Shown: in pieces, positions 1 to 64,000 of the stretch
Position numbering within the stretch: position 1 is the first letter of the stretch
How the letters are laid out: each line of letters begins with the position of its first letter
Assembly (NCBI GenBank): GCA_038046385.1
Contig: JBBSWH010000006.1
Coordinates: 125 to 64,124, forward strand
Direction: 5' to 3'
Source: Nanobdellota archaeon
GTDB taxonomy: Archaea > Nanobdellota > Nanobdellia > Woesearchaeales > GW2011-AR4
Length of the DNA: 64,000 nucleotides
Notes under the pieces: model-generated
The model's input: only the letters and a program-made list of their open reading frames with translations
What the model was told of the DNA's origin: nothing
The model's database searches: none
Translations under genes and position numbers: made by a program

Positions 1-1194
1 GCCTGCTTCATAGTTCCATATTGCTGCATTGCCGGAGATGTATTCTACAACATCAAGCCCGTCTCCGATTGTTGATCCTGTATTGTTATTCTGAAGCAAT
101 ATTCTTGCAGGCAGAGTATTTCCGTTTACTGTTAATACTCTTGCTGGGTTTGCTGTTCCGATTCCAACAAATCCTGCAGAGGTTACAAAGAAGCTTGTGT
201 TTGATGCTCCTGGCGGAGTTACATTCAAGGTTCCCTGAACTGTTAATGTTTGAGCAGGTGCTGTTGTATTGATTCCAACCTTTCCTGACGAAGCAAACCG
301 AACGAACTCATTGCTTCCGCCTCCGAAAATTATATCTCTGGCGCCTGAGGTGTCACCAATAAATATTTTGGATGGTCCTCCGCCAGCGGTTATTGCCACG
401 GCATTTGCCGCAGCATTTCCAAATACAGTTGCAACAGAGTCAGCGCCATAAGCATGCAGGGCAATATTTTTTGCCCCGCTGTTTTCAACATAGAAAGATG
501 TGCGTGCTGTTGAATTCAGGTTCATCATTTCTGCCATAAGATCAGAGGAAGAATTTCCTTGAATTTGGAACTTATAAATTGGGTTTGAAGTCCCTATTCC
601 CACATTCCCGCTGCTTCCGTTCACAAACAAAACATTTGAAATATTTACTGCCCTGTCAACATTTCCAATCTGCAATAGATAAGCAGGATTGTTTATTCCG
701 ATTCCTATCAGGTTTGAAGTGGAGTCGACATAAAGTGCAGGCGCTGATGATAATCCAATTGTTAAATTACCGCTGACATTAATGCTTGAAACTGAATAAC
801 TTTGATTTGGATTCAAATTCTCTGAAACATTTGCCCTAAAAGTGTATGGAGATGATGTCAAATTAATTCTTGGCGTGCTTTCATCATCTGCTCCGACAGT
901 TATTCCAAGATAGTATTCTTTATCAAACGGCAATGTAATGTTATTCAGCATTACATCATAAACCCCATTTGCATCTGTAGTCAAAGACAAATTCTTTGAA
1001 TAAACTGCAGCTGAAACATCTGCGCTGTAATTGTCATATATTTTGAATGCAAAATTGTATGTTCCGGACTGTGATGCTCCGGCCTGGTTTGTTAATTTTC
1101 CCTGCAGGGTCAATGTTTGAGGAATAGCAAATGCGAGAGATGAAGCTAACAAAACCATAATTGCAAAAATCCAGATTTTGTTTTTAGCTTGCAT
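1..1194 (-). CDS. Secreted repeat-rich surface/fibre protein, N-terminal part only (C-terminus lies beyond window start)
   Basis: Not in ORF track because it is open at the window edge. Manual minus-strand translation from ATG (1194-1192) gives MQAKNKIWIFAIMVLLASSLAFA (signal peptide) and an uninterrupted frame to position 1. Recurring repeats GNVGIGTSNPIYKFQIQG, GKVGINTTAPAQTLTVQG and GFVGIGTANPARVLTVNG are typical of tail-fibre-like surface proteins. The ATG lies inside the last codons of upstream gene 1184..1705. Confidence 0.6.
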   Translation of the reverse strand, partial: MQAKNKIWIFAIMVLLASSLAFAIPQTLTLQGKLTNQAGASQSGTYNFAFKIYDNYSADVSAAVYSKNLSLTTDANGVYDVMLNNITLPFDKEYYLGITVGADDESTPRINLTSSPYTFRANVSENLNPNQSYSVSSINVSGNLTIGLSSAPALYVDSTSNLIGIGINNPAYLLQIGNVDRAVNISNVLFVNGSSGNVGIGTSNPIYKFQIQGNSSSDLMAEMMNLNSTARTSFYVENSGAKNIALHAYGADSVATVFGNAAANAVAITAGGGPSKIFIGDTSGARDIIFGGGSNEFVRFASSGKVGINTTAPAQTLTVQGTLNVTPPGASNTSFFVTSAGFVGIGTANPARVLTVNGNTLPARILLQNNNTGSTIGDGLDVVEYISGNAAIWNYEAG

Positions 1195-1705
1195 TTTCAG
1201 TTTTTTTCCTAGAGCGATTGTAAACGGTCCAGATGTTTGCTGGATTTTTATTCAGCAATTGGGCAATTTTCTTGTTGCGCATCTGCCTTACATTTCTAAG
1301 GTAACTAACTAAAGATTCGAGAATGCTTTTGTCAGAATTAAAAATAGCAACTGGGACTGTGACACTTTCTTTGATGTCAAAAGGCCAGGGCATTTTTTTA
1401 GCGGCTCTTTTGTAGTTTGCCCACACGCTTCTTTCGTTTCTTCCGATTAATTTAGAAATATCATTGTATGTTAGATCATAATTTTCCTTAAGCAGTTTTG
1501 TAAGGGCTTCTGCGGGGCTTAATTTTCCGGAGAAAATAGAAACAGGAACAGCAAAATAATCACCGCTCCACAGCTGAAAAATTTCCTCATTTGAATAATT
1601 GTATTTCTGCTTCAGCTTTTCTGTTATCTCGCTGAACATGCCAACTAGAAATTTCTCTTCTTGACCGGTAAAGCTGCTATCTCCTTTTTTATTATTGTTA
1701 TCCAT
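1184..1705 (-). CDS. Small protein with two tandem helix-turn-helix-like repeats (putative regulator); paralog of 4829..5335
   Basis: 173-aa ORF with two ~55-aa internal repeats (FAVPVSIF...SVWANYKRAAKK and VTVPVAIF...NIWTVYNRSRKK). ORF 4829..5335 has the same architecture. Family not recognised by name. Confidence 0.5.
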   Translation of the reverse strand: MDNNNKKGDSSFTGQEEKFLVGMFSEITEKLKQKYNYSNEEIFQLWSGDYFAVPVSIFSGKLSPAEALTKLLKENYDLTYNDISKLIGRNERSVWANYKRAAKKMPWPFDIKESVTVPVAIFNSDKSILESLVSYLRNVRQMRNKKIAQLLNKNPANIWTVYNRSRKKTENAS

Positions 1706-1741
1706 ATAATTAGGCTATTCTTATACTAATTTGTATACTAA

Positions 1742-1754
1742 TATATAAATATTT
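1742..1754 (-). promoter_or_regulatory. Putative TATA-box block of the tandem-HTH gene
   Basis: TATATAAATATTT (minus strand AAATATTTATATA) begins 37 nt upstream of ATG 1705. The identical 13-mer sits at identical spacing upstream of paralog 4829..5335. Confidence 0.45.
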
Positions 1755-1992
1755 CCATTTAGTATGGATAAAGTACTCACTTTGTGTTATAAATACTACG
1801 ATTTGTGTTAGAATTGAGCTATATTTACAATATAGAAAATAATTATTTGTACTGAATTGCTTTGTTTTTTGTCAGAAAATCACTATTTTGAATGATAAAA
1901 ATGATAGTTTGTGTTATAAAATACTAGTTTTACTAGTAAATCGAAAAGCATATAAGTAAGATATGTTTTACTTATCCTACAGGTGATTTAAT

Positions 1993-2256
1993 ATGCAAGT
2001 TGAACTGACCAGAATATCTGAAAAGGGGCAAGTGGTTATCCCATCTTCATTAAGAAAAGAGATGGGAATAAAAAAATCAGACCAATTTATGGTATTTGGA
2101 GAAGGGGGAACTGTAATTTTAAAAAAAATAGAAACTCCTGCAATTAAAAAGACATTTGATGAAATAGCAAAGCCATTACGGGATGCAGCAAAACAAGCAG
2201 GATTGACCATATCAGATGTAAAAAAAGCAATCAAAGATGTTAGAAATGCAGCTTAA
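1993..2256 (+). CDS. AbrB/SpoVT-family antitoxin-like DNA-binding protein
   Basis: ISEKGQVVIPSSLRKEMGIK swapped-hairpin motif. Overlaps the downstream PIN gene. Paralog of 39117..39377. Confidence 0.75.
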   Translation: MQVELTRISEKGQVVIPSSLRKEMGIKKSDQFMVFGEGGTVILKKIETPAIKKTFDEIAKPLRDAAKQAGLTISDVKKAIKDVRNAA

Positions 2257-2668
2257 ATTAGTTCTTGACACTAACACCATTGTTTCAGCTTTCTTTTGGG
2301 AAGGCAATGAAGCTGAGCTGTTTAGAAAAATAGAACAAGGCAGGGCAAGAGCATACATTTCAAATGAGATTCTTAAAGAGGTTGAAGAAGTAATAAAAAG
2401 GCCGAAATTTGATAAAGTTATGAAAAATGCCGGCTTAACTCAAGACCAGATTATACAAAAAATCGTTTCCATTTTTCATTTTGTTATTTCTCCAAAACTG
2501 GATATAAAAGTTTGCAGAGATGAAAAAGACAACAAATTTCTTGAATGCGCAGAAAGTGCAAAAGTGGATTATCTTATTAGTGGAGATGAAGATTTGCTGT
2601 CTTTAAAAGAGTATAAAGGAATTTCTATTGTTAGAACTTGGGAGATATTGCAGTTATTGGCAGAGTAG
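2237..2668 (+). CDS. PIN-domain ribonuclease toxin-like protein
   Basis: LVLDTNTIVSA N-terminal acidic motif, DEKDNKFLECA, and ISGDEDLL near the C-terminus (PIN acidic residues). Paralog of 39374..39787. By alignment with the paralog, Met4 (2246) is an alternative start. Confidence 0.75.
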   Translation: MLEMQLKLVLDTNTIVSAFFWEGNEAELFRKIEQGRARAYISNEILKEVEEVIKRPKFDKVMKNAGLTQDQIIQKIVSIFHFVISPKLDIKVCRDEKDNKFLECAESAKVDYLISGDEDLLSLKEYKGISIVRTWEILQLLAE

Positions 2669-2684
2669 TTTATTTATTTAAAAT

Positions 2685-4871
2685 TTAAGTTACACTTTGG
2701 TTGAAAACAACATTTCCAAGAAAAGTTCCTTTAAGATATAAATCGCCTATGGAATCGAAGTAAGCAACCGGCTGCTGATCTTTATCAGAAATTATAAACG
2801 ATTTCGGGGTTGGAGCCAATTCGTTTTGATTTTCAAACATGCTTCCTTTTATTACAAGGTTGCCTTCAGGATGTGTAATGACTGCAGAATATCCGCCTGA
2901 TCCTTCGATAACAAAATCATTTGAACCAGGAGTATAATCTAAATCCTGCAATAAAACCCCCTTTATGTTAAGTATTCCGTTCGAATCAAAAACTGCAAGC
3001 TGATTGTCAGACCTGTCCCTTATTTCAAAAGAGCCGTTTGCTGTGTTTACTGTAGGAAGATTGAATTCTGGCGGCAGGACAAAAACAGTAAAAATATTGG
3101 ACTGGACAATATTTTCAGAATCGTTTGCAGTGATGAACATCGGCATTGTCCCTTCAAAATCACTTACAGGAGATATTGCTGCAATGCTGCCTGCAAATGA
3201 AACCTGAACGCCGCTGTTTCTGTAATAATCATAAGTTAATTCGTCTCCGTCGGAATCCATAAAGTATTCTGACATGTTAAGCCTTGCATGTGATGATGAC
3301 GATATATTTATGCCGCTGAAGTTCTTCACGAGCTCCGGAAGCGCATTGGCAGCATCTTCAAGCATATTGTATTTTATTGAGTCTATTTTCAATATTGCGC
3401 CATCCACTTCAAAAATAAGCTTATATGGACTTTTGTTTAATCCATAGATGCTGCAGGTTTCCTCGCATCTGCCTTCAAACGATATAACATCATCGTAAAA
3501 GATTATGCTTAAATTTTCTATTGCAGAATTTACAACTTCATTTGTTCCGTTATCGTAAGATATCACCTGCGCATAAATCGTATTTTTATATCCAGCGCCG
3601 TCCTTGTTGAATGTTGAATAATAAACATCATCCCAATTGTCAGACGACGGAATCAAATCTATCAGGGAGCAGCATTCTGAATTTCCGCTGCAGAACCTTG
3701 TCAGCGTGTCATCATCGATGTTGTGCAGTTCCCATTTTGTGCACAGCTTTGAATAGTCAACAGGCCAGCTGAAAGAAGCATCAGCTTTAACATCAACAGC
3801 ACCGGTTATTGCCTCTTCTCCGTTGTCATTTGCATCATAAACAGTTCCCGTATTGTAGCCAAGGGAAATGCTTATTGAATTTTCCTCAGGAGCCGGAGAG
3901 ATTATTATAATGCTTTTCGATGCCGCAAAATTTCCGTCAGTTGCGCTTACCTCAACTGTGAAATTGGCATTTGATAAATTTGTTTCCAGATGCAGAATGC
4001 CGTCTTCAATTGCTTCATCAATGTTTTCTTCATCTGAGACCGAGAATCCGAGCGCATCATCGTCTTCATCGGAAAAATGCTCCGATAAATTGATTGAGGT
4101 GGCTCCTGCCAGAATAAATGATTCTGTGCCTGATATCCATACAGGCGGGTGATTGATGCTCGTTTGCTGCATAGATACTTCTATGCCGATAACGTGCACA
4201 GTCTGGGCAATTCCGTCTGATGCAGCCAGAGCAACTGATTTCTTTTTTGACCCGTTTAAAATCGCTTCAGCATACAAAAGCCCGTTCTCCAAATGGAGCG
4301 AGATTTCATCTTCATCAGAAACACTATAAGCCAATGCATCATTGTCTGCATCAATAAAATATTTTGAAAGGTTGATGACTGCAGTTCCGTTTACTTTAAA
4401 TTCTTCCGGGCCGGCCCATTCCGGCCTGCTGTTCTTTGATTTTTTTTCCTCGTCATCTGTCTTGTTTTCTTTTTTATCGTTGCCTGCAACAAATCCGGTA
4501 ATCAGGTTGATTATTCCTTTTGTTTCGTTTGTGCTGTCCAGATTACTGCTGTCAAAAACAAGGTACCTTTCATTTCCGCTTTCAAGATAAACTTTCGCGC
4601 TTCCGTATTTGCTTAAAGTTCCGCTCAATGATAACGATTTTAAGCTTCCATCTCCGAGATTCATCTCATAAGTCCCGTTTGATGTTATCACAAGGCCGGG
4701 ATTTATCTCGCGGGAAACTTCTTTGATTATGAAGCCCGTTATAGCCGGGCCGAAGTAATAGAATGCAGCTGATGCAACTATCAAAGCCGTTAAAAACAGT
4801 GCAATTTCCTTTTTATTAAGCTTATTTTTCATTTTTTCATTTTTTTCTTTGCCCTGTCGTATATTGACCAT
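2685..4871 (-). CDS. Large membrane-anchored/secreted surface protein with three cadherin/He_PIG-like repeats
   Basis: N-terminal hydrophobic anchor IALFLTALIVASAAFYYF. Three repeats start INLSKYFIDADNDALAYSVSDED, INLSEHFSDEDDDALGFSVSDEE and LNMSEYFMDSDGDELTYDYY. Met14 (ATG 4832-4830) forms an ATGA overlap with the stop of 4829..5335 and may be the real start. Confidence 0.6.
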   Translation of the reverse strand: MVNIRQGKEKNEKMKNKLNKKEIALFLTALIVASAAFYYFGPAITGFIIKEVSREINPGLVITSNGTYEMNLGDGSLKSLSLSGTLSKYGSAKVYLESGNERYLVFDSSNLDSTNETKGIINLITGFVAGNDKKENKTDDEEKKSKNSRPEWAGPEEFKVNGTAVINLSKYFIDADNDALAYSVSDEDEISLHLENGLLYAEAILNGSKKKSVALAASDGIAQTVHVIGIEVSMQQTSINHPPVWISGTESFILAGATSINLSEHFSDEDDDALGFSVSDEENIDEAIEDGILHLETNLSNANFTVEVSATDGNFAASKSIIIISPAPEENSISISLGYNTGTVYDANDNGEEAITGAVDVKADASFSWPVDYSKLCTKWELHNIDDDTLTRFCSGNSECCSLIDLIPSSDNWDDVYYSTFNKDGAGYKNTIYAQVISYDNGTNEVVNSAIENLSIIFYDDVISFEGRCEETCSIYGLNKSPYKLIFEVDGAILKIDSIKYNMLEDAANALPELVKNFSGINISSSSHARLNMSEYFMDSDGDELTYDYYRNSGVQVSFAGSIAAISPVSDFEGTMPMFITANDSENIVQSNIFTVFVLPPEFNLPTVNTANGSFEIRDRSDNQLAVFDSNGILNIKGVLLQDLDYTPGSNDFVIEGSGGYSAVITHPEGNLVIKGSMFENQNELAPTPKSFIISDKDQQPVAYFDSIGDLYLKGTFLGNVVFNQSVT

Positions 4872-5335
4872 ATTGTGCGGTCGTCGCGCTGCATCATGAC
4901 AGCGATTTCATGATTGGAATGATTTTTTGATTTTAGAAAAGCAACGATGCTTTCGAATGTTGACAGATTTCTGTCAGAAATAATGGAAACCGGAATCATT
5001 TCATTTCTTGATAAGTCAGAAAAAGAACCTGGAAATTTTTTTGATGCGTTGCTGTAAGTCGTCCAGATTGTCTTGCCGCTTCTGTTGAGCAATTTCGCTA
5101 TTCTGGAAAATTTAAGGTTTAAATTTTCTTTGAGGTATTTTACTGTGTTTTCAAGGCAGCTTAACTTGTCGTTGTTGAATATGCCAATCGGGATGAAAAT
5201 TTCTTTTTTTTGCAGAATTTCTTCGGCAGAGATATCATGGGAGTTTTTTAGATTTTCAACAAATGCTGCAATGACTTCCAGCTTGTCTTCTTTTGAAAGA
5301 TCCTTAAAGTTAGCTACAAATTCCTGTTTTTCCAT
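4829..5335 (-). CDS. Small protein with two tandem helix-turn-helix-like repeats (putative regulator); paralog of 1184..1705
   Basis: Repeats IFIPIGIF...KTIWTTYSNASKK and MIPVSIIS...RTIWSIYDRAKKK. Same gene order (regulator followed by a surface protein) as at 1..1705. Confidence 0.5.
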   Translation of the reverse strand: MEKQEFVANFKDLSKEDKLEVIAAFVENLKNSHDISAEEILQKKEIFIPIGIFNNDKLSCLENTVKYLKENLNLKFSRIAKLLNRSGKTIWTTYSNASKKFPGSFSDLSRNEMIPVSIISDRNLSTFESIVAFLKSKNHSNHEIAVMMQRDDRTIWSIYDRAKKKMKK

Positions 5336-5371
5336 TTTGTTTAGTATAAACCCTATTCTGTAAGAATTTAG

Positions 5372-5384
5372 TATATAAATATTT
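5372..5384 (-). promoter_or_regulatory. Putative TATA-box block of the second tandem-HTH gene
   Basis: TATATAAATATTT begins 37 nt upstream of ATG 5335, identical in sequence and spacing to 1742..1754. Confidence 0.45.
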
Positions 5385-5536
5385 GGTTTTTGACTAAAAA
5401 TTTAATAATTTTATCTTAATTAATAATACTTTTATCCTATTTAATAGGTAATTTCTTATTAAATAAGTATATATTTCTTATATAAAGAGTAAAATAACTT
5501 ATATAATGGGGATAATAAATGTGTTAGATAGGCTAA

Positions 5537-5592
5537 TTTTGCTGTCGTTCGCATTGAAATTTGAATAGGTTATTGCCAAAATCCCCATTGCA
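5537..5592 (+). repeat. Intergenic element, copy 1 (related inverted copy at 35868..35921)
   Basis: Blocks TTTTGCTGTCGTTCGCATTGAA and AAAATCCCCATTGCA. The 14-mer TCGTTCGCATTGAA (5545-5558) is an exact reverse complement of 35900-35913. Confidence 0.55.
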
Positions 5593-5862
5593 TAGAGAAA
5601 ATCCATAGGATTTTCGAATTCCGAAAATTTCCTAAATTTTCGATAATTTCCTTTTGGCTAAATGTTTTACAAAATAATGCTCACATGTCGTAAATTGAAG
5701 ATTTACGAGCATGCTCAAAAATTTATTATATCGCGAAAATGCTATACATTTTCGGGATCCCAAAAATCTTTGATTTTTGTGATATTCGTAAAATTGAAAT
5801 TTTTGACATCTTGACGGCAAAATTATATTTTGACTAATTGTCCCATACATAGTTTTATTAAT

Positions 5863-6795
5863 ATGGACTTGTTGATTTATGAAATGAAGCACGGCTGGAA
5901 AGTAACCATATTGCTTGTTCTTTTTTTCCTGATTGCACAGGTTGTCGGCTTGTTAATAGTCAACAAATACATTGACCACAAAGCGAGTTCTTTAAAGCAG
6001 GAAACTGTTATGAAACCCTTGCCTTACAATCTTGAAAGGCCTGAAGTTGAGAATAAATCGTCTTCATTTGTTTACATCACAATTTCACTGATAATAGGGA
6101 CTGTTCTTGTACTGCTTCTTGTGAAGTTCAACAAGCCGGCCATATGGCGCTTTTGGTTTTTCTTCACCGTTGTTCTTACTTTGTCGATTGCTTTTGCAGC
6201 TTTTATTGACGCAAAGATTGCATTGGTAATTGCCATTATACTAACATTACTTAAGCTTTACAGGCAGAATGTAATCACACAAAACATATCTGAAATTTTT
6301 ATTTACGGCGGATTGGCTGCTGTTTTTGTGCCGATAATGAATGTTTTCGCTGCTTTCATGCTGCTGCTTCTGATTTCTGTTTATGACTTCATTGCGGTCT
6401 TCAAGACAAAGCACATGATAAAGCTCGCAAATTTCCAGTCGGAATCCAAAGTCTTTGCAGGGCTTTTGATACCTTATGACAATAACACTTCTGTGAAGAC
6501 GCATTCAAGAGCAGAATCAAAAAAAACTGTGATGGTTGAATCGAAGCATCCTGTTGCGGTGCTTGGAGGAGGGGATATCGGATTTACGCTGATATTTGCA
6601 GGCGTTGTGATGAAAGGGCTTATGCTGCAGCAGCCTGAATCAATTGCGTTTATGAAAACACTGATAATTCCGTTGTTCACCGCAATTTCTCTTTTGTTTC
6701 TTCTTATAAAAGGGCAGAAGAACAAGTTCTATCCTGCAATGCCTGTGCTGAGCATTGGGTGCATTATCGGGTATTTTGTTATTTGGATGATTTAA
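5863..6795 (+). CDS. Presenilin/signal-peptide-peptidase-like intramembrane aspartyl protease (family A22)
   Basis: Multi-pass membrane protein with LLISVYDFIAVF (YD), AVLGGGDIGFTL (GxGD) and FYPAMPVL (PAL-like) motifs in canonical order. The track start 5830 is TTG. The first ATG (5863) follows a TATA-like AAATTATATTTT block. Confidence 0.7.
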   Translation: MDLLIYEMKHGWKVTILLVLFFLIAQVVGLLIVNKYIDHKASSLKQETVMKPLPYNLERPEVENKSSSFVYITISLIIGTVLVLLLVKFNKPAIWRFWFFFTVVLTLSIAFAAFIDAKIALVIAIILTLLKLYRQNVITQNISEIFIYGGLAAVFVPIMNVFAAFMLLLLISVYDFIAVFKTKHMIKLANFQSESKVFAGLLIPYDNNTSVKTHSRAESKKTVMVESKHPVAVLGGGDIGFTLIFAGVVMKGLMLQQPESIAFMKTLIIPLFTAISLLFLLIKGQKNKFYPAMPVLSIGCIIGYFVIWMI

Positions 6796-6796
6796 A

Positions 6797-7177
6797 ATGC
6801 CAATTAGTATCAAGACTTTGAGCAACTTGCTGTTTGCCGTTCCATTATTTATGGCAGTGTTTTTTAGATTATATTATATGATTTTCTTCATTGGATTTGT
6901 TCTCATAATTTCTTCAATTTATCATATTTATGATGAAAAAATGTTAAGCTGGCTCGATACTGCTGCTGCCTTCGCGCTAATAGGCTCAAATCTGGTGCTG
7001 GTGTATCTGTCAAGATTCAAATCTCCTTATTTTTATATGGCAATGGTATTTGTTGCCATTTCATTCTTTTTTTATTTTGGGCAGAATTCAGATAATTACA
7101 GCACCTACCATTCTTTATGGCATATATCCTCTGTAATTATCACTATTTTCTGCATTCTTGGGTATGTGCATAGATAG
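6797..7177 (+). CDS. Small four-helix membrane protein, function unknown
   Basis: 126-aa hydrophobic ORF starting 1 nt after the stop of the protease gene. Contains IYHIYDE and HSLWH motifs. No family recognised. Confidence 0.4.
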   Translation: MPISIKTLSNLLFAVPLFMAVFFRLYYMIFFIGFVLIISSIYHIYDEKMLSWLDTAAAFALIGSNLVLVYLSRFKSPYFYMAMVFVAISFFFYFGQNSDNYSTYHSLWHISSVIITIFCILGYVHR

Positions 7178-7206
7178 CCGGGCATCTGGCTATTTGATAG
7201 ATAAGC

Positions 7207-7214
7207 TTTAAAAT
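7207..7214 (+). promoter_or_regulatory. TATA box for SRP RNA
   Basis: TTTAAAAT lies about 20-25 nt upstream of the predicted 5' end of the SRP RNA. Confidence 0.45.
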
Positions 7215-7231
7215 CAATATATATTCTACAA

Positions 7232-7528
7232 CACCGGAGGACTCTGCCGGGAGGTTAGCACTCTCCTGTTAGCGCTAACGTGCTTCAAGCGCGGTGAAGT
7301 TTGGAAAGAGGCATAGGCTATTGCATTTGGTCTTGATCCCTACGTCGAGACTTTGCCCCATAGGACTGATGTTTTTGAAAATCCGTCAGGTCTGGAAGGA
7401 AATGTGCGAAAACACACCTAATGCAGCGGTAATCTTGAGCATTGGTGCTTATGGGTTACAGAGTTGAGGAAGGAACAAGGTAGCTAAATGTGACGGTTTA
7501 TGCCCATTTCTAAGCGCGTCCTCCACTT
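7232..7528 (+). ncRNA. ffs: Signal recognition particle (7S) RNA
   Basis: GC-enriched non-coding stretch. GTCAGGTCTGGAAGGAA (7385-7401) and GCAGCGGTAA (7423-7432) match the universal helix-8 GNAR-tetraloop region GUCAGGUCCGGAAGGAAGCAGC. The 5' GGAGGAC (7236-7242) pairs with the 3' GTCCTCC (7518-7524), followed by an oligo-T run. Ends are approximate (+/-10 nt). Confidence 0.7.
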
Positions 7529-7578
7529 ATTTTACCACTGGACATCTGTGCGCGTAGGGTATTTAAAGTAGTTATTTT

Positions 7579-8364
7579 ATGCTTTTGAGCATGGATAGTG
7601 CATGTTTAGTAACTCAAAATTTTAAAGATAATTCTAGTAGAGATTACCCCTATGGGGAGCAGATTATCATAGAAAATAATTTTATGAGGGTGCCAAGATC
7701 AATACACAGGCTTAAATGCCCGGATAAGCTTGATGAAGATTTGGCTTATTTAAGCGGCTATCATTTAGGGGATGGGTATCTTGAAGATTCAAATAAAACG
7801 TTTGAAAGAAGGAGAAAAGCAGGCTATGACATAGTATATGCAGATAGAGACCTTCACCAGATTGAATTAATAGGAAAAATTATTTATGAGGAGTTTGGTT
7901 TAAAATTAAATATATACAAAAGAAAGAATAGCGATGTGTACATAGGAAGGGCAAATTCCTGCAAAGTTCTTCATTGGTTTATGAATAAAAAGATGGGATT
8001 GCCAATAGGAAGAAAACACCATATAGCGATACCGGAATGGATACTAAAAAACGAGAAATTTTTAGCTAATTTTATAAGCGGTTTTTTTGATGCTGAAGCC
8101 GATATTAGTAAGACTACAAATCATGCCTATAAAATCATTAGGATACAATTCACTCAAAAAGATAAATTTGTAATAGATAACTTAAAAGAATTGTTATACT
8201 CTGTTTTTGATATTAGATCCGTTGTAAGCAAAAAGTGGAATCAGAATGCTTATCAACTGCACGTATTAGGCAAGAAAAATGCTGTTAAGTTCAAAGAAAA
8301 AATAGATTTTAGAAATGTTATTAAAAGGCAAAAATTGGAATGTTTTTTACAGGATTTTAAATGA
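7579..8364 (+). CDS. Double-motif LAGLIDADG homing endonuclease (free-standing)
   Basis: Two LAGLIDADG motifs: LAYLSGYHLGDGYL and LANFISGFFDAEADI, about 100 aa apart. TATTTAAAG TATA-like box about 20 nt upstream of the ATG. Confidence 0.8.
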   Translation: MLLSMDSACLVTQNFKDNSSRDYPYGEQIIIENNFMRVPRSIHRLKCPDKLDEDLAYLSGYHLGDGYLEDSNKTFERRRKAGYDIVYADRDLHQIELIGKIIYEEFGLKLNIYKRKNSDVYIGRANSCKVLHWFMNKKMGLPIGRKHHIAIPEWILKNEKFLANFISGFFDAEADISKTTNHAYKIIRIQFTQKDKFVIDNLKELLYSVFDIRSVVSKKWNQNAYQLHVLGKKNAVKFKEKIDFRNVIKRQKLECFLQDFK

Positions 8365-8369
8365 TAACT

Positions 8370-9320
8370 TTAGAAATGCTCGAATCCTTTTCTTAATCTG
8401 ATTTCTTTATTGTTTTTAATTAATTTAATTCCGCTCTTTTTATCCGTAATCTCTCCAATAACTGATGCGCCTAATCCTATTAACTTTTTTATTTTGCTTT
8501 TGGGCGCAGTAAACAAAAGCTCAAAATCTTCTCCTCCGTAAAGCGCAAGATCCAAGTGGTTTTTTCCGAGTAATTTAGCATCTTTTATTGTGTCTTTTGA
8601 AATTGGAATTTTGTCAGCATAGATTACTGCGCCAACTTTCGATTCTTCACATATGTGCATTACTTCTGATGCAATGCCGTCGCTGATGTCAATCATCGAA
8701 TTAATCCCTATTTTCACCAATTTTCCAGCCAAATCCAGCCTGCACTTCGGCTCAAGGTGGTTTTTTATTGATTCTCCTTTCTTGCCTTTTTTCAATAATT
8801 CAAGGCCTGCTGCTGATTTTCCTACATCACCTGAGCAGAGGATAATATCTCCTTTTTTTGCACCGCTTCTAAGCGCAAGATATTTTTTCTCAACAAAGCC
8901 AAGCATTGAGATGCTTACAATAATATCTTTTGATTTTGATATATTGCCCCCTACAATAGAAGTGCTGTATTTTTTTGCTGTTTTGCCTATTCCGTCGTAT
9001 AATCTATCCACAAAATTGACATCAAGATTTGATGGAAGCATTAATGATACAACGGCATATTTTGGAATGCCGCCCATTGCGGCTATGTCGCTTGCGTTCT
9101 GCTCGATTGCCTTTGCGCCAATCTGCCAAGGATTAAAATAATTCAATGAAAAATGCACGTTTTCGACAAGCGCATCGGTTGTGCAAAGAAGAAACTGTTT
9201 TTTGTTAAATTCCAAAACTGCTGCATCGTCTCCTATGCCCATTAAAACTTCATTGGGAGTATGTGTTTTTTCCCTTATATTTTTAATAATGCCCAGTTCG
9301 CCCAGATTTTTTAATTTCAT
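8370..9320 (-). CDS. thiL: Thiamine-monophosphate kinase (AIR-synthase-related fold)
   Basis: GIGDDAAVL, TTDALVENVHF and ASDIAAMGG motifs. Track start 9341 is TTG. The first ATG (9320, MKLKNLGELGII) matches the usual ThiL N-terminus and lies 1 nt after the nadK stop. Confidence 0.75.
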   Translation of the reverse strand: MKLKNLGELGIIKNIREKTHTPNEVLMGIGDDAAVLEFNKKQFLLCTTDALVENVHFSLNYFNPWQIGAKAIEQNASDIAAMGGIPKYAVVSLMLPSNLDVNFVDRLYDGIGKTAKKYSTSIVGGNISKSKDIIVSISMLGFVEKKYLALRSGAKKGDIILCSGDVGKSAAGLELLKKGKKGESIKNHLEPKCRLDLAGKLVKIGINSMIDISDGIASEVMHICEESKVGAVIYADKIPISKDTIKDAKLLGKNHLDLALYGGEDFELLFTAPKSKIKKLIGLGASVIGEITDKKSGIKLIKNNKEIRLRKGFEHF

Positions 9321-9321
9321 C

Positions 9322-10110
9322 CTAGAACCATACTGCTTCAAGCGGCTTTTTTGACATTCTTATGACTACTTTACCGCCGTTGCTAAATCCGTATTCCTTT
9401 CCAACAGAATCTGCGACAATAACCCCATCAAGCATTTCAGAATCTATCTCTATTTTTCCCTTATTGCTGATTATTCCGTGCTTTAACTGGTATTTGCTGA
9501 AAACCTTGAGCTCATATGGGTCGCGCACAACATACTGGAAAAGTTTTGAATGGAGATTTAACGGCCTGCAGCCGCATGCCCTTGCCCATGCCCAGCTCCC
9601 TGCCGGTGTCGTTACAAGAACTCCGCTGCTTTTCTGCCTTTCCGCCCTATTCTTAAATTTTATTATGTACTTTGAAGCTTGGTACCCTTTTCTTGGACCT
9701 ATAAAAAATTCATTTAAAGCCAGGCTTGAAATTTTTTTATTGTCAATTACCGCTTCAAGCCTTGAAAGTTTTTTTGTTTTAAAATTTCCGCTGATTATTT
9801 TCTGCAGCTTTTCTGCAAAATCCTTCCTTGAGGATTTCATGAAAAATCCTTCCTTGTTTTTAGGGTCTGCATTAACTCCAAAAACAATCTTTTTTGTGAC
9901 AAACTGCGCTGCCCTTAGAAATGTGCCATCACCGCCAACTGCTATAACAATATCCTTGCGCCTGAATTGATATTCCTTAAGGTAATCCCTATCTGCAAGA
10001 GAGTAATCTATTTTATTTGCCTTAAGCGTCTTTTTGACGTGCTCAAGCGTAAGCTTATACTCATTTGTTGTTGGGTTAGTGTAAACTACAACTGCGTTTT
10101 TTATTCTCAT
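9322..10110 (-). CDS. nadK: NAD kinase
   Basis: AVGGDGTFLRAA (GGDG motif), NEFFIG and VTTPAGSWAWA (TPxGSTAY-like) motifs. Confidence 0.8.
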   Translation of the reverse strand: MRIKNAVVVYTNPTTNEYKLTLEHVKKTLKANKIDYSLADRDYLKEYQFRRKDIVIAVGGDGTFLRAAQFVTKKIVFGVNADPKNKEGFFMKSSRKDFAEKLQKIISGNFKTKKLSRLEAVIDNKKISSLALNEFFIGPRKGYQASKYIIKFKNRAERQKSSGVLVTTPAGSWAWARACGCRPLNLHSKLFQYVVRDPYELKVFSKYQLKHGIISNKGKIEIDSEMLDGVIVADSVGKEYGFSNGGKVVIRMSKKPLEAVWF

Positions 10111-10190
10111 GATTTTTCTTAATGGAGCTCAATATTTAAATATGTCGGATAAGGCTCAATTAAAAGTTAATAAAATTTAGAATTAAAATA

Positions 10191-10850
10191 TTAAGCCAGT
10201 TGCACTGCGTTGACTATCTTGTCCTGCGAGTAATCATAGATTACAAGAACTTTTGCGTATCTCAAAAGGAAATCTCCTACTTTTGCATTTGCATATACTT
10301 CAGGGAACTGCTGCTTTAAGGTTGCAAGTGAAGCTGCATCAATCTGGCCGCCAGATGGCTGCTCTGCCTGAAGCCCTTTTGTTTCTGGGTGATTGTAAAG
10401 CTTTGCTGCAAAGTCTGCCGGCAGCTTGCCCTGATCTGGCTGCTGCAATGCAACTGATCCTTTTATTTCATCTTTAGCATAATCATATACGACAATTCTG
10501 TCAGTGTACTGCAAAATAAAGCTGCCTACATATGATATATCGAGCCCGCTTATCTGCTGCTGAAGGTTTGCAAAATTATTGTTGTTGATTTGTATGACAT
10601 TTAGAGGCGCAACTCCCACAAATCCCTTCATTTCCTCATGTGCTGTCAGTTTTTTGAGAAAATCCTCTAGGTTGATTGTTTGAGGAACAACTGCAGTTTT
10701 TATCTTATAGACATAAACAAGAGTGGCTGTTGATACTATTAATGAAACAATAACCAGAAGCAGGAGTGCATAATGCATTGCTGAATTATCCTTTGCAGAG
10801 GTGTAAGAAGGCGCATAAGATGACACTGGCTTCGACTCCCCCTTTACCAT
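10191..10850 (-). CDS. Membrane-anchored protein with an internal duplication, function unknown
   Basis: N-terminal TM helix HYALLLLVIVSLIVSTATLVYVY. Two repeats end GSFILQYTDRIVVYDYAKDEIKGSVAL and GDFLLRYAKVLVIYDYSQDKIVNAVQL. Confidence 0.45.
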   Translation of the reverse strand: MVKGESKPVSSYAPSYTSAKDNSAMHYALLLLVIVSLIVSTATLVYVYKIKTAVVPQTINLEDFLKKLTAHEEMKGFVGVAPLNVIQINNNNFANLQQQISGLDISYVGSFILQYTDRIVVYDYAKDEIKGSVALQQPDQGKLPADFAAKLYNHPETKGLQAEQPSGGQIDAASLATLKQQFPEVYANAKVGDFLLRYAKVLVIYDYSQDKIVNAVQLA

Positions 10851-10947
10851 TTAATTGATTAAAATCAACTATTATTTAAAAGTTGTGTTTGATTATTGAG
10901 TGGCAAAAGCGAAAGAAAGAAAAAGAAGCTTTCAAAATAATAGATTG

Positions 10948-12090
10948 ATGAGATATAAAATTATACTGCTGGCATTCTTTTTTTTATTGCTTCCTTCCGT
11001 TTATGCTGAAAAACTGAATGGGTCAACTTACAGTCAAAGCGTGATAGTTTCTGCCGGAGGAGAGAGCTCAGCAAGCACAAGCTACAAGACAAGCGTTGCG
11101 ACTGATATAATAAATAGCATAATATCCTCTTTTTCATATGCGAATAGTCTAGGATTTTTTCATACAATATTGCTGGCAAATAACCAGCCATGCACTTCTG
11201 CATCTCAATGTGAAGGCGGATATTGCTGCAGCAGCCTGTGCAAGAGTGCTGCATGCCCAACAGACAGCGCGGGAGGCGGCGGTGGAGGCAGCTCAGCTTC
11301 AAGCAGTGGCGGCGGCGGTGGAGGCGTCCCAAAAAAAGAAGTATCATCTTTCACAGCAAGCCCGGAATCAATACATGAAGCAATTGAACTTGGAGCATCG
11401 AAAACAAATGCTATAATAATCAGGAACACAGGAACTTCTAATCTTGATTTCGATCTGGGTGTCTTGACTGTTGAAAGTTTTGTTTCTTTGCCGGACTCGC
11501 TATTTTCGCTTGCGCCGGGAGAAGAAAAACAGATTGATGCAACAATAACTGGGGTGAGGGTTGGCTCTTACTTTGGAGAAATTAAGATTAAAGCCAACGG
11601 GATAACAAAATCCGTGTCTGTTGTAATTGACATAAGCCCTGATCAGTCCCTTTTTGATGTAAAGCTCGATATACCTGTAGAATACAAAAAAGTAAATGCC
11701 GGAACAGAATTGAAGGCGCAGATAACTCTTCTTAATGTAGGAACTGCAAAAAAAATTGATGTAACCCCCACTTACATAATAAAAGACAAATACGGGGGGA
11801 TTATTTATGAAACATCAGAAACTTTTGCAGTTGAAAAGCAAATGTCATATGTAAAAACATTCCAGCTTCCGAAAGTTATGGAACCAGGGGATTATATTGC
11901 TGTTGTTGAAATGAGGTACTCTAACCTGTTTGCAGTTTCAAGCGACATCTTCACCGTTGTAAATGAAAAAACAGGATCTTCAGTTAATTTTAATCCGAAC
12001 ATAGTCCTTCTTATGGGGATGGTTGTTGCAAGCCTTATGGTGCTTTTTGTGTATCTTGCATTGTTCAGGAAAAACATTCACAAGCGATAG
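10948..12090 (+). CDS. Secreted Cys/Gly-rich protein with beta-sandwich-like domains and a C-terminal TM anchor
   Basis: Track start 10900 is GTG. The first ATG gives signal peptide MRYKIILLAFFFLLLPSVYA. Cys-rich CTSASQCEGGYCCSSLCKSAAC, a poly-Gly linker, then domains paralogous to the ectodomain of 12229..15372. C-terminal anchor LLMGMVVASLMVLFVYLALF. Confidence 0.5.
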   Translation: MRYKIILLAFFFLLLPSVYAEKLNGSTYSQSVIVSAGGESSASTSYKTSVATDIINSIISSFSYANSLGFFHTILLANNQPCTSASQCEGGYCCSSLCKSAACPTDSAGGGGGGSSASSSGGGGGGVPKKEVSSFTASPESIHEAIELGASKTNAIIIRNTGTSNLDFDLGVLTVESFVSLPDSLFSLAPGEEKQIDATITGVRVGSYFGEIKIKANGITKSVSVVIDISPDQSLFDVKLDIPVEYKKVNAGTELKAQITLLNVGTAKKIDVTPTYIIKDKYGGIIYETSETFAVEKQMSYVKTFQLPKVMEPGDYIAVVEMRYSNLFAVSSDIFTVVNEKTGSSVNFNPNIVLLMGMVVASLMVLFVYLALFRKNIHKR

Positions 12091-12228
12091 TTCTAAACCC
12101 ACCGAAATGTATTTAAATGAAGTAGGATAAAATAGCCATATTACCGTTACACTACAAAAAAGAGGTGTGGTCTTTGTGATTTTAGTCTGTGTTATCTATA
12201 GTAATTCTGTGCGGAAGTAGGGTGCTTA

Positions 12229-15200
12229 ATGGTTTTCAAGCGCTATATTCACAGGCACGGAAAAAAGCTCGGCCCTTATTATTACGAGAACATGAGGGGG
12301 CCGGACGGAAGCATAAGAACAGTTTACATAGGCACTAATCCGCGCCAGCATCCAAAGCATAAAATAAGGCGCCCTTTGTTTTTCCTGATTGTGGTTCTGC
12401 TTCTTGTGCTTATTCTTGGCGGAATGCTTTTTTTCCTGCAAAACAAGCCATACTTAATAAAAAAAGTGAAGGGGAATGGGGAACTTAATTTTGATGCTGA
12501 CCAAATTCTTCTAAAAGTCCTTGTAAGGTCAAAAGAGTTTATAGAAAAAGATATACGAGTCATGAATACTGGAGCTGATGCAACCGATATAACCATTGAA
12601 GTTGAAGGGGTTTCTGACCTTGTAAAGACAGATTCTGCTTACTTTACGCTTAAGCCCGGCCAGACCAAGATAGCAAGGCTAAATTTTTCTTCTGTTTTTG
12701 TTTCTGAAGGGATAGAACAGCAGCCGGGAGTTTACATCGGAAAGCTTGTGATAAAATCAGAGAAAGGGCAAAAAGAGATTCCGATAGTGATTGAGATTGA
12801 GACAAAAAATGTTCTTTTTGATATGAATCTTAATCCAGTTGCAATTGAAAGAAAGGTAAGGCAAGGCCAGGACACTACAATTGAAGTCAGGCTGTTTAAT
12901 CTTGAAAGTATAGAATCTGAAAATGTTGATGTTGAATATTTTGTCAAGGATATAAGCGGAAACACGATACTTACTGAAAGCGAGACTGTTGTTGTGAAGA
13001 CACAGGCTTCTTTTTTCAAGACAGTATCTATACCAAAAAACCTCAAGCCAGGGCCTTATATTTTTGCAGCCCAGTCAAAATTTGGAAATTCTATAGGCAC
13101 ATCAAGCTATCTGTTTGAAGTTATAGACCTAAATGACCAGGAACCAAGCTTCGTGAATTTCTGCAAGAATAGTGTAATGTGCCTTGGACTGTCGCTTGCA
13201 ACAATCCTGCTTTTGTTCTCGCTTATGGCTTACTTTTACTTTTTTATTGGAGCTTATCTTTATGAAAAAATATCCGGCAAGGAGATGATACAAAAAGGCA
13301 AGCAAAAGAAAATGAAAAACCTTGAGGAAATTGAAGAAACTCCCGAGCTGTTTGGGCGCATGAGAATATGGTCAAGAAAAAGAGATGGGATAAAAGATAA
13401 GGAAGAAAAAAGAAGAGAGCAGGAGCTAATGAAGCCAAGCAGCGAGCTTAAGTCTTTGTACGCCTCTATGAAAATGCTTGATGAAGCTGCCGATAAAAAA
13501 GACTTTGAAAATCTTGACAAGTTCTACATAAAAGCAAAAGACATTTACATGAAACTTAACAATGCAGAGCAGAGGCAGGTCTACAGCAAGCTGATGCAGC
13601 TATACAAGATAAGAAATAATCTTGTTGAGGAAAAAAGAAAAGAAGATGAAAAGCTGCAGGAAAAACAAAAAGAAGCGGAAAGAAAAAGGATTGAGGCTGA
13701 GATAAAAAAGAAGGCTGCTGCAAGGGAAGAAAAGAAAGATGCGTTCAGGGAAAGCGTTCTTGGAATTATGCATGTGATAGGAGTTTACAAGACGCCTGAA
13801 GAAAGAAAACAGATTGCAGTCCTAAAGGAAAAAAAGAGAAAAGAGTCTGAGAAAGCAAGACAGGCTGCTGAAAAGCAACAGAAATTAGAAGAATTAAGAA
13901 AACAAAAAGAGCTCAGAAAACAGGAAGTCCTGCAGCAGAAGAACAGGATTGAAGAGGAAAATAAAAAGCAGAAAGAAGCTGAGATTTTGAGGAAATCGCA
14001 GGAAAAACAGCAGATGGAAGAAGAGAAACGGCGCAAACTGCAGGAAGCAGAAGCCAGAAAAACAGAAGAAGCGCAAAAAAAACTCAGAGAAGAAGAAGAG
14101 ATGAAACATCAGGAGGAGGAAGAAAAAAGAGCTGAAGAGCAGCAGATAGAAGAGGAGCAAAGAAGGAAAGAAGATTTCAAAAGACAAAGAGAGGAAGAAA
14201 ATAATAGGAAAGTTGAAGATACCAGAAGAAAAAAAGAAGAAATTAAAAAACTAAGGGAAGAGCAAAAACAAAAAGAAGATGAGGAAGCAAAAAGAAATGC
14301 AGCTGAAGAAGAGCAGAGGAAGATTGAAGAAAGCTTAAGGAGAAAAAAAGAGAAAGATCTTAGAGAGCAGGAAAAAACAAGAAAAGAAAGGACTGAAAAA
14401 ATAGAGAACCTGAAAAAAGAGCTGAAGAAAAACAGAACATCTGCTGAGAATATTGAATCAAATATTTCTGATATGAAATCAAAAATAAATTCATTGTCAT
14501 CCGATACTTCTGATCATGAATCAAAAGTGCATGAGCTTGAATCGATGCTGCAATCCAAGAAGAAAGAACTTGAAGAGTTGACTAAACATAAAAAATCTGT
14601 CTTGGATGGCCGTTTGAAGAGCCGCAAGTTCAGCATAAAAGACGCAGAACATGATGCTGAAAAGGCCAGGAGAAAAGAACTAAAGTCACAGCTTGCTGAA
14701 AGGGAATCCCAGCTGATGAAAGATCTTGAAGATGATTTGAAATCCTTAAGCGTGGATTCAAGGAAAAAAGCAGAGAGATGGAAAAAGCTGGAAATCAAGG
14801 CAAAGCTGGAAGTCGAGAAGAGCAAGCTGGAAGAAGGGCTTAAGGATTATTCTGCAGAGATTGTTGAGCGCGCAAAGAGGGAAAGCAAGCAGGATAATGA
14901 AATGCTCAAGGAAATAAACAAGAAGCAAAGAGAACTTAAAAGTGAAACAGCTGAATTAAATGCCCAGAAGCAGGAATTATTGTCAAAAAGGAAAAATGCT
15001 CCGGAAATGATTAAGGATTTTGAGGCAAAAATTCAAAATAATACAAAAAAACTGGAAAACCTAAAAAACAAAATAAGATTGATTGAAGATGAACTTGAAA
15101 AAGAAGGCGAGCTGGTTAATAAAACAGCTGAAAAGGGGGGAAAAACCGGATTTTTCAAAAATCTGTTTGCATTAAAAAAGAAAGATTCTGAAAATTCGCT

Positions 15201-15372
15201 TGAAAAATTCCAAATCCTTATGCAAAAAACAAAAGAGGCTGCTTCAAAAGGCGATATGGGCAGCGCAAAGAAGAATTATGTTGTGACAAGGGAAGCCTAT
15301 TTATCATTAAACGCTGCTGAGAAAAAAGAAGTGTATCCTGAGTTTATGGAAGTTTATAAAATGTTAAAGTAG
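12229..15372 (+). CDS. Bitopic/double-pass membrane protein: ectodomain paralogous to 10948..12090 plus a very long cytoplasmic E/R/K-rich helical region
   Basis: 1047 aa. N-terminal KRYIHRHGKKLGPYYYENMRGPDGSIRTVYIG and TM1 LFFLIVVLLLVLILGGMLFF. Beta-sandwich-like repeats (FDMNLNPVAIERKV...PGPYIFAAQSKF). TM2 LGLSLATILLLFSLMAYFYFFIGAYLY. The remaining roughly 700 aa are dominated by E, K and R. Confidence 0.55.
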   Translation: MVFKRYIHRHGKKLGPYYYENMRGPDGSIRTVYIGTNPRQHPKHKIRRPLFFLIVVLLLVLILGGMLFFLQNKPYLIKKVKGNGELNFDADQILLKVLVRSKEFIEKDIRVMNTGADATDITIEVEGVSDLVKTDSAYFTLKPGQTKIARLNFSSVFVSEGIEQQPGVYIGKLVIKSEKGQKEIPIVIEIETKNVLFDMNLNPVAIERKVRQGQDTTIEVRLFNLESIESENVDVEYFVKDISGNTILTESETVVVKTQASFFKTVSIPKNLKPGPYIFAAQSKFGNSIGTSSYLFEVIDLNDQEPSFVNFCKNSVMCLGLSLATILLLFSLMAYFYFFIGAYLYEKISGKEMIQKGKQKKMKNLEEIEETPELFGRMRIWSRKRDGIKDKEEKRREQELMKPSSELKSLYASMKMLDEAADKKDFENLDKFYIKAKDIYMKLNNAEQRQVYSKLMQLYKIRNNLVEEKRKEDEKLQEKQKEAERKRIEAEIKKKAAAREEKKDAFRESVLGIMHVIGVYKTPEERKQIAVLKEKKRKESEKARQAAEKQQKLEELRKQKELRKQEVLQQKNRIEEENKKQKEAEILRKSQEKQQMEEEKRRKLQEAEARKTEEAQKKLREEEEMKHQEEEEKRAEEQQIEEEQRRKEDFKRQREEENNRKVEDTRRKKEEIKKLREEQKQKEDEEAKRNAAEEEQRKIEESLRRKKEKDLREQEKTRKERTEKIENLKKELKKNRTSAENIESNISDMKSKINSLSSDTSDHESKVHELESMLQSKKKELEELTKHKKSVLDGRLKSRKFSIKDAEHDAEKARRKELKSQLAERESQLMKDLEDDLKSLSVDSRKKAERWKKLEIKAKLEVEKSKLEEGLKDYSAEIVERAKRESKQDNEMLKEINKKQRELKSETAELNAQKQELLSKRKNAPEMIKDFEAKIQNNTKKLENLKNKIRLIEDELEKEGELVNKTAEKGGKTGFFKNLFALKKKDSENSLEKFQILMQKTKEAASKGDMGSAKKNYVVTREAYLSLNAAEKKEVYPEFMEVYKMLK

Positions 15373-15591
15373 TTACCTTAAAGAGTCTTCAATCGGCTTT
15401 CTCTTTGCTTCCTTTGGCTGCTGCGCCTGCAGGTCTATCCCCAATTCCTTGAGGCTTTTTATGTGCATCTGCATCAATTGCTCTACAATTGAAAGAATCT
15501 TAAGCATCTCTTCGCGCTCTTTTGCAAGCGTTGTAAGCGCACCCTTGTGAAAGCCTATCTGCTCATCTTTATTTATTTGTTCTTTTGCCAT
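15373..15591 (-). CDS. Small helical protein, function unknown
   Basis: 72-aa ORF with an ATG start and heptad-like composition. No family recognised. Confidence 0.3.
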   Translation of the reverse strand: MAKEQINKDEQIGFHKGALTTLAKEREEMLKILSIVEQLMQMHIKSLKELGIDLQAQQPKEAKRKPIEDSLR

Positions 15592-15685
15592 TCTAATTGC
15601 GATGAATGAATGATATTTAATTGTTTCTAAAATTGGTTTTATTTAATTGATATAATTTGCTGCTTTAATTTAAAAGAATTTTAAT

Positions 15686-15721
15686 GGCTTCGCCATATTT
15701 TAGGCTCGCTCAGTGGCTCGC
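15686..15721 (+). repeat. GC-rich intergenic element, copy A (GGCTTCGCC ... GCTCGCT-N6-GCTCGC)
   Basis: GGCTTCGCCATATTTTAGGCTCGCTCAGTGGCTCGC aligns with the copies at 20793, 36518 and 54304. Confidence 0.55.
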
Positions 15722-15776
15722 ATTATTGTAATTTACTAGCTATAAATTTTTAAAATAAGTCAATTTATGCTGTAAT

Positions 15777-16688
15777 ATGACCCAAACTTTAGGCATTGTA
15801 AAGGAAGGCAGGCTCATTCCGGAAGATTTATGGATAAAATTCATTTCCGGGATGGAGAATGGATTTGACAATCTTGAAACCAATCAGGAAAGGGCAAAAA
15901 GAGAGCTTGCAAAAGCCATTGTTGAGGCTGTCAGAAAAAGAGCGACTACAAAATTCGGGATATTGCTTTCCGGCGGGGTTGACAGCTCATTGATATCATT
16001 CATTTCAAAGCAGCTTAAGTGCAATTTCACATGCTATACTGTCGGGATTGAAAATTCTGATGATATTGTGTGGGCAAAGGATGTTGCAAAAGAATATGGA
16101 TTGGCGCACAAGGTAAAAATGCTGACTCTTGATGAGCTTGAAACTGTGCTAAAGGAAACTGTATCCATATTGAATGATGCTGACATTGTGAAGGCAAGCG
16201 TGGGATCTGTGCTGTATGCATGCGGGAAAGTTGCGCTTGCAGACGGAAATAATATACTTTTTGGAGGCTTGGGAAGCGAAGAGCTTTTTGCAGGCTATCA
16301 AAGGCATTCTGATGTTTTTCAGAAAACTGGCTATGAAGGCTTGCATAAGGAATGCTGGAATGGTTTAAAGGGAATGTGGAAAAGGGATTTGACGAGAGAT
16401 TTTGCAATCGCAAAGCATCTTGGGCTTGATTTAAGAGCTCCGTTTCTTGACAAAGATATTGTAAAAACTGCAATGAATGTTCACCCAATGCTAAAACTAG
16501 ACAAGGACCAGAAAAAAATAATTTTAAGAGAAGCTGCTGAGTTTATTGGACTGAAAAAAGAATTTGCGTGGCGCAAGAAGCAAGCGGCTCAATATGGAAG
16601 CAATTTTGTCAACGGGATAGAGAAGCTTGCAAAGAGAAAAGGATTTCAATATAAAAAAGACTATCTGCAGAGCTTGCTAAAAAAATGA
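15777..16688 (+). CDS. Asparagine-synthase-like PP-loop ATP pyrophosphatase (no glutaminase domain)
   Basis: ILLSGGVDSSLI (SGGxDS PP-loop) and C-terminal DLRAPFLDKDIV...KIILREAA resemble the AsnB synthetase domain. Confidence 0.65.
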   Translation: MTQTLGIVKEGRLIPEDLWIKFISGMENGFDNLETNQERAKRELAKAIVEAVRKRATTKFGILLSGGVDSSLISFISKQLKCNFTCYTVGIENSDDIVWAKDVAKEYGLAHKVKMLTLDELETVLKETVSILNDADIVKASVGSVLYACGKVALADGNNILFGGLGSEELFAGYQRHSDVFQKTGYEGLHKECWNGLKGMWKRDLTRDFAIAKHLGLDLRAPFLDKDIVKTAMNVHPMLKLDKDQKKIILREAAEFIGLKKEFAWRKKQAAQYGSNFVNGIEKLAKRKGFQYKKDYLQSLLKK

Positions 16689-17092
16689 AATACTCGTTTC
16701 ATGCTTTTGGGCATAAGAACCTTCTTGGAACACATAAGAATACACTTGAGTTTACAAAAGACAAAAATCTTACATTAAAAGGTGATTGTATTGTTGGTGT
16801 TAATGCTGATTTTGATGCTGGAGAATTAAAGAATTTCATTAAAAACTGCCCAAATAAAAAAATAACAATAACGATAGAGACTTCTGATAAAAAACTGCAT
16901 GAAAAAGTTAATGCTGAACTTAATATGGACTTTGATGATGAACATGAAATTGTCATAAGGAAAACCGATTTTGTGTCAAAAAGAACCTTTGCAGTAAATG
17001 CTGATAAGGCTGCATTTGAGCTTGACAGGAAACTTGTTGATTTTTTAAGGAAAAGCGATGATAAGATAAGGATAATTCTTGAAAGCGCTTAA
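16685..17092 (+). CDS. DUF371-like protein
   Basis: FHAFGHKNLLGTHKNTLEFTKD...LKGDCIVGVNAD pattern as remembered for archaeal DUF371. ATGA overlap with the upstream gene. Confidence 0.5.
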   Translation: MKYSFHAFGHKNLLGTHKNTLEFTKDKNLTLKGDCIVGVNADFDAGELKNFIKNCPNKKITITIETSDKKLHEKVNAELNMDFDDEHEIVIRKTDFVSKRTFAVNADKAAFELDRKLVDFLRKSDDKIRIILESA

Positions 17093-17187
17093 AGGGTAAG
17101 CTTTTTAAAGGGGTATTCACTAGTTAGGGATAACAAGGGGCTAATTGAAGTTTTATAAAAAAACAGATTAGATAGGAAACTGAAGAG

Positions 17188-18588
17188 ATGATAAAACCAA
17201 ATGAAGTGAGCGGGGATGAAGTTACCCAAAGAATGTCTCAGTTCAGATTCTATTCTCAAAGGCAGTTTGAAGATCAGACGGGATATTCTGTGCCATTTTT
17301 ATTCAAAACTTCACTGCTCGCATATGCATTAAGCTATGGAAATCTAAATTATTCTAAAAATCATTCCCCGGTCCACTATAATGATACTGCAACATCTCCC
17401 TGGTTCAGGTTTAAAGAAAGCGGATTCTGGCTTGAGCCAAATGCGATGGTTTTGGCAATGACTCATGATTTGCCGGAAGATATAGGAAAAAATTTATCCA
17501 AGAAAAAAAGCACAACTTATTCTCTTTTAGCATCTTATGTTATAATGGATGTAATCGATTCCGTATTAGCCCGTGAAACTGGGATGGATATTGATGCCCT
17601 CCTTGGGCTTGTAACAAACAAAGGGGAAATAATATTCGGGCCTACTGCCAAGCATTTTGAATCAAGAATTGTTCCAGGGAACGCGTCTGAAGTTGATCCT
17701 ATGGATCTTGTAAGAAGGATTAAATCTGATCATGGAGCCATCCCAAGAAAATGGGGGGCTTTTTACAATCACAATATCAATATGGCTTATACAAGTGTAC
17801 TAAAAAGGCTTGAAAGAACTTTGAATGCGCTTTACAGTCCAGGACATGAAGCCGATTTAAGCCATGATGAAAGAAAATATGTTGGAGATACAATAAGAGA
17901 GTTTGTAAGAACTATAGAGTCAAGGAGAACTGGCAATGAAAAACCAAAAGCAAGAGAACTAAAAGGATTTGTTGACTTCGAATTTGAAAAATTAATACAG
18001 AGGGTTTCTTTTGGAAATTTTGCAGAAATAGACCCGCAATTGGTTCTTCCGTCTTCTTCAGAGACTGTTGTCAGGATTAAAACAACACTTTATGGGGAGT
18101 ATGTAGGAGAGATTATGGATGTGTCAAATGCTCAGCAATATGCAGGAACTGACTTGGATCCTGCTGTAGTAAAATGCGCTGATGCAAGGGATACTGCGTC
18201 AAGGCTTGGACCAAATTTAGACAACATAGTCAATCAATTCAGAAAACATACTATAATACTCGAAAAGGGTGTTGAAGCTGTCAATTACCGAAAAGTAGCT
18301 GGCGTTGGCTATGGCAACCTTGACCGTGCATTGATATTTTTACTTGAAACTTTAAATGAAGCATTAGTTAGCAGAAGGGACACCAAAGAAAGCGAAAAAA
18401 TTGAGAATACGCAATACAAAATTGAGTATGAAACACTTGACTATATGGCATGGCTTATGTCGGGATTAAGGACGCGATTAGGAATGCCTCCCGGATTAGA
18501 TGACATGTTTAAAACCATTCCAAATGATGATAAGATTGCTAGAATAGTTCGTGATGCTATGAAACGGGCAAATGGAAGGCCTGATTAA
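17188..18588 (+). CDS. HD-domain protein resembling the RelA/SpoT (p)ppGpp-hydrolase fold, with a large insertion
   Basis: VLAMTHDLPEDIG (compare LLHDvvEDT) and, about 240 aa later, VVKCADARDTASRLG (compare iKLADRlhNmRtl). A candidate upstream His lies in NHSPVHYND. Coordinates taken from the ORF track. Confidence 0.5.
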   Translation: MIKPNEVSGDEVTQRMSQFRFYSQRQFEDQTGYSVPFLFKTSLLAYALSYGNLNYSKNHSPVHYNDTATSPWFRFKESGFWLEPNAMVLAMTHDLPEDIGKNLSKKKSTTYSLLASYVIMDVIDSVLARETGMDIDALLGLVTNKGEIIFGPTAKHFESRIVPGNASEVDPMDLVRRIKSDHGAIPRKWGAFYNHNINMAYTSVLKRLERTLNALYSPGHEADLSHDERKYVGDTIREFVRTIESRRTGNEKPKARELKGFVDFEFEKLIQRVSFGNFAEIDPQLVLPSSSETVVRIKTTLYGEYVGEIMDVSNAQQYAGTDLDPAVVKCADARDTASRLGPNLDNIVNQFRKHTIILEKGVEAVNYRKVAGVGYGNLDRALIFLLETLNEALVSRRDTKESEKIENTQYKIEYETLDYMAWLMSGLRTRLGMPPGLDDMFKTIPNDDKIARIVRDAMKRANGRPD

Positions 18589-19738
18589 AATGGGAAAGAA
18601 TCCAACAGAACCAAGTTTAATGAGAAATTATTTTGGTCAAGATACAAAAACACATGATTTGGTAGCTGGTATAAGGAGAGGCATTGCTAATGGGAGAATG
18701 CCCAAATTCAGAGATTCTAATATAAAATCTGTCCAAAGAGAAGTTAACAAAAAAATATTAGCCATCGATAGGTCAACTTATCCGTCTGCACAGGATTTGG
18801 ACCATCTTGTATTAAGCGGAGAAAAGAGGAGGGTTGTTCTTCTTGTTACTGGCAGTTTTTATGGTAGAGGAGAGGGTATAGATAGTGTGCTTGGATTTGA
18901 CTTAGGGATTAATCCTAACATGCTATTTGACAAGAAGTATCCTAATGATACAATAGATTCAAGAGTAAGCTTCGATATGACCCAAGGGTATATAACAAGA
19001 AATTTAAGTGAGCTTATGGGGAGGGGCTTCGAGGTGTTTAATGTAAAGAACTCCGCATTCTTTTATATTTCAGATGCACCTCTTAGAAGTTTTGAAAGAG
19101 GTGGGGAAGTGTACATGCCTGCATTAGTGCCGCTGCTTGTTTCTACTAGCCATGTTGGATTGACTCCAGTAAGTGTTCCCTCTTTTGAAGGATATTCTGC
19201 ATCTGGAATTATGCCTTTTACAAGCTACAGGCTTAAAGCTTCATTAGCTGACAAATTGCTTTTTAGGCTTGGATTCGGAGAGATTCACGAAAAGAATGCT
19301 ATACGCGATTGGGCTTCCAATAGGATAGTTGTAGACACAGAAGAAGAGGCAACGAGATTATTTGAATACCTTAAATCATCGCCAACAATAGGAAGGCGCA
19401 GCGCCTCTAAAGTTAAATACCTAAAAGATATGGAAGGGGCTACAAAAGATTACTACGCTAAACCGGAAGAATCAGGATATAGGGCATTTCATATGCCAGT
19501 TAGCGTTACTACAAAAGGCCATTGTGCTGTTTTGAGGGAGATACAGATTGTTGACAGTTTTCAATATTATAGGAATGAAGTTAACTCAAAAGACCCTGCC
19601 CACCATAGCCATCAGAAAAAAAAGAGAGACCATATAAAGTCAAGCGGAGATGCTAATTGTCCAATTGCAGAAGCCCAAAGAGTGCTAGGACTTGCGCTTG
19701 GCCAGAATAATTTCTTTATAGAAGTCAGGCCGTATTAA
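18572..19738 (+). CDS. Protein with a C-terminal RelA/SpoT-synthetase-like nucleotidyltransferase domain and an unknown N-terminal domain
   Basis: Collinear motifs YRLKASLADKL, IRDWASNRIVVDTEEEATRLFEYL, ESGYRAFHMPV, LREIQIVDSFQ and HHSHQKKK. Overlaps the HD gene by 17 nt; alternatively Met7 at 18590 leaves a 1-nt spacer. Confidence 0.6.
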   Translation: MEGLIKMGKNPTEPSLMRNYFGQDTKTHDLVAGIRRGIANGRMPKFRDSNIKSVQREVNKKILAIDRSTYPSAQDLDHLVLSGEKRRVVLLVTGSFYGRGEGIDSVLGFDLGINPNMLFDKKYPNDTIDSRVSFDMTQGYITRNLSELMGRGFEVFNVKNSAFFYISDAPLRSFERGGEVYMPALVPLLVSTSHVGLTPVSVPSFEGYSASGIMPFTSYRLKASLADKLLFRLGFGEIHEKNAIRDWASNRIVVDTEEEATRLFEYLKSSPTIGRRSASKVKYLKDMEGATKDYYAKPEESGYRAFHMPVSVTTKGHCAVLREIQIVDSFQYYRNEVNSKDPAHHSHQKKKRDHIKSSGDANCPIAEAQRVLGLALGQNNFFIEVRPY

Positions 19739-19826
19739 TTTTAGATGTTTTGTTTTTATATAATTTATATAAAAAAGGATGTCAAAACCATAAGATTTAT
19801 ATATAGTGTATTTAAAGTAAGGTACT

Positions 19827-20198
19827 ATGGCTTATCAAACTGTATCACAAACACCTACAAATAAACCTAGTGGGAATTATGGTCATGTAAATACTTACAG
19901 AAGTAATTTAACCAATATGAACTTTGATATTAGAGTTGGAAGTGATGGTGTTATTGTGCTTGGTTTTCCTCATGTGAGTGTGGTTTTACCACAACGTAGA
20001 GCAGATGGCAGTAATGTAACAAAAGATTCTGCAAGTCCAGAAGATGCTGCTAAAATTTTGAAGCAACTTTTAGTAATGACTGGGGTAAGAGAATCGCCCC
20101 CTTTAAATGAAATTTTGGCAGCAGAGGAGCCGCTTATTAGGAGCATATTATCTGATTTGTCTAATTATAGAACACCCGGAACTGAACAAATCAGTTAG
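19827..20198 (+). CDS. Hypothetical protein
   Basis: 123-aa ORF with ATG start and an upstream TATTTAAAG box. No family recognised. Confidence 0.35.
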   Translation: MAYQTVSQTPTNKPSGNYGHVNTYRSNLTNMNFDIRVGSDGVIVLGFPHVSVVLPQRRADGSNVTKDSASPEDAAKILKQLLVMTGVRESPPLNEILAAEEPLIRSILSDLSNYRTPGTEQIS

Positions 20199-20200
20199 AA

Positions 20201-20653
20201 TTACATTGAATTAATTCTTCTCGTCTTTCCTATATAATTCAGAATTTTTCCGTTTGAGTATTTTCCAGAGCCCATGAAATCATTATTATGTTTTATTATG
20301 ACAAAGCCTTTGCAGTCGCATTCTTTCTCTATATCCTCGCCTTTAAGCCACCTTCTTGATTCATTGTCATCAAATTCAACAATATTTTTTGCTGCATGAA
20401 CCCCAACAATCTGGCTGCCTTCTATGCTCAATCTTATTCCCCTGTCATCAACTTCGCAGAAATAAATGCCGACTGAATTTATCCTTAATTTTGAAAAATC
20501 CAAAACAGAAATCTCTTTTGTGACGATAAAAACACGGTCCTTATTGTTCTGCAAAAATCCATAATCCAATTTCAGCTTTGCGCCCCACTGATTTTCAATC
20601 AGGCTGTAGATTCCCTTTATTTCTTTGCTGTTGAGAATTTTTAAGTCTGGCAT
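20201..20653 (-). CDS. PUA-domain protein, NIP7/UPF0113-like (ribosome biogenesis-associated)
   Basis: 150 aa. GIYFCEV..GIRLSIEGSQIVG followed by WLKGEDIE...GFVIIKHNNDFMGSGKY...ILNYIGKTRRI resembles a pre-PUA plus PUA arrangement. Confidence 0.45.
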   Translation of the reverse strand: MPDLKILNSKEIKGIYSLIENQWGAKLKLDYGFLQNNKDRVFIVTKEISVLDFSKLRINSVGIYFCEVDDRGIRLSIEGSQIVGVHAAKNIVEFDDNESRRWLKGEDIEKECDCKGFVIIKHNNDFMGSGKYSNGKILNYIGKTRRINSM

Positions 20654-20792
20654 TTTGTTGGTTGTTTAATTTGAATTGTTTTTATAGATTAATTATTTTA
20701 ATATTATTAGTTTATTGATTTGTTGTTTAATGTTATTAGTTAATGCATTTTTTAAATTGATTTTGTCAATGAGTTTTATTTTATTTCCGTTC

Positions 20793-20842
20793 GGCTTCGC
20801 CTCACACAATTTACGCTCGCTGGCACCATAACCAGCTCGCCA
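20793..20842 (+). repeat. GC-rich intergenic element, copy B
   Basis: GGCTTCGCC ... GCTCGCTGGCACCATAACCAGCTCGCCA. The 28-mer at 20815-20842 is identical to 54324-54351. Confidence 0.7.
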
Positions 20843-20858
20843 ATTATTAATTGATAAT

Positions 20859-22622
20859 TCAAATGCCCCAAACCGGGTTTGTTTTCCTCATTATTTCCGC
20901 TATCTCCTTCAAAGTATCTATCTCTTCCTGTGTCAGAAGCTTCTTGTTTTCCTTGAATTTTCGGAAATGGTCTTCAGGCACGACAGAATACAAAACATCG
21001 TCTTCGTGTATCTGCCTTCCAACTGTGACATTTGGCAATGAAACTGCGATTTGCATTCCTTTCTCTGCCTTTTGCACCGTTTCCTGCTCTTTCTGTATGC
21101 TCTTTGCCTCTGTTATAGGAACGCCGTCTTTCTTCATTAATTGAATTCCTGCTTTTAATGTTCCTGCAAGGACTTCTGCCCCTATTACTGCAGGATTATT
21201 CTGCCTGAAAATGTATCCTCTCAATAGTTTTATCTTGCACGGCCTGCTTAAGAATTCCATTTCTTTTCCTTCAAGCCGTTTCTTTTCTTCTGACTGCCAC
21301 AAACTAAATTCGTCTATGAGCTTGTAGATTATGTTGCTGGAAATCACTTTTACATTCTGCGGTGGTTTTACGTCCTGCATTAGCTCTGCATTGAATCCGA
21401 GGATTGCGCACTGAAGCGGGTCTTTTTCATAGTTTGCCTGGGCATCTGAAACATCTTTTTTTGTTATGTCTCCTATTGACGCTTTTTTAATCTGGATTCC
21501 TTTTTCCCTGAGGAGTTTTATCAAAGCTTCCAGGCTTCCAAGCGAATCTGCTTTTATCACGACACCATTTTTGTCGGTTTCTATTATGACTTCATCAATT
21601 TCTTTTTTTATCTCTTCTTTCACGATTTCAACTTCGGATGGCTTGCAGCTTCTTAACGGCATTCCTGCCACGACCTTATCAAAATCGTTTCCGGATATCT
21701 TAACGCCAGTAGCTGCATAAACCTGCTTTACATTTGTGAATTTTGCTTTTTTGTCTCGCATCTCCATCAAAGGAAGGGGCTCTGATATGGTTTTTACTTT
21801 TGAGACAATCGGCTCATTAAGAGACCCAATTACTATTGTGTCATTCTGCCTTAAAGAGCCATCGTAAATTATAACATCAAGCGTTGTCCCAAGGCCTTTC
21901 TCCTCTTTGACTTCAAGAATAGTTCCTTTTGCGTGGCCTTCCATGTTGACTTCAAGGTCTTTTTCAAGAAATTTCTGTGATAACCCCATCATCACCATAA
22001 AAAGTTCTGACATTCCTTCCTTTGTTTTTGCAGAAATAGGGATTATTGCAATTTGCTTTGTATAATCTTCAACCCTGTCAAAACGCTCTCCGCTTAATCC
22101 AAGCTCGCTTAATCTTCCGACAACTTCATAGTGCTTTTTCTCAAGCATCATGACAACATTTTCTTTCTGCTTCGCTATGTTCTCTATTAATGGCGTATCT
22201 GGATTATGCACCCATCCGGAAATCAGGTCTATTTTATTTAATGCAATTACAAAAGGAGTTTTGTATTGCTTCAGTATGTCAATGCATTCTTCTGTCTGCA
22301 CTTTTATTCCATCATTGACATCAACAACCAGTATTGCCATGTCCGCTAAGTTTCCTCCTCTTTTTCTCAAACTGGTAAAGCTTGCGTGGCCAGGCGTGTC
22401 AATTATTACAAATCCCGGAATTTTGATTTCGAGCTTAAGCTTTTCAAGCAGCTTGCCGCTTATTTTTTTTATGACATCAAGAGGAATTTGAGAACATCCT
22501 ATGCACTGCGTTATCCTGCCCGGCTCTGACTCGACAATAGCGGTATTTCTAATTGTATCCAGAAGCTGTGTTTTGCCAGCATCAACGTTTCCCATTACCG
22601 TGATTATCAATTGGCGTAGCAT
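20859..22622 (-). CDS. infB: Translation initiation factor aIF5B (IF-2 family GTPase)
   Basis: GNVDAGKT (G1), DTPGH (G3), NKID (G4). Length and domain order are typical of aIF5B. Confidence 0.9.
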   Translation of the reverse strand: MLRQLIITVMGNVDAGKTQLLDTIRNTAIVESEPGRITQCIGCSQIPLDVIKKISGKLLEKLKLEIKIPGFVIIDTPGHASFTSLRKRGGNLADMAILVVDVNDGIKVQTEECIDILKQYKTPFVIALNKIDLISGWVHNPDTPLIENIAKQKENVVMMLEKKHYEVVGRLSELGLSGERFDRVEDYTKQIAIIPISAKTKEGMSELFMVMMGLSQKFLEKDLEVNMEGHAKGTILEVKEEKGLGTTLDVIIYDGSLRQNDTIVIGSLNEPIVSKVKTISEPLPLMEMRDKKAKFTNVKQVYAATGVKISGNDFDKVVAGMPLRSCKPSEVEIVKEEIKKEIDEVIIETDKNGVVIKADSLGSLEALIKLLREKGIQIKKASIGDITKKDVSDAQANYEKDPLQCAILGFNAELMQDVKPPQNVKVISSNIIYKLIDEFSLWQSEEKKRLEGKEMEFLSRPCKIKLLRGYIFRQNNPAVIGAEVLAGTLKAGIQLMKKDGVPITEAKSIQKEQETVQKAEKGMQIAVSLPNVTVGRQIHEDDVLYSVVPEDHFRKFKENKKLLTQEEIDTLKEIAEIMRKTNPVWGI

Positions 22623-22644
22623 AGCCTAAAGAAAGAAAAGATTG

Positions 22645-22652
22645 TTTTTAAA
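22645..22652 (+). promoter_or_regulatory. TATA box for trm1
   Basis: TTTTTAAA ends 23 nt before ATG 22675, the same box and spacing as upstream of rnj (54571-54578 / ATG 54601). Confidence 0.45.
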
Positions 22653-22674
22653 CCTATTTATGGGAAAGATTTTA

Positions 22675-23772
22675 ATGCAAAGCGAGCAAACCCATGATAT
22701 GGAAAACACTGTGATGGAAGGCTCTGCAAAAATCAGGATAAAAGAGCAGAAAATAGTATCCAAAGAGATGGGAGTTTTCTACAACCCGGTCATGGGATTT
22801 AACAGGGATGTTTCTGTTTTGCTGCTAGACTCCATTGAAAACAAAAATATGCAGATTGCAGACCCGCTTGCGGCATCCGGAATAAGAAGCATAAGATTTC
22901 TTAAAGAGCTTGGAAAACACAAGATAAAAAATATTTCAATCAACGACTACAATAACGATGCAATAAAATCAATAAAAAATAATTTTAAATTAAATAAAAT
23001 AAAAATCAAGAATAACAAAAAGGTATTGATACATAATGAAGACGCAACGCTTTTTTTGATGAAATCTTCAGGTTTTGACTATATTGACATTGACCCGTTT
23101 GGAACCCCGAATCCTTTTCTTGATGCGGCGTGCAGAAGAATTGCAAGAAACGGGATCTTGGCTGTGACTGCAACTGACACAAGCGCGCTTGCCGGGACTT
23201 TTCCTTCTGCATGCAAAAGGAAATACTGGGCAAATCCTAGAAAAGATGCTATGATGCACGAAACGGGATTAAGAATCCTGATAAGAAAAATCCAGCTGGT
23301 TGGGGCGCAGTATGACAAGGCGCTTGTTCCTATTTTCTCGTATGCAAAAGAGCATTATATGAGGGTATTTTTAAGAAGCGAGAAAGGAAAGCATAAGGCT
23401 GATGATGTTTTGAAGCAGCATGGAATGTTTAATGGAGCTGGACCAATGTGGCTCGGAAAGTTGTGGGATGAAAAGCTTGCATCTGCAATGCATAAAAAAT
23501 CATTAAACAACGAAATTTTCAATAAAAATAAAGAGCTAATTAAATTCCTTCAGACAATAAAGGAAGAATCCAAAATAAATTCTTCTGGTTTTTATGATTT
23601 GCATGAAATTGCTGAAAAAAACAAAATAAATTTGATGCTGAAGAAAGAAGAGATTATCAAAAGAATAAAAAAATCAGGCTATTTGGCTTCAAACACGCAT
23701 TTTGCAGGCACGGGAATAAGAAGTGATATGCCTATGGAAAAACTTGTTAAAATTCTTAAACTGAATCGGTAA
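22675..23772 (+). CDS. trm1: tRNA (guanine26-N2)-dimethyltransferase
   Basis: EGSAKIRI...VFYNPVMGFNRDVSV and DIDPFGTPNPFLDAA motifs. Track start 22642 is TTG and lies within the promoter. ATG 22675 fits leaderless spacing. Alternative ATGs at 22660 and 22699. Confidence 0.85.
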   Translation: MQSEQTHDMENTVMEGSAKIRIKEQKIVSKEMGVFYNPVMGFNRDVSVLLLDSIENKNMQIADPLAASGIRSIRFLKELGKHKIKNISINDYNNDAIKSIKNNFKLNKIKIKNNKKVLIHNEDATLFLMKSSGFDYIDIDPFGTPNPFLDAACRRIARNGILAVTATDTSALAGTFPSACKRKYWANPRKDAMMHETGLRILIRKIQLVGAQYDKALVPIFSYAKEHYMRVFLRSEKGKHKADDVLKQHGMFNGAGPMWLGKLWDEKLASAMHKKSLNNEIFNKNKELIKFLQTIKEESKINSSGFYDLHEIAEKNKINLMLKKEEIIKRIKKSGYLASNTHFAGTGIRSDMPMEKLVKILKLNR

Positions 23773-23805
23773 GATTTAAATAATGAACATTATTCTTCAA
23801 GTGCG

Positions 23806-24252
23806 GTGGTTAATTTGGATTACAAAACACGCTTAAATTTAATGTATGCTGCTTTAGGCTATGAATTAAACAGAATGTTTGAACTGGTTAGGACATCGAG
23901 TGTGCCTGTAGAATTGAGTATACCTGGCGGATTGGAAAATAGTGTTGTAAGTGAAAGAATACCTAATCCTTGGGATATCCCTACAAGAACTTATTCAACT
24001 GGTTTAGAGAGAGCAGTTTCTGCTCAGCCAAAAATCGCGTATGCAGGTTTTAATCCAAATATTGACAGCTCTAAAAAGGGGCACCACAATACTTATCACG
24101 GCGGCAATACCAGAATAGCAAAAAAATTAAATGAGAACAGAGCAAGGAGAAAACCGGCAAGGACCGTCTCAATCAGAAAAATAGGGATGGATGGCAGCAT
24201 TGGTACTGTAAGGGGTATTCCTTTCAAGCAACATAAACATCTTCTCAGATAA
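23806..24252 (+). CDS. Hypothetical basic protein
   Basis: 148-aa ORF with a GTG start 24 nt after the TTTAAATA box (first in-frame ATG at 23842). Lys/Arg-rich C-terminus. No family recognised. Confidence 0.3.
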   Translation: MVNLDYKTRLNLMYAALGYELNRMFELVRTSSVPVELSIPGGLENSVVSERIPNPWDIPTRTYSTGLERAVSAQPKIAYAGFNPNIDSSKKGHHNTYHGGNTRIAKKLNENRARRKPARTVSIRKIGMDGSIGTVRGIPFKQHKHLLR

Positions 24253-24260
24253 AAAGAAAG

Positions 24261-24539
24261 CTACCCGATAGTCCTTCTGACATCTGTGCATTCAACAGAT
24301 TCAACACCATTTAGCTGACTTATCTTGTTTTCAAGCGCTTCTGTGCTGCCCTTGCTTTCGTCCATCAGGAACATTATCTTTAATGCTTTTAATCCGAATG
24401 CAATGGGCTCTATTACTACCTTGAATTCAGAAGAATCACAAAAATCCACTATTTCTTTCTTAATGCTTGCTTCAAGCTGCGTCAAGTCGAAAGAGGGATC
24501 GTTCGGCATTATCTTAAAAGTTACAACTATCCTGGCCAT
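24261..24539 (-). CDS. ef1b: Elongation factor 1-beta (aEF-1beta)
   Basis: About 90 aa. MARIVVTFKIMPNDPSFDL... is a typical aEF-1beta N-terminus. Conserved neighbourhood with the Zn-ribbon gene. Confidence 0.8.
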   Translation of the reverse strand: MARIVVTFKIMPNDPSFDLTQLEASIKKEIVDFCDSSEFKVVIEPIAFGLKALKIMFLMDESKGSTEALENKISQLNGVESVECTDVRRTIG

Positions 24540-24540
24540 C

Positions 24541-24723
24541 TTAGTTTGGTCCTGTAAACCCGCATTCGCTGCACTTGTACTTAGAAGAAATCTTCCTGCA
24601 ATGGTTGCATCTTACGATTTCAACTTTGCCGCACTTTGGGCACATGAATCTTGTAGACCCTAATGTGTTTGTTATGCTCTTTTTGCATGCACTGCATACT
24701 GCTTTTTCTGCCATATTACCCAT
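24541..24723 (-). CDS. Zn-ribbon protein of the family usually linked to aEF-1beta (COG2888-like)
   Basis: Four CxxC pairs: CSAC, CPKC, CNHC, CSEC. Ends with CGFTGPN. Confidence 0.65.
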   Translation of the reverse strand: MGNMAEKAVCSACKKSITNTLGSTRFMCPKCGKVEIVRCNHCRKISSKYKCSECGFTGPN

Positions 24724-24756
24724 TGGGATAAGATTTTGATTTAAAAAGGTTGTTGT

Positions 24757-25860
24757 TTATTGGCTGTTTACAGAAATAATACCTGTTTTTTCATCTGTTT
24801 TGAAGATGCTGCCGAGAAACTGCTCTATGGAGTATACATTAGTCATCGCGTGGCTGGTTATTTTTGATGCCTTTATGCTTGAACTGGGAAGAAGGGCCAT
24901 AAAAGGGAGTATTTGGTCTGCAAGGTGACTATCGACAGGAGCTTTGCTTTCTATTTCTGCAATAAGGGAATTTGCTGTTTCTTCACCTATCAGCTCTGCT
25001 TTTATTCCTTTTTCTCCAAGACGGTCGCAGCCTATCCTGATTGGGTTAAATTCATCAATATCATTCTTGTTTTTTGAGAATATTGCCCATAAAGTTATTC
25101 CGGAGCCTGTTGAGGGTGTATTTTGATATTCTGAGGATATCTTAATGGGAGCATTATATTTTTCAGCAAGAATTTGTTGCGCAGAATGCGCCTGGCGCTC
25201 TGCAACGCGTGCATTTTCAAGATCCGATGATGCATGTGAAACGCCTTTAATCTGGATTAAATGATGCTGTTCTGTCAACTCTATCGGACGCACATTTTCA
25301 TTCAGATTTTTTTGAAATTCACCGAAGCTTTCGAAGCTGTTAAATTTGAATTTTTGATTTATTTTTATTTCTATTTTTCCGCTTCCTTTTGGGTAATACC
25401 CTCTTTTCAGCAGCTTGGCTTCTATTTTTGCAAACCTCTGCAGCTGCGGGACAAGAACATTTGCCATATAATCAAAAGAGGGGCTCCATGAGACGTCTGT
25501 GCCGCCCGTTATTGTGATTGTCATCGGCTTGCTTGCAAAAATGCACGGAAGAAAAAGAGACTGCATAAGCAAAGTTGCAGAGCCTGCAGTTCCAATGTCT
25601 ATGTCGAGGTTTTTTGCAGTTAATTTTCTTGGTAGGAATTTTATGCTTAATGAGCCAAGCTCGTCTCCTTCAACTTCAGGATTGCACAGCTGCTTTAATG
25701 CCTTAATTCCGTGAAGGTGCTGGCTTTTTAATCCTGGATTTTCGCGGCCTTTTCTTATATCTGAAACTTCAAAGCCTTTTTGCGCCAGTGCGGAAATGGC
25801 AAGAGAAGTGCGCACTATCTGGCCTCCGCCTTCAAGATAATTGCCATTAATTTTAATCAT
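24757..25860 (-). CDS. rtcA: RNA 3'-terminal phosphate cyclase
   Basis: GGGQIVRTSLAISAL and RENPGLKSQHL motifs; length about 365 aa. Confidence 0.85.
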   Translation of the reverse strand: MIKINGNYLEGGGQIVRTSLAISALAQKGFEVSDIRKGRENPGLKSQHLHGIKALKQLCNPEVEGDELGSLSIKFLPRKLTAKNLDIDIGTAGSATLLMQSLFLPCIFASKPMTITITGGTDVSWSPSFDYMANVLVPQLQRFAKIEAKLLKRGYYPKGSGKIEIKINQKFKFNSFESFGEFQKNLNENVRPIELTEQHHLIQIKGVSHASSDLENARVAERQAHSAQQILAEKYNAPIKISSEYQNTPSTGSGITLWAIFSKNKNDIDEFNPIRIGCDRLGEKGIKAELIGEETANSLIAEIESKAPVDSHLADQILPFMALLPSSSIKASKITSHAMTNVYSIEQFLGSIFKTDEKTGIISVNSQ

Positions 25861-25907
25861 AAAAATAAAAAGAAGCCAGGTAAATTATAAACTTTGCCGA
25901 AAATAAA

Positions 25908-26141
25908 TCAGATTGTCTGGATTTCGTTTAAAGCTGCATCGGTGTCGCTTGATGTGTCATCCACATTCAGGTCATCTCCAAGCGTTCCTGCATCTGATAA
26001 TCCTCCGCCAAGATCAACTGGCTGGTCTGCTGCAGCTGGCTCTTGTGCTGCTGCCTGTTCCTGCACCTGGGCTTTTTGGCCGCATGCCGCCATTATTGCC
26101 GATATCACCAATAACAATACTAACACTGTTTTTTTGTTCAT
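25908..26141 (-). CDS. Small secreted/lipoprotein-like acidic protein
   Basis: MNKKTVLVLLLVISAIMAACG (signal peptide with lipobox-like AAC), then an A/Q/D-rich tail. The plus-strand ORFs here are shadows. Confidence 0.45.
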   Translation of the reverse strand: MNKKTVLVLLLVISAIMAACGQKAQVQEQAAAQEPAAADQPVDLGGGLSDAGTLGDDLNVDDTSSDTDAALNEIQTI

Positions 26142-26217
26142 GATTATACCTCTTTAATTGATTTATTATCGCTTATTATTTAAGCTTTTCCCATATTAAA
26201 AAATAAAAATAAAAAAA

Positions 26218-27408
26218 TTATGCAGTAGCTCCTGCATCGGAGTCTGCATTTGCATCTTCTGAGTCGCTTGCCTCAACAAGAACTGATGTTGCGGCTGATG
26301 CCTTTATCTTGCTGACAATTGACTTCAGCACATCGTGCGCTTCTTTAAGCGAGTCTGCTGCGTCCTTCAAGAGCTGCCTTACTTCATCCATTGCAGATTT
26401 TACTGTTTCCTTGTCTGCATTGCCTTTCAATGAAGATATGATTTCTGAAAGCTTGTCTTTTGCCTCCTGATTCTTGGCAGATGCTGCTGCAATCTTCTCA
26501 TTGAATGATGCTACTTCTGCGCTTATGTCAACGTTCTTTGCCTTTGCCTTTTCTGACAGGGTTTCCAGCCTTTTTTCAAGAACTTCTGCCCTGTTTACTT
26601 CTCCCTGGATTCTTGCTGACAAGACTCTCAAGCTGAAGTATCTCCTAAAGTGCTCTGCCCTTGAATCGGCAAGTTTCTTTGCAACTTCCTTTAGCTGGTC
26701 TTTTGTTGTTGCTGCGCTTATTTCGGCTTTTAATGATGCAAGAGATGCTATCTGGGCGTCTATTGCAGTGGTGATTTCAGATTTTTCTGAATCCAATAAC
26801 TCTGTTTTTTCTGCAATATTCTCTTTTGCATGCTCAAGCTCTTCTGTAAGGTGATCAACTGACTTGACAAGGTATTCCTTGTACCTGTTGATTGTCTCGT
26901 TTGTCTTACCTTCCTTCTTTGCTTTTCTTGCAAGCTCAAGGGTATCGTGCCTTTCTTTTACCTCAACTTTTATTTTTTCCATGAACTCTTTTCTTTCTGT
27001 CATCATGGACTTTAGATTTTCTTTTGAAAGCTCCCTTACCTGCTTCATTTCTTCCCTTTTGGCTTCAATGGAATCTTTCATTGCTTCTCTTTTAATTTCC
27101 ATTTCAGCTTTAAGCTTCTCTCTTTCCTGCTCCATTGCTTCTTTGGATTGTGCCCTTGCGGCCTTTATTCTTTCCTGCTCTTTTCTCATGGCTTCCTTTG
27201 ATTCCAAGAGTTTTGCCTTTTCTTCTGCTGTCATCACTCTTTCCGATGTTGTGACTGCAACTTTTACATCATCTGTTTCTGCAGAGGCTGTTGCGCTTGC
27301 CTCTACTGCATCATCTGAGCCTTCATCGGCAAATGCCAACGGCACAAGGCTGAATAAAAACACTGCAATCATCATGACTGCGGCAAATTTCAATTTTTCC
27401 TGTTTCAT
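26218..27408 (-). CDS. Secreted coiled-coil protein
   Basis: Signal peptide KFAAVMMIAVFLFSLVPLAFA, then about 360 aa of K/E/A-rich heptad-like sequence. Confidence 0.5.
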   Translation of the reverse strand: MKQEKLKFAAVMMIAVFLFSLVPLAFADEGSDDAVEASATASAETDDVKVAVTTSERVMTAEEKAKLLESKEAMRKEQERIKAARAQSKEAMEQEREKLKAEMEIKREAMKDSIEAKREEMKQVRELSKENLKSMMTERKEFMEKIKVEVKERHDTLELARKAKKEGKTNETINRYKEYLVKSVDHLTEELEHAKENIAEKTELLDSEKSEITTAIDAQIASLASLKAEISAATTKDQLKEVAKKLADSRAEHFRRYFSLRVLSARIQGEVNRAEVLEKRLETLSEKAKAKNVDISAEVASFNEKIAAASAKNQEAKDKLSEIISSLKGNADKETVKSAMDEVRQLLKDAADSLKEAHDVLKSIVSKIKASAATSVLVEASDSEDANADSDAGATA

Positions 27409-27654
27409 TTTTTTCCTCCTATGTTTTTGTCAATTTTAAAATCAAACTGTTGCTTGTAAAGTTCATCTTCTTTATAAACAAACTTTTTTTACTGATTTTT
27501 TAGAGAATTTTTAGTGAGTTTAAAGCTTTACAAGGCTTTATTTCGGCTTTATTGGCTTCATTCAGTATTTTTAGGCCGTGGTTTTTGTTTTTAAGCGCTA
27601 AAAACAAGAAGATATTTACAAACTTTTTTATATCTCTTCTTGTTAACATGGCGT

Positions 27655-28344
27655 ATGAGATGGGGGATGTGGCTGTTTTTAGCAGTATTTTTTTTATCTG
27701 TTAATACTGCCAGCGCTGCGAGAATATACGGCAATGTATATGATTTCAGCCTTAATGAAGCGAAGAATGCAGAAGTCAGCATAAATACAACCCCCAATCA
27801 GTTTATGATTGCAAAAAACGGGACTTATTCTTTTGACGTGGCTAACGGCATTTATGAAATTGAAGCGAGGCAATACCAAAAAAATTATGTTGTGTCTTAT
27901 GCAAATGAGAATGTGACTGTAAGGCAAGAAGGAAATTACGTCCTTGACTTAATACTTTTTCCTGAGATTGAAACTGGCGGAGAAGACAGTTATCCTATAG
28001 ATGTCAATGAAAATATTTTGGATTCTTCCTCAAATAATTATTACATTTTATGGATTGTATTATTTTTGGCTGTATTGTCTGCTTTCAAATACTACATGAA
28101 AAGATGGTTTAATAAAAAATATAGTTTAGAGAAGAAAGACCCAGAATTTTCCGAAGAATCTGATCTTGATGATATTGTAAAAATCATAAAAAGCGAAGGC
28201 GGAAGGGCAACGCAAAAAGACATAAGGAAAAAGATACCATTGTCAGAAGCAAAGATAAGCCTGATGATTGCGGAGCTGGAGCACAAAGGAGTGGTGGAGA
28301 AGATAAAGAAGGGAAGGGGGAATATTATAATACTGAAAAAATGA
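27655..28344 (+). CDS. Membrane protein: extracellular carboxypeptidase-regulatory-like domain, TM helix, cytoplasmic winged-helix domain
   Basis: Track start 27640 is TTG. ATG 27655 gives signal peptide MRWGMWLFLAVFFLSVNTASA. RIYGNVYD...NGTYSFDVANGIYEIEA (CarboxypepD_reg-like). TM helix YYILWIVLFLAVLSAF. C-terminal GGRATQKDIRKKIPLSEAKISLMIAELEHKGVVEKIKKGR (wHTH). Confidence 0.55.
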   Translation: MRWGMWLFLAVFFLSVNTASAARIYGNVYDFSLNEAKNAEVSINTTPNQFMIAKNGTYSFDVANGIYEIEARQYQKNYVVSYANENVTVRQEGNYVLDLILFPEIETGGEDSYPIDVNENILDSSSNNYYILWIVLFLAVLSAFKYYMKRWFNKKYSLEKKDPEFSEESDLDDIVKIIKSEGGRATQKDIRKKIPLSEAKISLMIAELEHKGVVEKIKKGRGNIIILKK

Positions 28345-28787
28345 AGATTCAAAAAGCATCTTTAAAAGACTTGAATGAATGCTCAAAATTAAGCCATATC
28401 AAAGAATTTAGTGCATTGTATAAATTATCTAACTCAGAAGCAAAAAAATACCTTAAGCCTTTTATTGAAAATGGGATATTTCTAGTTGCAAAGAAAAAAG
28501 AGATTATCATTGGATTTATTTGTGCTGAATTTACATTAAGCAATTACGTTTGGGTTGATGCAATAGTTGTTGAGAAAAATTATAGAAGTAAAGGTGTGGG
28601 AAGATTATTATTTTCAGAAATGGAAAAACAGGCTAAAAAGAAAGGATTTGGAAACATTTTTCTTGTTGTTCCAAAGTTCAATAAACCATCTGTAGAGTTC
28701 TATAAATCAATGAAAATGAGCAAGGGTAATGAGTGTGTAGAATTTTCCAAAGTAATAAAGCAAAAACTTATAAACAATAATAGCTAA
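28341..28787 (+). CDS. GNAT-family N-acetyltransferase
   Basis: VVEKNYRSKGVGRLLFSEMEKQAKKKGF (acetyl-CoA binding R/Q-x-x-G-x-G/A motif). ATGA overlap with the upstream gene. Confidence 0.75.
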   Translation: MKIQKASLKDLNECSKLSHIKEFSALYKLSNSEAKKYLKPFIENGIFLVAKKKEIIIGFICAEFTLSNYVWVDAIVVEKNYRSKGVGRLLFSEMEKQAKKKGFGNIFLVVPKFNKPSVEFYKSMKMSKGNECVEFSKVIKQKLINNNS

Positions 28788-28810
28788 GCACACCTTGAGG
28801 GGTTTGGTTC

Positions 28811-29593
28811 ATGAGCGCTGAAAAAGAAATTGTAAACCATTGGTACAACAAAAAAGGGTATTTCACAATAAGCAACCTTAAGGCTAACAACAGGGATTTG
28901 GGAATTCTCGCATTTAAGCCGGATACAAACGACATAATCCACGTGCAGGTCAGCTGCTCTCTGACAGGCGCTTTTGAATCAAAGGAAAATGTTTCTGCTG
29001 AAAAGATATCAGAGGAAAAATTCTATGAAGATTCTATAGCGGCTGCAATCCAAAAAAACATGCCCATGCATGACAGCAAAAACTGGAAAAGAGTGCTTGT
29101 GTTAAGCTCATTGCCCAAATCCAGGAAAGAAAGCATAGTAAAAGAATTCCGCATGATGGAAGTTGAAGTAGTTGAATTTGAAAACATACTTTATGAGACT
29201 TTTGAACAATTAGATACCCATTATTACAAAAATGATATCATAAGGACGCTTCAGCTTACAAAATTCATTCTTCTAAATGATTCTGCAAAGCTTACTAAGA
29301 TGCTGATGAAAGGAAATTCCAATTCAAGGAAAGAACTTGTTTCAACTATGCTTGATGAAAAGGGCATCATGAAGGAATTCAGAAAGACAAATGCAGAAAG
29401 GCTTGGATCAATATTAAAAAATTCAGGCATCAAGCCTGCAGAGCTTGCGCATATGATTGAGCACAGCGTATTGAACAACAGGACAAGGAAGACTTTCATG
29501 AGCTCATTAAATGAGCAGGAAAAAATAAAAAAAGTTGTCGGAAAAATAATAAGCAAGAAAAAGAAAGAAATGAGCCTTGAGAAATTTTTGTGA
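28811..29593 (+). CDS. Hypothetical protein
   Basis: 260-aa ORF. The N-terminus (EKEIVNHWYNKKGYFTISNLKANNRDLGILAF...IHVQVS) is faintly nuclease-core-like, but I cannot support a family call. Confidence 0.35.
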   Translation: MSAEKEIVNHWYNKKGYFTISNLKANNRDLGILAFKPDTNDIIHVQVSCSLTGAFESKENVSAEKISEEKFYEDSIAAAIQKNMPMHDSKNWKRVLVLSSLPKSRKESIVKEFRMMEVEVVEFENILYETFEQLDTHYYKNDIIRTLQLTKFILLNDSAKLTKMLMKGNSNSRKELVSTMLDEKGIMKEFRKTNAERLGSILKNSGIKPAELAHMIEHSVLNNRTRKTFMSSLNEQEKIKKVVGKIISKKKKEMSLEKFL

Positions 29594-30848
<1,255 letters not shown>

Positions 30849-30950
30849 AATAATGAGAGGTTAAATTTTGCTTATAAAGGTTTTGAAGAGTTTAGAATAA
30901 CAGAAAATGAAAGAAAAGTGAACTCACAGGCAGAATCTGTAGAGAATTGA

Positions 30951-31415
30951 TTATTTGTCTTCTTCACCCTCATTTGGCAAGTCCTCGAGCCTTATTGTAA
31001 CTTTTCTTCCTGTTTTCATGTCCTTTGCGAATATTTTCTGGTTTCCTATATGGATAATTTTGACTACGTCGCCGCGCACAGTAATGGTATCTCCTCTTCT
31101 GTATTTTGAAAGCCTGAAAAGTGCGTTGACTCGGTAAAGATCCTTTCCCTGCCTCTTTGTGTGCAGCTGCGATGTAATATTTAGCTGCCCGCCAAAACTC
31201 TCTTTCAACTTCTTGCCAATTGCCCTTATGAACTGCTGCGATGATATGTACAAATCGAATCCATTTTCGAGCTTGACTGTTTTAGTTACAAATACGTCTT
31301 CCCTCTTGGCAACCTGGTTGCTGACAAATGCCATAATCTCTTCGTTTATATCCCTTAATTGCAGAATCCCCTGAAAATAATTTGGCCTTGCAAGTGTGAA
31401 TTTCTTCTTTTCCAT
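30951..31415 (-). CDS. NMD3-like protein lacking the N-terminal zinc-binding region
   Basis: FQGILQLR (compare yEAilQvR) and a following OB/SH3-like segment. Only 154 aa and no CxxC clusters. Confidence 0.4.
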   Translation of the reverse strand: MEKKKFTLARPNYFQGILQLRDINEEIMAFVSNQVAKREDVFVTKTVKLENGFDLYISSQQFIRAIGKKLKESFGGQLNITSQLHTKRQGKDLYRVNALFRLSKYRRGDTITVRGDVVKIIHIGNQKIFAKDMKTGRKVTIRLEDLPNEGEEDK

Positions 31416-31467
31416 AGTAATTAATAAAAAGCAAACCTTTTTATTCTTTTTGTAAAGAAAGTGGCTT

Positions 31468-32088
31468 ATGGCAAAAAGCAGGCATTACTGGAAAAAATTC
31501 TGGCATTTTATATGGGAAGATGACAGTGTATGGAGCTGGATTGCGAATGTTGCCCTTGCGTTTATTCTTATAAAATTTATAGTCTATCCTGGCCTTGGGT
31601 TTTTGCTGCAGACAACGCACCCTGTTGTCGCTGTTGTGAGCGAAAGCATGGAGCATGATGCTTCTTTTGATTTATGGTGGACAAATTCAAACTCCTGGTA
31701 CGTTTCAAACGGAATATCCAAGGATAATTTTGAAGGGTTTAAGCTAAAAAACGGATTTAATAAAGGAGATATAATAATACTGAAAGGAAAGAATCCTGCT
31801 AATATAAAAGTTGGAAATGTTATAGTTTTCTGGAGCACAAAAAAAGACCCGATAATTCACAGGGTTGTTAAGAAATGGGAAGAAAACGGCAATTACCATT
31901 TTCAGACAAAAGGGGATAATTATAAGACTAACCCCTCATCAATCAAAAGCATTTTTCTTGATGAAACTGACATAAGCGAGGAGCAGATTATTGGAACTGC
32001 TGCTGCAAGGATTCCTTTGCTTGGATACATCAAGATATGGTTCGTGCAGATTATCGATTCTGCAAGGATTTTGCTTCAAAAAGGTTAA
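31468..32088 (+). CDS. Signal peptidase I, archaeal/eukaryal S26B (Sec11) type
   Basis: N-terminal TM helix, VVSESMEH (catalytic Ser box), GDIIILKG, IHRVV and TKGDNY boxes. Confidence 0.8.
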   Translation: MAKSRHYWKKFWHFIWEDDSVWSWIANVALAFILIKFIVYPGLGFLLQTTHPVVAVVSESMEHDASFDLWWTNSNSWYVSNGISKDNFEGFKLKNGFNKGDIIILKGKNPANIKVGNVIVFWSTKKDPIIHRVVKKWEENGNYHFQTKGDNYKTNPSSIKSIFLDETDISEEQIIGTAAARIPLLGYIKIWFVQIIDSARILLQKG

Positions 32089-32120
32089 ATTTATATAGAA
32101 TTGACTCAAGATTTTGTTCT

Positions 32121-32438
32121 ATGTTTTGTCCAAAGTGCGGCTCCATACTGGTGCCAAAGAAGGAAGAGAGCAAAAAGATGTTTGTATGCTCATGCGGCTA
32201 CAAGACTGCACAGCTGGAAGCACAGACCATAAAAGAGTCTGTTCCGAAGAATGATAAGGGAATAGAGGTAGTTGACAAAGGCGAACTGCAGACGCTTCCT
32301 AAAACAACGGTAGAATGCCCTAAATGCTCGCATAAAACAGCTTATTTCTGGCTTGTACAGACAAGAGCCGGGGATGAGCCTGAAACTAAATTCTTAAAGT
32401 GCGAGAAATGCGGCCATACATGGCGCGATTATGACTGA
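32121..32438 (+). CDS. tfs: Transcription factor S (TFS / RpoM-like cleavage factor)
   Basis: N-terminal Zn ribbon CPKC...CSCG. C-terminal TFIIS-type ribbon CPKC...QTRAGDEPET...CEKC. ATG 32121 lies about 25 nt after TTAAATTTATATA. The track ORF start 32037 is upstream and overlaps the previous gene. Confidence 0.85.
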   Translation: MFCPKCGSILVPKKEESKKMFVCSCGYKTAQLEAQTIKESVPKNDKGIEVVDKGELQTLPKTTVECPKCSHKTAYFWLVQTRAGDEPETKFLKCEKCGHTWRDYD

Positions 32439-32443
32439 AGCGT

Positions 32444-32917
32444 TTACGCAGCTGGTTCTGGCATAATATAACTAAAAGGGTCTGGCTGATAATCTCGAAG
32501 ACTCTTTCTAATGTCTCTGACAATCATAGCTTGATTGACCAAATGCCTTAAACCATCAGATCCAATAGGCTTCTGAACAACCCCCTCTGGTTTTGATGCT
32601 CCAAGCGTTTCTTGTATTTTTTTATATTCTTCAGTTGCTTCGTATCCTGTGATGACTACAACCTGTGTTGAAGTATTTAATTCTTTGATTCTTCTTGTCA
32701 ATTCTGCTCCATTCATACTTGGCATGTTTAGATCTGTTAAAACCAAATCAAAAGGGACACCTGCAGTTAACCGGGCAGTGTAATTAGTTAAACCATCTTG
32801 ACCATCTACTGCTGTATCTACATTTGCCCCAAAATTTTTTAATGCAATTGCAAATATTCTTCTAACAATAGCTTCATCATCAACTACCAGTATTTCAAGT
32901 GGTTTTTGGCTGTCCAT
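32444..32917 (-). CDS. Stand-alone response-regulator receiver (CheY-like) protein with a short C-terminal extension
   Basis: VVDDE, DLVLTDLNMPSMNG (phospho-acceptor Asp), VVVITGY and QKP motifs. Confidence 0.75.
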   Translation of the reverse strand: MDSQKPLEILVVDDEAIVRRIFAIALKNFGANVDTAVDGQDGLTNYTARLTAGVPFDLVLTDLNMPSMNGAELTRRIKELNTSTQVVVITGYEATEEYKKIQETLGASKPEGVVQKPIGSDGLRHLVNQAMIVRDIRKSLRDYQPDPFSYIMPEPAA

Positions 32918-33027
32918 GATAAAATAAAAAGTATATTCTTTATAAACCTTTCTATTGTTACTATTTAATAGTGGTTATTCATAAGCATCATCTATATTAT
33001 ATATAGTGGCAGCGTAACCATGCATAT

Positions 33028-33261
33028 ATGGATATTAAAGTTAAAAAATTTAAAGTCATTGTATCTGCTAATGCAAAGTCCAATGAAATCATCAGTTTTG
33101 ATGAATCTAGGAATGCCTATAAAATTTCAATAAAGGCAAGGGCAGAAGACAACAAGGCAAACATTGAGCTTATGAAGTTTCTTTCAAAAACTACAAAGAA
33201 AAAAGCAAGAATCGTTTCTGGGCTTCGTTCAAGGGAAAAGATTGTAGAGTTGGAAGATTAA
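33028..33261 (+). CDS. DUF167 (YggU-like) protein
   Basis: ISIKARAEDNKANIELMKFLSK...IVSGLRSREKIVEL matches the DUF167 pattern. Confidence 0.6.
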   Translation: MDIKVKKFKVIVSANAKSNEIISFDESRNAYKISIKARAEDNKANIELMKFLSKTTKKKARIVSGLRSREKIVELED

Positions 33262-33350
33262 GGTGGTAAAATTTTGATGGCAAAATTCTTATTAAAACAA
33301 CAAAGCTTTTAAGGTAGTTTATTGAATTTACATAAAAAAAGAGGGAGATT

Positions 33351-34025
33351 ATGTTCTTTAAGAGAAAAACAACAGATTTGGAACTGTTGCCGCCACCGGC
33401 ACCTGAGGATATTGATAGTTTTGAAGATTTTGATGAGATTGCAGATGAAAGCAGAAATTCTCCTGAAGCAATGAGGTTTGGTGATATTCTTGATGCGCCA
33501 AAAAAGAAGAGGAAGGCTGCAAAGATAAAATCAAAAGGCAAGAAGGAAAAGCCTGCTGAAAAAGAAGATATTAATTTTGATTCTTTTGAAGACATTAAAT
33601 TTGATGATATGCCTGGCATTACTGATGATATCTCCACTATTCCGCTTTTGAGCCAGGAGATTCCTTATCCGAATCCAAAAGAGCTGGATGATGCAAAAAA
33701 CGAGATAAATGAGGCAATTAAAAAGATAAAGGGAAACGAGAAAAAATCAGTTTTCAGCAGGCTTTTTGGGAAGAAAAACATAACTCAGGAAATTGTTCCT
33801 TATCAGGCGCCTATCCCTGCTGACAATTTATCTGCAGTAAAAACAAAAATTGCAATGATAAGGGAAGCACTTATGAAATTTGACACTGAAAATGCTAAAA
33901 TTCTCTATAAAGAAGCGCTTGATGCTTACAACTCAATGAATTCTGAAGATCAGGCAAAAGTGTACAACGACATAAAAGAGATTTATTTTGAGAGGAAGAG
34001 CGCAGAGCAGTTTAAGGGAAAGTAA
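33351..34025 (+). CDS. Acidic orphan protein with N-terminal basic/LPPPAP motif and a C-terminal helical motif
   Basis: MFFKRKTTDLELLPPPAPEDIDSFEDFDE. D/E/F-rich middle. C-terminal ENAKILYKEALDAYNSMNSEDQAKVYNDIKEIYFER is shared with 12229..15372. Confidence 0.45.
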   Translation: MFFKRKTTDLELLPPPAPEDIDSFEDFDEIADESRNSPEAMRFGDILDAPKKKRKAAKIKSKGKKEKPAEKEDINFDSFEDIKFDDMPGITDDISTIPLLSQEIPYPNPKELDDAKNEINEAIKKIKGNEKKSVFSRLFGKKNITQEIVPYQAPIPADNLSAVKTKIAMIREALMKFDTENAKILYKEALDAYNSMNSEDQAKVYNDIKEIYFERKSAEQFKGK

Positions 34026-34101
34026 TTCTTTGATTTTTTTATATGCTGCTAACATAAGCAATATCATAAACTTAATAAACAACTTATAGAAAGCAGGATT
34101 G

Positions 34102-34728
34102 ATGAAAAGAGGAATTTTTATTGTTGTTGACGGGCTTGACGGCTCCGGAAAAAGCGAGATTGTTAAGATGCTCCACAACTATCTGTTCTCCAAAAACAAA
34201 AAATACAGGATAATGACCACAAGAGAGCCGACTAACGGCAAGTACGGCGCAAAGATAAGGAAAATGCTCGCAAAGGAAAAAGACCCGTTCAGCAGCAGCA
34301 GGAAGCTAGTGGATATGTTTGTCAAAGACAGGGAAGATCATCTTAAAAGAAATGTTGAGCCGTTTCTCAAGACAATAAACGGGCATGAACTGAACATTGC
34401 AATATGCGACAGATATTATTATTCTACAATAGCTTTCCAGGGTGCGCAGGGAATGGACATAAAAATGCTCATTAAGAAAAACAAAAAATTTAGAAAGCCG
34501 GATTTGGCAATAATCCTTGATGTTGATCCTTCTGTTGCCCTGAAAAGGATCGAATACAGAAAAAAGGAAAAATTTGAGCAGCTGGAATTCATGAAAAAAA
34601 TAAGGAATAATTTTTTGAAAATGCCAAAGATGCTAAAAAAGGACAACATCAAGATAATCAATTCATCAAAAAGCCTGAAGAATGTTTTTGCTAATGTAAA
34701 AAAAGAAGTAAATAATGTTCTGGCTTAA
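34102..34728 (+). CDS. tmk: Thymidylate kinase
   Basis: FIVVDGLDGSGKS P-loop, TREP and DRYYYS motifs. Track start 34099 is TTG and ATG follows at 34102. Confidence 0.85.
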   Translation: MKRGIFIVVDGLDGSGKSEIVKMLHNYLFSKNKKYRIMTTREPTNGKYGAKIRKMLAKEKDPFSSSRKLVDMFVKDREDHLKRNVEPFLKTINGHELNIAICDRYYYSTIAFQGAQGMDIKMLIKKNKKFRKPDLAIILDVDPSVALKRIEYRKKEKFEQLEFMKKIRNNFLKMPKMLKKDNIKIINSSKSLKNVFANVKKEVNNVLA

Positions 34729-35099
34729 GGGTTTTTAGGAGCCTGCCTTTGATAATATTCTTTTTCTTTGTGCTCTATTGGCTCTTCCTTGTGCTCAACA
34801 TGATGCACAATGACTTCCTCTTTCTTCGGCATTATTCTTTCCCATCTTAAAATCAAAGTTACAACGATTAATGCTACTGCCATTATAATTGAAGGCCAAA
34901 AAAGGCTATACTGCACAACTGTTTTTTGAATGTTAGGGTATGGATGGCATGCAAAATCCGAGCCGCAGTAGGATTCTGAAGAGCATTCCTTGTTGGAGTT
35001 GCATTCGCGGTTGCTTATGCTGACAAACCACCATGCTGCAAAGAAGATTATTATTGCTATAAGGATGAATGGTATTCCGCTTGCTTTTTTATTCTTCAT
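34725..35099 (-). CDS. Small two-TM protein with a Cys-rich loop
   Basis: TM helix IPFILIAIIIFFAAWWFV, CNSNKECSSESYCGSDFAC, second TM helix, His/Glu-rich tail. Confidence 0.4.
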   Translation of the reverse strand: MKNKKASGIPFILIAIIIFFAAWWFVSISNRECNSNKECSSESYCGSDFACHPYPNIQKTVVQYSLFWPSIIMAVALIVVTLILRWERIMPKKEEVIVHHVEHKEEPIEHKEKEYYQRQAPKNP

Positions 35100-35163
35100 A
35101 GCGGAAGTAAAATATGGGTCTTTTTAAACTTTTCTTAGTTAACTACTAAAGGGTAGATAAGAA

Positions 35164-35271
35164 CTAGTCTATGACTTCTTCCAGCTTCTCCTGTTCAGGA
35201 AAATCTGCAAGTTTTGTGTTTTTCTGGACTGTCTTGAATTTTATCGGCCTGCTTGTATCATTGTTCATCAT
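35164..35271 (-). CDS. Possible 35-aa small ORF downstream of dut
   Basis: Manual reading: MMNNDTSRPIKFKTVQKNTKLADFPEQEKLEEVID, preceded by TGAGGTGGA (SD-like). Below the ORF-track size cut-off. Speculative. Confidence 0.2.
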   Translation of the reverse strand: MMNNDTSRPIKFKTVQKNTKLADFPEQEKLEEVID

Positions 35272-35277
35272 TCCACC

Positions 35278-35709
35278 TCAATTTTGACCCGTGCTTCCAA
35301 AGCCGTTTTCATTTCTGGTTGTTTCGCCCAAGTCTTCTGTCTCTTCAAAAACAGCTTCCTCAACTTTTGCGAAAACCATCTGCCCTATCTTATTGCCCTT
35401 TTCAATCTTGTAAGGCTTGTCGCTAAGATTAATCATTGGGACCTTTATCTCTCCCCTGTAGCATGAATCGATAGTTCCGACAGAGTTTGCGTGGCTTATG
35501 CCGTGATTGATTGCCAAGCCGCTTTTTGGCCTTACCTGCGCTTCGTATCCGTGTGGGATTGCAATTTTAATGCCAGTCCCTATCAGTTTTCTTTCCATCG
35601 GCTTCAGAACATATTCTTCTGTTGAGTACAAATCAACGCCCGAATCGCCTTTGTGGGCATAAGAAGGAAGTTTCGCATCACCAATTCTTTTTATTTTTAT
35701 TTTAAGCAT
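35278..35709 (-). CDS. dut: dUTP diphosphatase (trimeric dUTPase)
   Basis: GDSGVDLYS, RPKSGLA, GTIDSCYRGE, IGQMVF and RNENGFGSTG (five dUTPase motifs). Confidence 0.9.
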   Translation of the reverse strand: MLKIKIKRIGDAKLPSYAHKGDSGVDLYSTEEYVLKPMERKLIGTGIKIAIPHGYEAQVRPKSGLAINHGISHANSVGTIDSCYRGEIKVPMINLSDKPYKIEKGNKIGQMVFAKVEEAVFEETEDLGETTRNENGFGSTGQN

Positions 35710-35809
35710 AAACCCTCTGAAAGAAATTAGTTTTTTAGCGGCAAGCTTATATTTAAACTATTCGCAATTAAAACATATAGCATTGGGAATATAGTTTTGA
35801 AAATGTTAG

Positions 35810-35925
35810 CGAGTTTTGCCATCACTAGGTGAGCATTATATTGCTGAACATATAACAAAAAGGAAATTGCAATGGGAATTTTTGTAATTAATTAGAACAT
35901 TCAATGCGAACGATGGCAAAACTCG
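35810..35925. repeat. Inverted-repeat structure in an intergenic region (14-nt perfect arms, 88-nt spacer), containing copy 2 of the 5537..5592 element
   Basis: CGAGTTTTGCCATC (35810-35823) is the exact reverse complement of GATGGCAAAACTCG (35912-35925). 35868-35921 is an inverted relative of 5537-5592. Confidence 0.55.
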
Positions 35926-35935
35926 TATTTTTTGC

Positions 35936-36436
35936 TTATTCTTTCCTGAAAGAAAATATTGATGAATGGTTATGGTCAAGAATCTTGCCAGTTGAAGCGT
36001 CTATCTTCATGTTCAGTGTGTTGAAAGCCTGTGTGATGTATGTTAGGTTCCAGATATTGCCATGCGGCTTGATATTCTGCAGGATGGCTATTGTCTTTAT
36101 TGGCATTTCTTTTGGGTAATTCAGCTGCTGGAACTCTTTTGCTTTTTCAAGCGCTTCTTCTATAGTAACTTTTATTTTTTTTATATCTACTTCGCTTATT
36201 GCTTTCTCATCTTTCTTGAATACTTCGTCTTCCTGCCTCGTTTGAGTTTCTCCATTTACCATGAATGTTGTTATCTTGTCGTTCTTTTTGTTATAAAAGC
36301 CAAGGTGCCATTCATTGTCCGGCATTTCCTGCGGTATTTTGAAAGCGTGAGAGAAATAAACGTGGCTGTTGCTTTTTTTCCATTTCTTGAAGTCCTTTGA
36401 CTCTTCCAGTTTCTGCAAAGCGTGCTTGAAGTCCAT
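35936..36436 (-). CDS. Hypothetical protein, possibly tandem PepSY-like
   Basis: C-terminal NIWNLTYITQAFNTLNMKIDASTGKIL resembles the PepSY motif. Weak call. Confidence 0.35.
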   Translation of the reverse strand: MDFKHALQKLEESKDFKKWKKSNSHVYFSHAFKIPQEMPDNEWHLGFYNKKNDKITTFMVNGETQTRQEDEVFKKDEKAISEVDIKKIKVTIEEALEKAKEFQQLNYPKEMPIKTIAILQNIKPHGNIWNLTYITQAFNTLNMKIDASTGKILDHNHSSIFSFRKE

Positions 36437-36517
36437 TGCGATGGATGAAAACTTAAAATTTATATAGGTTTGGGTATTTGCATAGGCTGTTGGGTATATG
36501 GTGGCTGTTTAATTTCC

Positions 36518-36557
36518 GTGCCTTCGGCACAATAATTAGGCTCGCCGCATTGCTCTC
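36518..36557 (+). repeat. GC-rich intergenic element, copy D (diverged)
   Basis: GTGCCTTCGGCAC hairpin followed by GGCTCGCCGCATTGCTCTC. The flanking ATTTCCGT is shared with copy B. Confidence 0.4.
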
Positions 36558-36594
36558 AAATTTATTTTAATATCAAAAAAAACTTACAAACAAA

Positions 36595-37542
36595 ATGGTA
36601 ACTGCAGATGTTCAAGTAATGCTGAAAAAGCAGGAATACGGGTCTGTTGGTAAGCATTCGCGCGTCAAGACATGCCACTGGACAAGAAGCGAGCTGAACG
36701 GGCAGGGCGGCTGCTACAAGAATAAGTTTTATGGCATTAATTCTCATCAGTGCATCCAGATGACACCGACTTACATCTGCAACAACGCATGCGTGTTCTG
36801 CTGGCGCGATTTAAGGTATCATACAGAGAATGCCATGCAGGATGGAATTGATGATCCAATAGATATTGTTGAAGGCACTATTGAAATGCAAAGGAAGATG
36901 CTTTCTGGTTTTGGAGGAAATGTTAACACCTCAAAAGAAAAGCTTAAGGAAGCAATGGCGCCGAAGCACGTTGCAATATCGCTTGATGGAGAGCCTACAC
37001 TTTATCCAAAACTGCCTGAACTAATTAGGGAATATAGAATAAAGGGGTTTTCAACATTTGTTGTAAGCAACGGGCTTATGCCGGAAAGGATTCAAAAATT
37101 AATTGATGAGCCGCCAACACAGATGTATATTTCTGTTGATGCTCCGAATGAAGAATTATTTAACATAATTGACAGGCCAATAATAAAAAATGCGTGGCAT
37201 AGACTGGTGGAAACTTTAAGCATGCTTCCTCAGATGAAGGAAAAATCAAGAACGGTTTTAAGATTTACTTTAATCAAGGGAATGAATATGGTTAATCCTT
37301 CGCAATGGGGAGAGATAATAAAACTAAGCAATCCGATGTTTGTCGAAGTCAAAGCTTACATGTGGATTGGAATGTCTAGAGAAAGATTGGAGCAGGAGAA
37401 TATGCCATTGCATCATGAAGTCAAGGCGTTTGCTTCAGAGATTGCTTTGCATTCAGGCTATAAAGTAATAGACGAACACGAGCCTTCAAGAGTAGTTTTA
37501 TTGATGAAAGAAGATTTTAATGGAAGAGTTATGGAGTTTTGA
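36595..37542 (+). CDS. taw1: tRNA 4-demethylwyosine synthase (radical SAM, Taw1/TYW1)
   Basis: N-terminal KKQEYGSVGKHSRVKTCHWT. Radical-SAM cluster motif CNNACVFCWR. Confidence 0.85.
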   Translation: MVTADVQVMLKKQEYGSVGKHSRVKTCHWTRSELNGQGGCYKNKFYGINSHQCIQMTPTYICNNACVFCWRDLRYHTENAMQDGIDDPIDIVEGTIEMQRKMLSGFGGNVNTSKEKLKEAMAPKHVAISLDGEPTLYPKLPELIREYRIKGFSTFVVSNGLMPERIQKLIDEPPTQMYISVDAPNEELFNIIDRPIIKNAWHRLVETLSMLPQMKEKSRTVLRFTLIKGMNMVNPSQWGEIIKLSNPMFVEVKAYMWIGMSRERLEQENMPLHHEVKAFASEIALHSGYKVIDEHEPSRVVLLMKEDFNGRVMEF

Positions 37543-37565
37543 ATAAAAATTTGGAAGATTAATTT

Positions 37566-38326
37566 ATGCTAAATAATAAAAAATACAAAATTGGAGTCAT
37601 TACACCTTATCATTTAGAGAGTAATGATGTTCTAAATCAATGTCATGAAAGTGTCCTCAGGCAAACTTATCCTTGCCAGCATATTTTGGTGGCTGATGGT
37701 CATCCCAACAATATTATTGATTCTTGGGACGCTTCCCATATTATTTTACCTGTTCAACATTCTGATAATGGGGATACTCCAAGAACAATTGGTTCGATAT
37801 GTGCAGCTAATGAAGGGTACGATGCAATCGCTTATTTGGATGCCGACAATTGGTTTTATCCAGAACATATTGAATCAATGGTCAGTCTTTATGAAAAAAC
37901 AACTGCCGATGTTTGTACGTCAAGAAGGTCAATTCATAGATTAGATGGATCTTTAATGTTTATTGATGGGGAAAGTGATGGTGATAAATTTTCAGATACT
38001 AGCTGTATTTTTTTAACAAAAAATGCTTTTACACTTTCTTTGATATGGGCTTTTATTCCAAATGAAATAAGCCCATTTTGCGATAGATTTTTTTAGAAGT
38101 CTATGAAATCTAGTGATTTATTGTTTGCGCACAGTCAAAAGGTATCGGTAGGTTTTAGAACTAAATACAAATCACACTATGACTCTATAAATGAAACGCC
38201 CCCCCCCAATCGGTCCCTCTTCAAAAATCGCTAGAAAAAGCTACAAATTGGTGGAACTCACTATCTCCAGAAAAAAGACAAAATATATTAAGGTTAATAA
38301 ATCAAAAAATTGAAAATAAATATTAG
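37566..38326 (+). pseudogene. Family-2-like glycosyltransferase interrupted by an in-frame TAG and a frameshift at a C9 tract
   Basis: The N-terminal 176 aa carry YLDADN (DxD). TAG at 38094-38096 sits where ...CDRFF(W)KSMKSS... would read through in the same frame. After the C9 run (38199-38207), a coherent continuation (QSVPLQKSLEKATNWWNSLSPEKRQNILRLINQKIENKY, stop 38324-38326) lies in the frame reached by gaining one C or losing two. Confidence 0.6.
38199..38207 (+). repeat. Homopolymeric C9 tract
   Basis: Nine consecutive C in an AT-rich genome, located exactly at the frame break of the glycosyltransferase gene. Confidence 0.85.
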
Positions 38327-38385
38327 ATTATTTATTATATTAAAATATTGAGAGAGAATAACATATTTTTCAGAAAATTAATAGA

Positions 38386-38988
38386 TTAGATAATAAAAAT
38401 CTTTCCGTAAGGCCCAGGATTAATCACTTTCGTCTTCTTTATCGTGTCTTCTTTGCCGAAGTTTTCGTGCAGGTGGCCGCAAAATAAGTAATCGACTCTG
38501 TTTTTCTCTACGAAGTTTCTTATTGACTTGTTGCCGCAGTAATCATTGCCAATTTTGTCGGTGTTTGTCTTGTAAGGAGGCGCGTGCGTAAGAAGGATTA
38601 CTTTTTTGTCAGGATTTTCTGTTATTAGCTTGGTGAATTTTGGTGAAAATTTCTCAAACCCCTTGTCAACCAATGAAAATCCGCCGCCTCCAAAGCCGAG
38701 GAACAAAACATTGCCTTCGACATAATGGTTTTTGTGTATAAAAATAAGGTTCTTAAAATGTTTTGAGTGCTTTGCAAATGAATCCTCATCTTCATGGTTG
38801 CCGTTGATGATGACTATTTTTTTTCCAAGCTGATTCATCTTTCTCATTATCTTAACCAAACCACGCTCAAAAATAGAAATATCCCCTGTGCAGACTAGAA
38901 TGTCCGGCTTTTTCATTTTTATTTTCTGCTCTATTTTCTTCAAAGCGGAAAATGAATCATGTATGTCTGTAAAGGCGAGTATTTTCAT
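38386..38988 (-). CDS. Calcineurin-like metallophosphoesterase
   Basis: TDIHDS, GDISIF, NGNHED, THAPP and GHLHEN motifs in canonical order. Confidence 0.8.
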   Translation of the reverse strand: MKILAFTDIHDSFSALKKIEQKIKMKKPDILVCTGDISIFERGLVKIMRKMNQLGKKIVIINGNHEDEDSFAKHSKHFKNLIFIHKNHYVEGNVLFLGFGGGGFSLVDKGFEKFSPKFTKLITENPDKKVILLTHAPPYKTNTDKIGNDYCGNKSIRNFVEKNRVDYLFCGHLHENFGKEDTIKKTKVINPGPYGKIFII

Positions 38989-39116
38989 AATAGAGGATAA
39001 TTAGAATTGATATTTAAATGTGTATTAAAATAGCAACTCCATAATAAGCTCATGACCAAAAGATTTAAATATAAGATAAATCTTATCTATCTTATTAATA
39101 AGACAGTGAGGTAAAA

Positions 39117-39377
39117 ATGGAAAACATGGTTGAAATGGGAAAAATAAGCTCAAGAGGGCAGATAGCAATACCTGCAGATATTAGAGAGCATCTGGGATTA
39201 GAAGAAGGGACAAAAGTCTTGTTCTTTACAGACCAAGACACTTTAATGATGAAAAAGGTTACAGAACAGAGTTTTGCGCAGATAACTAAGCCGTTAAAAT
39301 TGGCTGCGAAGCAGGCTGGGATGAAAGAAAGTGATGTTTCGGGGATTATTAGCAGGTTCAGGAAGAAAAAAATATGA
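39117..39377 (+). CDS. AbrB/SpoVT-family antitoxin-like protein
   Basis: ISSRGQIAIPADIREHLGLEEG. Paralog of 1993..2256. ATGA-type overlap with the PIN gene. Confidence 0.75.
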   Translation: MENMVEMGKISSRGQIAIPADIREHLGLEEGTKVLFFTDQDTLMMKKVTEQSFAQITKPLKLAAKQAGMKESDVSGIISRFRKKKI

Positions 39378-39787
39378 AAATTACTGTTGACACAAATATA
39401 CTAATATCAGCTACTTTTTGGCACGGGGCTTCTGATAGAATAATATCAAAAGTTGAAACAAAAGAGATACAGCTTATCCTGTCAGAAGATATTATTAAAG
39501 AGTATGCTAAAGTGCTGAATTATGAGGAAATAAAGAATAAAATTAAAGATAAAAACTTAATAATGAAGCATACCCTTAGCAAAATAATCTCAATATCTGC
39601 CATTATTGAGCCAAAAATTAAATTACACGTAATAAAAGACGACCCTGATGATAATAAAATATTGGAATGCGCAGTGGCTGGAAATGTCAGTTGCATTGTC
39701 AGCAATGATAAACATCTTTTGAAGCTAAAGACATTCAGGAATATTCCAATACTAACTCCAAACGAGTTTGCAGGAAAATATCTATAG
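39374..39787 (+). CDS. PIN-domain ribonuclease toxin-like protein
   Basis: ITVDTNILISA, DPDDNKILECA and VSNDKHLL. Paralog of 2237..2668. Confidence 0.75.
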   Translation: MKITVDTNILISATFWHGASDRIISKVETKEIQLILSEDIIKEYAKVLNYEEIKNKIKDKNLIMKHTLSKIISISAIIEPKIKLHVIKDDPDDNKILECAVAGNVSCIVSNDKHLLKLKTFRNIPILTPNEFAGKYL

Positions 39788-39845
39788 GCAGTTGTTCCTT
39801 TGCATAATAACAAAAAGAAAACTCACTTAATTTAACAACATTCTA

Positions 39846-40976
39846 TCAAAGACTATAATAATCCTCAAGAACTACCTTGTCAACATCGTCTGTGTTGCGG
39901 ACAGCGTATAGCTTGCCTTCTCCGATTTCAACAAGCTTCTCAGCCAATTCCCGTCCTTTTGCATCCAGATTAATCCCGATAACAGATATAGTTATTCCTT
40001 TGCTTCTTGCCATTGATGCTTCCTCAAGAGTTGCTTTAAACGGCTCGTTGCCTTTTGTCGGCAGAGCGTCCGTTAAAAGTATCAAATGTTTTGTTATGTT
40101 GTCCGATGGAAACAGTTCAATTGCCTTCTTTAATGTTGAAACAATGTCTGTTTCGGTTGAAGCTTTTATTTTAGTTATTTCCTTCAACAAAAGTGTAAAA
40201 TCAAGCGTGGGCTCTATTGCTTCCTTTACTTCCTGCCCGAACACAATTAATCCGACTTTATCCCTATCATTTATTGCCTTGTAAGCGAGCGCAATGCCTG
40301 CTTTCTTGCAAGCGTCTATCTTCTTGCCTTTCATGGAACCTGATGCATCAAGAGCATAAACAATGTAAGTTTGCCCTTTGCTTTGGCGTTCAAAAACTTC
40401 AAGATCTTTCTCGCTTAATTCACTATGGCCGCGCCTTATGGCTAATTTAACAGATTTTTTTATTGAAATGTCCCTATACCTATCTCCTTTTTTGTAAGGC
40501 TTGGAGTTTTCTTTTTCTCCATAAGCAAATTTTTTCTTACTTTGCTTCTCTCCAATGTAGCCTTTTGGAACAATCTTGTCAAGCTCTTCAAAATAAAGAA
40601 CAAGTGAAGCTAATTCAATTCCCTTTTCAGTAATTGAGTTGTCTTTCTGCAAAAAATCATCGTTTTTAAGCTCGTCAATTTTCTTCTGTATTTTTTCTTT
40701 TAATTCTTTCTTGAATTCCGGTATGCCGATGTTCTTCTTTACATAATCCGGCTCGTATCCGGAAATAAGCCTTATGATTGACTCCCCATATATCTGCTTT
40801 GCAAGGCTGTAGTTTTGTACAAGCTGCTCAAACATTAAATCAGGAGTAAATGCGGACATGCCCTGGCTGATAGCCTCGCTTATTAATTTCCCATTATCGA
40901 TAACTTTTTTGTCATTTTCCATGACAGAATGCATAAACTTGTCCTCAAGCTGCTGGAATTGCAGCTTTCCTTCCAT
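39846..40976 (-). CDS. von Willebrand factor A (vWA) domain protein
   Basis: C-terminal vWA domain with MIDAS motif YALDASGSMKG. Immediately downstream of the AAA+ gene. Confidence 0.75.
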   Translation of the reverse strand: MEGKLQFQQLEDKFMHSVMENDKKVIDNGKLISEAISQGMSAFTPDLMFEQLVQNYSLAKQIYGESIIRLISGYEPDYVKKNIGIPEFKKELKEKIQKKIDELKNDDFLQKDNSITEKGIELASLVLYFEELDKIVPKGYIGEKQSKKKFAYGEKENSKPYKKGDRYRDISIKKSVKLAIRRGHSELSEKDLEVFERQSKGQTYIVYALDASGSMKGKKIDACKKAGIALAYKAINDRDKVGLIVFGQEVKEAIEPTLDFTLLLKEITKIKASTETDIVSTLKKAIELFPSDNITKHLILLTDALPTKGNEPFKATLEEASMARSKGITISVIGINLDAKGRELAEKLVEIGEGKLYAVRNTDDVDKVVLEDYYSL

Positions 40977-41016
40977 CTCTTCTCCTTTAGAAATTTCTTT
41001 TAGAGAGATATCTTCG

Positions 41017-42060
41017 CTACCGGTAATCGCCGGAGTTTTGTTCCTGTTCCATCTCGTCTTTTAATTTTGCAGATTCTGCATTTTTGTGGAACTGTTCCTT
41101 TAAGTAATCGGAAACGTCTTGTAAATAACGTACACTTGGCTTTAATCTTATTCTATGGGACAATACTGATGAAACCACATCTTTGATGTCTTCAAATTGA
41201 ACTGTTTTGCGCCCTTTTACTAAAGCATTTGACTGTGACCTTTCATACAATCCAATGCTTGCCCTAACGCTTGGTTTTTTCTCAAGTTTTTCGTCGTTTC
41301 TTAACAATCTTATAAAATATGCAATCAGCGTAAGAAGTTCATCGCTTACTGTTGCAAGCTTTTTTCCTTTTGAAACTATAATTTTTTTTTCTATTTCTAT
41401 GGTTTCAGGATAGTTCATGTAGATTGCATCAAACCTGTCAAGCAAAACATCATTTAATCTTTCTGTTGATGAATCTTCAGGGTTCATTGTTGCTATGAAC
41501 ACGAAATCTATGTCAAAATCAACATCATAAGACCCTATTGTGGCTTTTCGCTCTTCGAGAACCTGCAATAATGCATTTTGCAGCTTTTCCGGGCACCTGT
41601 TTAATTCATCAAAGAACAAAATTCCGTTGTTGGCCTTGAAAATCTTCCCGGGAGTGAATGCCTCGAGTGTTAATGGGCCGAATTTCAATGCTTTTATCGG
41701 ATCTATATCTCCCAAAAGGTCTTCAACGGTCAAATCAGGAGATCCTTGTATTCTTATAAATCGCTTTGCGCCTTCAAGCTTAGCTGTTTTAACGCTTGAA
41801 AGCTGCCTGCAAGAAGGGCAGACTCTGTTTTTTGGAGTGCAGTTGTAGCTGCATCCTTCAATTATTTCCGTATCCGGAAGAAGTTTTGCTATGTTCTTGG
41901 CCAAGGTTGTCTTTCCTATTCCAGGCGGGCCTATTATGAGTATATGCCTTCCCATCATCAAAGCTGATTTTATGCCCTGTTTTGCATATTCCTGGCCGTA
42001 GATGTCTGCAAATACATCCTTTGATGTTGCCAGTTTGTCCCTTAGTTGTTCGCTAATCAT
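41017..42060 (-). CDS. AAA+ ATPase of the MoxR / Mg-chelatase ChlI-like group
   Basis: Walker A GPPGIGKT, Walker B ILFFDELNR, LQVLEER sensor region, and a Cys-rich insert CSYNCTPKNRVCPSC. Confidence 0.8.
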   Translation of the reverse strand: MISEQLRDKLATSKDVFADIYGQEYAKQGIKSALMMGRHILIIGPPGIGKTTLAKNIAKLLPDTEIIEGCSYNCTPKNRVCPSCRQLSSVKTAKLEGAKRFIRIQGSPDLTVEDLLGDIDPIKALKFGPLTLEAFTPGKIFKANNGILFFDELNRCPEKLQNALLQVLEERKATIGSYDVDFDIDFVFIATMNPEDSSTERLNDVLLDRFDAIYMNYPETIEIEKKIIVSKGKKLATVSDELLTLIAYFIRLLRNDEKLEKKPSVRASIGLYERSQSNALVKGRKTVQFEDIKDVVSSVLSHRIRLKPSVRYLQDVSDYLKEQFHKNAESAKLKDEMEQEQNSGDYR

Positions 42061-42109
42061 TTTAAAGTCAAGATGAGAGGCTTACATTATTTATAAAGTT
42101 ATGCGAGAA

Positions 42110-42478
42110 TCAGGCTGCGCGCCTTGCTTTAACGGCTTTAATTCCAGTTAGATTGATTAGTGTCTCATCTATAATGCGTTCAGCAGAATCCATATCGTGA
42201 TTTTCGATTTCTTCTGTTTGGGCAGATTGATGAAACTTTATGCCAAGATTTGACTCAATATAATCTAGATTTTCAATAATTGAATGTGGCACCGGAATGC
42301 CCTTAATTCTTAAATTATGGTACACATCCAGAAGCTCTATGAGTTTACTTTGCAGTCTTTCTGTATTTTTTTCAGTTGCTTTTTTTAATTTTATTAGCCT
42401 TATAGATTCTTTTAACGCTGCCAATTCTTTTGAATTTATTGCATGGCTTCCGATTGCCCAACTTTTTATCCATCCCAT
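42110..42478 (-). CDS. Hypothetical helical protein upstream of the AAA+/vWA pair
   Basis: 122-aa ORF on the same strand, 49 nt upstream of the AAA+ gene. No family recognised. Confidence 0.35.
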   Translation of the reverse strand: MGWIKSWAIGSHAINSKELAALKESIRLIKLKKATEKNTERLQSKLIELLDVYHNLRIKGIPVPHSIIENLDYIESNLGIKFHQSAQTEEIENHDMDSAERIIDETLINLTGIKAVKARRAA

Positions 42479-42524
42479 ATCTTTTAACCAATTGCAGCCA
42501 GTATATTAATTTTCTTGTTGAGAA

Positions 42525-43118
42525 TTATCTAAAATACCTTATAACCCAGACTGCGCTGCCCGCTATAAAAGGGATTATGAGGTTGTCATCAATCCTTTCT
42601 GCTTTTATCTTTATCTCTATTGCCTCTGCAACCATTGCAGCAAGCGACGCAAAGAATGCTTCTATCGGGCTTACAAACACCAATGCGCCAAAAAACCCTG
42701 CTACAAATCCTGCAATTGTCCCTTCCAGCATCTTTGTGTCTGACAAGATAGTCTTTGTCTTTCCAAAATGCAATCCGAACAAATGCGAAACAGAATCACC
42801 AAAAGCAAGCACCATGATGGATGCCATTGCTATTTCTTTTGGAAACAGAAGCAATGAAACATAAACACCAAGGAAATAGAATATTGTGCCTTTTCCCGGA
42901 AATTCATAAAGCTCATCTTTTCTTTCAAATTTCTTAAGTATATCCCAGATTATCGATGTTCTGTTTTTCCTGATGATAAAAGATGTCAGCAGCCCGATTA
43001 AAGTCATTACAAGGATAAAATTTTCATCTATGGCTCCAAACATCAGAAGGATTACTAAAACTACTCCAAGCAGAAGGTGGAAAACCTGCCTTCTCCATTC
43101 AAGATTATTTATTTTCAT
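42525..43118 (-). CDS. CTP-dependent polyprenol (dolichol) kinase / cytidylyltransferase-family membrane protein
   Basis: Multi-pass membrane protein. LAFGDSVSHLFGLHFGKTK...KMLEGTIAGFVAGF matches the CTP_transf_1/dolichol-kinase signature. Paralog at 60414..61022. Confidence 0.55.
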   Translation of the reverse strand: MKINNLEWRRQVFHLLLGVVLVILLMFGAIDENFILVMTLIGLLTSFIIRKNRTSIIWDILKKFERKDELYEFPGKGTIFYFLGVYVSLLLFPKEIAMASIMVLAFGDSVSHLFGLHFGKTKTILSDTKMLEGTIAGFVAGFFGALVFVSPIEAFFASLAAMVAEAIEIKIKAERIDDNLIIPFIAGSAVWVIRYFR

Positions 43119-43659
43119 TTTTTGAAATGTTTGCCATTATATCGCCTATAAAATAGCCTGCAAATGCTCCAAACACAACATCGCTTAGATAATGGTATCC
43201 GAGATAAATCCTGCTGACTGCAATAAGAACTGCAAAAACTGCGAAGAACCTGTTAAGCTGTGATTTTTTGCTTAACAATACTGGAAGCAATGAAAATGCA
43301 ATCATTGAGTGCATGCTTGGAAAAGAATACTCAAGCCCTTTCAGCATAGGATATGCAATTTCAACAGGCCTTGCAGATGATATTGTTATTTTCATTATGA
43401 ATGAAAGAAGGAACGATGCAGATAATGACATTGAGAGATATTGGACAAATTTTCTGTCTGATTTGTAATTAATTATAATCGGTATAACAAACATAACCAT
43501 AAGAAAAATGCCAAAGTTAGTTATTAAACTGAAGATTAAGTCAAAAAACACAGTTCTTGAGCTGCTGAAAAATAAGTTTACGGCATTGTCATAATTTATT
43601 GAAAAAATAAACAGCAGTGCCCCGATTATAAACACAAGGAGATTTTTTGATTTTTTCAT
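43105..43659 (-). CDS. PAP2-family (phosphatidic acid / polyprenyl-diphosphate) phosphatase
   Basis: KITISSARP (KxxxxxxRP), PSMHS (PSGH) and SRIYLGYHYLSD (SRxxxxxHxxxD). Confidence 0.75.
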   Translation of the reverse strand: MKKSKNLLVFIIGALLFIFSINYDNAVNLFFSSSRTVFFDLIFSLITNFGIFLMVMFVIPIIINYKSDRKFVQYLSMSLSASFLLSFIMKITISSARPVEIAYPMLKGLEYSFPSMHSMIAFSLLPVLLSKKSQLNRFFAVFAVLIAVSRIYLGYHYLSDVVFGAFAGYFIGDIMANISKNENK

Positions 43660-44648
43660 TATATTAAATCCTGATTTATTGTTTTGTTTTTTATTCTTTT
43701 GTTTGGCCAGATTTTGCAGCCGGATTCTATTGTAACATTATGGGCATCTACTCCGTCTGAGATTATGGCTCCTCGCTGCTTTGATTTTATCCTGCCGTCA
43801 AAATGAACATGCTCACCAATGATGCTGTTTTCCACTACGGACTGCTCGGAGATTATTGTGTTGTCCATGATTATTGAATTTTTGATAGTTCCATTGATTA
43901 TGCAGTTGTTTCCGATTGAAGAGTTAATGACTTTTCCGAATATCTTTGAATTTTTTCCTATTGAGTTTTTGTTTTTTCTCAATGAAATGTCTGCTTCCAG
44001 CAAGTCCCATGGATAAGCGATTGGCTTCCAGCCTTTGCTTTTGACGCAATATATTTTTTCATTCTTTGCAAGCATCTTGACTGCGTCCGGAAATTCAAGC
44101 TCGTTTCTTTCTGATTTTTTTATTTTTTTAAGATAAGCAAATATGTTCCTGTCAAGGCAGTAGAATGCAGTGCTTGCCAGATCAGAAATAAATTTCTTTG
44201 GCTTCTCGACAAAATCCACAAGAACATTGTTTTTATGCAGCACAACTCCAAAATTCTGCGGATTTTTTACTTTTGTAACAAGGATAGAGTATTTGTGCTT
44301 TATGCATTTTTTAATATCCTCCCTTGAATAAATATCATCCCCCATCATAAGGATGAATTTTCCTTTGATGGAAGGCTCTGCAATCATAACTGCATGGCCT
44401 GTGCCGAGCTGCTGTTTCTGAACGACGTATCTTATTTTTATCTTTTTGTATTTTTTGCCGATATGTTTTCTGATCATATCCTGTTTGTATCCGACAACTA
44501 TAACTGCTTCAGAAACTATGTTCTGCAAAGCGTCAAGGTTCCATTCGAGAAGTGTTTTGTTTGCAGCTTTAAGCATAGGCTTCGGCCTTGTGAGTGTCAG
44601 GGGATATGTTCTCGTTGATTTGCCTGCTGCGAGTATTAATGCCTGCAT
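43659..44648 (-). CDS. Sugar-1-phosphate nucleotidylyltransferase with a C-terminal left-handed beta-helix
   Basis: LILAAGKSTRTYPLTLTRPKPML (GxGTRxxPxT...PKP). C-terminal hexapeptide-like repeats (INSSIGNNCIINGTIKNSIIMDNTII). Confidence 0.8.
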   Translation of the reverse strand: MQALILAAGKSTRTYPLTLTRPKPMLKAANKTLLEWNLDALQNIVSEAVIVVGYKQDMIRKHIGKKYKKIKIRYVVQKQQLGTGHAVMIAEPSIKGKFILMMGDDIYSREDIKKCIKHKYSILVTKVKNPQNFGVVLHKNNVLVDFVEKPKKFISDLASTAFYCLDRNIFAYLKKIKKSERNELEFPDAVKMLAKNEKIYCVKSKGWKPIAYPWDLLEADISLRKNKNSIGKNSKIFGKVINSSIGNNCIINGTIKNSIIMDNTIISEQSVVENSIIGEHVHFDGRIKSKQRGAIISDGVDAHNVTIESGCKIWPNKRIKNKTINQDLI

Positions 44649-44649
44649 T

Positions 44650-45903
44650 TTAGAGTGATTTTAGACTAACTGAATTTGTTCTGTCTTTGACGTACTGGCT
44701 TGAAACTGCGCTTTTCAAAAGCTGTTCCGGCTTTAGGAACTTTCTTTTTTCTGCTGCAAATATCTTTCCTTTTTTTATGGACGTTTTTTTGTGAAGTTTT
44801 TTGAAATTAACAACATGGTCTTTCATCGACAACGGGGGGCCTTCTAACTCAACTAAACTGCTTAATTGTTTTTTGCTGAAGATGAAATAAAAAGAAGCAT
44901 CTTCGTTCTTTTTCCATTCCCAGGATGAATCTATGATTTTGAAGCTGTTTTTTTCCGCTTCTTTCAGCAAAAACTCGTATGCCTTGAGAAGCTTGCTGCC
45001 GACAACGTCAATCTTTCCCTGCAGCGGCTTTGCTTTTACAATTATGAGCGTATTTTTGCCTTGTTTTGCTGTGAATTTTTCATATAAGTCCTGCTCCAAA
45101 AATGATTTTTCAGACGGGTTTTTAAGAAAATTTTTGGCTGCGATTTTGAATGCTTCAAACTTCTCAGCGCTTAATGCTGCTGATGCGTTCCTGTCCTTCT
45201 GTACAGGGTCTATAACTATCAAAGGAGATATTAATTTTGAAGTGTTCAAAACCCTGAAAACTTCGTCTTTCTTGTAGTATTTTTCAACATCAATAATCAC
45301 CTTCGTTTCCCATTTTGCTGCGTTTTTCATCACACTAAGGAACGAGCCGTAATTAACTGCAAGAATCTCGCACACGTATCCTGAAAATCCCTGTATATGG
45401 CTCTCGGCGCCGTAGATTCCATTGGCTTTGCAGAACTGCTTCATTAATTTCATCTCGTTTGCAAGTTTCTTATGGCGTGCAACCCATTTTGAATGCAACG
45501 GACTTACGTCTGTTATGTTTTTGGCCTGCTTTGAATTTGATATTCCAAGTATCGGGACTATTTCAAACGTAAAGCCTTCTTTTTTTATCTGAAAATAATC
45601 CCTTGAGCCGTGCAGCCTGATTATTTTGAATTTTCTTTTCAGGATTTTTTCCAGAATTTCCGACAATTTGTCGCTTTTGTCCTGGTATTTTTTGTAATTG
45701 AACAAAACAAAAATATCTGCGTCAAAAGTTTTCAGCCAAGTGCCTTTTGCGCCTGATCCGCCAAGAACTGCTTTGAAGTCTTTGCTGCTCTTGTTGATTG
45801 AAGATATTATTTCCCCTATTATTGAGAATATTTTTTGCTCGTATTCCCTGTCAGGCCTTATTCCATCAAGCGCTTTGGAAAGTATATGATTGATGCTTTT
45901 CAT
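44650..45903 (-). CDS. cca: CCA-adding tRNA nucleotidyltransferase (archaeal class I)
   Basis: LGGSGAKGTWLKTFDADIFVLF (class-I NTase GS...DxD motif); about 417 aa. Confidence 0.8.
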   Translation of the reverse strand: MKSINHILSKALDGIRPDREYEQKIFSIIGEIISSINKSSKDFKAVLGGSGAKGTWLKTFDADIFVLFNYKKYQDKSDKLSEILEKILKRKFKIIRLHGSRDYFQIKKEGFTFEIVPILGISNSKQAKNITDVSPLHSKWVARHKKLANEMKLMKQFCKANGIYGAESHIQGFSGYVCEILAVNYGSFLSVMKNAAKWETKVIIDVEKYYKKDEVFRVLNTSKLISPLIVIDPVQKDRNASAALSAEKFEAFKIAAKNFLKNPSEKSFLEQDLYEKFTAKQGKNTLIIVKAKPLQGKIDVVGSKLLKAYEFLLKEAEKNSFKIIDSSWEWKKNEDASFYFIFSKKQLSSLVELEGPPLSMKDHVVNFKKLHKKTSIKKGKIFAAEKRKFLKPEQLLKSAVSSQYVKDRTNSVSLKSL

Positions 45904-45943
45904 TGACAGAACTCATTTTTAATGTTATAAAAAGGTTTGGGTG

Positions 45944-46894
45944 TCATATTGCGCCTTCGTTTACCAGCTTTTTGTTAAATGATATATTGACTATTTCTTC
46001 CTGTATATCTACTATGTATCTTGCTATTTCGAGCATGTTGCTCATTACAATGCTGTCTTTTCCCTTCAGTATCCTGATTTTGATGCTCTTAAGCTTTTCT
46101 TCACCGATTTTCTCGAATATCCCCTTATTGTCCCCCATCAAATAAGATATTGGCCTCTTAAGCTCTTCTCCAAGCACATCAAGGGTTTTGTCCCTATCTT
46201 CAAACTGCTTTTTCGTATCTGAAAGATGCTGGGAAATATTCTCTATGTTATCAGCTATGTTCTCAAGCTTCTTCCCAATGAGAAAATAATAAGGGATAAG
46301 TGAAACATTGGTTATTTTTGAGGATTTAAGCACGCCAGAGTCTGTAAGAGACAGGGATATCATTTTTATCAGAAGATGGTAAAGCCTATCTATCTCGTTT
46401 TCGTTCATTTTTATCTCGTCAATGTCTTTGTTGTCTATCAAATTTGAGATTGATGATTTTATTATGAGGCTTATCCTGTAGATAATCTGCATTATGTCAA
46501 CTTTGGACTTGTCAAGAAGCACTTTTATTATGACGCTGTGGGAATCTTCATAGCTTATTTCAGTGCCGCTCATGTGGCGCAATGATTTTCTTATTCGCAA
46601 TTCAGATTCCTTGCTTAATCCTTTTTTTGAAAATAAGGATATGTTTTCTATGCCAAGATAGTATAATGTGAAAAGCATCTGGTCTATATTTCCAAGATGG
46701 TCGTCGATGTTGAGTTTTATTTCATTTTTTTCTTTTTGAAAAACAGGGTTTGAGGAAAGTATCAGTGTGCGGTCGTCTTTTTCCAGAAATGTTATTTCAC
46801 TTTTTTCCTTTAACTTGTTTTTCACAACCCACTGCTTCGGAAGCGAAACGGAATATGTTGTTCCCGCTATAAGCTGTATTTTTCTTCTTTCCAT
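45944..46894 (-). CDS. AbrB/SpoVT-PhoU fusion regulator (archaeal PhoU-like)
   Basis: N-terminal TYSVSLPKQWVVKNKL (SpoVT/AbrB), followed by two helical PhoU-like repeats. Confidence 0.6.
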   Translation of the reverse strand: MERRKIQLIAGTTYSVSLPKQWVVKNKLKEKSEITFLEKDDRTLILSSNPVFQKEKNEIKLNIDDHLGNIDQMLFTLYYLGIENISLFSKKGLSKESELRIRKSLRHMSGTEISYEDSHSVIIKVLLDKSKVDIMQIIYRISLIIKSSISNLIDNKDIDEIKMNENEIDRLYHLLIKMISLSLTDSGVLKSSKITNVSLIPYYFLIGKKLENIADNIENISQHLSDTKKQFEDRDKTLDVLGEELKRPISYLMGDNKGIFEKIGEEKLKSIKIRILKGKDSIVMSNMLEIARYIVDIQEEIVNISFNKKLVNEGAI

Positions 46895-47150
46895 TGGAGC
46901 TTTAAAATGATTAAACTATATAAATTTTACTATTAGCTATATAGTTTATGTAGAGTAACTATATAAAAATAGCTCAGAATGGTTATATTAGATGGAATAC
47001 AACGAAATGATAAGGACGCTTGCGGCAGTGTATCTGGAAAGCAGGTAATCAGGGTGAGAAAATGAAAAATATGAATAAGATAGAAGAGTCAATGCTTGTC
47101 TCAATTGCAGACTTAAGCGACACGATGGAAGAATTCATGGATAAATAAAA

Positions 47151-49604
47151 CTAAGTGTCCCCGTTTGCTTCTTTCGGAATTTTCACAGCGCTTACAATCT
47201 TATCATTTGTGTCTAGTTTCATTATCCTAACGCCTTGTGTATTTCTTCCTATCAAGGAAATGTCAGTTGCCGGAACTCGTATTATGATGCCTTTCTTGCT
47301 CATAAGGATTATGTCATCATTGTCTGTTATTGGGCATATTGAAACAACATTTCCGTTTCTTTCTGTGCACTGGATGTTGATTACACCTGATCCTCCGCGG
47401 TTTATGAGCCTGTATTCCGATATTGGCGTTCTTTTTCCGTAGCCGTTCTCTGTGACTGTCAATAATGCTTTTTCATCAGAAGCTACAACCATTCCTATAA
47501 CCTCGTCCTTGTCCTTAAGGGTTATTCCTCTTACTCCCTGTGCGCTTCTTCCGGTCGGCCTTACGTCTTTTTCCTCGAATCTTACAGCATTTCCGTTTTT
47601 TGTAGCAAGCATTATCTGCTGGTTTCCGTCTGTCATTTCAACGTGGATTAATTCATCTTTTTCATCAAGAGTTATTGCGACAATTCCTGTTTTTCTCGGG
47701 TTGCTGTATGCCATAAGCTCTGTTTTCTTCACAGTCCCGTTTCTTGTTGACATTATCAGGAATTTTCCAGTGTCAAATTTTCTTACCGGAACAAATGCAG
47801 TCACGTACTCATCATTTTTCAGCTCAAGCAGATTTACTATGGCTTTTCCCATTGCCTGCCTGCTCGCTTCAGGAAGATTATAGACTTTGAGCCAGTAAAC
47901 TTTTCCTTTGTTTGTGAAAAACAATATGAAAGAATGGGTGCTTGCGACAAACATATCCTTTACAATGTCTTCTTCCTTTGTTGCAGTTCCTATTATTCCT
48001 TTTCCGCCCCTTCTCTGCATCTTGTAAGTCTGTAACGGAAGCCTTTTGATGTATCCTGAATTTGTTATTGTTATTGTCATCTCTTCTTCTTTAATCAGGT
48101 CTTCATTCTCAAGAACGGCGTTTTCTGCTTCCATTATCTGAGTTCTTCTTTTGTCGCTGTATTTTTCCTTCAGAGCTGCAAGCTCGCTTTTTATCAGGCT
48201 GAGGATTTTTTTAGGATTGGAAAGAATTGATTCGAGCTCTTCAATAAGCTTCAAAAGCCCCTTGTGCTCGTCTTTTATTTTTTCCTGCTCCAAAGAAGTT
48301 AATCTCTGCAGCCTCATTTCAAGTATTGCGTTTGACTGCTCTATAGTAAGCGAAAAACTCTTTATTAACGACTCACGGGCATTGTCAACTGATTTGCTTT
48401 CCTTGATTAATTTGATAACATTAGTTATGTTTGATAATGCAATTATAAGCCCTTCAAGAATATGGACACGCATCTGCGCCTTGTTCAAGTCAAACAAAGT
48501 TCTTTTTCTTATGACATCTTTTCTGTGATCTATGTATTGGTATACGAGCTCTTTCAAATTCAAAACTTTTGGCTCGTTGTTGACAAGCGCAAGCATTATT
48601 ATTCCAAAAGTTGTCTGCATTCTTGTGTGCTGGAAAAGCTGATTTAAGACGACGTTTGCATCAGCATCTCTTTTCAGCTCTATAACAACCCTTATGCCGT
48701 GCCTGTCTGACTCGTCTCTTATGTCTGATATTCCAATAATTCTCTTGTCCCTCACAAGGTCAGCCATCTCTTCAAGAAGCTCTGACTTGTTGACCATGAA
48801 CGGGATTTCGTTTATGATTATGTCGCTTCTGCTTTTTTCCGGCTTAATCTCTGTTTTTGCCCTTACAAGAATCTTGCCCCTTCCGGTAAAGTAGGCGCTT
48901 TTGATTCCCTCCCTGCCGCATATAATCCCGCCTGTAGGAAAATCAGGCCCCTGAACTGACATCATTAATTCTCCTATAGAAATTTCAGGATTGTCTATCT
49001 GCATCACCACAGCATCAATAATTTCTCCAAGATTATGAGGAGGAATGTTTGTTGCCATGCCGACTGCAATTCCTGAGCTTCCGTTTACAAGAAGATTCGG
49101 GATTTTTGAAGGGAGAAGGATTGGCTCGCTTGTGCTGTTGTCAAAGTTTGGAATAAACTTTACTGTTTTTTTGTCGATATCTTCCAGCATTTCCTCTGCA
49201 ATAGTCTTCAATCTGCATTCTGTGTAACGCATTGCAGCTGCCCTGTCGCCGTCAATAGAACCCCAATTGCCCTGACCGTCTATCAAAGGGTATCTTAGCG
49301 AGAAATCCTGCGCTAAACGGGTCATGGTGTCATAAATAGCTGCGTCACCATGGGGATGAAATTTGCTCATGGTCTGACCGCATACGTAAGCTGATTTTCT
49401 GTAAGGTTTATTATGAAGTAATCCTGACTCCCACATTGCATACAAAACACGCCTGTGGACTGGTTTAAGCCCGTCCCTGGCATCTGGAAGCGCTCTGCCA
49501 ACTATAACAGACATAGAGTAGTCTAAATACGCTTTTTTCATCTCGTCTTGGATGATTCTGGGCACTATTTTTGTGCCTAATTGGCTTCCTTGATTTTCTG
49601 TCAT
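47151..49604 (-). CDS. gyrA: DNA gyrase subunit A
   Basis: DGLKPVHRRVLYAM, active-site AAMRYTECRL and a C-terminal beta-pinwheel repeat region; 817 aa. No gyrB in the window. Confidence 0.95.
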   Translation of the reverse strand: MTENQGSQLGTKIVPRIIQDEMKKAYLDYSMSVIVGRALPDARDGLKPVHRRVLYAMWESGLLHNKPYRKSAYVCGQTMSKFHPHGDAAIYDTMTRLAQDFSLRYPLIDGQGNWGSIDGDRAAAMRYTECRLKTIAEEMLEDIDKKTVKFIPNFDNSTSEPILLPSKIPNLLVNGSSGIAVGMATNIPPHNLGEIIDAVVMQIDNPEISIGELMMSVQGPDFPTGGIICGREGIKSAYFTGRGKILVRAKTEIKPEKSRSDIIINEIPFMVNKSELLEEMADLVRDKRIIGISDIRDESDRHGIRVVIELKRDADANVVLNQLFQHTRMQTTFGIIMLALVNNEPKVLNLKELVYQYIDHRKDVIRKRTLFDLNKAQMRVHILEGLIIALSNITNVIKLIKESKSVDNARESLIKSFSLTIEQSNAILEMRLQRLTSLEQEKIKDEHKGLLKLIEELESILSNPKKILSLIKSELAALKEKYSDKRRTQIMEAENAVLENEDLIKEEEMTITITNSGYIKRLPLQTYKMQRRGGKGIIGTATKEEDIVKDMFVASTHSFILFFTNKGKVYWLKVYNLPEASRQAMGKAIVNLLELKNDEYVTAFVPVRKFDTGKFLIMSTRNGTVKKTELMAYSNPRKTGIVAITLDEKDELIHVEMTDGNQQIMLATKNGNAVRFEEKDVRPTGRSAQGVRGITLKDKDEVIGMVVASDEKALLTVTENGYGKRTPISEYRLINRGGSGVINIQCTERNGNVVSICPITDNDDIILMSKKGIIIRVPATDISLIGRNTQGVRIMKLDTNDKIVSAVKIPKEANGDT

Positions 49605-49884
49605 TTTTTTAGAATTTAAAAATTGATTTATCGTCTATAATAAGGGAGTTTTCTTGCTTTATAAGGGTTATGCTTTATTTATTATTTTCTATATTGAAAG
49701 TAAGCACTGGACATCCTTGGATGAAATATTTAAAGCAAGACAATACCAAAATAATACACGCAAAACTGCCAAATTATAATTTTCGCTAAAGCTGAAAATC
49801 AATTACGCAGTTTCGCTTGATGTTTTATTTTGCCTTTAAATTTCTTTCAGTGACTGAAAAGAAATTTTATTTGAGGTAATAAAA

Positions 49885-50853
49885 ATGGAATATGTAAACG
49901 GAATTAAATACAACTTATCTGAATATAATTGCAGATGTCCTGTATGCGATAAGCCGCATAATAATGATAAATGCCTTGCTGACCATATATTCCATAGGAA
50001 TCTAAGAGACCCTGAGCATTTCAAACTCGCTAAATTTTTAAGGAAGATGTACGAATATAAATTCTTACAAAAAGCTAAAAAGAAATGTCCAGTATGCAAT
50101 AAACTCTGTTCAAGAAATTTAGGCGGGCATCTTGTTCGAGTGCATAAATATTTTTATGAAGAGCAGAAGAACCTTGCGATTAAATATTTTTTAGACAATA
50201 AATCCCCGCCTGAAATAGAAAAATTAGATGGAATTTATTTAAATAAGAGAACAATTTTTAACCATCTAAATAGAAAATTGGGGCATGTAAAATTCCTAAC
50301 TATTTCGAAAGCTATATTCAGCCAAAAAAGAAAAAATTACTGGAAATCTTTTTCGAAAGAAGAACGCAAAAATAAAATGGGATTGGTAAGGCATGCTGAA
50401 TGGGGCAACTTAACTTCTGAGCAAAGAAAAAAACATCCTTGGGTTATAGCTGGAAGAAAAGCTTCTTTGGAATCCAGCATCAGAGGCTCCAGAAACCAAA
50501 AATATGCCTTTGAATTGTTAAAGTCAATACTTCCAGAATACAACTGGGTTTACAATTATGCCATAGACGATAACTGGCAGATAGATATAGCAGCTCCTGA
50601 ACGTAGGATATTCATTGAGTGGGACGGCAGGCACCACAGGATACCAATACATGGTGAAGGTTGTCTCAATAACAGAAAGAATAGAGATAAAAGAAAGGAT
50701 AAAATTATTCTAGAAAAGTTTGGTGTACCTATAATAAGAATTGAAGATGAAGGGAGATTTAATAAGATATTTGTAGAAGAAAAAATAGGCCGTATAATTG
50801 GTATATTGAATAGAAAATTAGTTGTTAATGTAATTTCTTTGAATAAATCGTAA
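49885..50853 (+). CDS. Zinc-finger protein with a C-terminal Vsr/DUF559-like (PD-(D/E)xK) endonuclease domain
   Basis: Two C2H2-like fingers (CPVCDKPHNNDKCLADHIFH; CPVCNKLCSRNLGGHLVRVH). C-terminal WQIDIAAPERRIFIEWDGRHH...RDKRKDKIILEKFGVPIIRIED resembles DUF559/Vsr-type nucleases. Confidence 0.55.
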   Translation: MEYVNGIKYNLSEYNCRCPVCDKPHNNDKCLADHIFHRNLRDPEHFKLAKFLRKMYEYKFLQKAKKKCPVCNKLCSRNLGGHLVRVHKYFYEEQKNLAIKYFLDNKSPPEIEKLDGIYLNKRTIFNHLNRKLGHVKFLTISKAIFSQKRKNYWKSFSKEERKNKMGLVRHAEWGNLTSEQRKKHPWVIAGRKASLESSIRGSRNQKYAFELLKSILPEYNWVYNYAIDDNWQIDIAAPERRIFIEWDGRHHRIPIHGEGCLNNRKNRDKRKDKIILEKFGVPIIRIEDEGRFNKIFVEEKIGRIIGILNRKLVVNVISLNKS

Positions 50854-51056
50854 AGTTTAAAATAAGATTTGATTTAGATGATAATGTGGCAATTGATACT
50901 TATATAATAGCTGCAATAGTGGCTTTCTTTATAGCAGCACAAATATATCTAAAGAAACATAGAGGGAAAAACTGGCAGAGAGAATATCTGAATAACAAAA
51001 AAGAGTATATCGAGAAAAATTATCCTAAAGGACCCAAAAAATAGCTATGTTCAAAT

Positions 51057-51197
51057 TCAAATCTTCTTTATAATATGAATATTGACGCTGAACGAATGCC
51101 CGCAATAAACGCACCTTTTTTTCTTTTTGATTAAACTAGTGTCAGCATTCTGATATTTCATCCTGTTGCTGCACTTTGGGCATTGCAAAAGAAACAT
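51057..51197 (-). CDS. Small (46 aa) zinc-ribbon protein downstream of scpB
   Basis: Manual reading: MFLLQCPKCSNRMKYQNADTSLIKKKKRCVYCGHSFSVNIHIIKKI (CPKC...CVYC). ATG lies 5 nt after the scpB stop. Below the ORF-track size cut-off. Confidence 0.45.
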   Translation of the reverse strand: MFLLQCPKCSNRMKYQNADTSLIKKKKRCVYCGHSFSVNIHIIKKI

Positions 51198-51202
51198 TTC
51201 AA

Positions 51203-52195
51203 TCACTGCCCTTCATTATGAACCGGGGGCCTTGGCTGGCCTGCGCTTTCAGGGTGAACAATCTTCTCAACCTTTTCATCAACAATTTTTTCCATTTCAG
51301 GAGTTAATTTTATTCCCTCGCTTTTTTTCTTCTGTTTTTTGTGAACTTGATTTTGGCTTGCTTCTGGAACGCTCGAATCTATTTTAGTTTCTACTTGTTC
51401 GTTTGCTCCTTTTTCTTTTGTTTCCTCTTCTTTTATTTCGCTTTTTGATTTTTCATAAACTTCAAGATTATCCAATTTTTCTGTGTCAACTATAACTTCT
51501 GCTTCTGCTGAAGTTTCTTCTTTCTTTCCGTACGCTTCAACCGGAATCTTGTAATCAATGTCAGCGTCATCAAGGCTTTCTATTTCCTGCTTGATATTTT
51601 CATCTTCTTTCTTAAGGTCTTCGGCTCTTTTTCTCTGGTCTTCTTTTATTCTTTTTACGTCTTCTTCCTTGCCTTTGATTTCTGTTGCAATGCTGGCAAA
51701 GTCCTTGAATTTTTCCCTTAGGTTTTCTTCTGTAAGATCAAAATACTTGAAGAATTTGTCAGTCAATTTTATTAAATTAGTGCGGCCGCGCTTCTGCCTC
51801 GATATATAGCCTGATTTTTCCAGCTCAACAAGATGGTCATATGCCTTGTTTGTTCTTAATTTTATCAAATCAGACTGCAATATAGGATATTTGAATGCTA
51901 TGACTGCAAGCGTTTCCATAACGCTTCTTGTAAGCTCTGTTTCTGTCACAATCTTCCTGACCATTGGAATAAAATGGTCTCTTATCGTAAATTTCCAGAA
52001 TTCTCCTTCCTGCACAAGCATTAAGCTTGACTGCTTTGACTCATACTCGCCTTGAAGCTCTTCCAATGCCTGCTGAACTTCTTCTTTTCTAGAACGGCAC
52101 AGCTTGCTTACTTCTTCAAGGGCCATTCTATGCCCTGATGAGAAAAGAACAGCTTCTGCCCTGCTTTTGACACTTGTTTTTTTTAAGTCTATCAT
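51203..52195 (-). CDS. scpB: Segregation and condensation protein B-like (ScpB) with a long charged C-terminal tail
   Basis: RAEAVLFSSGHRMALEEV and two winged-helix units (ETLAVIAFKYPILQSDLIKLR...LEKSGYISR). The last roughly 170 aa are E/K/D-rich. Confidence 0.7.
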   Translation of the reverse strand: MIDLKKTSVKSRAEAVLFSSGHRMALEEVSKLCRSRKEEVQQALEELQGEYESKQSSLMLVQEGEFWKFTIRDHFIPMVRKIVTETELTRSVMETLAVIAFKYPILQSDLIKLRTNKAYDHLVELEKSGYISRQKRGRTNLIKLTDKFFKYFDLTEENLREKFKDFASIATEIKGKEEDVKRIKEDQRKRAEDLKKEDENIKQEIESLDDADIDYKIPVEAYGKKEETSAEAEVIVDTEKLDNLEVYEKSKSEIKEEETKEKGANEQVETKIDSSVPEASQNQVHKKQKKKSEGIKLTPEMEKIVDEKVEKIVHPESAGQPRPPVHNEGQ

Positions 52196-52764
52196 GCCAA
52201 TGAATAGATTTCCTTCTCTTTTTTAATTTTGTTTTCCTTGAGAAGATTGCCAAGAAACATTTCAAGCTCTTTCATGTGTATTCCTGTTATTTTTGAAAGC
52301 TGCTCTGCTGTAAAAGAGTTTACCTTGAGGCAAATTAAAATTGAGTTGTGGATTATTGCCTGCATGTTTTTTTTGAGGAAATCATTTTCTGACTTCTGCT
52401 TCTTTACTACCATGTCAACATTATGCAGCCTTGCCTGCAGATCATTCAGGAAGTTTGACAGTTCCCTGTCTGACATTGTAAAATGCTCCGGCTTTAATAT
52501 GTCGATTGATGACGGCATGTATTCAAAACAGAATCCAATAAGCTTCTTTGTTCCTTTTATTACCAGTTCAAGCTCAACAAACCCTGTCCATAGGCTTTCT
52601 TTTTCCTCAATATCAGAATAATGCTCGTTAAGGATTACAAGCTCTGAATCTTCCTTTATGTGCTCTATGTATTTATTCAAAGAATCCTGCACGTATTCTT
52701 TTGGCTTTCCGAGGACTTCTATTATTGTCCTGCACCTTATGTGATCTAATTTCATGTTTGGCAT
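52192..52764 (-). CDS. Hypothetical protein with a C-terminal winged-helix-like segment, translationally coupled to scpB
   Basis: ATGA overlap at 52192-52195. FTAEQLSKITGIHMKELEMFLGNLLKENKI is HTH-like. No ScpA (kleisin) motifs recognised. Confidence 0.4.
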   Translation of the reverse strand: MPNMKLDHIRCRTIIEVLGKPKEYVQDSLNKYIEHIKEDSELVILNEHYSDIEEKESLWTGFVELELVIKGTKKLIGFCFEYMPSSIDILKPEHFTMSDRELSNFLNDLQARLHNVDMVVKKQKSENDFLKKNMQAIIHNSILICLKVNSFTAEQLSKITGIHMKELEMFLGNLLKENKIKKEKEIYSLA

Positions 52765-52940
52765 GGCTGTTCAGAAAGGATATTCCTTTAAAAGGTTTTT
52801 GGGTGGTTTTGGTTTTTTGAAGTGTTGTTATGCTTTATTTTCATATATAATTTTTTAACACCATATTAAACAGCCACTATTATGTAATGCTCACAAAAGT
52901 TTTAATAAAAAACAGTTAATATAGTGTATAGGTGCACTTA

Positions 52941-53561
52941 GTGGGTTTTTTAAAGTTCTTGAAAAAGGAAAGGGGAAGGGAATCTATAGATGAATTAGAT
53001 TTACCTCCGGCACCGCCGCCATTAGACGGGTTTGATGACAAGGATAGGGGGATGGATTTTCCTGATATAAAAATGGATGACATGTCAAAAGACATGCCGG
53101 ACTTTGATTTTCCTGATAAGGCTCCTGAAAGCACGCATCCTGATGACAAAATGGATTTTGGCTTTGATGATGACCAGATAAAAATGCCTGATGCTCCCGC
53201 TTTCCAGCAGCCTATGCAGCAGGAAAGGCATTCTTATAATGAACCGGGACTGCAGGCTGAAGCAATGCCTGCACCAAGAATTGTGCAAAAGCCTGCTGTT
53301 GATTTTGAGCCAAAACATGCAAAGCCGCTGCACGAGGATGCAAGAAGCAGAACAATGTATGTCAGAGTTGACAAATTCAGGCTCCTATTGGGAACAATAA
53401 ATGTTGTGAGAAGCGACTTGAGAAAATCAGATGAAGCACTGATGAAGCTTGAGAGCATGAAGACGAATGTTGACAGGTCTTTTGACAAAATGAAAGCTTC
53501 GCTTCACGATTTGCAGAAGAAACTTATTTTCGTTGACAAAACTTTATTCAAAGGTGATTAA
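52941..53561 (+). CDS. Acidic protein with an N-terminal amphipathic/LPPAPPP motif and a C-terminal coiled-coil module (paralog family member 1)
   Basis: No ATG near the 5' end. GTG at 52932 or 52941 (MGFLKFLKKERGRESIDELDLPPAPPPLDGFDD). The C-terminal 70 aa (MYVRVDKFRLLLGTINVVRSDL...LQKKLIFVDKTLF) align with 53564..53797. Confidence 0.45.
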   Translation: MGFLKFLKKERGRESIDELDLPPAPPPLDGFDDKDRGMDFPDIKMDDMSKDMPDFDFPDKAPESTHPDDKMDFGFDDDQIKMPDAPAFQQPMQQERHSYNEPGLQAEAMPAPRIVQKPAVDFEPKHAKPLHEDARSRTMYVRVDKFRLLLGTINVVRSDLRKSDEALMKLESMKTNVDRSFDKMKASLHDLQKKLIFVDKTLFKGD

Positions 53562-53563
53562 AA

Positions 53564-53797
53564 ATGAAGGAAAGAGGAGCGCCTGTTTTCGTGAAAGTCG
53601 AGGAGTACAAGGATATACTTGACACGCTGGACATGATAAGGGACAAAGTAAGAGAAATAAAAGAAACCCTCGGCGAGATAGACGGGCTAAGGGAAGAGGA
53701 AGGATCAGAGCTTTCGATGTGGCGCAGTGTAATAAGCGACATAGAAAAAAAAGTTGAAAATATTGACAGAGTGATGTACGAGCCTGAACAATTATGA
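53564..53797 (+). CDS. Small coiled-coil protein (paralog family member 2)
   Basis: VFVKVEEYKDILDTLDMIRDKVREIKETL...IEKKVENIDRVMY is collinear with the C-terminus of 52941..53561. Confidence 0.45.
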   Translation: MKERGAPVFVKVEEYKDILDTLDMIRDKVREIKETLGEIDGLREEEGSELSMWRSVISDIEKKVENIDRVMYEPEQL

Positions 53798-54186
53798 TAA
53801 AGAAGCCGCAGAAGGAAGAATATTTTGTAGAAATAAAAGATCCTAATGAGGTCAGAAGGCATGTACTTGAAGCGCTGAAGGATATTCTTGAAGTAATGCA
53901 CCAGTTTGAGAAATTAAGACAAATAAGACACAAGAAATTAGAAGCAGTTCAGAAATTAAGGGCATCAATGAGGGCTGCAAACAGGATGATGGGAGATTTA
54001 AAATCGATGCTTCCGCAGACGAGCATGAAGCCTGCTGCTGTTGCTGAAGAGCCGAAGAAGCCAAAACACCATGCAAAGAAGAAAGTTCCCCATGAAGAAA
54101 AGCCACAGAAAAAAGAATTGACTGAGCTGGAAAAGCTTGAAGCGGAATTAAACGCGATTGAAGGCAAACTTAAGGGTTTGAATTAG
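53794..54186 (+). CDS. Small coiled-coil protein (paralog family member 3) with a basic linker and a second helix
   Basis: ATGA overlap with the upstream gene. YFVEIKDPNEVRRHVLEALKDILEVMHQFEKLRQI... shows the same pattern but is more diverged. Confidence 0.4.
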   Translation: MIKKPQKEEYFVEIKDPNEVRRHVLEALKDILEVMHQFEKLRQIRHKKLEAVQKLRASMRAANRMMGDLKSMLPQTSMKPAAVAEEPKKPKHHAKKKVPHEEKPQKKELTELEKLEAELNAIEGKLKGLN

Positions 54187-54303
54187 AAGATTTCTATTAT
54201 TTTAAATTAATTTTTAGTTATTGTTTTTGTGATTTTAATTTTCCGTGCACTAAAAAATGCCTTGCATTTTTGGTGCCACAAAAATTCTTTTGGAATTTTT
54301 TAT

Positions 54304-54351
54304 GGCTTCGCACAGATTTTACAGCTCGCTGGCACCATAACCAGCTCGCCA
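54304..54351 (+). repeat. GC-rich intergenic element, copy C
   Basis: GGCTTCGCACAGATTTTACAGCTCGCTGGCACCATAACCAGCTCGCCA. The 28-mer 54324-54351 is identical to 20815-20842. The downstream ATTGTAAT is shared with copy A. Confidence 0.7.
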
Positions 54352-54390
54352 TACATTGTAATCGCAGCGCTTCGCCTATACATCACAATA

Positions 54391-54407
54391 TACATAACGT
54401 TTTTAAA
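54391..54407 (+). promoter_or_regulatory. Promoter (BRE/TATA) of tRNA-Leu
   Basis: TACATAACGTTTTTAAA. The TATA box ends 24 nt before tRNA position 1. The identical 17-mer recurs at 54562-54578. Confidence 0.55.
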
Positions 54408-54431
54408 GCAAAATCTTATCCTAAGCTCTAT

Positions 54432-54556
54432 GCGGGGATGCCGGAGTGGCCAAACGGGACAGACTCAAGTGGGTACCTATTTTAGGTCATGCGGAGTAAA
54501 TTCCTAAGTTATCTGTTAGCTTAGTGCTTACGCAGGTTCGAATCCTGCTCCCCGCA
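54432..54556 (+). tRNA. tRNA-Leu (anticodon CAA) with a 41-nt intron at the canonical 37/38 position
   Basis: Manual fold: acceptor GCGGGGA/TCCCCGC, D arm CCG-GAGTGGCCAAA-CGG, anticodon stem ACAGA/TCTGT with loop CTCAAG-[intron 54470-54510]-A, long variable arm TAGCTTAGTGCTTAC, T arm GCAGG-TTCGAAT-CCTGC, discriminator A. Confidence 0.85.
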
Positions 54557-54561
54557 TATTT

Positions 54562-54578
54562 TACATAACGTTTTTAAA
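54562..54578 (+). promoter_or_regulatory. Promoter (BRE/TATA) of rnj, duplicate of the tRNA-Leu promoter
   Basis: TACATAACGTTTTTAAA. The TATA box ends 22 nt before ATG 54601, implying a leaderless mRNA. Confidence 0.55.
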
Positions 54579-54600
54579 CCCCCATCCCAATTTTTCCTGA

Positions 54601-55929
54601 ATGATTGAAATATGCACCATAGGCGGCTATAACGAAGTCGGCAAGAATTCTACTGCGATAAAGGTTGATGATGAAGTTTACCTTATTGATTTGGGATTGC
54701 ACCTTGAGAGCTACATAAAATACCATGAAGATGATGACAGAGTAGTTCCGACTGGAAAAGAGCTTATGAGGGTAGGGGCTGTACCTGACATTTCTGCAAT
54801 TGACGACTGGAAAAAGGAGGTAAAATATGTCATGCCAACGCATGCGCATCTTGACCACGTTGGGGCTGTCCCGTACCTTGCAAACAATTTCAATGCTCCT
54901 GTGATGTGCACGCCATTTACTTCTGAAGTGCTTAAAGGAATACTGGAAGATGATGAAATAAAATTAAACAACCCAATAAAAAGCATGAGCGCAAATTCAA
55001 TGGTTGACGCGTCAAGCAATGTAAAAATTGAGTTTGTCCACACAACTCATTCAACTCCTCAAACCGTGATGATTGCGCTTCACACAAGAAAAGGAGTTAT
55101 ACTTTATGCAAACGACTTCAAGCTCGATATGTTTCCAACGCTCGGAAAAAAGCCAAATTTCAAAAGATTAGAAGAACTTGGAAAAAAAGGTGTTCTGGCA
55201 TTGATATGTGATTCAACTTATGCGCCTTTGCCGGCAAAAACTCCTTCAGAATCTGTTGCGAAGCAGATGCTTAGGGAAGTAATGCTTGACCTTGATTCAA
55301 GAAACAAGCATGTTGTTGTCACGACATTTTCATCCCATATTGCAAGGCTTAACTCTATTGTTGAATTTGGGCAGAAGATGGGAAGAAAAGTTGTTTTCAT
55401 GGGGCGCTCGATGGCAAAATACGTGAAGGCAGCAGAGAACACAGGCATTGCAAACTTTTCCGACAGGGTTGAGATATTAAAGTACAGCAACCAGGTAAAA
55501 AGAAAACTAAAGAAGATTTCAAAGGAAAGGGGAAAATATCTAATGGTTGCAACCGGCCATCAGGGAGAGCCAAGATCTGTTCTTTCAAAGATGATGAACA
55601 AGGAATTAAAGTTCAATTTCATGCCGGAGGATCACATAATCTTTTCTTGCAAAACAATTCCCAGCAAAACAAACATAGAGAACAGGCAAAAGCTTGAAGC
55701 GAGCCTAAAAGCGCAGAATGTCAGGATTTTCAAAGATGTTCACGTAAGCGGGCATGCTGCAAGGGAAGATTTGAGGGAATTGGTAAAAATACTAAAGCCA
55801 AAGAACATAATCCCTGCGCACGGAGAGCCGAAGATGCTTTCATCCATGGCGGACTTGGCAGAAGAGCTTGGATACAAAAGAGGGAATAATGTCCATATTA
55901 TGAAGAATGCCCAAAGAATAAAAATATAA
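54601..55929 (+). CDS. rnj: Archaeal RNase J (metallo-beta-lactamase / beta-CASP ribonuclease)
   Basis: MIEICTIGGYNEVGKNSTAI N-terminus, HAHLDHVGAVP (HxHxDH), and later beta-CASP His/Asp motifs (HVSGHA); 442 aa. Confidence 0.85.
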   Translation: MIEICTIGGYNEVGKNSTAIKVDDEVYLIDLGLHLESYIKYHEDDDRVVPTGKELMRVGAVPDISAIDDWKKEVKYVMPTHAHLDHVGAVPYLANNFNAPVMCTPFTSEVLKGILEDDEIKLNNPIKSMSANSMVDASSNVKIEFVHTTHSTPQTVMIALHTRKGVILYANDFKLDMFPTLGKKPNFKRLEELGKKGVLALICDSTYAPLPAKTPSESVAKQMLREVMLDLDSRNKHVVVTTFSSHIARLNSIVEFGQKMGRKVVFMGRSMAKYVKAAENTGIANFSDRVEILKYSNQVKRKLKKISKERGKYLMVATGHQGEPRSVLSKMMNKELKFNFMPEDHIIFSCKTIPSKTNIENRQKLEASLKAQNVRIFKDVHVSGHAAREDLRELVKILKPKNIIPAHGEPKMLSSMADLAEELGYKRGNNVHIMKNAQRIKI

Positions 55930-56020
55930 ATAAATTATGTTGATTTTCTTCGAGGAATAAATGCCATTAAATTTAAAGTTTAGCAATCTATTTAAAACGC
56001 TTAAATAATTTAATGACAAA

Positions 56021-57139
56021 ATGTGTTTTCCAAAAAAAAAATCTCAGGCAGCACTTGAATTCTTGACAACGTATGGGTGGGCTTTTTTGATCATATTGAT
56101 TATGATAGGCGCCTTGTCTTATTTTGGAATATTGAGCCCGAGCAAACTTCTGCCAAACAGGTGCAACTTTGGGCCGGAAATCGGGTGTGTGGATTATTCT
56201 ATTTCAAGCAACGGGCTGCAATTAAGGTTGAAAAACAACGCAGGTTCCCCTATTATAGTTGATGCATTAAATATGACGACTGCAAATTCTATTCAATTAG
56301 GCTGCGCATCCAATATAATTGGATCTGTGTGGCGCACAGGGGAAACAAAAGACGTCCCGATAATATGTGGATTTGCAAATTTCGGCCTTGTTTCCGGCGA
56401 AAAGTCAAAATTAAACTTAAGAATGACATATCATCAGGCACAAAGCTCGAGCCTGTTCGGCAAGGATGCAAGCGGGGAAGTTCTTGCCAATGTGCAATAC
56501 GGATCTGTGGCCGGAACTCAATCTGTGCCGTTGGGGGCTTCCTGCAAGCAAATTTTGGATGGGGGCATGTCAAACGGCAACGGGACATACACCATAAACC
56601 CGGGAAACGGCAATATACAAGTATATTGTGACATGACAAATGACGACGGTGGGTGGACATTGGGGCTTGTGTGCAAAGCTTCAAATAATGTATGCTGGAA
56701 TACTGCTGCAATAGGCTCTGTTACAAACCCAAATTCTGCAACAAGTGCAAAGCTGTCTGATGCTGACATAAAATCGATAATGACAAGTGGGGACAATTAC
56801 ACCAGAACGTCGTGGTATCAGGTGCCAACTATGTATGACGTGCCAGGGACTTACACTGCTGCAGTCTATGACAGGATAACTAATCCAAATATTTGGTCGT
56901 CTACGGGCTGCGGTTCGGCAGGCAATGAATTTTACTACAAAAGTTCTTATGCAGCAGGATGGGGATCTGCAATTTATACTGCAAGCACCGGATGCTCATG
57001 CGCATCAAACGGATGGTCAAATACAAGACAGGATTCATGCGGGATTGACTGGTATGCCAGCTGCGAATCTGGCCCATCAATGAGCCATTGCTGTGCTTGT
57101 GCTGTTGAAAGGGCAGATATAGTAGTTTGGTTAAGATAG
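56021..57139 (+). CDS. Type IV pilin-like (class III signal peptide) protein with a fibrinogen-like C-terminal head
   Basis: KKKSQAALEFLTTYGWAFLIILIMIGAL (prepilin-peptidase-type signal plus hydrophobic helix). C-terminal SCKQILDGGMSNGNGTYTINPGNGNIQVYCDMTNDDGGWTL resembles the fibrinogen-related-domain signature. Cys-rich end. Confidence 0.65.
   Translation: MCFPKKKSQAALEFLTTYGWAFLIILIMIGALSYFGILSPSKLLPNRCNFGPEIGCVDYSISSNGLQLRLKNNAGSPIIVDALNMTTANSIQLGCASNIIGSVWRTGETKDVPIICGFANFGLVSGEKSKLNLRMTYHQAQSSSLFGKDASGEVLANVQYGSVAGTQSVPLGASCKQILDGGMSNGNGTYTINPGNGNIQVYCDMTNDDGGWTLGLVCKASNNVCWNTAAIGSVTNPNSATSAKLSDADIKSIMTSGDNYTRTSWYQVPTMYDVPGTYTAAVYDRITNPNIWSSTGCGSAGNEFYYKSSYAAGWGSAIYTASTGCSCASNGWSNTRQDSCGIDWYASCESGPSMSHCCACAVERADIVVWLR
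56034..56197 (+). repeat. 164-bp perfect direct repeat, copy 1 (5' module of the pilin-like genes)
   Basis: Base-for-base identical to 57171-57334 by manual comparison (AAAAAAAATCTCAGGCAGCAC...GGTGTGTGGATTAT). Confidence 0.9.
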
Positions 57140-57166
57140 TTGTTAGAAATTAAAATATGAAAAGAA

Positions 57167-58126
57167 ATGGAAAAAAAATCTCAGGCAGCACTTGAATTCT
57201 TGACAACGTATGGGTGGGCTTTTTTGATCATATTGATTATGATAGGCGCCTTGTCTTATTTTGGAATATTGAGCCCGAGCAAACTTCTGCCAAACAGGTG
57301 CAACTTTGGGCCGGAAATCGGGTGTGTGGATTATATGATTATTGGTAATGGAATACGCTTAAGGCTTAAAAATAATGTTGGCGAAGCTATAATTTTAGAT
57401 TATTTAAACGCGTCAACTAAAAAACAGCAAATAATATGCGGCTCTTCGGTTATAGGCACTGCATGGCGCCAAGGAGGTATAATAGATATCCCGGTAGTTT
57501 GTGATCTTACCAATTCTGGAATAATCCAAGGTGAAAAAAATAAAATTGATTTGATGATGACTTATCATCCTATAAGAAGTGGGCCTAATTATGCCAAAGA
57601 TGTTCAGGGTGAGGTTTATTCTGGCTCAATGAGCAGCTTTTTTCTTGGGGGTCTTCTGCAAAACAACGATTTCGAAGTTGACTCTGGAGTAAACTTTGGC
57701 GGAGGGGACACAATTGCCGGCAATAACATACCTGATGGATGGGGCTGTGGCAATCAGGGTGGCACTGGATCATGGACATTAAATCCCGATTCTCATAGTG
57801 GTGGCAAGTCATTAATGCTTACAGCCGGCACAAGCTTTTGGGTTGCATGCTACCAACAGTACATACCCGTTTACGCTGGCAGAACTTATAAAGCATTTGG
57901 ATATTATAAATGTCCTGCTGGCCAATCTGTTCAAATGTTTTTTGGGGATGATATAACTTATGGATTAAATGCTGCTGGTGGTTCTTGGCTTTGTGATGGA
58001 ACATGGCAAGTCATGAGTGTTACTTTTACTCCACCTAACCCAGTAAGAATGGCGTTATATGTGTATGGTCAAGATAGCCCTGGCGGGGCTAAGTATGATG
58101 ATATATCCGTATCACTGCTGTCTTAA
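57167..58126 (+). CDS. Type IV pilin-like (class III signal peptide) protein with a carbohydrate-binding-module-like C-terminal head
   Basis: Same first ~55 aa as 56021..57139. C-terminal LQNNDFEVDSG...PDGWGCGNQGGTGSWTLNPDSHSGGKSLMLTAG...YAGRTYKAFGYYK resembles CBM4/9-type jelly-roll domains. Confidence 0.6.
   Translation: MEKKSQAALEFLTTYGWAFLIILIMIGALSYFGILSPSKLLPNRCNFGPEIGCVDYMIIGNGIRLRLKNNVGEAIILDYLNASTKKQQIICGSSVIGTAWRQGGIIDIPVVCDLTNSGIIQGEKNKIDLMMTYHPIRSGPNYAKDVQGEVYSGSMSSFFLGGLLQNNDFEVDSGVNFGGGDTIAGNNIPDGWGCGNQGGTGSWTLNPDSHSGGKSLMLTAGTSFWVACYQQYIPVYAGRTYKAFGYYKCPAGQSVQMFFGDDITYGLNAAGGSWLCDGTWQVMSVTFTPPNPVRMALYVYGQDSPGGAKYDDISVSLLS
57171..57334 (+). repeat. 164-bp perfect direct repeat, copy 2
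   Basis: Identical to 56034-56197. Confidence 0.9.
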
Positions 58127-58203
58127 TTGAACTGTTGCTATTAAAACCATAAAGCATTTAAATAGGGATAGATAACTTTTATTTATATTTGGGGGTTAAA
58201 TAA

Positions 58204-58950
58204 ATGAGACTTACTTTAGCAGAACCGAGCTATCTGAAAGAGAGCATTTCAATAATTTCTGATTTAGTCAATGAAGCTAGGTTTAAGATAACACCTAACG
58301 CAATAGAGCTTGTTGCAATGGATCCGGCAAACGTTGCCATGGTTGTTTTCAAGCTGCTGAGCAGCTGCTTTGTTGAGTATGATGTCAAAAAAGACGTTGA
58401 GCTTGGCATAAATCTTGCAAATTTAAAGCAGGTTTTGAGAAGGGCTTCTCCAAAGGACATGCTGACCCTTGAATTGGATGAGGATAACAGGCTGAAAATA
58501 ACGCTTAAGAGCAGCACAACAAGGACATTCAACCTTCCAATCATAGAGCTTGAGGAAAAAGACCAGAAAGTTCCTGATCTGAAGTTTGCAGTTGTCATAA
58601 AGACTTCATCTTCTTTATTAAATGAGTCAATTGCAGATGTTGATGTTGTCGGAGAGAGTGTTGCGTTCATAGCAGAACCTAAGAAGTTTATACTACAGGC
58701 AGAAGGCGACCTTAACAGGGCAAGGATAGAGATAAAAGATGATGAAGTTACAAAAATATCTGTTACCGGCGATGAAAAGCACAAGGCGAAATACAGCATT
58801 GAGTACCTTAAGAAGATGATAAACGGATCAAAATTAAGCAACGAAGTTTCTATTTATTTCAGCAAAGATTATCCTTTAAAGCTGGAGTACAAGACAGTTG
58901 ACAAAGTAATGCTTTCATTCATTCTTGCTCCAAGAGTGGAGAACGATTAA
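58204..58950 (+). CDS. pcn: DNA polymerase sliding clamp (PCNA)
   Basis: 248 aa. N-terminus LAEPSYLKESISIISDLVNEARFKITPNAIELVAMDPANVAMV and overall two-domain pattern typical of archaeal PCNA. Confidence 0.9.
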   Translation: MRLTLAEPSYLKESISIISDLVNEARFKITPNAIELVAMDPANVAMVVFKLLSSCFVEYDVKKDVELGINLANLKQVLRRASPKDMLTLELDEDNRLKITLKSSTTRTFNLPIIELEEKDQKVPDLKFAVVIKTSSSLLNESIADVDVVGESVAFIAEPKKFILQAEGDLNRARIEIKDDEVTKISVTGDEKHKAKYSIEYLKKMINGSKLSNEVSIYFSKDYPLKLEYKTVDKVMLSFILAPRVEND

Positions 58951-58986
58951 CGCCTTCCCGCACTGCCAAGATGAAGAGGTTGAAGC

Positions 58987-59391
58987 ATGAAAGCAGTCAC
59001 ACAAGAACACCCTATGGGTTGTGCTGTCGCATGTACTGCGTCGTTAATTGGTAAAAATTATATGTCAACTTTGATTCTTTTTTCTCACCCTGAGTACGCC
59101 TCGACAAGAGGATATTATTGCAAAGAAATCTGTGACGCTTTGAATAAAGCAAATTTGAATTATATTTGGAAAAGGGTAACTGCCTCCACGATGCCCTTTT
59201 TGCAGAGAAATGGGATTATAGTTTTCGTAAAAAAATCCAGTAAGTATCCTGCAGGGCATTTCTTGTTAAAAACTAAAAAAGGATGGATGAATTCATGGAT
59301 CAATTATCCTTCAATTAAACCGGCAAAGGCCGGTTTTCAGAGAAGCTTGCCGGGTAACGCTCAATGGGTAATCTTCCCTTTGGATTCATAA
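58987..59391 (+). CDS. Papain-like cysteine peptidase, C39-like
   Basis: QEHPMGCAVACTASLIG (Gln...Cys box) and PAGHFLL (His box) in the right order and spacing for C39-like peptidases. Weak call. Confidence 0.4.
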   Translation: MKAVTQEHPMGCAVACTASLIGKNYMSTLILFSHPEYASTRGYYCKEICDALNKANLNYIWKRVTASTMPFLQRNGIIVFVKKSSKYPAGHFLLKTKKGWMNSWINYPSIKPAKAGFQRSLPGNAQWVIFPLDS

Positions 59392-59469
59392 TTTATTTTA
59401 GTGAACTTCTTATTTCACACTAAACTTTTTTTAAGAAAGAATTATAAATCTTGTATATGGCTAAATTTT

Positions 59470-59811
59470 ATGAGTGACCATACAAGTCATGAAGGACATG
59501 CGCAGCCTGATTATTCTGGAGTAATGAAGACTTATGAAAGCCTTAAGGGACATGGCTTGAAAGCAGAAGCTGATGCAGTCATGAAGGGTATTTCAGACAA
59601 ATACCCAAAAAACCAGTCTGCACCACCAGAAGAAATACAGCACGGGTTGGAAGCATTGGTGAAAAAGCATGGACGAGGACATACACCCTCTGCAGGCCAT
59701 GCAGCACCAGCTAAAAGCACAGTGTTGGACACTTTAGTGAAGCTTGCTGCAGCTGCTGCAATTGTCGGATTAGTTGCAGGCGGAATCCCTCCTTATATGC
59801 CGCCAGTCTAA
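59470..59811 (+). CDS. His-rich tail-anchored small protein
   Basis: Track start 59401 is GTG. ATG 59470 follows a TTATAAAT box. MSDHTSHEGHAQPD..., C-terminal TM helix LVKLAAAAAIVGLVAGGI. Confidence 0.35.
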   Translation: MSDHTSHEGHAQPDYSGVMKTYESLKGHGLKAEADAVMKGISDKYPKNQSAPPEEIQHGLEALVKKHGRGHTPSAGHAAPAKSTVLDTLVKLAAAAAIVGLVAGGIPPYMPPV

Positions 59812-59860
59812 TTCCCGAAAAATCTTATTTTTAGATAATTTTATAAACAAGAATTCTGGA

Positions 59861-60349
59861 ATGGTTTTCATGGAATCAAAGCCCTATCTGATTGACTGGA
59901 CAATGAATTATGTCAAAAACAAGGACTTAGTTTTAAAAAAGCTTGAAAGTATCCAGAAAGAAAAAGACGGCTTTGACCTGTATGTCAAATATAAAGACAG
60001 GGAAAACTACTTCATTGTGATGCCTGTGCTAAGCGACATGAATTCTTTGCTGCAGAGGCTGAATGGAACAGCATATTATACGATTGTAACGCTTAATTCA
60101 GAGGGAAATTTCAAGATGCTTATTGAGAACTGGAGCAAGCTTGTGCATTTTAAATTCTTAAACATGATATTTGTGAATCCTTTCTCGAATATGGATAAAA
60201 GATGGGTGATATTCCCCCATACGCATGACAAGATATGCGATGCTGCTTCTTTAAAGACAGGATTAAAATCCATGTTTGAGATGGTTGAGCCGATAGAAGA
60301 GAGTTCTTTTTTGTCAAATGTCAAAAATTTAAATTTTACGAATAAATAA
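59861..60349 (+). CDS. Hypothetical protein
   Basis: Track start 59774 is TTG and overlaps the upstream gene. First ATG at 59861. No family recognised. Confidence 0.35.
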   Translation: MVFMESKPYLIDWTMNYVKNKDLVLKKLESIQKEKDGFDLYVKYKDRENYFIVMPVLSDMNSLLQRLNGTAYYTIVTLNSEGNFKMLIENWSKLVHFKFLNMIFVNPFSNMDKRWVIFPHTHDKICDAASLKTGLKSMFEMVEPIEESSFLSNVKNLNFTNK

Positions 60350-60413
60350 TAAATTTTTGAGCATGCTAGAAAATGTAATATTTTTTATAGAATGATTGTA
60401 CATTTTCTACAGA

Positions 60414-61022
60414 TTAAAGAGTAAAATAAATTATCTGGCCAGCGAATCCTGCAAATAAAGGTATTAAAAGATTGTCATCAAGCTCGTCTACAACCGTTTC
60501 CACTATTGTCGCGACAAAAGCCATGCCGAGTATAATATAGATATTTTCCAGTATAAAAAATCCCACTATCAAGTTGGTTACAAGCTCCGCTATAAATCCT
60601 GCCCATGTCTTGTTTCTGTGGATTAAAGTGTGGCCATATTTTTTTCCGACCAATGCAGCCATCATATCGCCGAAGGTCGTCATCAGCAATGCTGCCAATG
60701 CAATCTTATAATCAAAAACTGCCAATGCGATTATGGTTGCTGAAAGAAAATAAATAACACCGTACATCCTTGTCTGCTCTTTCGGCCTTATGAACTGGGA
60801 AAAGAAAGGCATTCTCCAGTTTAACTCTAATCTTAAGTATTCAAAAATCAGGAATAAAATTAACAGAGCAACGAGGAATAATAAAGCAATCTGCTTTGCC
60901 AAAACAGTTGATTTTCCTGCTTCAATCAGGTTGTCTTGGATTATTGAATAAGTGAAAAGAACAATCAGTATTGTTATGTGGATTATTTTTCTTCCAATCT
61001 CGTGAAACCAGCTCCAAGTCAT
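60414..61022 (-). CDS. Second dolichol-kinase/cytidylyltransferase-family membrane protein
   Basis: TTFGDMMAALVGKKYGHTLIHRNKTWAGFIAELV is equivalent to the motif in 42525..43118. Confidence 0.5.
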   Translation of the reverse strand: MTWSWFHEIGRKIIHITILIVLFTYSIIQDNLIEAGKSTVLAKQIALLFLVALLILFLIFEYLRLELNWRMPFFSQFIRPKEQTRMYGVIYFLSATIIALAVFDYKIALAALLMTTFGDMMAALVGKKYGHTLIHRNKTWAGFIAELVTNLIVGFFILENIYIILGMAFVATIVETVVDELDDNLLIPLFAGFAGQIIYFTL

Positions 61023-61068
61023 AGAGGATATTCTTTGTGTTTGTGTATATATAAGTTTCTAAAGAGAA

Positions 61069-61185
61069 TACGGCTGCCGGGATTCGAACCCGGGTAGCAA
61101 GCTCTCGCCGACTTCGTCTGCGAATACTTCTCGAACATCTCGGAGTCTTGGGAAGCTCGAATAATAGCCACTATATCACAGCCGT
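61069..61185 (-). tRNA. tRNA-Gly (anticodon CCC) with a ~45-nt intron in the anticodon loop
   Basis: Manual fold of the minus strand: acceptor ACGGCTG/CAGCCGT, D arm ATAT-AGTGGCTA-TTAT, anticodon stem CGAGC/GCTTG with loop TTCCCA-[intron]-A, variable CTAC, T arm CCGGG-TTCGAAT-CCCGG, discriminator A. Pairs C2:G71 and G3:C70 fit Gly identity. Confidence 0.7.
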
Positions 61186-61342
61186 ATAATAATGACGTAA
61201 TTGTTATTTATTATAAATTTTATTGTGAATTTTTGATGTTACTCATTAGATAATAAAATTACAAACTCAAAACATAAAATTTAAATATAAACCCAACCAA
61301 AAAATTCCGAAAGGTGAGAATATAGACAAAAACACAGATGCA

Positions 61343-61663
61343 ATGATTAAGTGTTACAAGTGCGGCAACGAGTACACTATGGACAAGATGAGAATGGAAT
61401 CCAGCAAGATGAGACTAGTGTGCAGAAACTGCCTTGAAGGAAAACAGGTCGTAAAGCAGGAGACAAAGCAAGCAGGAAAGCCGGTAAAAAGCGAAGCGTC
61501 TCCTATGCAGGACTACTTCTGCAAGGGGTGTAAGTACAGCTTTAAGAGGGCAAAGCATCTTGACATAAGAACGTGCCCATACTGCGACTCAAAATCAGTC
61601 ATAACCAGAGGAAGCACAGCCAGAATCATAGCTGATGCTGCCAAAATGAAAGGTGACTTTTAG
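61343..61663 (+). CDS. Double zinc-ribbon protein (paralog 1)
   Basis: CYKC...CRNC and CKGC...CPYC separated by a K/Q-rich linker. Confidence 0.5.
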   Translation: MIKCYKCGNEYTMDKMRMESSKMRLVCRNCLEGKQVVKQETKQAGKPVKSEASPMQDYFCKGCKYSFKRAKHLDIRTCPYCDSKSVITRGSTARIIADAAKMKGDF

Positions 61664-61980
61664 TGGGAGATGTTCTTGTTCCGTGCAAGAAATGCGGCAA
61701 CAAAGTGCCTTCAACAACATTGAAGCTTGACCTAGATATAGGGATGGTAATATGCCCGGACTGCATCAAAAACAAGAAAATACACAAAGAGATAGAGAAA
61801 GAAGCGTTTCATAAGCAGGATGCAAAGCAGGCTCCATTGCCTCAAAAGAAAGCAGAGGAAGATAAGCCATTAAAGTCAATGCACAAATGTCAGTCATGCG
61901 ATTATCTTTTCAAGGTGAATTATGATACAAAAACACCGAAGAACTGCCCATACTGCGGATCTAGGATATTGAGGTTTTAA
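61663..61980 (+). CDS. Double zinc-ribbon protein (paralog 2)
   Basis: GTG start overlapping the upstream TAG (TAGTG). CKKC...CPDC and CQSC...CPYC, the same architecture as 61343..61663. Confidence 0.45.
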   Translation: MGDVLVPCKKCGNKVPSTTLKLDLDIGMVICPDCIKNKKIHKEIEKEAFHKQDAKQAPLPQKKAEEDKPLKSMHKCQSCDYLFKVNYDTKTPKNCPYCGSRILRF

Positions 61981-62364
61981 ATGAAAGGCAAACTAGAAGG
62001 AATTGGAGGATGGTTGATTCTATTCCAAATAAGTTTGTGGTATAGTGTTTTAAACGTAGGATGGAGCTTATTTTCAGGAGTAATAGCTGCACCGCTTAGT
62101 GATTCAAGAGGTGGCTATTTATTAGTGTTTTTTGCATTTCTTTGTGTTACAGCAATTTCACTATTATTCTTTTATAAGAAAAAGAGATTTTTTGTTAAAT
62201 GGATGTTGATAAGCAGTTGGGCAGCCCTCCTAATTTTACTTTGGGTAAGATGGCCTATCCCTACTTATCTCCTCGGAGGCACTTTTGCATCGGCAGCCGT
62301 ATTGATAGTTATGAGCGCTTATCTATTAAGGTCTAATAGAGTAAAAAATACTTTTATTAATTGA
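61981..62364 (+). CDS. Small multi-pass membrane protein (DUF2569-like)
   Basis: GIGGWLILFQISLWYSVL N-terminal motif and four hydrophobic helices. Starts directly after the stop of the previous gene. Confidence 0.4.
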   Translation: MKGKLEGIGGWLILFQISLWYSVLNVGWSLFSGVIAAPLSDSRGGYLLVFFAFLCVTAISLLFFYKKKRFFVKWMLISSWAALLILLWVRWPIPTYLLGGTFASAAVLIVMSAYLLRSNRVKNTFIN

Positions 62365-62443
62365 GTTTTCTAAAACCTAACTAAAGTCAAACAGGATTAT
62401 TTCTAGCCCATTAAGAAGTAATTATGAAGATAGTCATCAAAAC

Positions 62444-62731
62444 TTATTCTTCGTCTTTTCCTTCTTTGTCAGCGCCTTCGTTGTATGAAGGAACTGCTGC
62501 CTTGCTGATAATCATGATATCGCCGATTGACTTAACAAGCTGGTTAGGCACGATGACTCCTTTTGCAGATCCAAGAACTTTGTTCAGGAATGAATTCTTT
62601 GTTGCCCTTACTCTCCAGCCAAATACTTTGTTTGAGGTCAATATTGACTCTTCAACATCCCCGAAGTACTCTCCGCTGTCTGTAAAGACTCGCATATCGT
62701 AAGTTTCACTTATTTTTTTCATTTTTAACAT
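62444..62731 (-). CDS. PRC-barrel domain protein
   Basis: MRVFTDSGEYFGDVEESILTSNKVFGWRV...GVIVPNQLVKSIGDIMIISK follows the PRC-barrel pattern. Acidic tail. Confidence 0.55.
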   Translation of the reverse strand: MLKMKKISETYDMRVFTDSGEYFGDVEESILTSNKVFGWRVRATKNSFLNKVLGSAKGVIVPNQLVKSIGDIMIISKAAVPSYNEGADKEGKDEE

Positions 62732-62872
62732 TTGGAATCACCTTTTGGTTTACTAAATTATCTTTTGCTGATTTTTTTATCTACTGGCTAGTATATAAAC
62801 TTTTTGGATGTATAGGTATTTTTAGGTTGTGCCGGCAAAGGGTTTTAAAAACAAAGTGAATTGCATAATACT

Positions 62873-63571
62873 ATGAACTACAAAAACGTAACATTTCTTG
62901 GAACGTCGCATATAGCAAAGCAGAGCCTGGATGAGGTAAAACACCATATAGAACAGGGGAAACCGGATATAGTTGCAATAGAGCTTGACAGGGCAAGATT
63001 GCCTGCCTTAATGAGCAAAACAAGGCCAAAAATAGAATTAAGGGTTATAAGGCATATTGGGCTAAAGGGATTTATTTTCTCTTTATTGGGAGCTTGGGCT
63101 GAAAAGAAGCTTGGAAAACTTGTGGGTGTTGCTCCTGGAAGCGAGATGAAGCAAGCCATATTGCTTGCAAGGAAGAACAAAATAGAGCTTGCTTTGGTTG
63201 ACCAGGACATTGCAATAACACTTCAAAGGCTGTCAAAAGCAATAACATGGAAAGAAAAATGGAACTTTGCTGCTGATGTTTTCAAGGCAATGTTTTCAGG
63301 GAAGAAAGAGATTGAATTTGATTTACGGACAGTGCCTGAGAAGACGATAATAAAAAAATTAACTTCAAAACTAAAAGAAAGATATCCTAATATCTACAAA
63401 GTGCTGATTGAAGAAAGGAATACAGTTATTGCCAATAATATAAAAAAATTGATGACGAAAAATCCAGATAAAAAAATACTTGTTATTCTTGGAGCAGGGC
63501 ATATTGATGAGGTTCTGGAATTGGTTAAAAGTGAAGGGCCTTCCATAAGCTTCAGCTTTTCTGTTGGGTAG
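62873..63571 (+). CDS. TraB/PrgY-family protein
   Basis: Track start 62861 is TTG and the first ATG is at 62873. FLGTSHIAKQS, PDIVAIELD and LGAGHIDEV motifs. Confidence 0.7.
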   Translation: MNYKNVTFLGTSHIAKQSLDEVKHHIEQGKPDIVAIELDRARLPALMSKTRPKIELRVIRHIGLKGFIFSLLGAWAEKKLGKLVGVAPGSEMKQAILLARKNKIELALVDQDIAITLQRLSKAITWKEKWNFAADVFKAMFSGKKEIEFDLRTVPEKTIIKKLTSKLKERYPNIYKVLIEERNTVIANNIKKLMTKNPDKKILVILGAGHIDEVLELVKSEGPSISFSFSVG

Positions 63572-63613
63572 TTTTTCGATATGTTTAAATAAAGAAAATT
63601 GAAATTATTTCCT

Positions 63614-64000
63614 ATGGCAGAGTTTGTTGACCTTAGGGATAAGATAAGCAAATACTATAAATTCACTCCTGCAGAATTCAGGGGGATTATAATATCAATC
63701 CTTGTTCTTGCTTTCATTATTTCTTTCAAAAACTGGGGGACTACAACATTCAACCCGGGGGAAGGGCTTTTCAACCTTTTTAACGCAATCCTCATTGTGG
63801 CGCTGTCTTTCCTTGTGCATGACGCAGGCCAGCGCATCTGGGGGCTTGCAATCGGCTACAGGGTAGAGTATAAGTTTTCTGCATTATGGCTAATGATAGC
63901 TGTAATTTTGGCTTTCATATCAAACGGATCATTATGGCTGATAATACCCGGCGGCTTTATGGTGCATCATCTTGCCGGCCACAGGCTTGGTTTTTTTAGA
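63614..64000 (+). CDS. Membrane protein, M50 (site-2 protease)-like with a degenerate metal site; 3' end beyond the window
   Basis: Manual translation MAEFVDLRDKISKYYKF...ALSFLVHDAGQRIWGLAIGYRVE... is open to the window end. HDAGQ sits where M50 proteases have HExxH. Confidence 0.4.
   Translation, partial: MAEFVDLRDKISKYYKFTPAEFRGIIISILVLAFIISFKNWGTTTFNPGEGLFNLFNAILIVALSFLVHDAGQRIWGLAIGYRVEYKFSALWLMIAVILAFISNGSLWLIIPGGFMVHHLAGHRLGFFR

Follow-up and report, generated by a model that had tools for sequence, protein, structure and literature searches.

The window analyzed here is a stretch of 64,000 nucleotides from a groundwater Woesearchaeota archaeon whose genome (G000; 1.28 Mb) is 85% complete. 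Searching with Infernal, we located a match to the Rfam family RF01857 (Archaea_SRP) on the plus strand at positions 7235 to 7525, covering model positions 1 to 317 (100 bits; E = 1.9 × 10−21) and exceeding the gathering score of the family (96.5 bits) over the full model. This was the only SRP RNA match when the genome was searched with RF01857. The gene specifies a precursor of 291 nt, with a fold z-score of −5.6 relative to shuffled sequences. A TATA-like box (TTTAAAA; plus strand, 7207 to 7213) lies 22 to 28 nt upstream of the RNA 5′ end and, judging from its sequence, may serve as the promoter, and a poly-T run is present 3′ of the gene end. Helix 6, the SRP19 site, comprises 5 bases in the RF01857 alignment compared to 40 in the model. 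This short form without helix 6 is usual across the order, with lengths of approximately 270 nt in a sample of 151 genomes. The best match to SRP19 in the 85%-complete genome scored 15.9 bits, below the Pfam cutoff, and the SRP54 gene is intact, with its M domain encoded on contig C1 (67528 to 67830). A free-standing LAGLIDADG endonuclease gene with two motifs (7579 to 8364, plus strand; PF14528, 55 bits) starts 54 nt 3′ of the SRP RNA gene. At a metagenome locus (L136), a copy with 61% identity adjoins the SRP gene at the equivalent position and in the same direction; no LAGLIDADG gene was seen beside the SRP gene in the available flanks of other relatives.

The gene departs from the family model in helix 8. 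Between CCGUCAGG and GCAGCGG, both of which align to helix 8, Infernal left 32 bases unaligned compared to 11 in the model, an excess of 21, and the Rfam model alignment places the extra bases (7402 to 7422) between GGAAGGAA and GCAGC. The contiguous helix 8 motif (a GNAR tetraloop, a 3-bp stem, and AGCAGC) is thus interrupted by 7402 to 7422; once these bases are deleted the motif is complete, and the product is the core of 13 congeners. A first-pass annotation of this DNA had claimed that a 21-nt insert, ATGTGCGAAAACACACCTAAT, divides the SRP RNA helix 8 core into GTCAGGTCTGGAAGGAA (7385 to 7401) and GCAGCGGTAA (7423 to 7432). The letters and coordinates were accurate, and the Infernal alignment to the Rfam model confirmed the split. 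It had also allowed for a misalignment, which was not borne out, because the 27-nt core of congeners, CCGTCAGGTCTGGAAGGAAGCAGCGGT, runs uninterrupted. On the basis of the covariance model alignment, the congeners, and the cut rule for bulge-helix-bulge (BHB) motifs, we propose that the plus-strand gene consists of exon 1 (7235 to 7401), which ends in GGUCUGGAAGGAA and provides the helix 8 5′ strand, the GGAA tetraloop, and its 3′ stem; a 21-nt BHB-type intron (7402 to 7422); and exon 2 (7423 to 7525), which begins with GCAGCGGUAA, the 3′ strand of the helix 8 symmetric loop. The exons also contain letters characteristic of this species, for example, ACTGATG at 7366 to 7372 and CTTGAGCATTGG at 7434 to 7445.

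Distribution of the insert among relatives

We searched all 43 genomes of the genus and recovered 35 SRP RNA genes, of which 22 carry an insert of 21 to 78 nt and 13 have none. The site is constant, lying between GGAARGAA and GCAGCGGT in all 22 carriers from the genus, and removal of the insert always restores an uninterrupted core. Three of the 13 insert-less genes have the exact 27-nt core of the window. Exon identity between congeners and the window does not exceed 83%. Further insert alleles of 20 to 30 nt were found in metagenome contigs. In the 151-genome sample, two genomes from other families of the order (G113 and G179) have an insert of 21 to 22 nt at the same site. The SRP54 M-domain site is contiguous in 139 matching SRP RNAs from the other genera of the order, except in two with a similar insert.

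Three further SRP RNAs of unusual length were considered as carriers of helix 8 inserts and rejected. In G170 and G182 the difference in length is due to the helix 6 region. In G084, 61 bases are located at the helix 6 position and the helix 8 5′ strand is unclear. The SRP RNA of G084, a member of another family (L162; contig C4, 72228 to 72550, minus strand; 323 nt, 94.4 bits), is poorly aligned along this strand and may contain an insert elsewhere.

When mapped onto a tree of the SRP exons, presence or absence of the insert requires approximately 10 changes, of which well-supported branches force at least 4. One tight clade contains inserts of 0, 0, 22, and 52 nt. Every loss is precise and restores the ancestral core. 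Insert-less congeners scored 97 to 115 bits against RF01857 and insert-bearing ones 42.6 to 100.5 bits; 17 of the 35 SRP RNA matches of the genus fall below the covariance model threshold. For annotators, the insert is a concrete reason for the sub-threshold scores of DPANN SRP RNA genes.

Fold and covariation of the insert

The first-pass annotation had folded the insert as a TGTG/CACA hairpin flanked by AGG/CCT pairing, and both elements are present in the minimum free energy fold of the whole RNA. This fold was essentially right and is refined here: the central helix is AAGG/CCUA (an A·A mismatch plus three pairs), the bulges are AA↓A and AU↓G (arrows, predicted cuts), and the outer helix is almost absent. 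In the window, the exon strand of the central helix H (AAGG, 7396 to 7399) faces the insert strand (CCUA, 7417 to 7420), a pairing assigned from the register shared by the alleles and from covariation between 7398 and 7418. The 5′ bulge, AA↓A (7400 to 7402), with a predicted cut after 7401, is unpaired in the minimum free energy fold and in 29 of 29 alleles. It is followed by the inner hairpin h′ (7403 to 7416), formed by UGUG (7403 to 7406), the loop CGAAAA (7407 to 7412), and CACA (7413 to 7416). The 3′ bulge, AU↓G (7421 to 7423), has a predicted cut after 7422, and its closure on the outside is a single G7395-C7424 pair. All of these elements lie on the plus strand.

One register fits all 29 distinct alleles, and the intron that it predicts is the observed insert. 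In this layout, exon AARG faces insert CYUA in a helix of four positions, with 3-nt bulges AA↓W and AN↓G; other families have AAUG as the exon strand and CAUU as its partner in the insert, and some alleles have CAUU or CCUU. The h′ hairpin is 4 to 9 bp long in 27 alleles and 2 bp in the other two, and on the 3′ strand it passes directly into CYUA and then AN↓G. Both polarity and spacing are those of an archaeal BHB, with a helix and then a bulge on each strand and four positions between the bulges. Three or four of the four H positions are paired (3/4 in the window, 4/4 in four alleles), the outermost being an A·A mismatch in 25/29 alleles, and the length of the 5′ bulge is exactly 3 nt throughout (29/29). 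The strict hBHBh′ form has an outer helix h that closes the 3′ bulge; here, h is 1 bp in every allele. These are weak points of the intron reading: because the outer helix amounts to one G-C pair and the outermost H position is mostly mismatched, the 3′ site lies in an internal loop, not in a clean bulge, and the motif fits only the relaxed HBh′/BHL class.

When both bulges are cut after their second base, GGAARGAA and GCAGC result exactly, and the joined core is that of the insert-less congeners. In the window, this standard BHB cut rule gives 7402 to 7422, precisely the boundaries that had been drawn in the first-pass annotation. Presence of a BHB motif alone was dropped as evidence: a naive scan finds many equally good chance motifs in the SRP RNA, and since BHB-like patterns are common by chance in structured RNA, the motif by itself proves nothing.

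Covariation was quantified in two alignments. In 15 short alleles (alignment A1), 98% of cells were paired, compared to 76% after shuffling and 15 to 39% when partners were slid. All five stem pairs of h′ have changes on both sides, with 97% of cells paired. In 21 alleles (alignment A2, which takes in those of other families and of metagenomes), the exon-insert pair was AU in 10, GC in 8, UA in 2, and GU in 1 and was unpaired in none, and 0 of 500 shuffles reached the observed covariation score; these counts are drawn from relatives that are not independent. A sign test on supported branches had 3 independent contrasts to work with; each pointed the expected way, but they are too few for significance alone. 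In the mature form, the exon base of this pair has a second partner within the UCY-GGAA-RGA tip, a structure preferred by RNAalifold; the consensus keeps the tip hairpin, whose pair 16-21 is UA, UG, or CG. In the window, the tip predicted from this consensus (UCU-GGAA-GGA, 7391 to 7400, plus strand) competes with H for G7398 and G7399. That one exon base maintains two pairings that exclude each other is expected of a precursor that refolds after splicing and, as read from these alignments, would be hard to explain if the insert were a permanent expansion.

The longest inserts have 77 to 78 nt and occur in three congeners (G004, G019, and G021; L027:374-450, L034:218-294, and L035:154-231). They keep the UCAAC/GUUGA stem of short alleles and hold a two-hairpin repeat of approximately 62 nt inside the h′ loop, part of which is also retained in a 36-nt allele. 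Because the long alleles add only this repeat within the h′ loop, the interior of the insert is free to vary; the conserved part consists of the BHB-forming ends only. Across the genus, copies of the repeat number in the dozens and occur in 31 of the 43 genomes. A 144-nt tRNA gene (L065:1456-1599, minus strand) encloses one of them, and a second copy is directly adjacent to a tRNA gene (L067).

Between the two fates considered in the first-pass annotation, excision via a BHB-like structure and retention as an expansion, comparison of the SRP RNAs of relatives supports excision. A retained, lineage-specific expansion would be an extra hairpin emerging from the 3′ strand of the symmetric loop, forming a three-way junction that SRP54 tolerates. 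RNAalifold prefers just such an arrangement for 15 alleles, predicting the proximal stem, the GGAA tetraloop hairpin, and the insert hairpin together. Compensatory changes preserve the insert hairpin, and the signs of its removal in RNA, described below, are not species specific. Nevertheless, we regard retention as improbable. It leaves unexplained why 7418 tracks 7398 in three pair types with 0 mismatches among 21 alleles, and this very pairing destroys the GGAA hairpin that an expansion needs. Equally unaccounted for are lengths ranging from 20 to 78 nt with a nested mobile repeat, losses that repeatedly and precisely return the gene to the ancestral core, and a BHB cut rule that lands on the exact boundaries. 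In addition, the SRP54 M-domain site, uninterrupted in all but two of the 139 SRP RNAs of other genera mentioned above, is divided by the insert.

Splicing enzymes, other inserts of the genus, and RNA data

EndA enzymes of the alpha4 type were classically regarded as strict in specificity, a point against cleavage of a relaxed motif. The EndA of the host (200 aa; N and C domains, 97.5 and 56.9 bits) is encoded approximately 8 kb past the end of the window (contig C6, 72116 to 72718), and its closest solved relatives are the Nanoarchaeum equitans alpha subunit and the Methanocaldococcus jannaschii alpha4 enzyme. It is alpha4-like and lacks the additional loop adjoining the catalytic His of the N. 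equitans alpha subunit. No second PF01974 match, which would represent a further EndA subunit, was found in the 85%-complete genome. The RtcB ligase is matched with 536 bits, such that both enzymes called for by a BHB intron are encoded by the host. Alpha4-type EndAs have been reported from DPANN lineages in which disrupted tRNA genes are numerous (Kaneta 2018; PMC5829648).

In this genome, the RtcB gene itself is interrupted: a 31-nt insert with an H-B-h′ motif (L053:2742-2772; contig C19, 25345 to 25375, minus strand) contains an in-frame TGA, shifts the frame, and leaves the gene in two frames. Its fold consists of the H strand GGGG, the bulge AU↓U, a stem of approximately 10 bp, the H strand CCCU, and UG↓A, with an outer helix h of 0. 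Applied to this gene, the cut rule gives ...HWGY↓GFPIGG..., and the resulting DNA joint, GGGGAT↓ACGG, is the exact sequence of the uninterrupted gene of a congener (G017). Compensatory changes are seen in the insert stem of another (G052). RtcB was matched in 33 genomes of the genus: 12 genes are uninterrupted at 1314 nt, and at least 15 of the 33 genomes have inserts of approximately 28 to 45 nt with stop codons or frame shifts. Because the rule restores the uninterrupted RtcB sequence, inserts with a minimal H-B-h′ signal are evidently removed by splicing in this genus.

The tRNA genes obey the same rule. ARAGORN detected 24 of them in the genome, with introns in 19, some with two; the canonical introns at 37/38 conform to the cut rule, several with three of the four H pairs. 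The window contains tRNA-Leu(CAA) with a 41-nt intron at 37/38 (54431 to 54557, plus strand) and tRNA-Gly(CCC) with a 45-nt intron at 37/38 (61068 to 61186, minus strand), and because both genes have introns, ARAGORN with default settings reports zero tRNAs there. A tRNA-Ala(GGC) gene elsewhere (L154:23-146; contig C11, 129712 to 129835) carries 32-nt D-loop and 21- to 22-nt variable-loop inserts. The latter was parsed as UGGG, UG↓A, CAUG-AUAAAA-CAUG, CCCA, and UA↓A, in which UGGG and CCCA form H; parsed as 21 nt, it has the layout of the SRP insert (1+4+6+4+4+2). Parses of tRNA introns are confined to clear cases. Deleting one or two BHB candidates from intron-bearing tRNA genes by brute force and judging the products with ARAGORN was abandoned, as it gave hundreds of false solutions.

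RNA data bearing on the joint came from two groundwater metatranscriptomes (X18 and X19), in which contigs cover 7356 to 7401 deeply and leave 7408 to 7420 uncovered; contigs end at 7401 and resume at 7423. One contig matches 7355 to 7401 (0 substitutions, one gap) and then runs into GCAGCGGTA, and another, from 7423 onward, has TCTGGAAGGAA before it. The junction-spanning contigs are 35 to 76 nt long and could stem from a close relative that lacks the insert, given that other contigs in these runs have 2 to 3 letters not matching the window. These metatranscriptomes give weak support to a joint between 7401 and 7423. Contigs from near relatives start at 7234 to 7237, right after adapter letters. 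In a further RNA run (X13), which contains a fraction of 0.32 of the sampled words, no contig covered the locus, an absence without evidential weight. Among JGI metagenome contigs, nothing was found with the exact flanks and 0 to 30 nt between GGAAGGAA and GCAGC, such that this search yielded neither insert-less DNA nor RNA of the species.

Contigs that stop at 7401 and start at 7423 are also what would be seen if the insert were cut out and the ends never rejoined, leaving a two-piece SRP RNA (7235 to 7401 and 7423 to 7525) held together by helix 5/helix 8 pairing, and the halves do pair extensively in the predicted fold. We nonetheless consider this very unlikely: the two RNA-library contigs described above cross the joint (...GGAAGGAA + GCAGCGGTA and TCTGGAAGGAA + GCAGCGG...), RtcB is encoded, and the insert in the RtcB mRNA needs ligation for that gene to be translated. 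That the insert is an assembly artifact, a mark of a decaying SRP RNA pseudogene, or a random mobile-element insertion is hardly credible; the covariance model score of 100 bits is barely over the family threshold and long alleles contain a multicopy repeat, but a 10-kb contig from a DNA run (X2, possibly the source of the window itself) carries the insert with zero differences, the gene is the sole SRP RNA gene of the genome with conserved and well-folded exons alongside an intact SRP54, and the same structured ends recur in 29 alleles. At least half of the sampled words of the stretch were present in nine DNA runs from four studies, X2 among them.

A proposed splicing pathway and its relation to known systems

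Taken together, we consider it likely that 7402 to 7422 is a relaxed (HBh′-type) BHB mini-intron in SRP RNA that is removed by EndA and RtcB. In the precursor, exon AAGG (7396 to 7399) would pair with insert CCUA (7417 to 7420), and the UGUG/CACA hairpin of the insert would stack on this helix, leaving AA↓A (7400 to 7402) as a 3-nt bulge and AU↓G (7421 to 7423) as the symmetric 3′ site. We infer that EndA cleaves the SRP RNA after the second base of each bulge and that RtcB ligates 7401 to 7423 to give an RNA of 270 nt. The spliced exon could then refold into the universal UCU-GGAA-GGA tip, directly followed by AGCAGC, which together would constitute the SRP54 M-domain site. Because the insert shows the typical features of a BHB intron and no other SRP RNA gene was found, the SRP of this archaeon very probably depends on the tRNA-splicing enzymes. 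We lean slightly toward a broader proposal, namely, that both SRP RNA and RtcB mRNA are matured by the tRNA-splicing enzymes via minimal H-B-h′ signals genus-wide and sporadically in the order.

What is new here is a colinear SRP RNA gene split within the SRP54-binding loop. Splicing of this gene would tie protein targeting, an essential process, to the tRNA-splicing machinery: if the proposal is true, protein targeting needs tRNA splicing, and the RtcB ligase must seal its own mRNA. Likewise, the mini-introns would be mobile elements that are often gained and lost, with a multicopy hairpin repeat nested in some and a LAGLIDADG gene adjoining the SRP gene. The 29 alleles form a natural series from 0 to 78 nt in which the retained features of the signal can be mapped. 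A further addition is evidence of an alpha4-like EndA lineage that uses a minimal signal without an outer helix.

BHB splicing is textbook knowledge for archaeal tRNA, rRNA, and one mRNA (cbf5). In the literature searched, no intron inside an SRP RNA gene has been reported. Published work links BHB motifs to SRP RNA only through the permuted gene of Thermoproteus, for which an ancestor with introns was postulated but not seen. The SRP RNA of Thermoproteus tenax and T. uzoniensis is permuted and circularized (Plagens 2015, eLife; PMC4731332), and the permuted genes were suggested to derive from an ancestor "with simple BHB introns" (PMC4731332). The pathway proposed here shares with that system a BHB motif, a cut by the tRNA splicing endonuclease, and joining by RtcB. 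However, the Thermoproteus gene is permuted, its BHB forms from leader and trailer, and its product is circular, whereas the gene in the window is colinear and its proposed 21-nt intron lies internally, in helix 8; moreover, Thermoproteus is a crenarchaeon, and the host here is a DPANN archaeon.

The closest match in motif is to pre-tRNA introns with relaxed BHBs (hBH, HBh′, and BHL; Marck and Grosjean 2003, as reviewed in PMC6379350; Fujishima 2011, PMC3239211). Like these, the SRP insert combines a central helix of 4 bp with a 3-nt bulge and an inner helix, its second site lies in a loop that is poorly closed, and it is small and has been gained or lost between closely related genomes; broad-specificity enzymes are implied in both cases. 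In contrast to them, the host gene encodes SRP RNA, which offers no tRNA body for recognition, and the EndA genes found here amount to a single alpha4-like one.

A third comparison is with BHB introns beyond tRNA, in archaeal rRNA and in the cbf5 pre-mRNA of Crenarchaeota (Yoshinari 2006, cited in PMC6379350). The SRP insert would likewise extend BHB splicing past tRNA, and the insert in the RtcB mRNA of the genus is the closest parallel to cbf5. The host genes and the lineage differ from those of the cbf5 and rRNA introns, and the inserts described here are mini-introns of 20 to 33 nt that lack an outer helix.

Follow-up and report, generated by a model that had tools for sequence, protein, structure and literature searches.

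An archaeal gene pair of a divergent small alarmone synthetase-type protein and a putative HD hydrolase-like partner

The genes described here lie on the forward strand of a 64,000-nucleotide stretch of archaeal DNA (the window), flanked by a DUF371 gene on one side and a PUA/aIF5B/Trm1 block on the other. Three consecutive forward-strand ORFs were confirmed, namely ORF1 (17188..18588, 466 aa), ORF2 (18572..19738, 388 aa) and ORF3 (19827..20198, 123 aa), and every ORF and motif quoted in the initial annotation of this DNA was found where it had been placed. The features are as follows.

17093..17187, + strand: intergenic region 5' of ORF1, in which reading the sequence showed a TTTTATAAAAAAA box some 30-40 nt ahead of the start codon
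17188..18588, + strand: ORF1, 466 aa, predicted all-helical, unannotated family
17359..17385, + strand: NHSPVHYND, which holds the invariant H63 and aligns with SpoT H48, the first metal-binding His
17458..17487, + strand: MTHDLPEDIG, ORF1 residues 91-100, with H93-D94 and E97-D98 on SpoT H72-D73 and E76-D77 (LLHDVIED)
18166..18210, + strand: VVKCADARDTASRLG, ORF1 residues 327-341, with K329 and D335 nearly invariant
18590..19738, + strand: ORF2, an N-terminal region of about 210 aa followed by a C-terminal small-alarmone-synthetase-type domain
18590..19222, + strand: ORF2 N-terminal domain, conserved in the family, predicted alpha/beta
19223..19624, + strand: RelA_SpoT (SYNTH) domain, Pfam PF04607, family-profile match to RelP/RelQ
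from 19223, + strand: SYRLKASLADKL, ORF2 motif
19301-19333, + strand: IRDWASNRIVV, ORF2 motif
within 19448-19495, + strand: ESGYRAFHM, ORF2 motif
19532-19555, + strand: LREIQIVD, ORF2 motif
19601-19624, + strand: HHSHQKKK, ORF2 motif
19827..20198, + strand: ORF3, 123 aa, with its own AT-rich upstream region

The stop codon of ORF1 occupies 18586-18588, and ORF2 may begin at either of two ATG codons, one at 18572, giving a 17-nt overlap with ORF1, and one at 18590, leaving a 1-nt spacer; both are present, as the initial annotation had described. Since ORF2 homologs begin MAKDEPNL or MSKQKEPNL and the 1-nt spacer is found both in the window and in the related locus L004, the start at 18590 (382 aa) appears likelier than that at 18572 (388 aa), and ORF2 residues are numbered here according to the 388-aa version. 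The 1-nt spacer implies that the expression of ORF1 and ORF2 is coupled, and the TTTTATAAAAAAA box is a putative archaeal TATA-type promoter for an ORF1-ORF2 transcript. ORF3 matched no family in the libraries searched, but its earlier description as an orphan does not hold, because an ortholog 61% identical to it sits in the same position in L004. The class B loci discussed below are devoid of ORF3, and the 106-aa gene of L011 is not similar to it. ORF3 can be regarded as an accessory gene restricted to the lineage, and its membership in the module is uncertain.

The synthetase domain covers about 130 aa at the C-terminus of ORF2, where the five motifs are collinear and all fall inside the last ~170 aa. 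ORF2 matched Pfam RelA_SpoT with 29.2 bits (E=1.2e-6), just 2 bits over the gathering cut-off of 27 bits, and its relatives scored 35.1 bits (P0002) and 24-25 bits (L007 and L011). Moreover, an HMMER search of PDB chains with the ORF2 family profile recovered RelP (6fgj_A, E=4.9e-10), RelQ (6fgk_A, E=1.1e-6), 2be3_A (E=1.2e-7) and 3l9d_A (E=1.9e-7), the matches to solved structures being exclusively small alarmone synthetases (SAS; RelP, RelQ, YjbM). No long Rel, RelA or SpoT chain was matched at E<=10, and Tas1, CapRel and FaRel2 were not among the matches. By these profile comparisons ORF2 is a real, divergent homolog of SAS enzymes with conserved catalytic motifs, which bears out the synthetase-type domain first assigned from motifs.

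The same holds for the catalytic positions once aligned. The patterns S-x-R-x-K-x-S-x-x-x-K, D-W-x-x-x-R-x-V and R-E-I-Q are invariant across all full-length members of the ORF2 family, including residues R220, K222, S224, K228, D246, R251, E323 and Q325, and this set holds over ~31-49% identity and lines up with the same residues in active RelP/RelQ. By motif, R220/K222/S224/K228 are predicted to bind the ATP phosphates, D246...R251 to form the Mg site (D246 aligns to SpoT D259), GYRAFH to be the acceptor-base loop (GY aligns to SpoT G302-Y303) and E323-I-Q325 to contain the catalytic Glu, whose motif position matches SpoT E319. The SpoT reference residues for the synthetase were R236/K238/K246, D259 and E319; hhalign placed D246 and the GY loop on SpoT, and the other equivalents come from motif positions and the RelP/RelQ alignment. 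Members of the class B clade have F-K-A-K-N in place of the GYxxxH loop, and therefore the acceptor may differ or the activity may be changed there. In the L004 ortholog P0003 the catalytic block of ORF2 has been lost and ORF1 is kept.

The N-terminal ~210 aa of ORF2 matched nothing in any library searched, in agreement with the initial annotation, yet the region is conserved across the ORF2 family; this domain is probably regulatory.

Exhaustive HMMER searches placed 45 cluster representatives in the ORF1 family. Within 37 of its sequences, which are 18-37% identical to ORF1, H63, R74, H93, E97 and Y302 are invariant, D94, K329, D335 and K353 are kept in at least 90% of the aligned members, and nearly all of them have Asp or Glu at the D332 position. 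The N-terminal ~100 aa bear an RSH-type HD hydrolase-like signature and the other ~360 aa are helical with no assignable function. Both proteins carry large extra regions of this kind, as their size had suggested. When the ORF1 family was compared by hhalign with an independently built HD_4 profile, the full-length alignment scored 38.0 (E=1.2e-4, probability 55%, residues 36-103), above all controls (reversed 19-21; 40 block-shuffles 22.8+-2.7, maximum 31.5), and the N-terminal 150 aa gave E=3.1e-5 at 73% probability, again above the reversed and block-shuffled controls. The match is of moderate strength and spans only ~65-100 residues, with the fourth metal ligand unplaced. At the level of profile-profile comparison, the N-terminus of ORF1 appears to be related to HD_4.

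Other searches did not recover this relationship. In Pfam, HMMER found no HD_4 match at E<=1, and no match to another Pfam family, for ORF1 or for any of the 37 family members, a mini HD_4 HMM met ORF1 at E=4.1, the family profile matched no HD protein among PDB sequences, and ORF1 itself had no Pfam, NCBIfam, PADLOC, PHROGs, PDB-sequence or Foldseek match. The AF2 model of ORF1 is confident (pLDDT 90.7); its best Foldseek E-values were 0.12 (PDB) and 0.20 (BFVD), with no HD-domain structure among the best 50 PDB matches listed and no RSH or Mesh1 protein among the best 50 listed, and a phage phosphohydrolase in BFVD reached a non-significant E=0.85, although Foldseek may miss a ~100-aa helical core within a 466-aa helical protein. 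The model of ORF2 is weak (pLDDT 51), and its top non-phosphatase matches, the toxin-type RSH enzymes Tas1 (E=0.03) and CapRel (E=0.05), belong to the right family and are not significant. Of the Pfam relationships proposed by the initial annotation, that of ORF2 to RelA_SpoT therefore stands and that of ORF1 to HD_4 yields no match; the hydrolase-like character of ORF1 is upheld by its motifs and by hhalign and finds no counterpart in Pfam or in the predicted fold. The second box proposed for ORF1 (KxxDxRD) fared less well. VVKCADARDTASRLG starts ~236 aa after MTHDLPEDIG, and its equivalence with KLADRLHNMR was not demonstrated, the sole support for placing it on SpoT 136-146 being an alternative hhalign alignment at 1.3% probability. 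D332 or D335 in this segment is a candidate for the last metal-binding Asp of that box.

In every locus where it is complete, the gene just upstream of an ORF2 relative is phosphoesterase-like, belonging to the ORF1 family, to class B (HD_4), to a near-canonical HD_4 protein (L018) or to a PHP phosphoesterase (L006). The class B proteins align with HD_4 at 94% hhalign probability (E=1.1e-7), including R..G.PY..H, LHDVVED and KLLDR. The L018 protein does so at 89% (E=2.6e-6) and scores 27.6 bits with an HMMER mini-profile, and its top four PDB matches are all (p)ppGpp hydrolases, Mesh1 3nr1_A among them at E=0.02. At L010, the gene that comes after an ORF1-family member encodes another RelA_SpoT protein, closer to the canonical type (56 bits), the N-terminal region of which differs from that of ORF2. 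The order DUF371 / HD-like / ORF2-like / PUA(-) / aIF5B(-) is found in every locus long enough, and the slot is held across genomes whose aIF5B proteins are only 60-72% identical, which argues for long vertical inheritance rather than mobility. These observations show that the pair is co-conserved in relatives, and the best reading is that of a two-gene operon vertically inherited in a DPANN-type lineage.

The resemblance to known systems is partial in each case. ORF2 shares with RelP/RelQ the collinear R-x-K-x-x-S-x-x-x-K, D-x-x-x-x-R, (P)K-x-x-G-Y/F and E-I-Q-I motifs, but it adds the conserved N-terminal ~210 aa, has Ser/Ala for the Gly of D-x-x-G-x-R and IVD instead of IRT after EIQ, and is archaeal and located beside a dedicated HD-like gene. 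ORF1 appears to have the His...His-Asp..Glu-Asp core of Mesh1/PbcSpo (HD_4, PF13328) in the same order and spacing, and the class B and L018-type proteins also keep the R..G.PY..H and K-L-A/L-D-R boxes; nevertheless, ORF1 has 466 aa against ~180 aa, fails the Pfam model, separates its HD box from the candidate last Asp by ~230 aa, and has a predicted fold in which Foldseek detects no HD structure. In the FaRel-ATfaRel system, the SAH encoded directly ahead of the SAS serves as its type IV antitoxin (Jimmy et al., bioRxiv 10.1101/575399). The archaeal pair likewise has an HD-like gene directly upstream of an SAS gene, and ORF1 would be expected to remove the synthetase product; however, ORF1 and ORF2 are two to three times larger, ORF1 is hardly recognizable as HD_4, and a patchy or mobile bacterial/phage module is set against a pair in a fixed, vertically inherited slot among translation genes. 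Finally, the hydrolase-then-synthetase order recalls the long RSH enzymes (Rel/SpoT), and coupled translation mimics a single polypeptide. The initial annotation had accordingly spoken of a split RelA/SpoT, but the ORF2 profile matches SAS only, the Pfam search gave no match to TGS/ACT remnants, and every relative encodes the two halves as separate genes. The fission of a long RSH is not supported on these grounds, and the pair looks like an SAH-like plus SAS-like combination rather than a recently split long RSH.

We consider it probable, although well short of certain, that the two genes form a synthetase/hydrolase module for a pyrophosphorylated nucleotide and are inherited vertically. The C-terminal domain of ORF2 would act as an SAS-type pyrophosphokinase, with ATP as pyrophosphate donor and the 3'-OH of a purine nucleotide as acceptor, and would yield a product of the (p)ppGpp or (p)ppApp type. 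ORF1 may be a greatly expanded and strongly diverged relative of the RSH-type HD pyrophosphohydrolases (Mesh1/SpoT-like) that keeps H...HD..ED, and, being translated just before ORF2, it would remove the ORF2 product and limit the self-toxicity of the synthetase. To our knowledge, bacteria do not keep an SAS without a hydrolase, and the ORF1-ORF2 pairing can be likened to this rule. The enzymatic activities are predicted from conserved motifs; the identity of the acceptor, the hydrolysis of the ORF2 product by ORF1 and the physiological role, whether stress/translation control or addiction-like control, are likewise conjectural, and a type-IV-toxin-antitoxin-like logic is possible. We know of no detection of (p)ppGpp in archaea, and the pair offers a concrete candidate for alarmone-type signalling in this domain.

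An unlikely, though by no means negligible, alternative is a toxSAS-type toxin-antitoxin, addiction or anti-virus module, in which ORF2 would be a pyrophosphokinase that arrests growth, either through an alarmone or through pyrophosphorylation of the CCA end of tRNA, and ORF1 its antitoxin, working as a hydrolase (type IV, as ATfaRel does) or by binding ORF2 directly (type II). The gene order of ATfaRel-FaRel, the upstream partner in every informative locus and the non-significant Tas1 and CapRel matches are consistent with it, as are the loss of the P0003 catalytic block and the single domain-level PADLOC match (candidate PDC-S33, E=3.9e-6). Besides, the pair diverges far faster than its flanks (identity to relatives of 31-47% for ORF2 and 22-34% or unrecognizable for ORF1, against 53-89% for the flanking genes), and the slot holds non-homologous or very divergent replacements and variable accessory genes; such fast evolution is as compatible with a conflict system as with a housekeeping regulator. 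On the other hand, the slot is fixed between housekeeping flanks across the aIF5B range given above, no integrases, transposases or other mobile-element or defence genes were found near the pair in the window or in the relatives' loci, known toxSAS/antitoxin pairs consist of much smaller proteins, and the best sequence matches of ORF2 are the housekeeping-type RelP/RelQ. The mobile toxin-antitoxin or defence module considered in the initial annotation is therefore disfavoured.

It is more doubtful still that ORF1, instead of hydrolysing the ORF2 product, serves as a helical regulator or scaffold or is functionally tied to the DUF371/Asn-synthase-like neighbours, with its HD..ED-like motif marking another metal site or a coincidence and ORF2 acting alone, inserted alongside. 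ORF1-family genes always follow DUF371 and occur without ORF2 in L008 and L009, ~75% of ORF1 has no assignable function, and HMMER and Foldseek lend the HD domain no support. Against this stand the invariance of H63, H93 and E97 and the near-invariance of D94 at roughly 18-37% identity to ORF1, an hhalign register that exceeds its controls, the coupled expression implied by the spacer and the three other phosphoesterase genes, independently HD_4-like or PHP, that take up the place just before ORF2 relatives, a recurrence hard to explain unless ORF2 needs a phosphoesterase. Least probable is an inactive or repurposed RelA_SpoT-fold ORF2, such as a nucleotide-binding sensor devoid of pyrophosphotransfer chemistry: the borderline Pfam score, the changed acceptor loop of one clade (GYRAFH to F-K-A-K-N) and the P0003 ortholog would agree with it, but the ATP-phosphate R/K/S/K, the Mg Asp and Glu-x-Gln are invariant in full-length members and align with the residues of active enzymes.

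RSH-type genes in the DPANN superphylum are already on record, since RelA/SpoT annotations were counted in 41.7% of Woesearchaeota, 21.3% of Pacearchaeota and 19% of Nanoarchaeota (mSystems 2021, PMC8407392). That survey was an eggNOG-level count without gene-pair, domain or synteny analysis, whereas the present proteins are all "hypothetical" or unnamed in their sources and mostly fall under Pfam thresholds. One of the relatives is labelled "Nanoarchaeota archaeon" at NCBI.

The three open reading frames of the initial annotation, two taken as a split RelA/SpoT-like module and a small one behind them, were all found as described, and every peptide quoted for them was recovered where it had been placed. 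The window is archaeal, carrying an archaeal SRP RNA and an aIF5B-type gene. The relevant features are as follows:

7235-7525: archaeal SRP RNA
17188-18588, plus strand: ORF1, HD-hydrolase-like gene, 466 aa
18572-19738 (from the first ATG), plus strand: ORF2, RelA_SpoT-like gene, 388 aa
19827-20198, plus strand: ORF3, small gene after ORF2, 123 aa
20859-22622, minus strand: aIF5B-type gene

Two candidate ATG codons exist for ORF2, one at 18572 giving a 17-nt overlap with ORF1 and one at 18590 leaving a 1-nt spacer after the ORF1 stop codon (18586-18588). Both arrangements had been proposed, but homolog starts favour the spacer: 18590 was taken as the true start because the N-termini of ORF2 relatives read MAKDEPNL or MSKQKEPNL and the ORF2 ortholog of the related locus L004 likewise begins 1 nt past its upstream gene. 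The spacer between ORF2 and ORF3 (19739-19826) is extremely AT-rich and contains several TATA-like boxes. No second RSH-like (RelA/SpoT homolog) ORF was found elsewhere in the window.

Sequence comparison identifies ORF2 as a homolog of small alarmone synthetases (SAS) whose predicted catalytic motifs are intact, in agreement with the synthetase motifs reported previously. The protein matched Pfam RelA_SpoT (PF04607) above the cut-off (29.2 bits against 27, E=1.2e-6, residues 239-330), while NCBIfam gave only a weak YjbM match and PADLOC a domain-level match to the candidate PDC-S33. A word-indexed search returned seven relatives at 34-48% identity, to which further members were added from GTDB and metagenome scans. 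When the resulting nine-sequence profile was searched against all PDB sequences, it matched RelP (6fgj_A and 6ewz_A, E=4.9e-10 and 6.5e-10), the SAS-type GTP pyrophosphokinases 2be3_A (E=1.2e-7) and 3l9d_A (E=1.9e-7), RelQ (6fgk_A, E=1.1e-6) and YjbM (5dec_A and others, E=0.004), the clearly significant matches being confined to small alarmone synthetases. Neither long Rel/RelA/SpoT chains nor Tas1, CapRel or FaRel2 appeared at E<=10 in this search, so that the label "split RelA/SpoT" is not sustained for a profile matching SAS only; a recent fission of a long RSH was rejected on the same grounds.

In these alignments, the family segment SyRlKq..SLaaKl falls on RRVKEMRSLIEKL of the matched SAS structures, kdyYekPkkngfra on KDYIQHPKENGYRS, DwvahRiv on DIAGIRVV and REiqi on VEIQI. 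Residues S218, R220, K222, S224, K228, D246, R251 and R322-E323-I324-Q325 (388-aa numbering) are invariant across full-length members. D246 and the GY loop fall by hhalign on SpoT D259 and G302-Y303; the motif positions equate the basic residues with SpoT R236/K238/K246 and E323 with SpoT E319. The first ~210 aa of ORF2 are kept within the family and matched nothing in the scanned profile libraries (Pfam, NCBIfam and PADLOC among them), as the initial annotation had anticipated. The AlphaFold2 model of ORF2 was poor (pLDDT 51), and the likeness of this unreliable model to Tas1 (E=0.03) and CapRel (E=0.05), non-significant in Foldseek, is suggestive only. The closest ORF2 ortholog (P0003, L004:2506-3558) has lost ~38 aa through an in-frame deletion that takes out both catalytic blocks, GY..H and EIQ, and is apparently a natural variant lacking synthetase function; the L004 orthologs of ORF1 (35% identity) and ORF3 (61% identity) lie intact beside it.

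ORF1 had no match in Pfam, NCBIfam, PADLOC, PHROGs or PDB sequences, and a word-indexed homolog search returned the query alone. Exhaustive HMMER searches recovered a family of 45 cluster representatives, mostly of 440-495 aa, 37 of which were aligned (18-37% identity to ORF1). This alignment defines a conserved ORF1 family that shares an invariant H/HD/E set: H63, R74, H93, E97 and Y302 are invariant, G32, D94, K329, D335 and K353 nearly so, and the overall pattern is H...HD..E(D)...K..D..D. None of the 37 members matched HD_4 (PF13328, the RSH-hydrolase family), nor did any other Pfam family match consistently, and the family profile found no HD proteins among PDB sequences. The HMMER comparison with Pfam that had been recommended thus supported RelA_SpoT in ORF2 but not HD_4 in ORF1. 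AlphaFold2 with the family alignment produced a confident all-helical model (pLDDT 90.7, pTM 0.90), for which the best Foldseek match in the PDB had E=0.12 and TM about 0.16, with no HD proteins among the top 50, and for which BFVD gave no significant match; the structural comparison suggested for both proteins therefore returned no significant match for either.

A relationship of the ORF1 N-terminus to the RSH hydrolase core was indicated at the profile-profile level. An independent HD_4 mini-profile was assembled from the first 200 residues of E. coli SpoT, three long-RSH hydrolase domains and two Mesh1 fragments, six sequences in total. Aligned to it with hhalign, for which the E-values given here are those of single comparisons, the full-length ORF1 family scored 38.0 (E=1.2e-4, 55%) and its N-terminal 150 aa 36.1 (E=3.1e-5, 73%), while full-length reversed controls scored 19-21 and 40 block-shuffles 22.8+-2.7 (maximum 31.5). 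The register places ORF1 H63 on SpoT H48, H93-D94 on H72-D73 and E97-D98 on E76-D77. Predicted helices at residues 84-92 and 95-105 hold the HD pair in the intervening turn, and a His lies at a helix start, an arrangement that would be compatible with an HD core. Plausibly, then, the N-terminal ~100 residues constitute an RSH-type HD core and the remainder, according to the model, a large helical elaboration. The second box assigned to ORF1 by the initial annotation is indeed conserved, K329-x-x-D332-x-R-D335 being kept in the family, but its correspondence to the KLADR box fared worse, as it falls on KLADRTHNMR only in an alternative alignment of 1.3% probability.

The strongest argument for a synthetase/hydrolase pairing comes from the gene neighbourhood. 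All fetched loci were annotated with a profile per component, and every locus of sufficient length showed one order: Asn-synthase-like gene, DUF371, a gene of 430-520 aa, ORF2-like gene, variable small gene, PUA (minus strand), aIF5B (minus strand) and Trm1. The two genes are thus coupled and co-conserved in relatives, as the suggested synteny comparison was meant to establish. Directly upstream of ORF2, four kinds of gene were found. Members of the ORF1 family precede the synthetase gene in the window, in L004 (35% identity, E=1e-77), in L011/L020 and in L010, where the RelA_SpoT protein encoded downstream is of another, more canonical type (56 bits, GYRSYHM...ELQIRT). A second kind, class B, comprises proteins of 471-522 aa (P0010-13, L007, L019, L017 and a fragment in L016) that did not align with ORF1 by BLAST or full-length hhalign. 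Class B matched the HD_4 mini-profile by hhalign (94%, E=1.1e-7 as a single comparison, score 58.8, shuffles reaching at most 44.2), with SRyMGGpYdeH on RssGepYitH, LHDVVED on LHDVIED and KLLDR on KLADR. This is the sole link of class B to RSH hydrolases: in HMMER searches of the PDB, a two-sequence class B profile returned only two chance-level pantothenate synthetase matches (E=0.42) and a seven-sequence profile none. The N-terminal sub-profiles of the ORF1 family and class B aligned weakly in the same register (E=6e-4).

The third kind is a 432-aa protein in L018 carrying HPIDTA...ALFHDILEDK...IRIKLADKI, whose four best PDB matches are all (p)ppGpp hydrolases (Mesh1 3nr1_A, E=0.02; Drosophila Mesh1; MESH1; Rel) and which matched the HD_4 mini-profile by hhalign (89%, E=2.6e-6, single comparison) and HMMER (27.6 bits). 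In this lineage alone, a 240-aa PrmA-like SAM methyltransferase (L018:2695-3417, plus strand) separates the HD_4-like and ORF2-like genes. The fourth, in place of an HD-like protein, is a PHP-family phosphoesterase encoded immediately before the ORF2 relative P0004 (L006:127-987, plus strand; PHP_C, 25 bits); the contig ends just upstream, and an additional HD-like gene may lie beyond. In other lineages, the genes standing in the position of ORF1 therefore encode HD_4-like or PHP phosphoesterases, and no ORF2 relative was found with a complete upstream gene that is not phosphoesterase-like (the upstream fragments in L014 and L021 being too short to classify). ORF1-family genes occur without ORF2 in L008 and L009, a 324-aa downstream gene of L009 having been rejected as a divergent ORF2 (hhalign probability 1.4%). 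Even there, ORF1-family genes always lie behind the Asn-synthase-like and DUF371 pair (15777-17092 in the window; L008, L009).

The genes at this position change at very different rates. Flanking genes (Asn-synthase-like, DUF371, PUA, aIF5B, Trm1) show 53-89% identity to the window overall, DUF371 falling to 44-46% where the locus is of class B (L001 and L019); ORF2 shows 31-47% and is replaced in L010, and ORF1 shows 22-34% or is unrecognisable. The slot is thus stable and vertically inherited, with fast-evolving gene content. The position after ORF2 is filled by differing small genes between lineages: ORF3 occurs in the window and, 61% identical, in L004; it is better conserved in this nearest relative than ORF1 or ORF2 and is absent from more distant loci, L007 having a 281-aa gene and L011 a 106-aa gene, the latter rejected as an ORF3 homolog for lack of similarity.

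The reading that we consider reasonably probable is that ORF1 and ORF2 form a synthetase/hydrolase module, all functional statements being predictions: ORF2 would pyrophosphorylate a nucleotide and ORF1 would hydrolyse the product, which may be of the (p)ppGpp/(p)ppApp type, as favoured by the RelP/RelQ match. The fast evolution of the pair, the replacement of partners in the same slot and a gene order like that of ATfaRel-FaRel, a bacterial toxSAS/SAH (small alarmone hydrolase) pair (bioRxiv 10.1101/575399), would suit an addiction- or defence-type toxin-antitoxin system, which we rate as unlikely; fixed synteny and RelP/RelQ-like sequence favour housekeeping signalling. As a mobile defence island, the toxin-antitoxin/defence module of the initial annotation was rejected, since all loci share a fixed chromosomal slot with housekeeping flanks and no mobile-element or defence genes lie near the pair. 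Its presence at one position across a diverged archaeal lineage indicates that the pair is maintained by selection instead of passing through. Less likely than either the synthetase/hydrolase or the toxin-antitoxin reading is a non-catalytic ORF1 that is linked to DUF371 as a partner.

A broader version of the synthetase/hydrolase module, which we regard as quite improbable, is a native, vertically inherited DPANN alarmone system, in which a SAS-type enzyme equipped with a new sensory domain would make a (p)ppNpp-type messenger, its removal would fall to giant hydrolases derived from HD proteins (the ORF1 family together with class B and relatives), and the surrounding translation machinery, e.g. 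the GTPases aIF5B and DRG, would be the target. If true, it would represent the first stringent-response-like circuit in archaea and a previously unrecognised hydrolase class with a fold lacking a PDB representative. If the pair is merely a chromosomally fixed type IV toxin-antitoxin, the toxSAS paradigm would extend to archaea, a useful but incremental step.

Archaeal RSH genes have been described as rare, sporadic and horizontally acquired from bacteria, some archaeal and eukaryotic SAS genes apparently lacking a hydrolase, for which very divergent hydrolases were suggested to account in archaea (PMC3153485). In bacteria, SAS are not retained without a hydrolase, while hydrolases may stand alone; the constant association of ORF2 with a phosphoesterase-like upstream gene and the occasional solitary occurrence of the ORF1 family match this rule (PMC3153485). 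A survey from 2021 found RelA/SpoT annotations in 41.7% of Woesearchaeota, as well as in other DPANN groups, and reported counts only (PMC8407392). Proteins of the ORF1, ORF2 and class B families are all unnamed or "hypothetical" in source databases, one relative deriving from a "Nanoarchaeota archaeon" MAG. Compared with known SAS/SAH pairs, the module is of the same kind in an unusual, archaeal host, but its hydrolase-like partner is unusually large and divergent, its synthetase has an uncharacterised N-terminal domain, and its locus is a fixed housekeeping location. The "missing" hydrolases may thus be very divergent HD-derived proteins, the ORF1 family and class B being invisible to Pfam. 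Besides, the locus offers assayable proteins (ORF2 or its relative P0002 as synthetase; ORF1, class B or the L018-type protein as hydrolase) that allow tests of alarmone or tRNA pyrophosphorylation chemistry.

Additional observations concern the surrounding sequence. At 12229-15372 (plus strand) lies a gene for a 1047-aa protein that has a transmembrane segment at its N-terminus, a beta-rich region and a coiled coil of ~650 aa rich in Glu and Lys; comparable long coiled-coil genes precede the corresponding block in both L007 and L010. The L007 contig, archaeal and labelled "uncultured Methanosarcinales archaeon", also bears a 447-aa bacterial-type sigma-70 ORF (10883-12226, minus strand; regions 2-4 readable) adjoining aIF5B, which could reflect horizontal transfer or a chimeric assembly. 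Finally, an Rfam tRNA match at 54432-54556 of the window (plus strand, 45 bits, 125 nt), where ARAGORN finds no tRNA in the whole window, is probably an intron-containing archaeal tRNA.

What the first reader, a model, noticed from the sequence alone, without database searches (positions are those of the whole stretch)
56021..58126. Tandem pilin-like genes with a 164-bp identical 5' module and swapped lectin-like heads (fibrinogen-like versus CBM-like)
Seen:
- 56034-56197 and 57171-57334 are identical at the nucleotide level. They encode KKSQAALEFLTTYGWAFLIILIMIGALSYFGILSPSKLLPNRCNFGPEIGCVDY, a class III signal peptide, hydrophobic helix and first strands.
- Similarity then drops to moderate protein level, then to none.
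- Head 1 contains SCKQILDGGMSNGNGTYTINPGNGNIQVYCDMTNDDGGWTL (about 56540-56660). This closely mimics the signature of the fibrinogen-related domain A-subdomain (C-x3-L-x2-G...G-x-Y-x-I-x-P...VYCDM-x4-GGWT). A Cys-rich C-terminus follows.
- Head 2 (about 57650-58123) has NDFE...W...SGGKSL...GRTYK, as in CBM4/9-type carbohydrate-binding modules.

Established knowledge: archaeal type IV pilins share such N-termini. Fibrinogen-related domains are mainly animal glycan-binding lectins, with scattered prokaryotic look-alikes.

Inference: a pilus or surface-fibre system displaying alternative glycan-binding tips, kept homogenised at the 5' end by gene conversion. It is attractive as a host-attachment device for a symbiotic archaeon. 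No assembly ATPase, platform or prepilin peptidase gene is in the window.
Basis: partly seen in the sequence, partly recalled or inferred. Interest (0 to 1): 0.7.

Follow-up and report, generated by a model that had tools for sequence, protein, structure and literature searches.

The report
Archaeal pilin genes with swapped lectin heads
Two neighbouring genes in a tiny, probably symbiotic archaeon encode pilus subunits with identical front ends and different sugar-binding-type heads, one fibrinogen-like and one CBM-like, so they are a likely and testable cell-attachment device.

Summary
ORF1 (56021-57139, 372 aa) and ORF2 (57167-58126, 319 aa) share an exact 164-nt block, then drop to about 46% protein identity, then to none.

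**The repeat is real.**
- An independent, indel-rich assembly spans both copies.
- All 52 degenerate codons inside the block are identical, against 19 of 42 just after it. This points to recent 5' gene conversion.

**The shared N-module is a pilin.**
- It has a class III-type leader (KKS|QAALEF).
- It is predicted to fold as a 26-30-residue helix plus a beta-sandwich.
- It matches no Pfam family.
- In 30 of 83 related Woesearchaeota/Nanoarchaeota loci, headless paralogues sit directly after a T2SSE ATPase and two T2SSF platform genes.

**The heads are lectin-type.**
- Head 1 matches the curated YCDxxxxGGGW model. Its 50 listed Foldseek PDB hits, the top of the ranking, are all fibrinogen-related domains or intelectin-type lectins.
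- Head 2 passes Pfam CBM_4_9.
- Across the family, at least 18 head types sit on this module.

**Still inferred.** Glycan binding, tip location and host attachment were not tested. No pilus machinery lies in the window.

**Verdict.** This is an archaeal version of bacterial "modular pilins", a new variant of a known kind.

The parts
55986..56012 (+). AT-rich stretch (ATTTAAAACGCTTAAATAATTTAA) 10-35 nt upstream of the ORF1 start. It is a possible archaeal TATA-type promoter for a short-leader or leaderless transcript.
   Evidence: Read from the sequence. This is inference only. The bacterial promoter scan does not apply to archaea.
56021..57139 (+). ORF1, 372 aa: a modular pilin with a fibrinogen-related-type head.
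   Evidence: ORF list. AF2 model pLDDT 86.3, pTM 0.73. Called as a gene in the public record.
56021..56044 (+). Predicted class III leader MCFPKKKS. Predicted cleavage is after Ser8, giving a mature N-terminus QAALEFL... with Gln at +1 and Glu at +5.
   Evidence: Sequence. Q, E, F and L of this motif are invariant in 42 family members. Cleavage itself is inferred.
56034..56197 (+). Copy 1 of the exact 164-nt repeat. It covers the end of the leader, helix alpha-1 and the first conserved Cys-Cys loop (residues 5-59).
56045..56497 (+). Mature pilin module of ORF1: alpha-1 helix (residues 9-34) and beta-sandwich (residues 47-159).
   Evidence: AF2 secondary structure. N-module HMM E=7e-62.
56540..57136 (+). 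Head 1: a fibrinogen-related-type domain with a Cys-rich C-terminal part (residues 174-372). The YCDxxxxGGGW A-subdomain signature lies at 56540-56662.
   Evidence: NF040941 at 50.8 bits. Intelectin-1 4wmq E=3.4e-5. Foldseek PDB best hit FGL1 7tz2 E=2.6e-5, and all 50 listed hits are fibrinogen-related domains or intelectin-type lectins. Cyanophage fibrinogen-C proteins in BFVD.
57140..57166 (+). 27-nt intergenic spacer, too short for a separate TATA-type promoter. The two genes are probably co-transcribed.
   Evidence: Sequence. Inference.
57167..58126 (+). ORF2, 319 aa: a modular pilin with a CBM4/9-type head.
   Evidence: ORF list. Called as a gene in the public record.
57171..57334 (+). 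Copy 2 of the exact 164-nt repeat.
57167..57625 (+). Pilin module of ORF2: leader MEKKS, helix residues 2-31, beta-sandwich residues 44-153.
   Evidence: AF2 model of residues 1-156, pLDDT 92.8. N-module HMM E=1.8e-64. Weak whole-length Foldseek matches to archaeal type IV pilins 8fk7 and 8q30.
57653..58078 (+). Head 2: CBM_4_9-type carbohydrate-binding module (residues 163-304).
   Evidence: Pfam PF02018 E=3e-7, 31.3 bits against a cut-off of 25.9. Weak PDB sequence hit to the laminarinase 16A CBM4, 1gui, E=0.038.

Best explanation
ORF1 and ORF2 are two "modular" type IV pilins of a DPANN (Woesearchaeota-like) archaeon. Each has three parts:

- a short basic leader, predicted to be cut by a class III signal peptidase after Ser, leaving Gln at +1 and Glu at +5;
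- a pilin module, made of a hydrophobic alpha-1 helix and a disulfide-containing beta-sandwich;
- after a short linker, a lectin-type head.

The pilin module belongs to a large family with no Pfam model. The headless members of that family are the filament subunits of a type IV filament system with one ATPase and two platform proteins.

The two proteins are proposed to enter that filament through their alpha-1 helix. They would act as minor subunits, most likely at or near the tip, and display either a fibrinogen-related-type head or a CBM4/9-type head. Each head would bind a different glycan on a partner cell or surface.

The 5' 164 nt encode exactly the parts that must fit the peptidase, the platform and the filament core. 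This stretch was recently homogenised between the two old paralogues by gene conversion.

**Shown:** the anatomy, the folds, the family context and the conversion.
**Inferred:** processing, incorporation into the filament, tip position, glycan binding and a role in host attachment.
For: **Repeat and conversion**
- The identity is exact over 164 nt.
- Same codon in 52/52 positions inside the block against 19/42 outside.
- Outside the block the two beta-domains are not each other's nearest relatives. ORF2 ranks 25th for ORF1, at 46% against 56% for the best foreign match. ORF1 ranks 15th for ORF2.
- An independent ENA contig (L002) is collinear over 3.1 kb and carries both copies.
- Similar 5'-only identity occurs in L048 (140 nt), L038 (83 nt) and L007 (62 nt). 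L050 shares a 427-nt exact match covering most of the aligned gene.

**Pilin module**
- The motif KS|QAALEFLTTYGW plus a hydrophobic helix is conserved.
- AF2 gives helix 2-31 plus a beta-sandwich at pLDDT 92.8.
- Whole-length but weak Foldseek matches reach the Pyrobaculum calidifontis (8fk7) and Sulfolobus acidocaldarius AAP (8q30) pilins.
- At least 573 relatives occur in GTDB species genomes. Nearly all of the 80 loci fetched are labelled Woesearchaeota, Nanoarchaeota or Nanoarchaeia, or carry a suspect 'uncultured Methanosarcinales' label.
- 30/83 loci show the same-strand order: T2SSE ATPase (PF00437, 7.8e-39), then T2SSF, then T2SSF, then 2-5 N-module genes.

**Heads**
- Head 1: NF040941, intelectin and tenascin PDB hits, and all 50 listed Foldseek PDB hits being fibrinogen-related domains or intelectin-type lectins.
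- Head 2: CBM_4_9.

**Modularity**
- Of 149 proteins with a complete N-module, 67 are headless and 75 carry heads of more than 100 aa, falling in at least 18 sequence clusters. These include LamG_3, FReD, CBM_4_9, FG-GAP and beta-helix.
- The same Cys-rich FReD-type head, about 55% identical, sits on Pfam Pilin_N-type N-termini in Aenigmatarchaeota.

**Precedents in the literature**
- Bacterial modular pilins PilB and PilC (PMC8179133, PMC9934059).
- Lectin-like minor pilins in Saccharibacteria (PMC11623550).
- Archaeal TFF "System 1" in DPANN, with two platform genes and many pilins (bioRxiv 10.64898/2026.04.22.720090).
Against: - No ATPase, platform or prepilin peptidase gene lies in the 64-kb window or in the next 10 kb. 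The rest of the genome could not be read.
- The N-module hits no Pfam family, including the pilin models, and no PDB sequence.
- Its Foldseek matches to archaeal pilins are not significant (E 7e-3 to 2.5e-2) and are mixed with generic Ig-like folds.
- Head 1 matches fibrinogen domains with TM only 0.41-0.46. Its C-terminal third is modelled with low confidence (pLDDT 52-68). No ligand-site residues could be aligned.
- ORF1 itself is below the Pfam Fibrinogen_C cut-off.
- The closest FReD-pilin orthologues (L003, L006) are single genes without a tandem partner, so the pair is not a conserved unit.
Confidence: 0.65

Rival explanations
1. Surface-anchored lectins rather than pilus subunits. The class III-type N-terminus would hold the proteins in the membrane or in a short bindosome-like or pseudopilus structure. 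The heads would capture substrates or bind surfaces at the cell envelope and would not sit on long pili.
For: Archaeal binding proteins with class III signal peptides and varied C-terminal domains are described as bindosome components (bioRxiv 10.64898/2026.04.22.720090; PMC4858521). Both genes stand apart from any machinery, between RNase J and PCNA. Bulky heads are hard to pack along a filament.
Against: The N-module is not just a signal and helix. It is a complete roughly 150-aa pilin fold shared with headless proteins encoded in tandem behind the ATPase and platform genes. The heads are lectin/CBM-type, not ABC-transporter solute-binding domains.
Confidence: 0.2
2. The proteins are pilus-displayed, but they capture free or particulate polysaccharide for feeding or for attachment to detritus. 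Recognition of a host cell is not their role.
For: CBM4/9 modules classically bind glucans and xylans, and the weak PDB match is to the laminarinase CBM4. Nothing in the window links the genes to a host.
Against: No catalytic glycoside hydrolase domain is attached or adjacent. The head repertoire is typical of adhesins and receptor-binding proteins: FReD, LamG, discoidin, FG-GAP and beta-helix. The nearest viral folds are cyanophage tail-fibre-like proteins. This rival differs from the main explanation only in the target.
Confidence: 0.2
3. The 164-nt identity is an assembly artefact, such as a chimeric join or a consensus of two strains, and the two genes do not really share it.
For: The block is about one short-read length. 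Several ENA assemblies hold only fragments of these genes: P0114, P0186 and P0187.
Against: An independent contig (ERZ1300416 NODE_69) runs collinearly through RNase J, ORF1, ORF2 and PCNA. It contains both copies, identical to each other. The P0114 fragment is explained by indels in that contig, not by a contig end. Comparable 5' identity occurs in unrelated assemblies.
Confidence: 0.03
4. The identity reflects only strong purifying selection on the N-terminus, or a very recent duplication of the whole gene. No gene conversion is involved.
For: The first 55 residues are 83-89% identical even between genomes.
Against: Selection on the protein does not fix synonymous sites: 52/52 inside the block against 19/42 outside. 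A recent whole-gene duplication is excluded because the adjoining beta-domains are only about 46% identical and each is closer to genes of other organisms.
Confidence: 0.03

Closest known systems
Bacterial modular type IV pilins: Streptococcus sanguinis PilB (vWA module) and PilC (concanavalin-like lectin module); PMC8179133, PMC9934059
   Same: The architecture matches: a class III leader, a small pilin module, a short linker and a grafted binding module. Lectin-type modules occur in both, including PF13385 in this family. Many alternative modules sit on one kind of carrier. The proposed role is adhesion from the filament tip.
   Different: The pilin module here is archaeal, with no IPR012902/N-methylation signature. 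The 2021 census searched only for that signature, and the word 'archaea' does not occur in that paper. The carrier is an undescribed family with no Pfam model. No fibrinogen-related head was seen in the passages of that paper read here. The paralogues are linked by 5' gene conversion.
Archaeal type IV filament "System 1" (Epd-type) pili of methanogens and DPANN; bioRxiv 10.64898/2026.04.22.720090, PMC4858521
   Same: There is one ATPase, two platform genes, many pilins and stand-alone pilin genes elsewhere in the genome. The leader has Gln at +1 (from my own knowledge of EppA/DUF361 substrates). [quoted passage not shown]
   Different: The major Epd pilin is said to lack a globular domain, whereas this family has a full beta-sandwich. 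Membership of System 1 was not tested by ATPase phylogeny. The head repertoire and the FReD head are not described there.
Lectin-like minor pilins PilX1 and PilX2 of Saccharibacteria (TM7x); PMC11623550
   Same: An ultrasmall episymbiont uses type IV pili whose minor pilins carry lectin-like C-terminal domains. The authors suggest a glycan-binding mechanism for host binding. This is the closest ecological analogue.
   Different: The pilins and machinery there are bacterial, and the lectin folds differ (L-type and PLL-type). There is experimental support there and none here.
Fibrinogen-related domains and intelectins (ficolins, tachylectin 5A, FIBCD1, intelectin-1/XEEL); NCBIfam NF040941 "fibrinogen-like YCDxxxxGGGW domain"
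   Same: The A-subdomain signature is present. The overall fold is recognised by Foldseek with probability 1.0. The best PDB sequence hit is intelectin-1. NCBI already gives this name to homologous heads in Aenigmatarchaeota MAGs.
   Different: TM-scores are only about 0.45. The C-terminal third is Cys-rich and divergent. The Ca2+ and ligand-site residues could not be aligned. The domain is fused to a pilin rather than to collagen-like or coiled-coil stalks.
Neisseria pilE/pilS pilin gene conversion
   Same: Gene conversion occurs between pilin paralogues, with a constant 5' part and variable 3' parts.
   Different: Both copies here are complete genes with their own start codons. The converted tract is the constant part, not the variable one. 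There are no silent cassettes, and no switching has been shown.

Membership tests
Archaeal type IV pilin (class III signal peptide protein) | A short basic leader, [KR][GAS] before the cleavage site, followed by about 20 hydrophobic residues | tested here: met
   The leaders are MCFPKKKS|QAALEFLTTYGWAFLIILIMIGALSYFG and MEKKS|QAAL.... The motif is invariant across 42 members.
Archaeal type IV pilin (class III signal peptide protein) | A match to a curated pilin model (Pfam Pilin_N PF07790 or Class_IIIsignal PF04021) | tested here: not met
   No such hit for ORF1, ORF2 or any of the 42 family members at E<=1. There is no PDB sequence hit either.
Archaeal type IV pilin (class III signal peptide protein) | An N-terminal alpha-1 helix followed by an Ig-like beta-sandwich, similar to solved archaeal pilins | tested here: inconclusive
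   The AF2 model (pLDDT 92.8) has exactly this layout. Foldseek matches to 8fk7 (E=7.3e-3, TMt 0.53, 150 columns) and 8q30 (E=2.5e-2) cover the whole length, but none reaches E<1e-3.
Archaeal type IV pilin (class III signal peptide protein) | Genes associated with a T2SSE-type ATPase and a T2SSF/FlaJ-type platform | tested here: met
   Met for the family: 30/83 loci show ATPase, then T2SSF, then T2SSF, then 2-5 N-module genes on one strand. Not met for ORF1 and ORF2 themselves, which stand alone.
Archaeal type IV pilin (class III signal peptide protein) | Cleavage by a prepilin peptidase and assembly into a filament | not testable with these tools
   No peptidase gene is in the window.
Fibrinogen-related domain (FReD) | The A-subdomain signature C...G.Y.I.P...VYCDM....GGWT | tested here: met
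   NF040941 at 50.8 bits against a cut-off of 30. S174, C175, Y190, Y202, C203, D204, M205, G210, G211, W212 and T213 are invariant in 32 homologues.
Fibrinogen-related domain (FReD) | A Pfam Fibrinogen_C (PF00147) score above the gathering cut-off | tested here: not met
   ORF1 scores 18.7 bits against a cut-off of 22, and only profile positions 4-45 of 221 match. Several homologues pass at 24-29 bits, again on the A-subdomain only.
Fibrinogen-related domain (FReD) | The overall three-subdomain fold | tested here: inconclusive
   All 50 listed Foldseek PDB hits are fibrinogen-related domains or intelectin-type lectins, with probability 1.0, E down to 2.6e-5 and 230-250 aligned columns. However, TMt is 0.41-0.46 and rmsd 7-9 A.
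Fibrinogen-related domain (FReD) | The Ca2+ site and ligand pocket of the P subdomain | not tested
   Sequence alignments stop at residue 274 at the latest. The model is of low confidence at residues 320-350.
Intelectin (X-type lectin) | Homology beyond the FReD-like part, including the Ca2+-bound diol-binding site | tested here: inconclusive
   Intelectin-1 is the best PDB sequence hit (E=3.4e-5), but only query residues 165-274 align to chain residues 24-135. XEEL ranks 33rd by fold.
CBM_4_9 carbohydrate-binding module | A Pfam PF02018 score above the gathering cut-off over most of the profile | tested here: met
   31.3 bits against a cut-off of 25.9, E=3e-7, profile positions 3-134 of 136.
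CBM_4_9 carbohydrate-binding module | A beta-jelly-roll fold and sugar binding | not tested
The only other evidence is a weak PDB sequence hit to the CBM4 of laminarinase 16A (E=0.038).
Modular pilins (sensu Raynaud et al. 2021) | A pilin module joined by a short linker to a module not specific to pilus biology | tested here: met
   In the AF2 model the pilin module ends at residue 159, a linker of lower confidence follows (block 161-170, pLDDT 71), and the head starts at about residue 174. At least 18 head clusters sit on one carrier.
Modular pilins (sensu Raynaud et al. 2021) | The bacterial IPR012902 N-terminal methylation motif used to define the set | not tested
   InterPro is not available here. 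The leader is of the archaeal type, so membership holds in the architectural sense only.
pilE/pilS-type antigenic variation system | One expression locus plus promoterless, 5'-truncated silent cassettes | tested here: not met
   Both genes are complete, with start codon, leader and stop.

The most novel reading that the evidence does not exclude
The identical 5' modules may be more than a by-product of conversion. They could be the working substrate of a head-switching system. Recombination between them could delete or duplicate a head where the repeats are direct, as here. It could invert the segment between two genes where the repeats are inverted, as in the L007 pair. Recombination with other stand-alone modular pilin genes would also be possible. 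A lineage could then change which lectin head its single pilus machinery displays, and so track variable host surface glycans. This would be an archaeal counterpart of adhesin or pilin phase variation.
Probability: 0.12. Interest if true: 0.8.

Novelty: new variant of a known kind. Interest (0 to 1): 0.55.

Why it matters
Woesearchaeota and other DPANN archaea are abundant, almost uncultured and presumed to live attached to other cells. How they recognise partners is unknown.

- **Candidates for experiment.** This locus and its family offer concrete recognition molecules: one conserved pilin carrier, widespread in Woesearchaeota/Nanoarchaeota genomes and lacking a Pfam model, displaying at least 18 interchangeable binding heads. 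The heads are small, soluble, disulfide-containing domains. They could be expressed and put on glycan arrays, or used to stain candidate hosts. That makes the question of host specificity directly testable.
- **Modular pilins in archaea.** The finding extends the "modular pilin" principle from bacteria to archaea.
- **A prokaryotic role for the fibrinogen-type fold.** It shows a fibrinogen/intelectin-type recognition fold, best known from animal innate immunity, mounted on prokaryotic pili and also on cyanophage fibre-like proteins.
- **How carrier and cargo co-evolve.** The 5' gene conversion illustrates how the carrier stays compatible with the machinery while the cargo diverges.

Tried and rejected
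- **Pfam, NCBIfam and PDB searches of the N-module.** Both single-sequence and profile searches gave only noise, such as COQ9_N and DUF4064. The pilin assignment therefore rests on motif, model and gene context.
- **Tandem partners beside the closest FReD-pilin orthologues (L003, L006).** None was found. The downstream 169-aa gene of L003 is an unrelated coiled-coil protein, and there are no repeats. The pair is not a conserved operon.
- **The P0020/P0033 contig.** No DNA was available, so only protein-level N-terminal identity (56/58) could be shown.
- **Bacterial sigma-70 and terminator scan.** It does not apply to an archaeon and is not above the shuffle expectation.
- **Search for pilus machinery.** Pfam scans of the 30 largest window ORFs, a GxGD-motif regex, and a walk 10 kb past the window end found nothing. 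The SPP/presenilin-type protease at 5830-6795 belongs to a different family and was not counted as a prepilin peptidase.
- **Other class III-like N-termini in the window.** Only one doubtful small protein turned up (34725-35099).
- **GC content as a sign of horizontal transfer of head 1.** It is the GC maximum of the window (46%). However, another secreted protein is similar, so amino-acid composition explains it as well.
- **The 252-aa fragment P0114 read as a contig break at the repeat.** Rejected: the contig continues through the locus, and the gene call is truncated by indels.


Full report
**1. The observation**

ORF1 is 56021-57139 (372 aa) and ORF2 is 57167-58126 (319 aa), on the same strand and 27 nt apart. 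The exact identity block is 56034-56197 = 57171-57334, 164 nt. It starts in the Lys codons of the leader and ends after ...GCVDY. Downstream, ungapped nucleotide identity drops to about 55-60% for about 100 nt and then to background. At protein level the first 150 residues are 65% identical and the rest is unrelated. No other ORF in the window has this N-terminus.

**2. Real, and not explained by constraint**

The window is the start of contig CAYHVO010000001.1 (382 kb) of GCA_964360275.1. A separate ENA assembly, ERZ1300416 NODE_69 (67 kb), aligns collinearly with 55500-58600 at 98.7% identity. Its differences are mostly indels, and it contains both repeat copies, identical to each other. The tandem arrangement and the repeat are therefore not a collapse or a chimera of one assembly. 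I infer from the indel pattern and the very low k-mer coverage that the ENA contig is supported by long reads. This is inference.

Inside the block, all 52 identical residues encoded by degenerate codons use the same codon. In residues 61-154 only 19 of 42 do (P about 1e-18). Outside the block the beta-domains are not each other's nearest relatives. ORF2 ranks 25th among ORF1's relatives, at 46% against 56% for the best foreign protein. ORF1 ranks 15th for ORF2, whose best match is P0029, a CBM-headed protein from another sample. Old paralogues with a freshly identical 5' end indicate gene conversion or an equivalent recombination.

The same pattern recurs in other genomes. There are 140 identical nt at the same position in L048, 83 in L038, and 62 in L007, where the two head-bearing genes lie on opposite strands 3 kb apart. 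L050 shares a 427-nt exact match, but there identity is about 100% across almost the whole aligned gene, so it looks like a near-whole-gene duplicate. The median over 107 paralogue pairs is 18 nt.

**3. The shared N-module is a pilin**

The N-termini read MCFPKKKS|QAALEFLTTYGWAFLIILIMIGALSYFG and MEKKS|QAAL.... Each is a short basic leader with Lys at -2 and Ser at -1, then Gln at +1, Glu at +5 and a hydrophobic stretch. From my own knowledge, this is the pattern of class III signal peptides of the DUF361/EppA type. Q, E, F, L, T, Y, W and two Cys are invariant in 42 family members.

AlphaFold models are confident: ORF1 has pLDDT 86.3 and the N-module alone 92.8. They show a 26-30-residue N-terminal helix followed by a seven- to eight-strand beta-sandwich.

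The module matches no Pfam, NCBIfam or PDB sequence. Foldseek gives only weak hits. Among generic Ig-like sandwiches are two whole-length matches to solved archaeal type IV pili: Pyrobaculum calidifontis 8fk7 (E=7.3e-3, TMt 0.53) and the Sulfolobus acidocaldarius AAP filament 8q30 (E=2.5e-2).

Gene context gives the decisive evidence. A scan of GTDB species genomes found at least 573 relatives. Nearly all of the 80 loci fetched are labelled Woesearchaeota, Nanoarchaeota or Nanoarchaeia; many others carry the label "uncultured Methanosarcinales", which I suspect is a placeholder. Most loci carry two to five tandem headless genes of about 160-190 aa. In 30 of 83 loci these follow, on the same strand, this order:

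- a 157-aa protein;
- a TPR or coiled-coil protein;
- a T2SSE ATPase (PF00437, E=7.8e-39);
- two T2SSF platform genes (PF00482, 4.5e-11 and 5.4e-10).

One ATPase, two platform genes and many pilins fits the description of archaeal TFF "System 1", reported for methanogens and DPANN (bioRxiv 10.64898/2026.04.22.720090). I did not test that assignment phylogenetically.

**4. The heads**

*Head 1.* Residues 174-214 pass the curated NCBIfam model "fibrinogen-like YCDxxxxGGGW domain" (50.8 bits against a cut-off of 30). ORF1 stays just under the Pfam Fibrinogen_C cut-off (18.7 against 22). The best PDB sequence matches are intelectin-1 (E=3.4e-5, query residues 165-274), tenascin, XEEL, FIBCD1, angiopoietins and ficolins.

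All 50 listed Foldseek PDB hits of the ORF1 model are fibrinogen-related domains or intelectin-type lectins. They include FGL1, ANGPTL4, ficolins and tachylectin 5A, plus the intelectin XEEL. Probability is 1.0, E goes down to 2.6e-5, and 230-250 columns align. TM normalised by the target is only 0.41-0.46. The Cys-rich C-terminal third (SCASNGWSN...DSCG...HCCAC...ERADIVVW.R) is conserved among homologues but modelled with low confidence. So the fold class is supported, while the ligand site is not assessed.

A search of 1.84 billion cluster representatives found the full-length head in only a few dozen clusters (28 at E<=1e-30). The A-subdomain alone is common and occurs 4-15 times in giant proteins. 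In the viral structure library the closest folds are cyanophage "fibrinogen C-terminal domain" and tail-fibre-like proteins. This is another microbial cell-recognition setting.

*Head 2.* Residues 163-304 pass Pfam CBM_4_9 over nearly the whole profile (31.3 bits against 25.9). There is a weak PDB hit to the CBM4 of laminarinase 16A. Head 2 is only about 25% identical to the CBM heads of P0029 and P0043.

**5. A family of one carrier and many heads**

Of the 191 proteins retrieved, 149 have a complete N-module. Of these, 67 are headless and 75 carry heads of more than 100 aa, in at least 18 sequence clusters: 23 LamG_3, 20 FReD-type, 10 of an unknown type, and then CBM_4_9, FG-GAP, beta-helix/NosD and others. 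There is also a 1021-aa protein with Big_7 and two LamG_3 domains.

Conversely, the same Cys-rich FReD-type head (about 55% identical) is found on a different carrier in Aenigmatarchaeota and others. There the N-termini are of the KG[IL]S type and hit Pfam Pilin_N, "Archaeal type IV pilin, N-terminal": P0037 at the cut-off, P0021 and P0024 just below. One head on two unrelated pilin carriers, and many heads on one carrier, is what one expects if the head is cargo displayed by a filament.

Head-bearing genes are mostly stand-alone among housekeeping genes. One genome can hold several: GCA_964548665.1 has at least four.

**6. Context in the window**

The pair lies between an RNase J-family ribonuclease and PCNA. 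The organism is an archaeon with 37.5% GC. It encodes PCNA, aIF5B, Trm1, the CCA-adding enzyme, Hjc, the tRNA-splicing endonuclease and Hef.

No T2SSE, T2SSF or prepilin peptidase is encoded by the 30 largest ORFs or in the 10 kb beyond the window. The 27-nt spacer suggests co-transcription from an AT-rich, TATA-like stretch 10-35 nt upstream of ORF1. This is inference.

**7. How it most likely works**

- *Shown:* two complete genes; a pilin-type carrier belonging to a family tied to TFF machinery; lectin-type heads; recent 5' conversion.
- *Inferred:* the leaders are removed by a class III peptidase; alpha-1 inserts into the core of a filament built from headless paralogues encoded elsewhere; the bulky heads restrict these subunits to low copy number and probably to the tip, as argued for bacterial modular pilins (PMC8179133); and the heads bind different glycans on a partner cell.

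The converted tract covers exactly the leader, alpha-1 and the first disulfide loop. These are the parts that must match the peptidase, the platform and the neighbouring subunits. Homogenisation there and divergence elsewhere makes functional sense.

An ecological analogue exists in Saccharibacteria. There, type IV pili contribute to host binding, and lectin-like minor pilins and host cell-wall modification led the authors to suggest glycan-binding mechanisms (PMC11623550).

**8. Rivals**

- *A bindosome-like or membrane-anchored arrangement without long pili.* This is not excluded (about 0.2).
- *Polysaccharide capture rather than host recognition.* This is a variant of the same mechanism with a different target (about 0.2).
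- *An assembly artefact.* Essentially excluded.
- *Pure purifying selection or a recent whole-gene duplication.* Essentially excluded.

**9. Novelty and limits**

Four things are already known:

- modular pilins with lectin modules in bacteria;
- archaeal class III proteins with binding domains;
- the NCBI name for the YCDxxxxGGGW domain, which already labels homologues in Aenigmatarchaeota;
- gene conversion between pilin genes.

I did not find the following in the papers searched:

- this Woesearchaeota/Nanoarchaeota pilin carrier family, which lacks a Pfam model;
- its wide head repertoire;
- the fibrinogen-type head on archaeal pilins;
- the recurrent 5'-only conversion.

The literature library is incomplete, so prior description cannot be excluded. 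I rate it a new variant of a known kind, of moderate interest. It gives a testable handle on how DPANN archaea recognise partners.

Four limits remain. The rest of the genome is unread. Head 2 is not modelled. The ligand sites are not assessed. Function is entirely inferred.

Noticed in passing
window 5830-6795 (+): A 321-aa presenilin/signal-peptide-peptidase-type GxGD aspartyl protease (Pfam SPP, E=6e-19). It is in the same protease clan as prepilin peptidases but a different family, and it is the only such protease seen in the window.
   Followed up: partly
window 7579-8364 (+): A 261-aa ORF with a LAGLIDADG_3 homing-endonuclease-like domain (E=9e-15). It stands free between an unannotated gene and an AIR-synthase-related gene.
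   Followed up: no
window 34725-35099 (-): A 124-aa Cys-rich protein whose N-terminus, MKNKKASGIPFILIAIIIFFAAWWF, resembles a class III signal or a plain membrane anchor. It is the only other candidate of this kind in the window.
   Followed up: no
window 39846-42060 (-): An adjacent MoxR-type AAA ATPase (41017-42060) and VWA-domain protein (39846-40976). VWA/BatA genes also lie beside the two modular pilin genes on the 14-kb contig carrying P0020 and P0033.
   Followed up: no
window 2685-4871 (-), 12229-15372 (+), 17188-18588 (+), 10900-12090 (+): Three large ORFs (728, 1047 and 466 aa) have no Pfam match at all. A 396-aa ORF has a HYDIN/VesB-type Ig-like domain and the second-highest GC in the window. 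These may be further surface proteins.
   Followed up: no
window 56401-57000: The head of ORF1 is the most GC-rich 600-nt stretch of the window (46% against a mean of 37.5%, sd 3.3%). The cause could be amino-acid composition or foreign origin; this is undecided.
   Followed up: partly
L002 8715-8875 and 9838-9998: In the independent ENA contig both repeat copies carry the same two differences from the window: a T-run one base shorter, and GGGCCGG changed to GGTAGG. This is either the same systematic read error at the same sequence, or concerted evolution of both copies in a second strain.
   Followed up: partly
L007 9959-11416 (+) and 14336-15514 (-); L077 5953-7542 and 8708-9628: One other MAG (GCA_964548665.1) holds at least four head-bearing pilins of this family, with an unknown head, LamG_3, beta-helix/NosD and another unknown head. 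Two of them face each other in inverted orientation and share a 62-nt exact 5' match.
   Followed up: partly
L082 5911-6459 and 7102-7650; L050 3543-4040 and 4015-4737: These are fully or almost fully identical duplicate headless pilin genes within one locus (570-nt and 427-nt exact matches). Whole-gene duplication or conversion therefore also occurs in the family.
   Followed up: no
proteins P0192, P0202, P0207, P0216: Giant proteins of 3000-4500 aa contain 9-15 tandem copies of the YCDxxxxGGGW A-subdomain alone. This is a very different use of the same motif.
   Followed up: no
L008-L087, record titles: Dozens of MAGs that carry this Woesearchaeota-type pilin operon are titled 'uncultured Methanosarcinales archaeon' (binchicken and SRP co-assemblies). 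The label looks like a placeholder or a misassignment.
   Followed up: no
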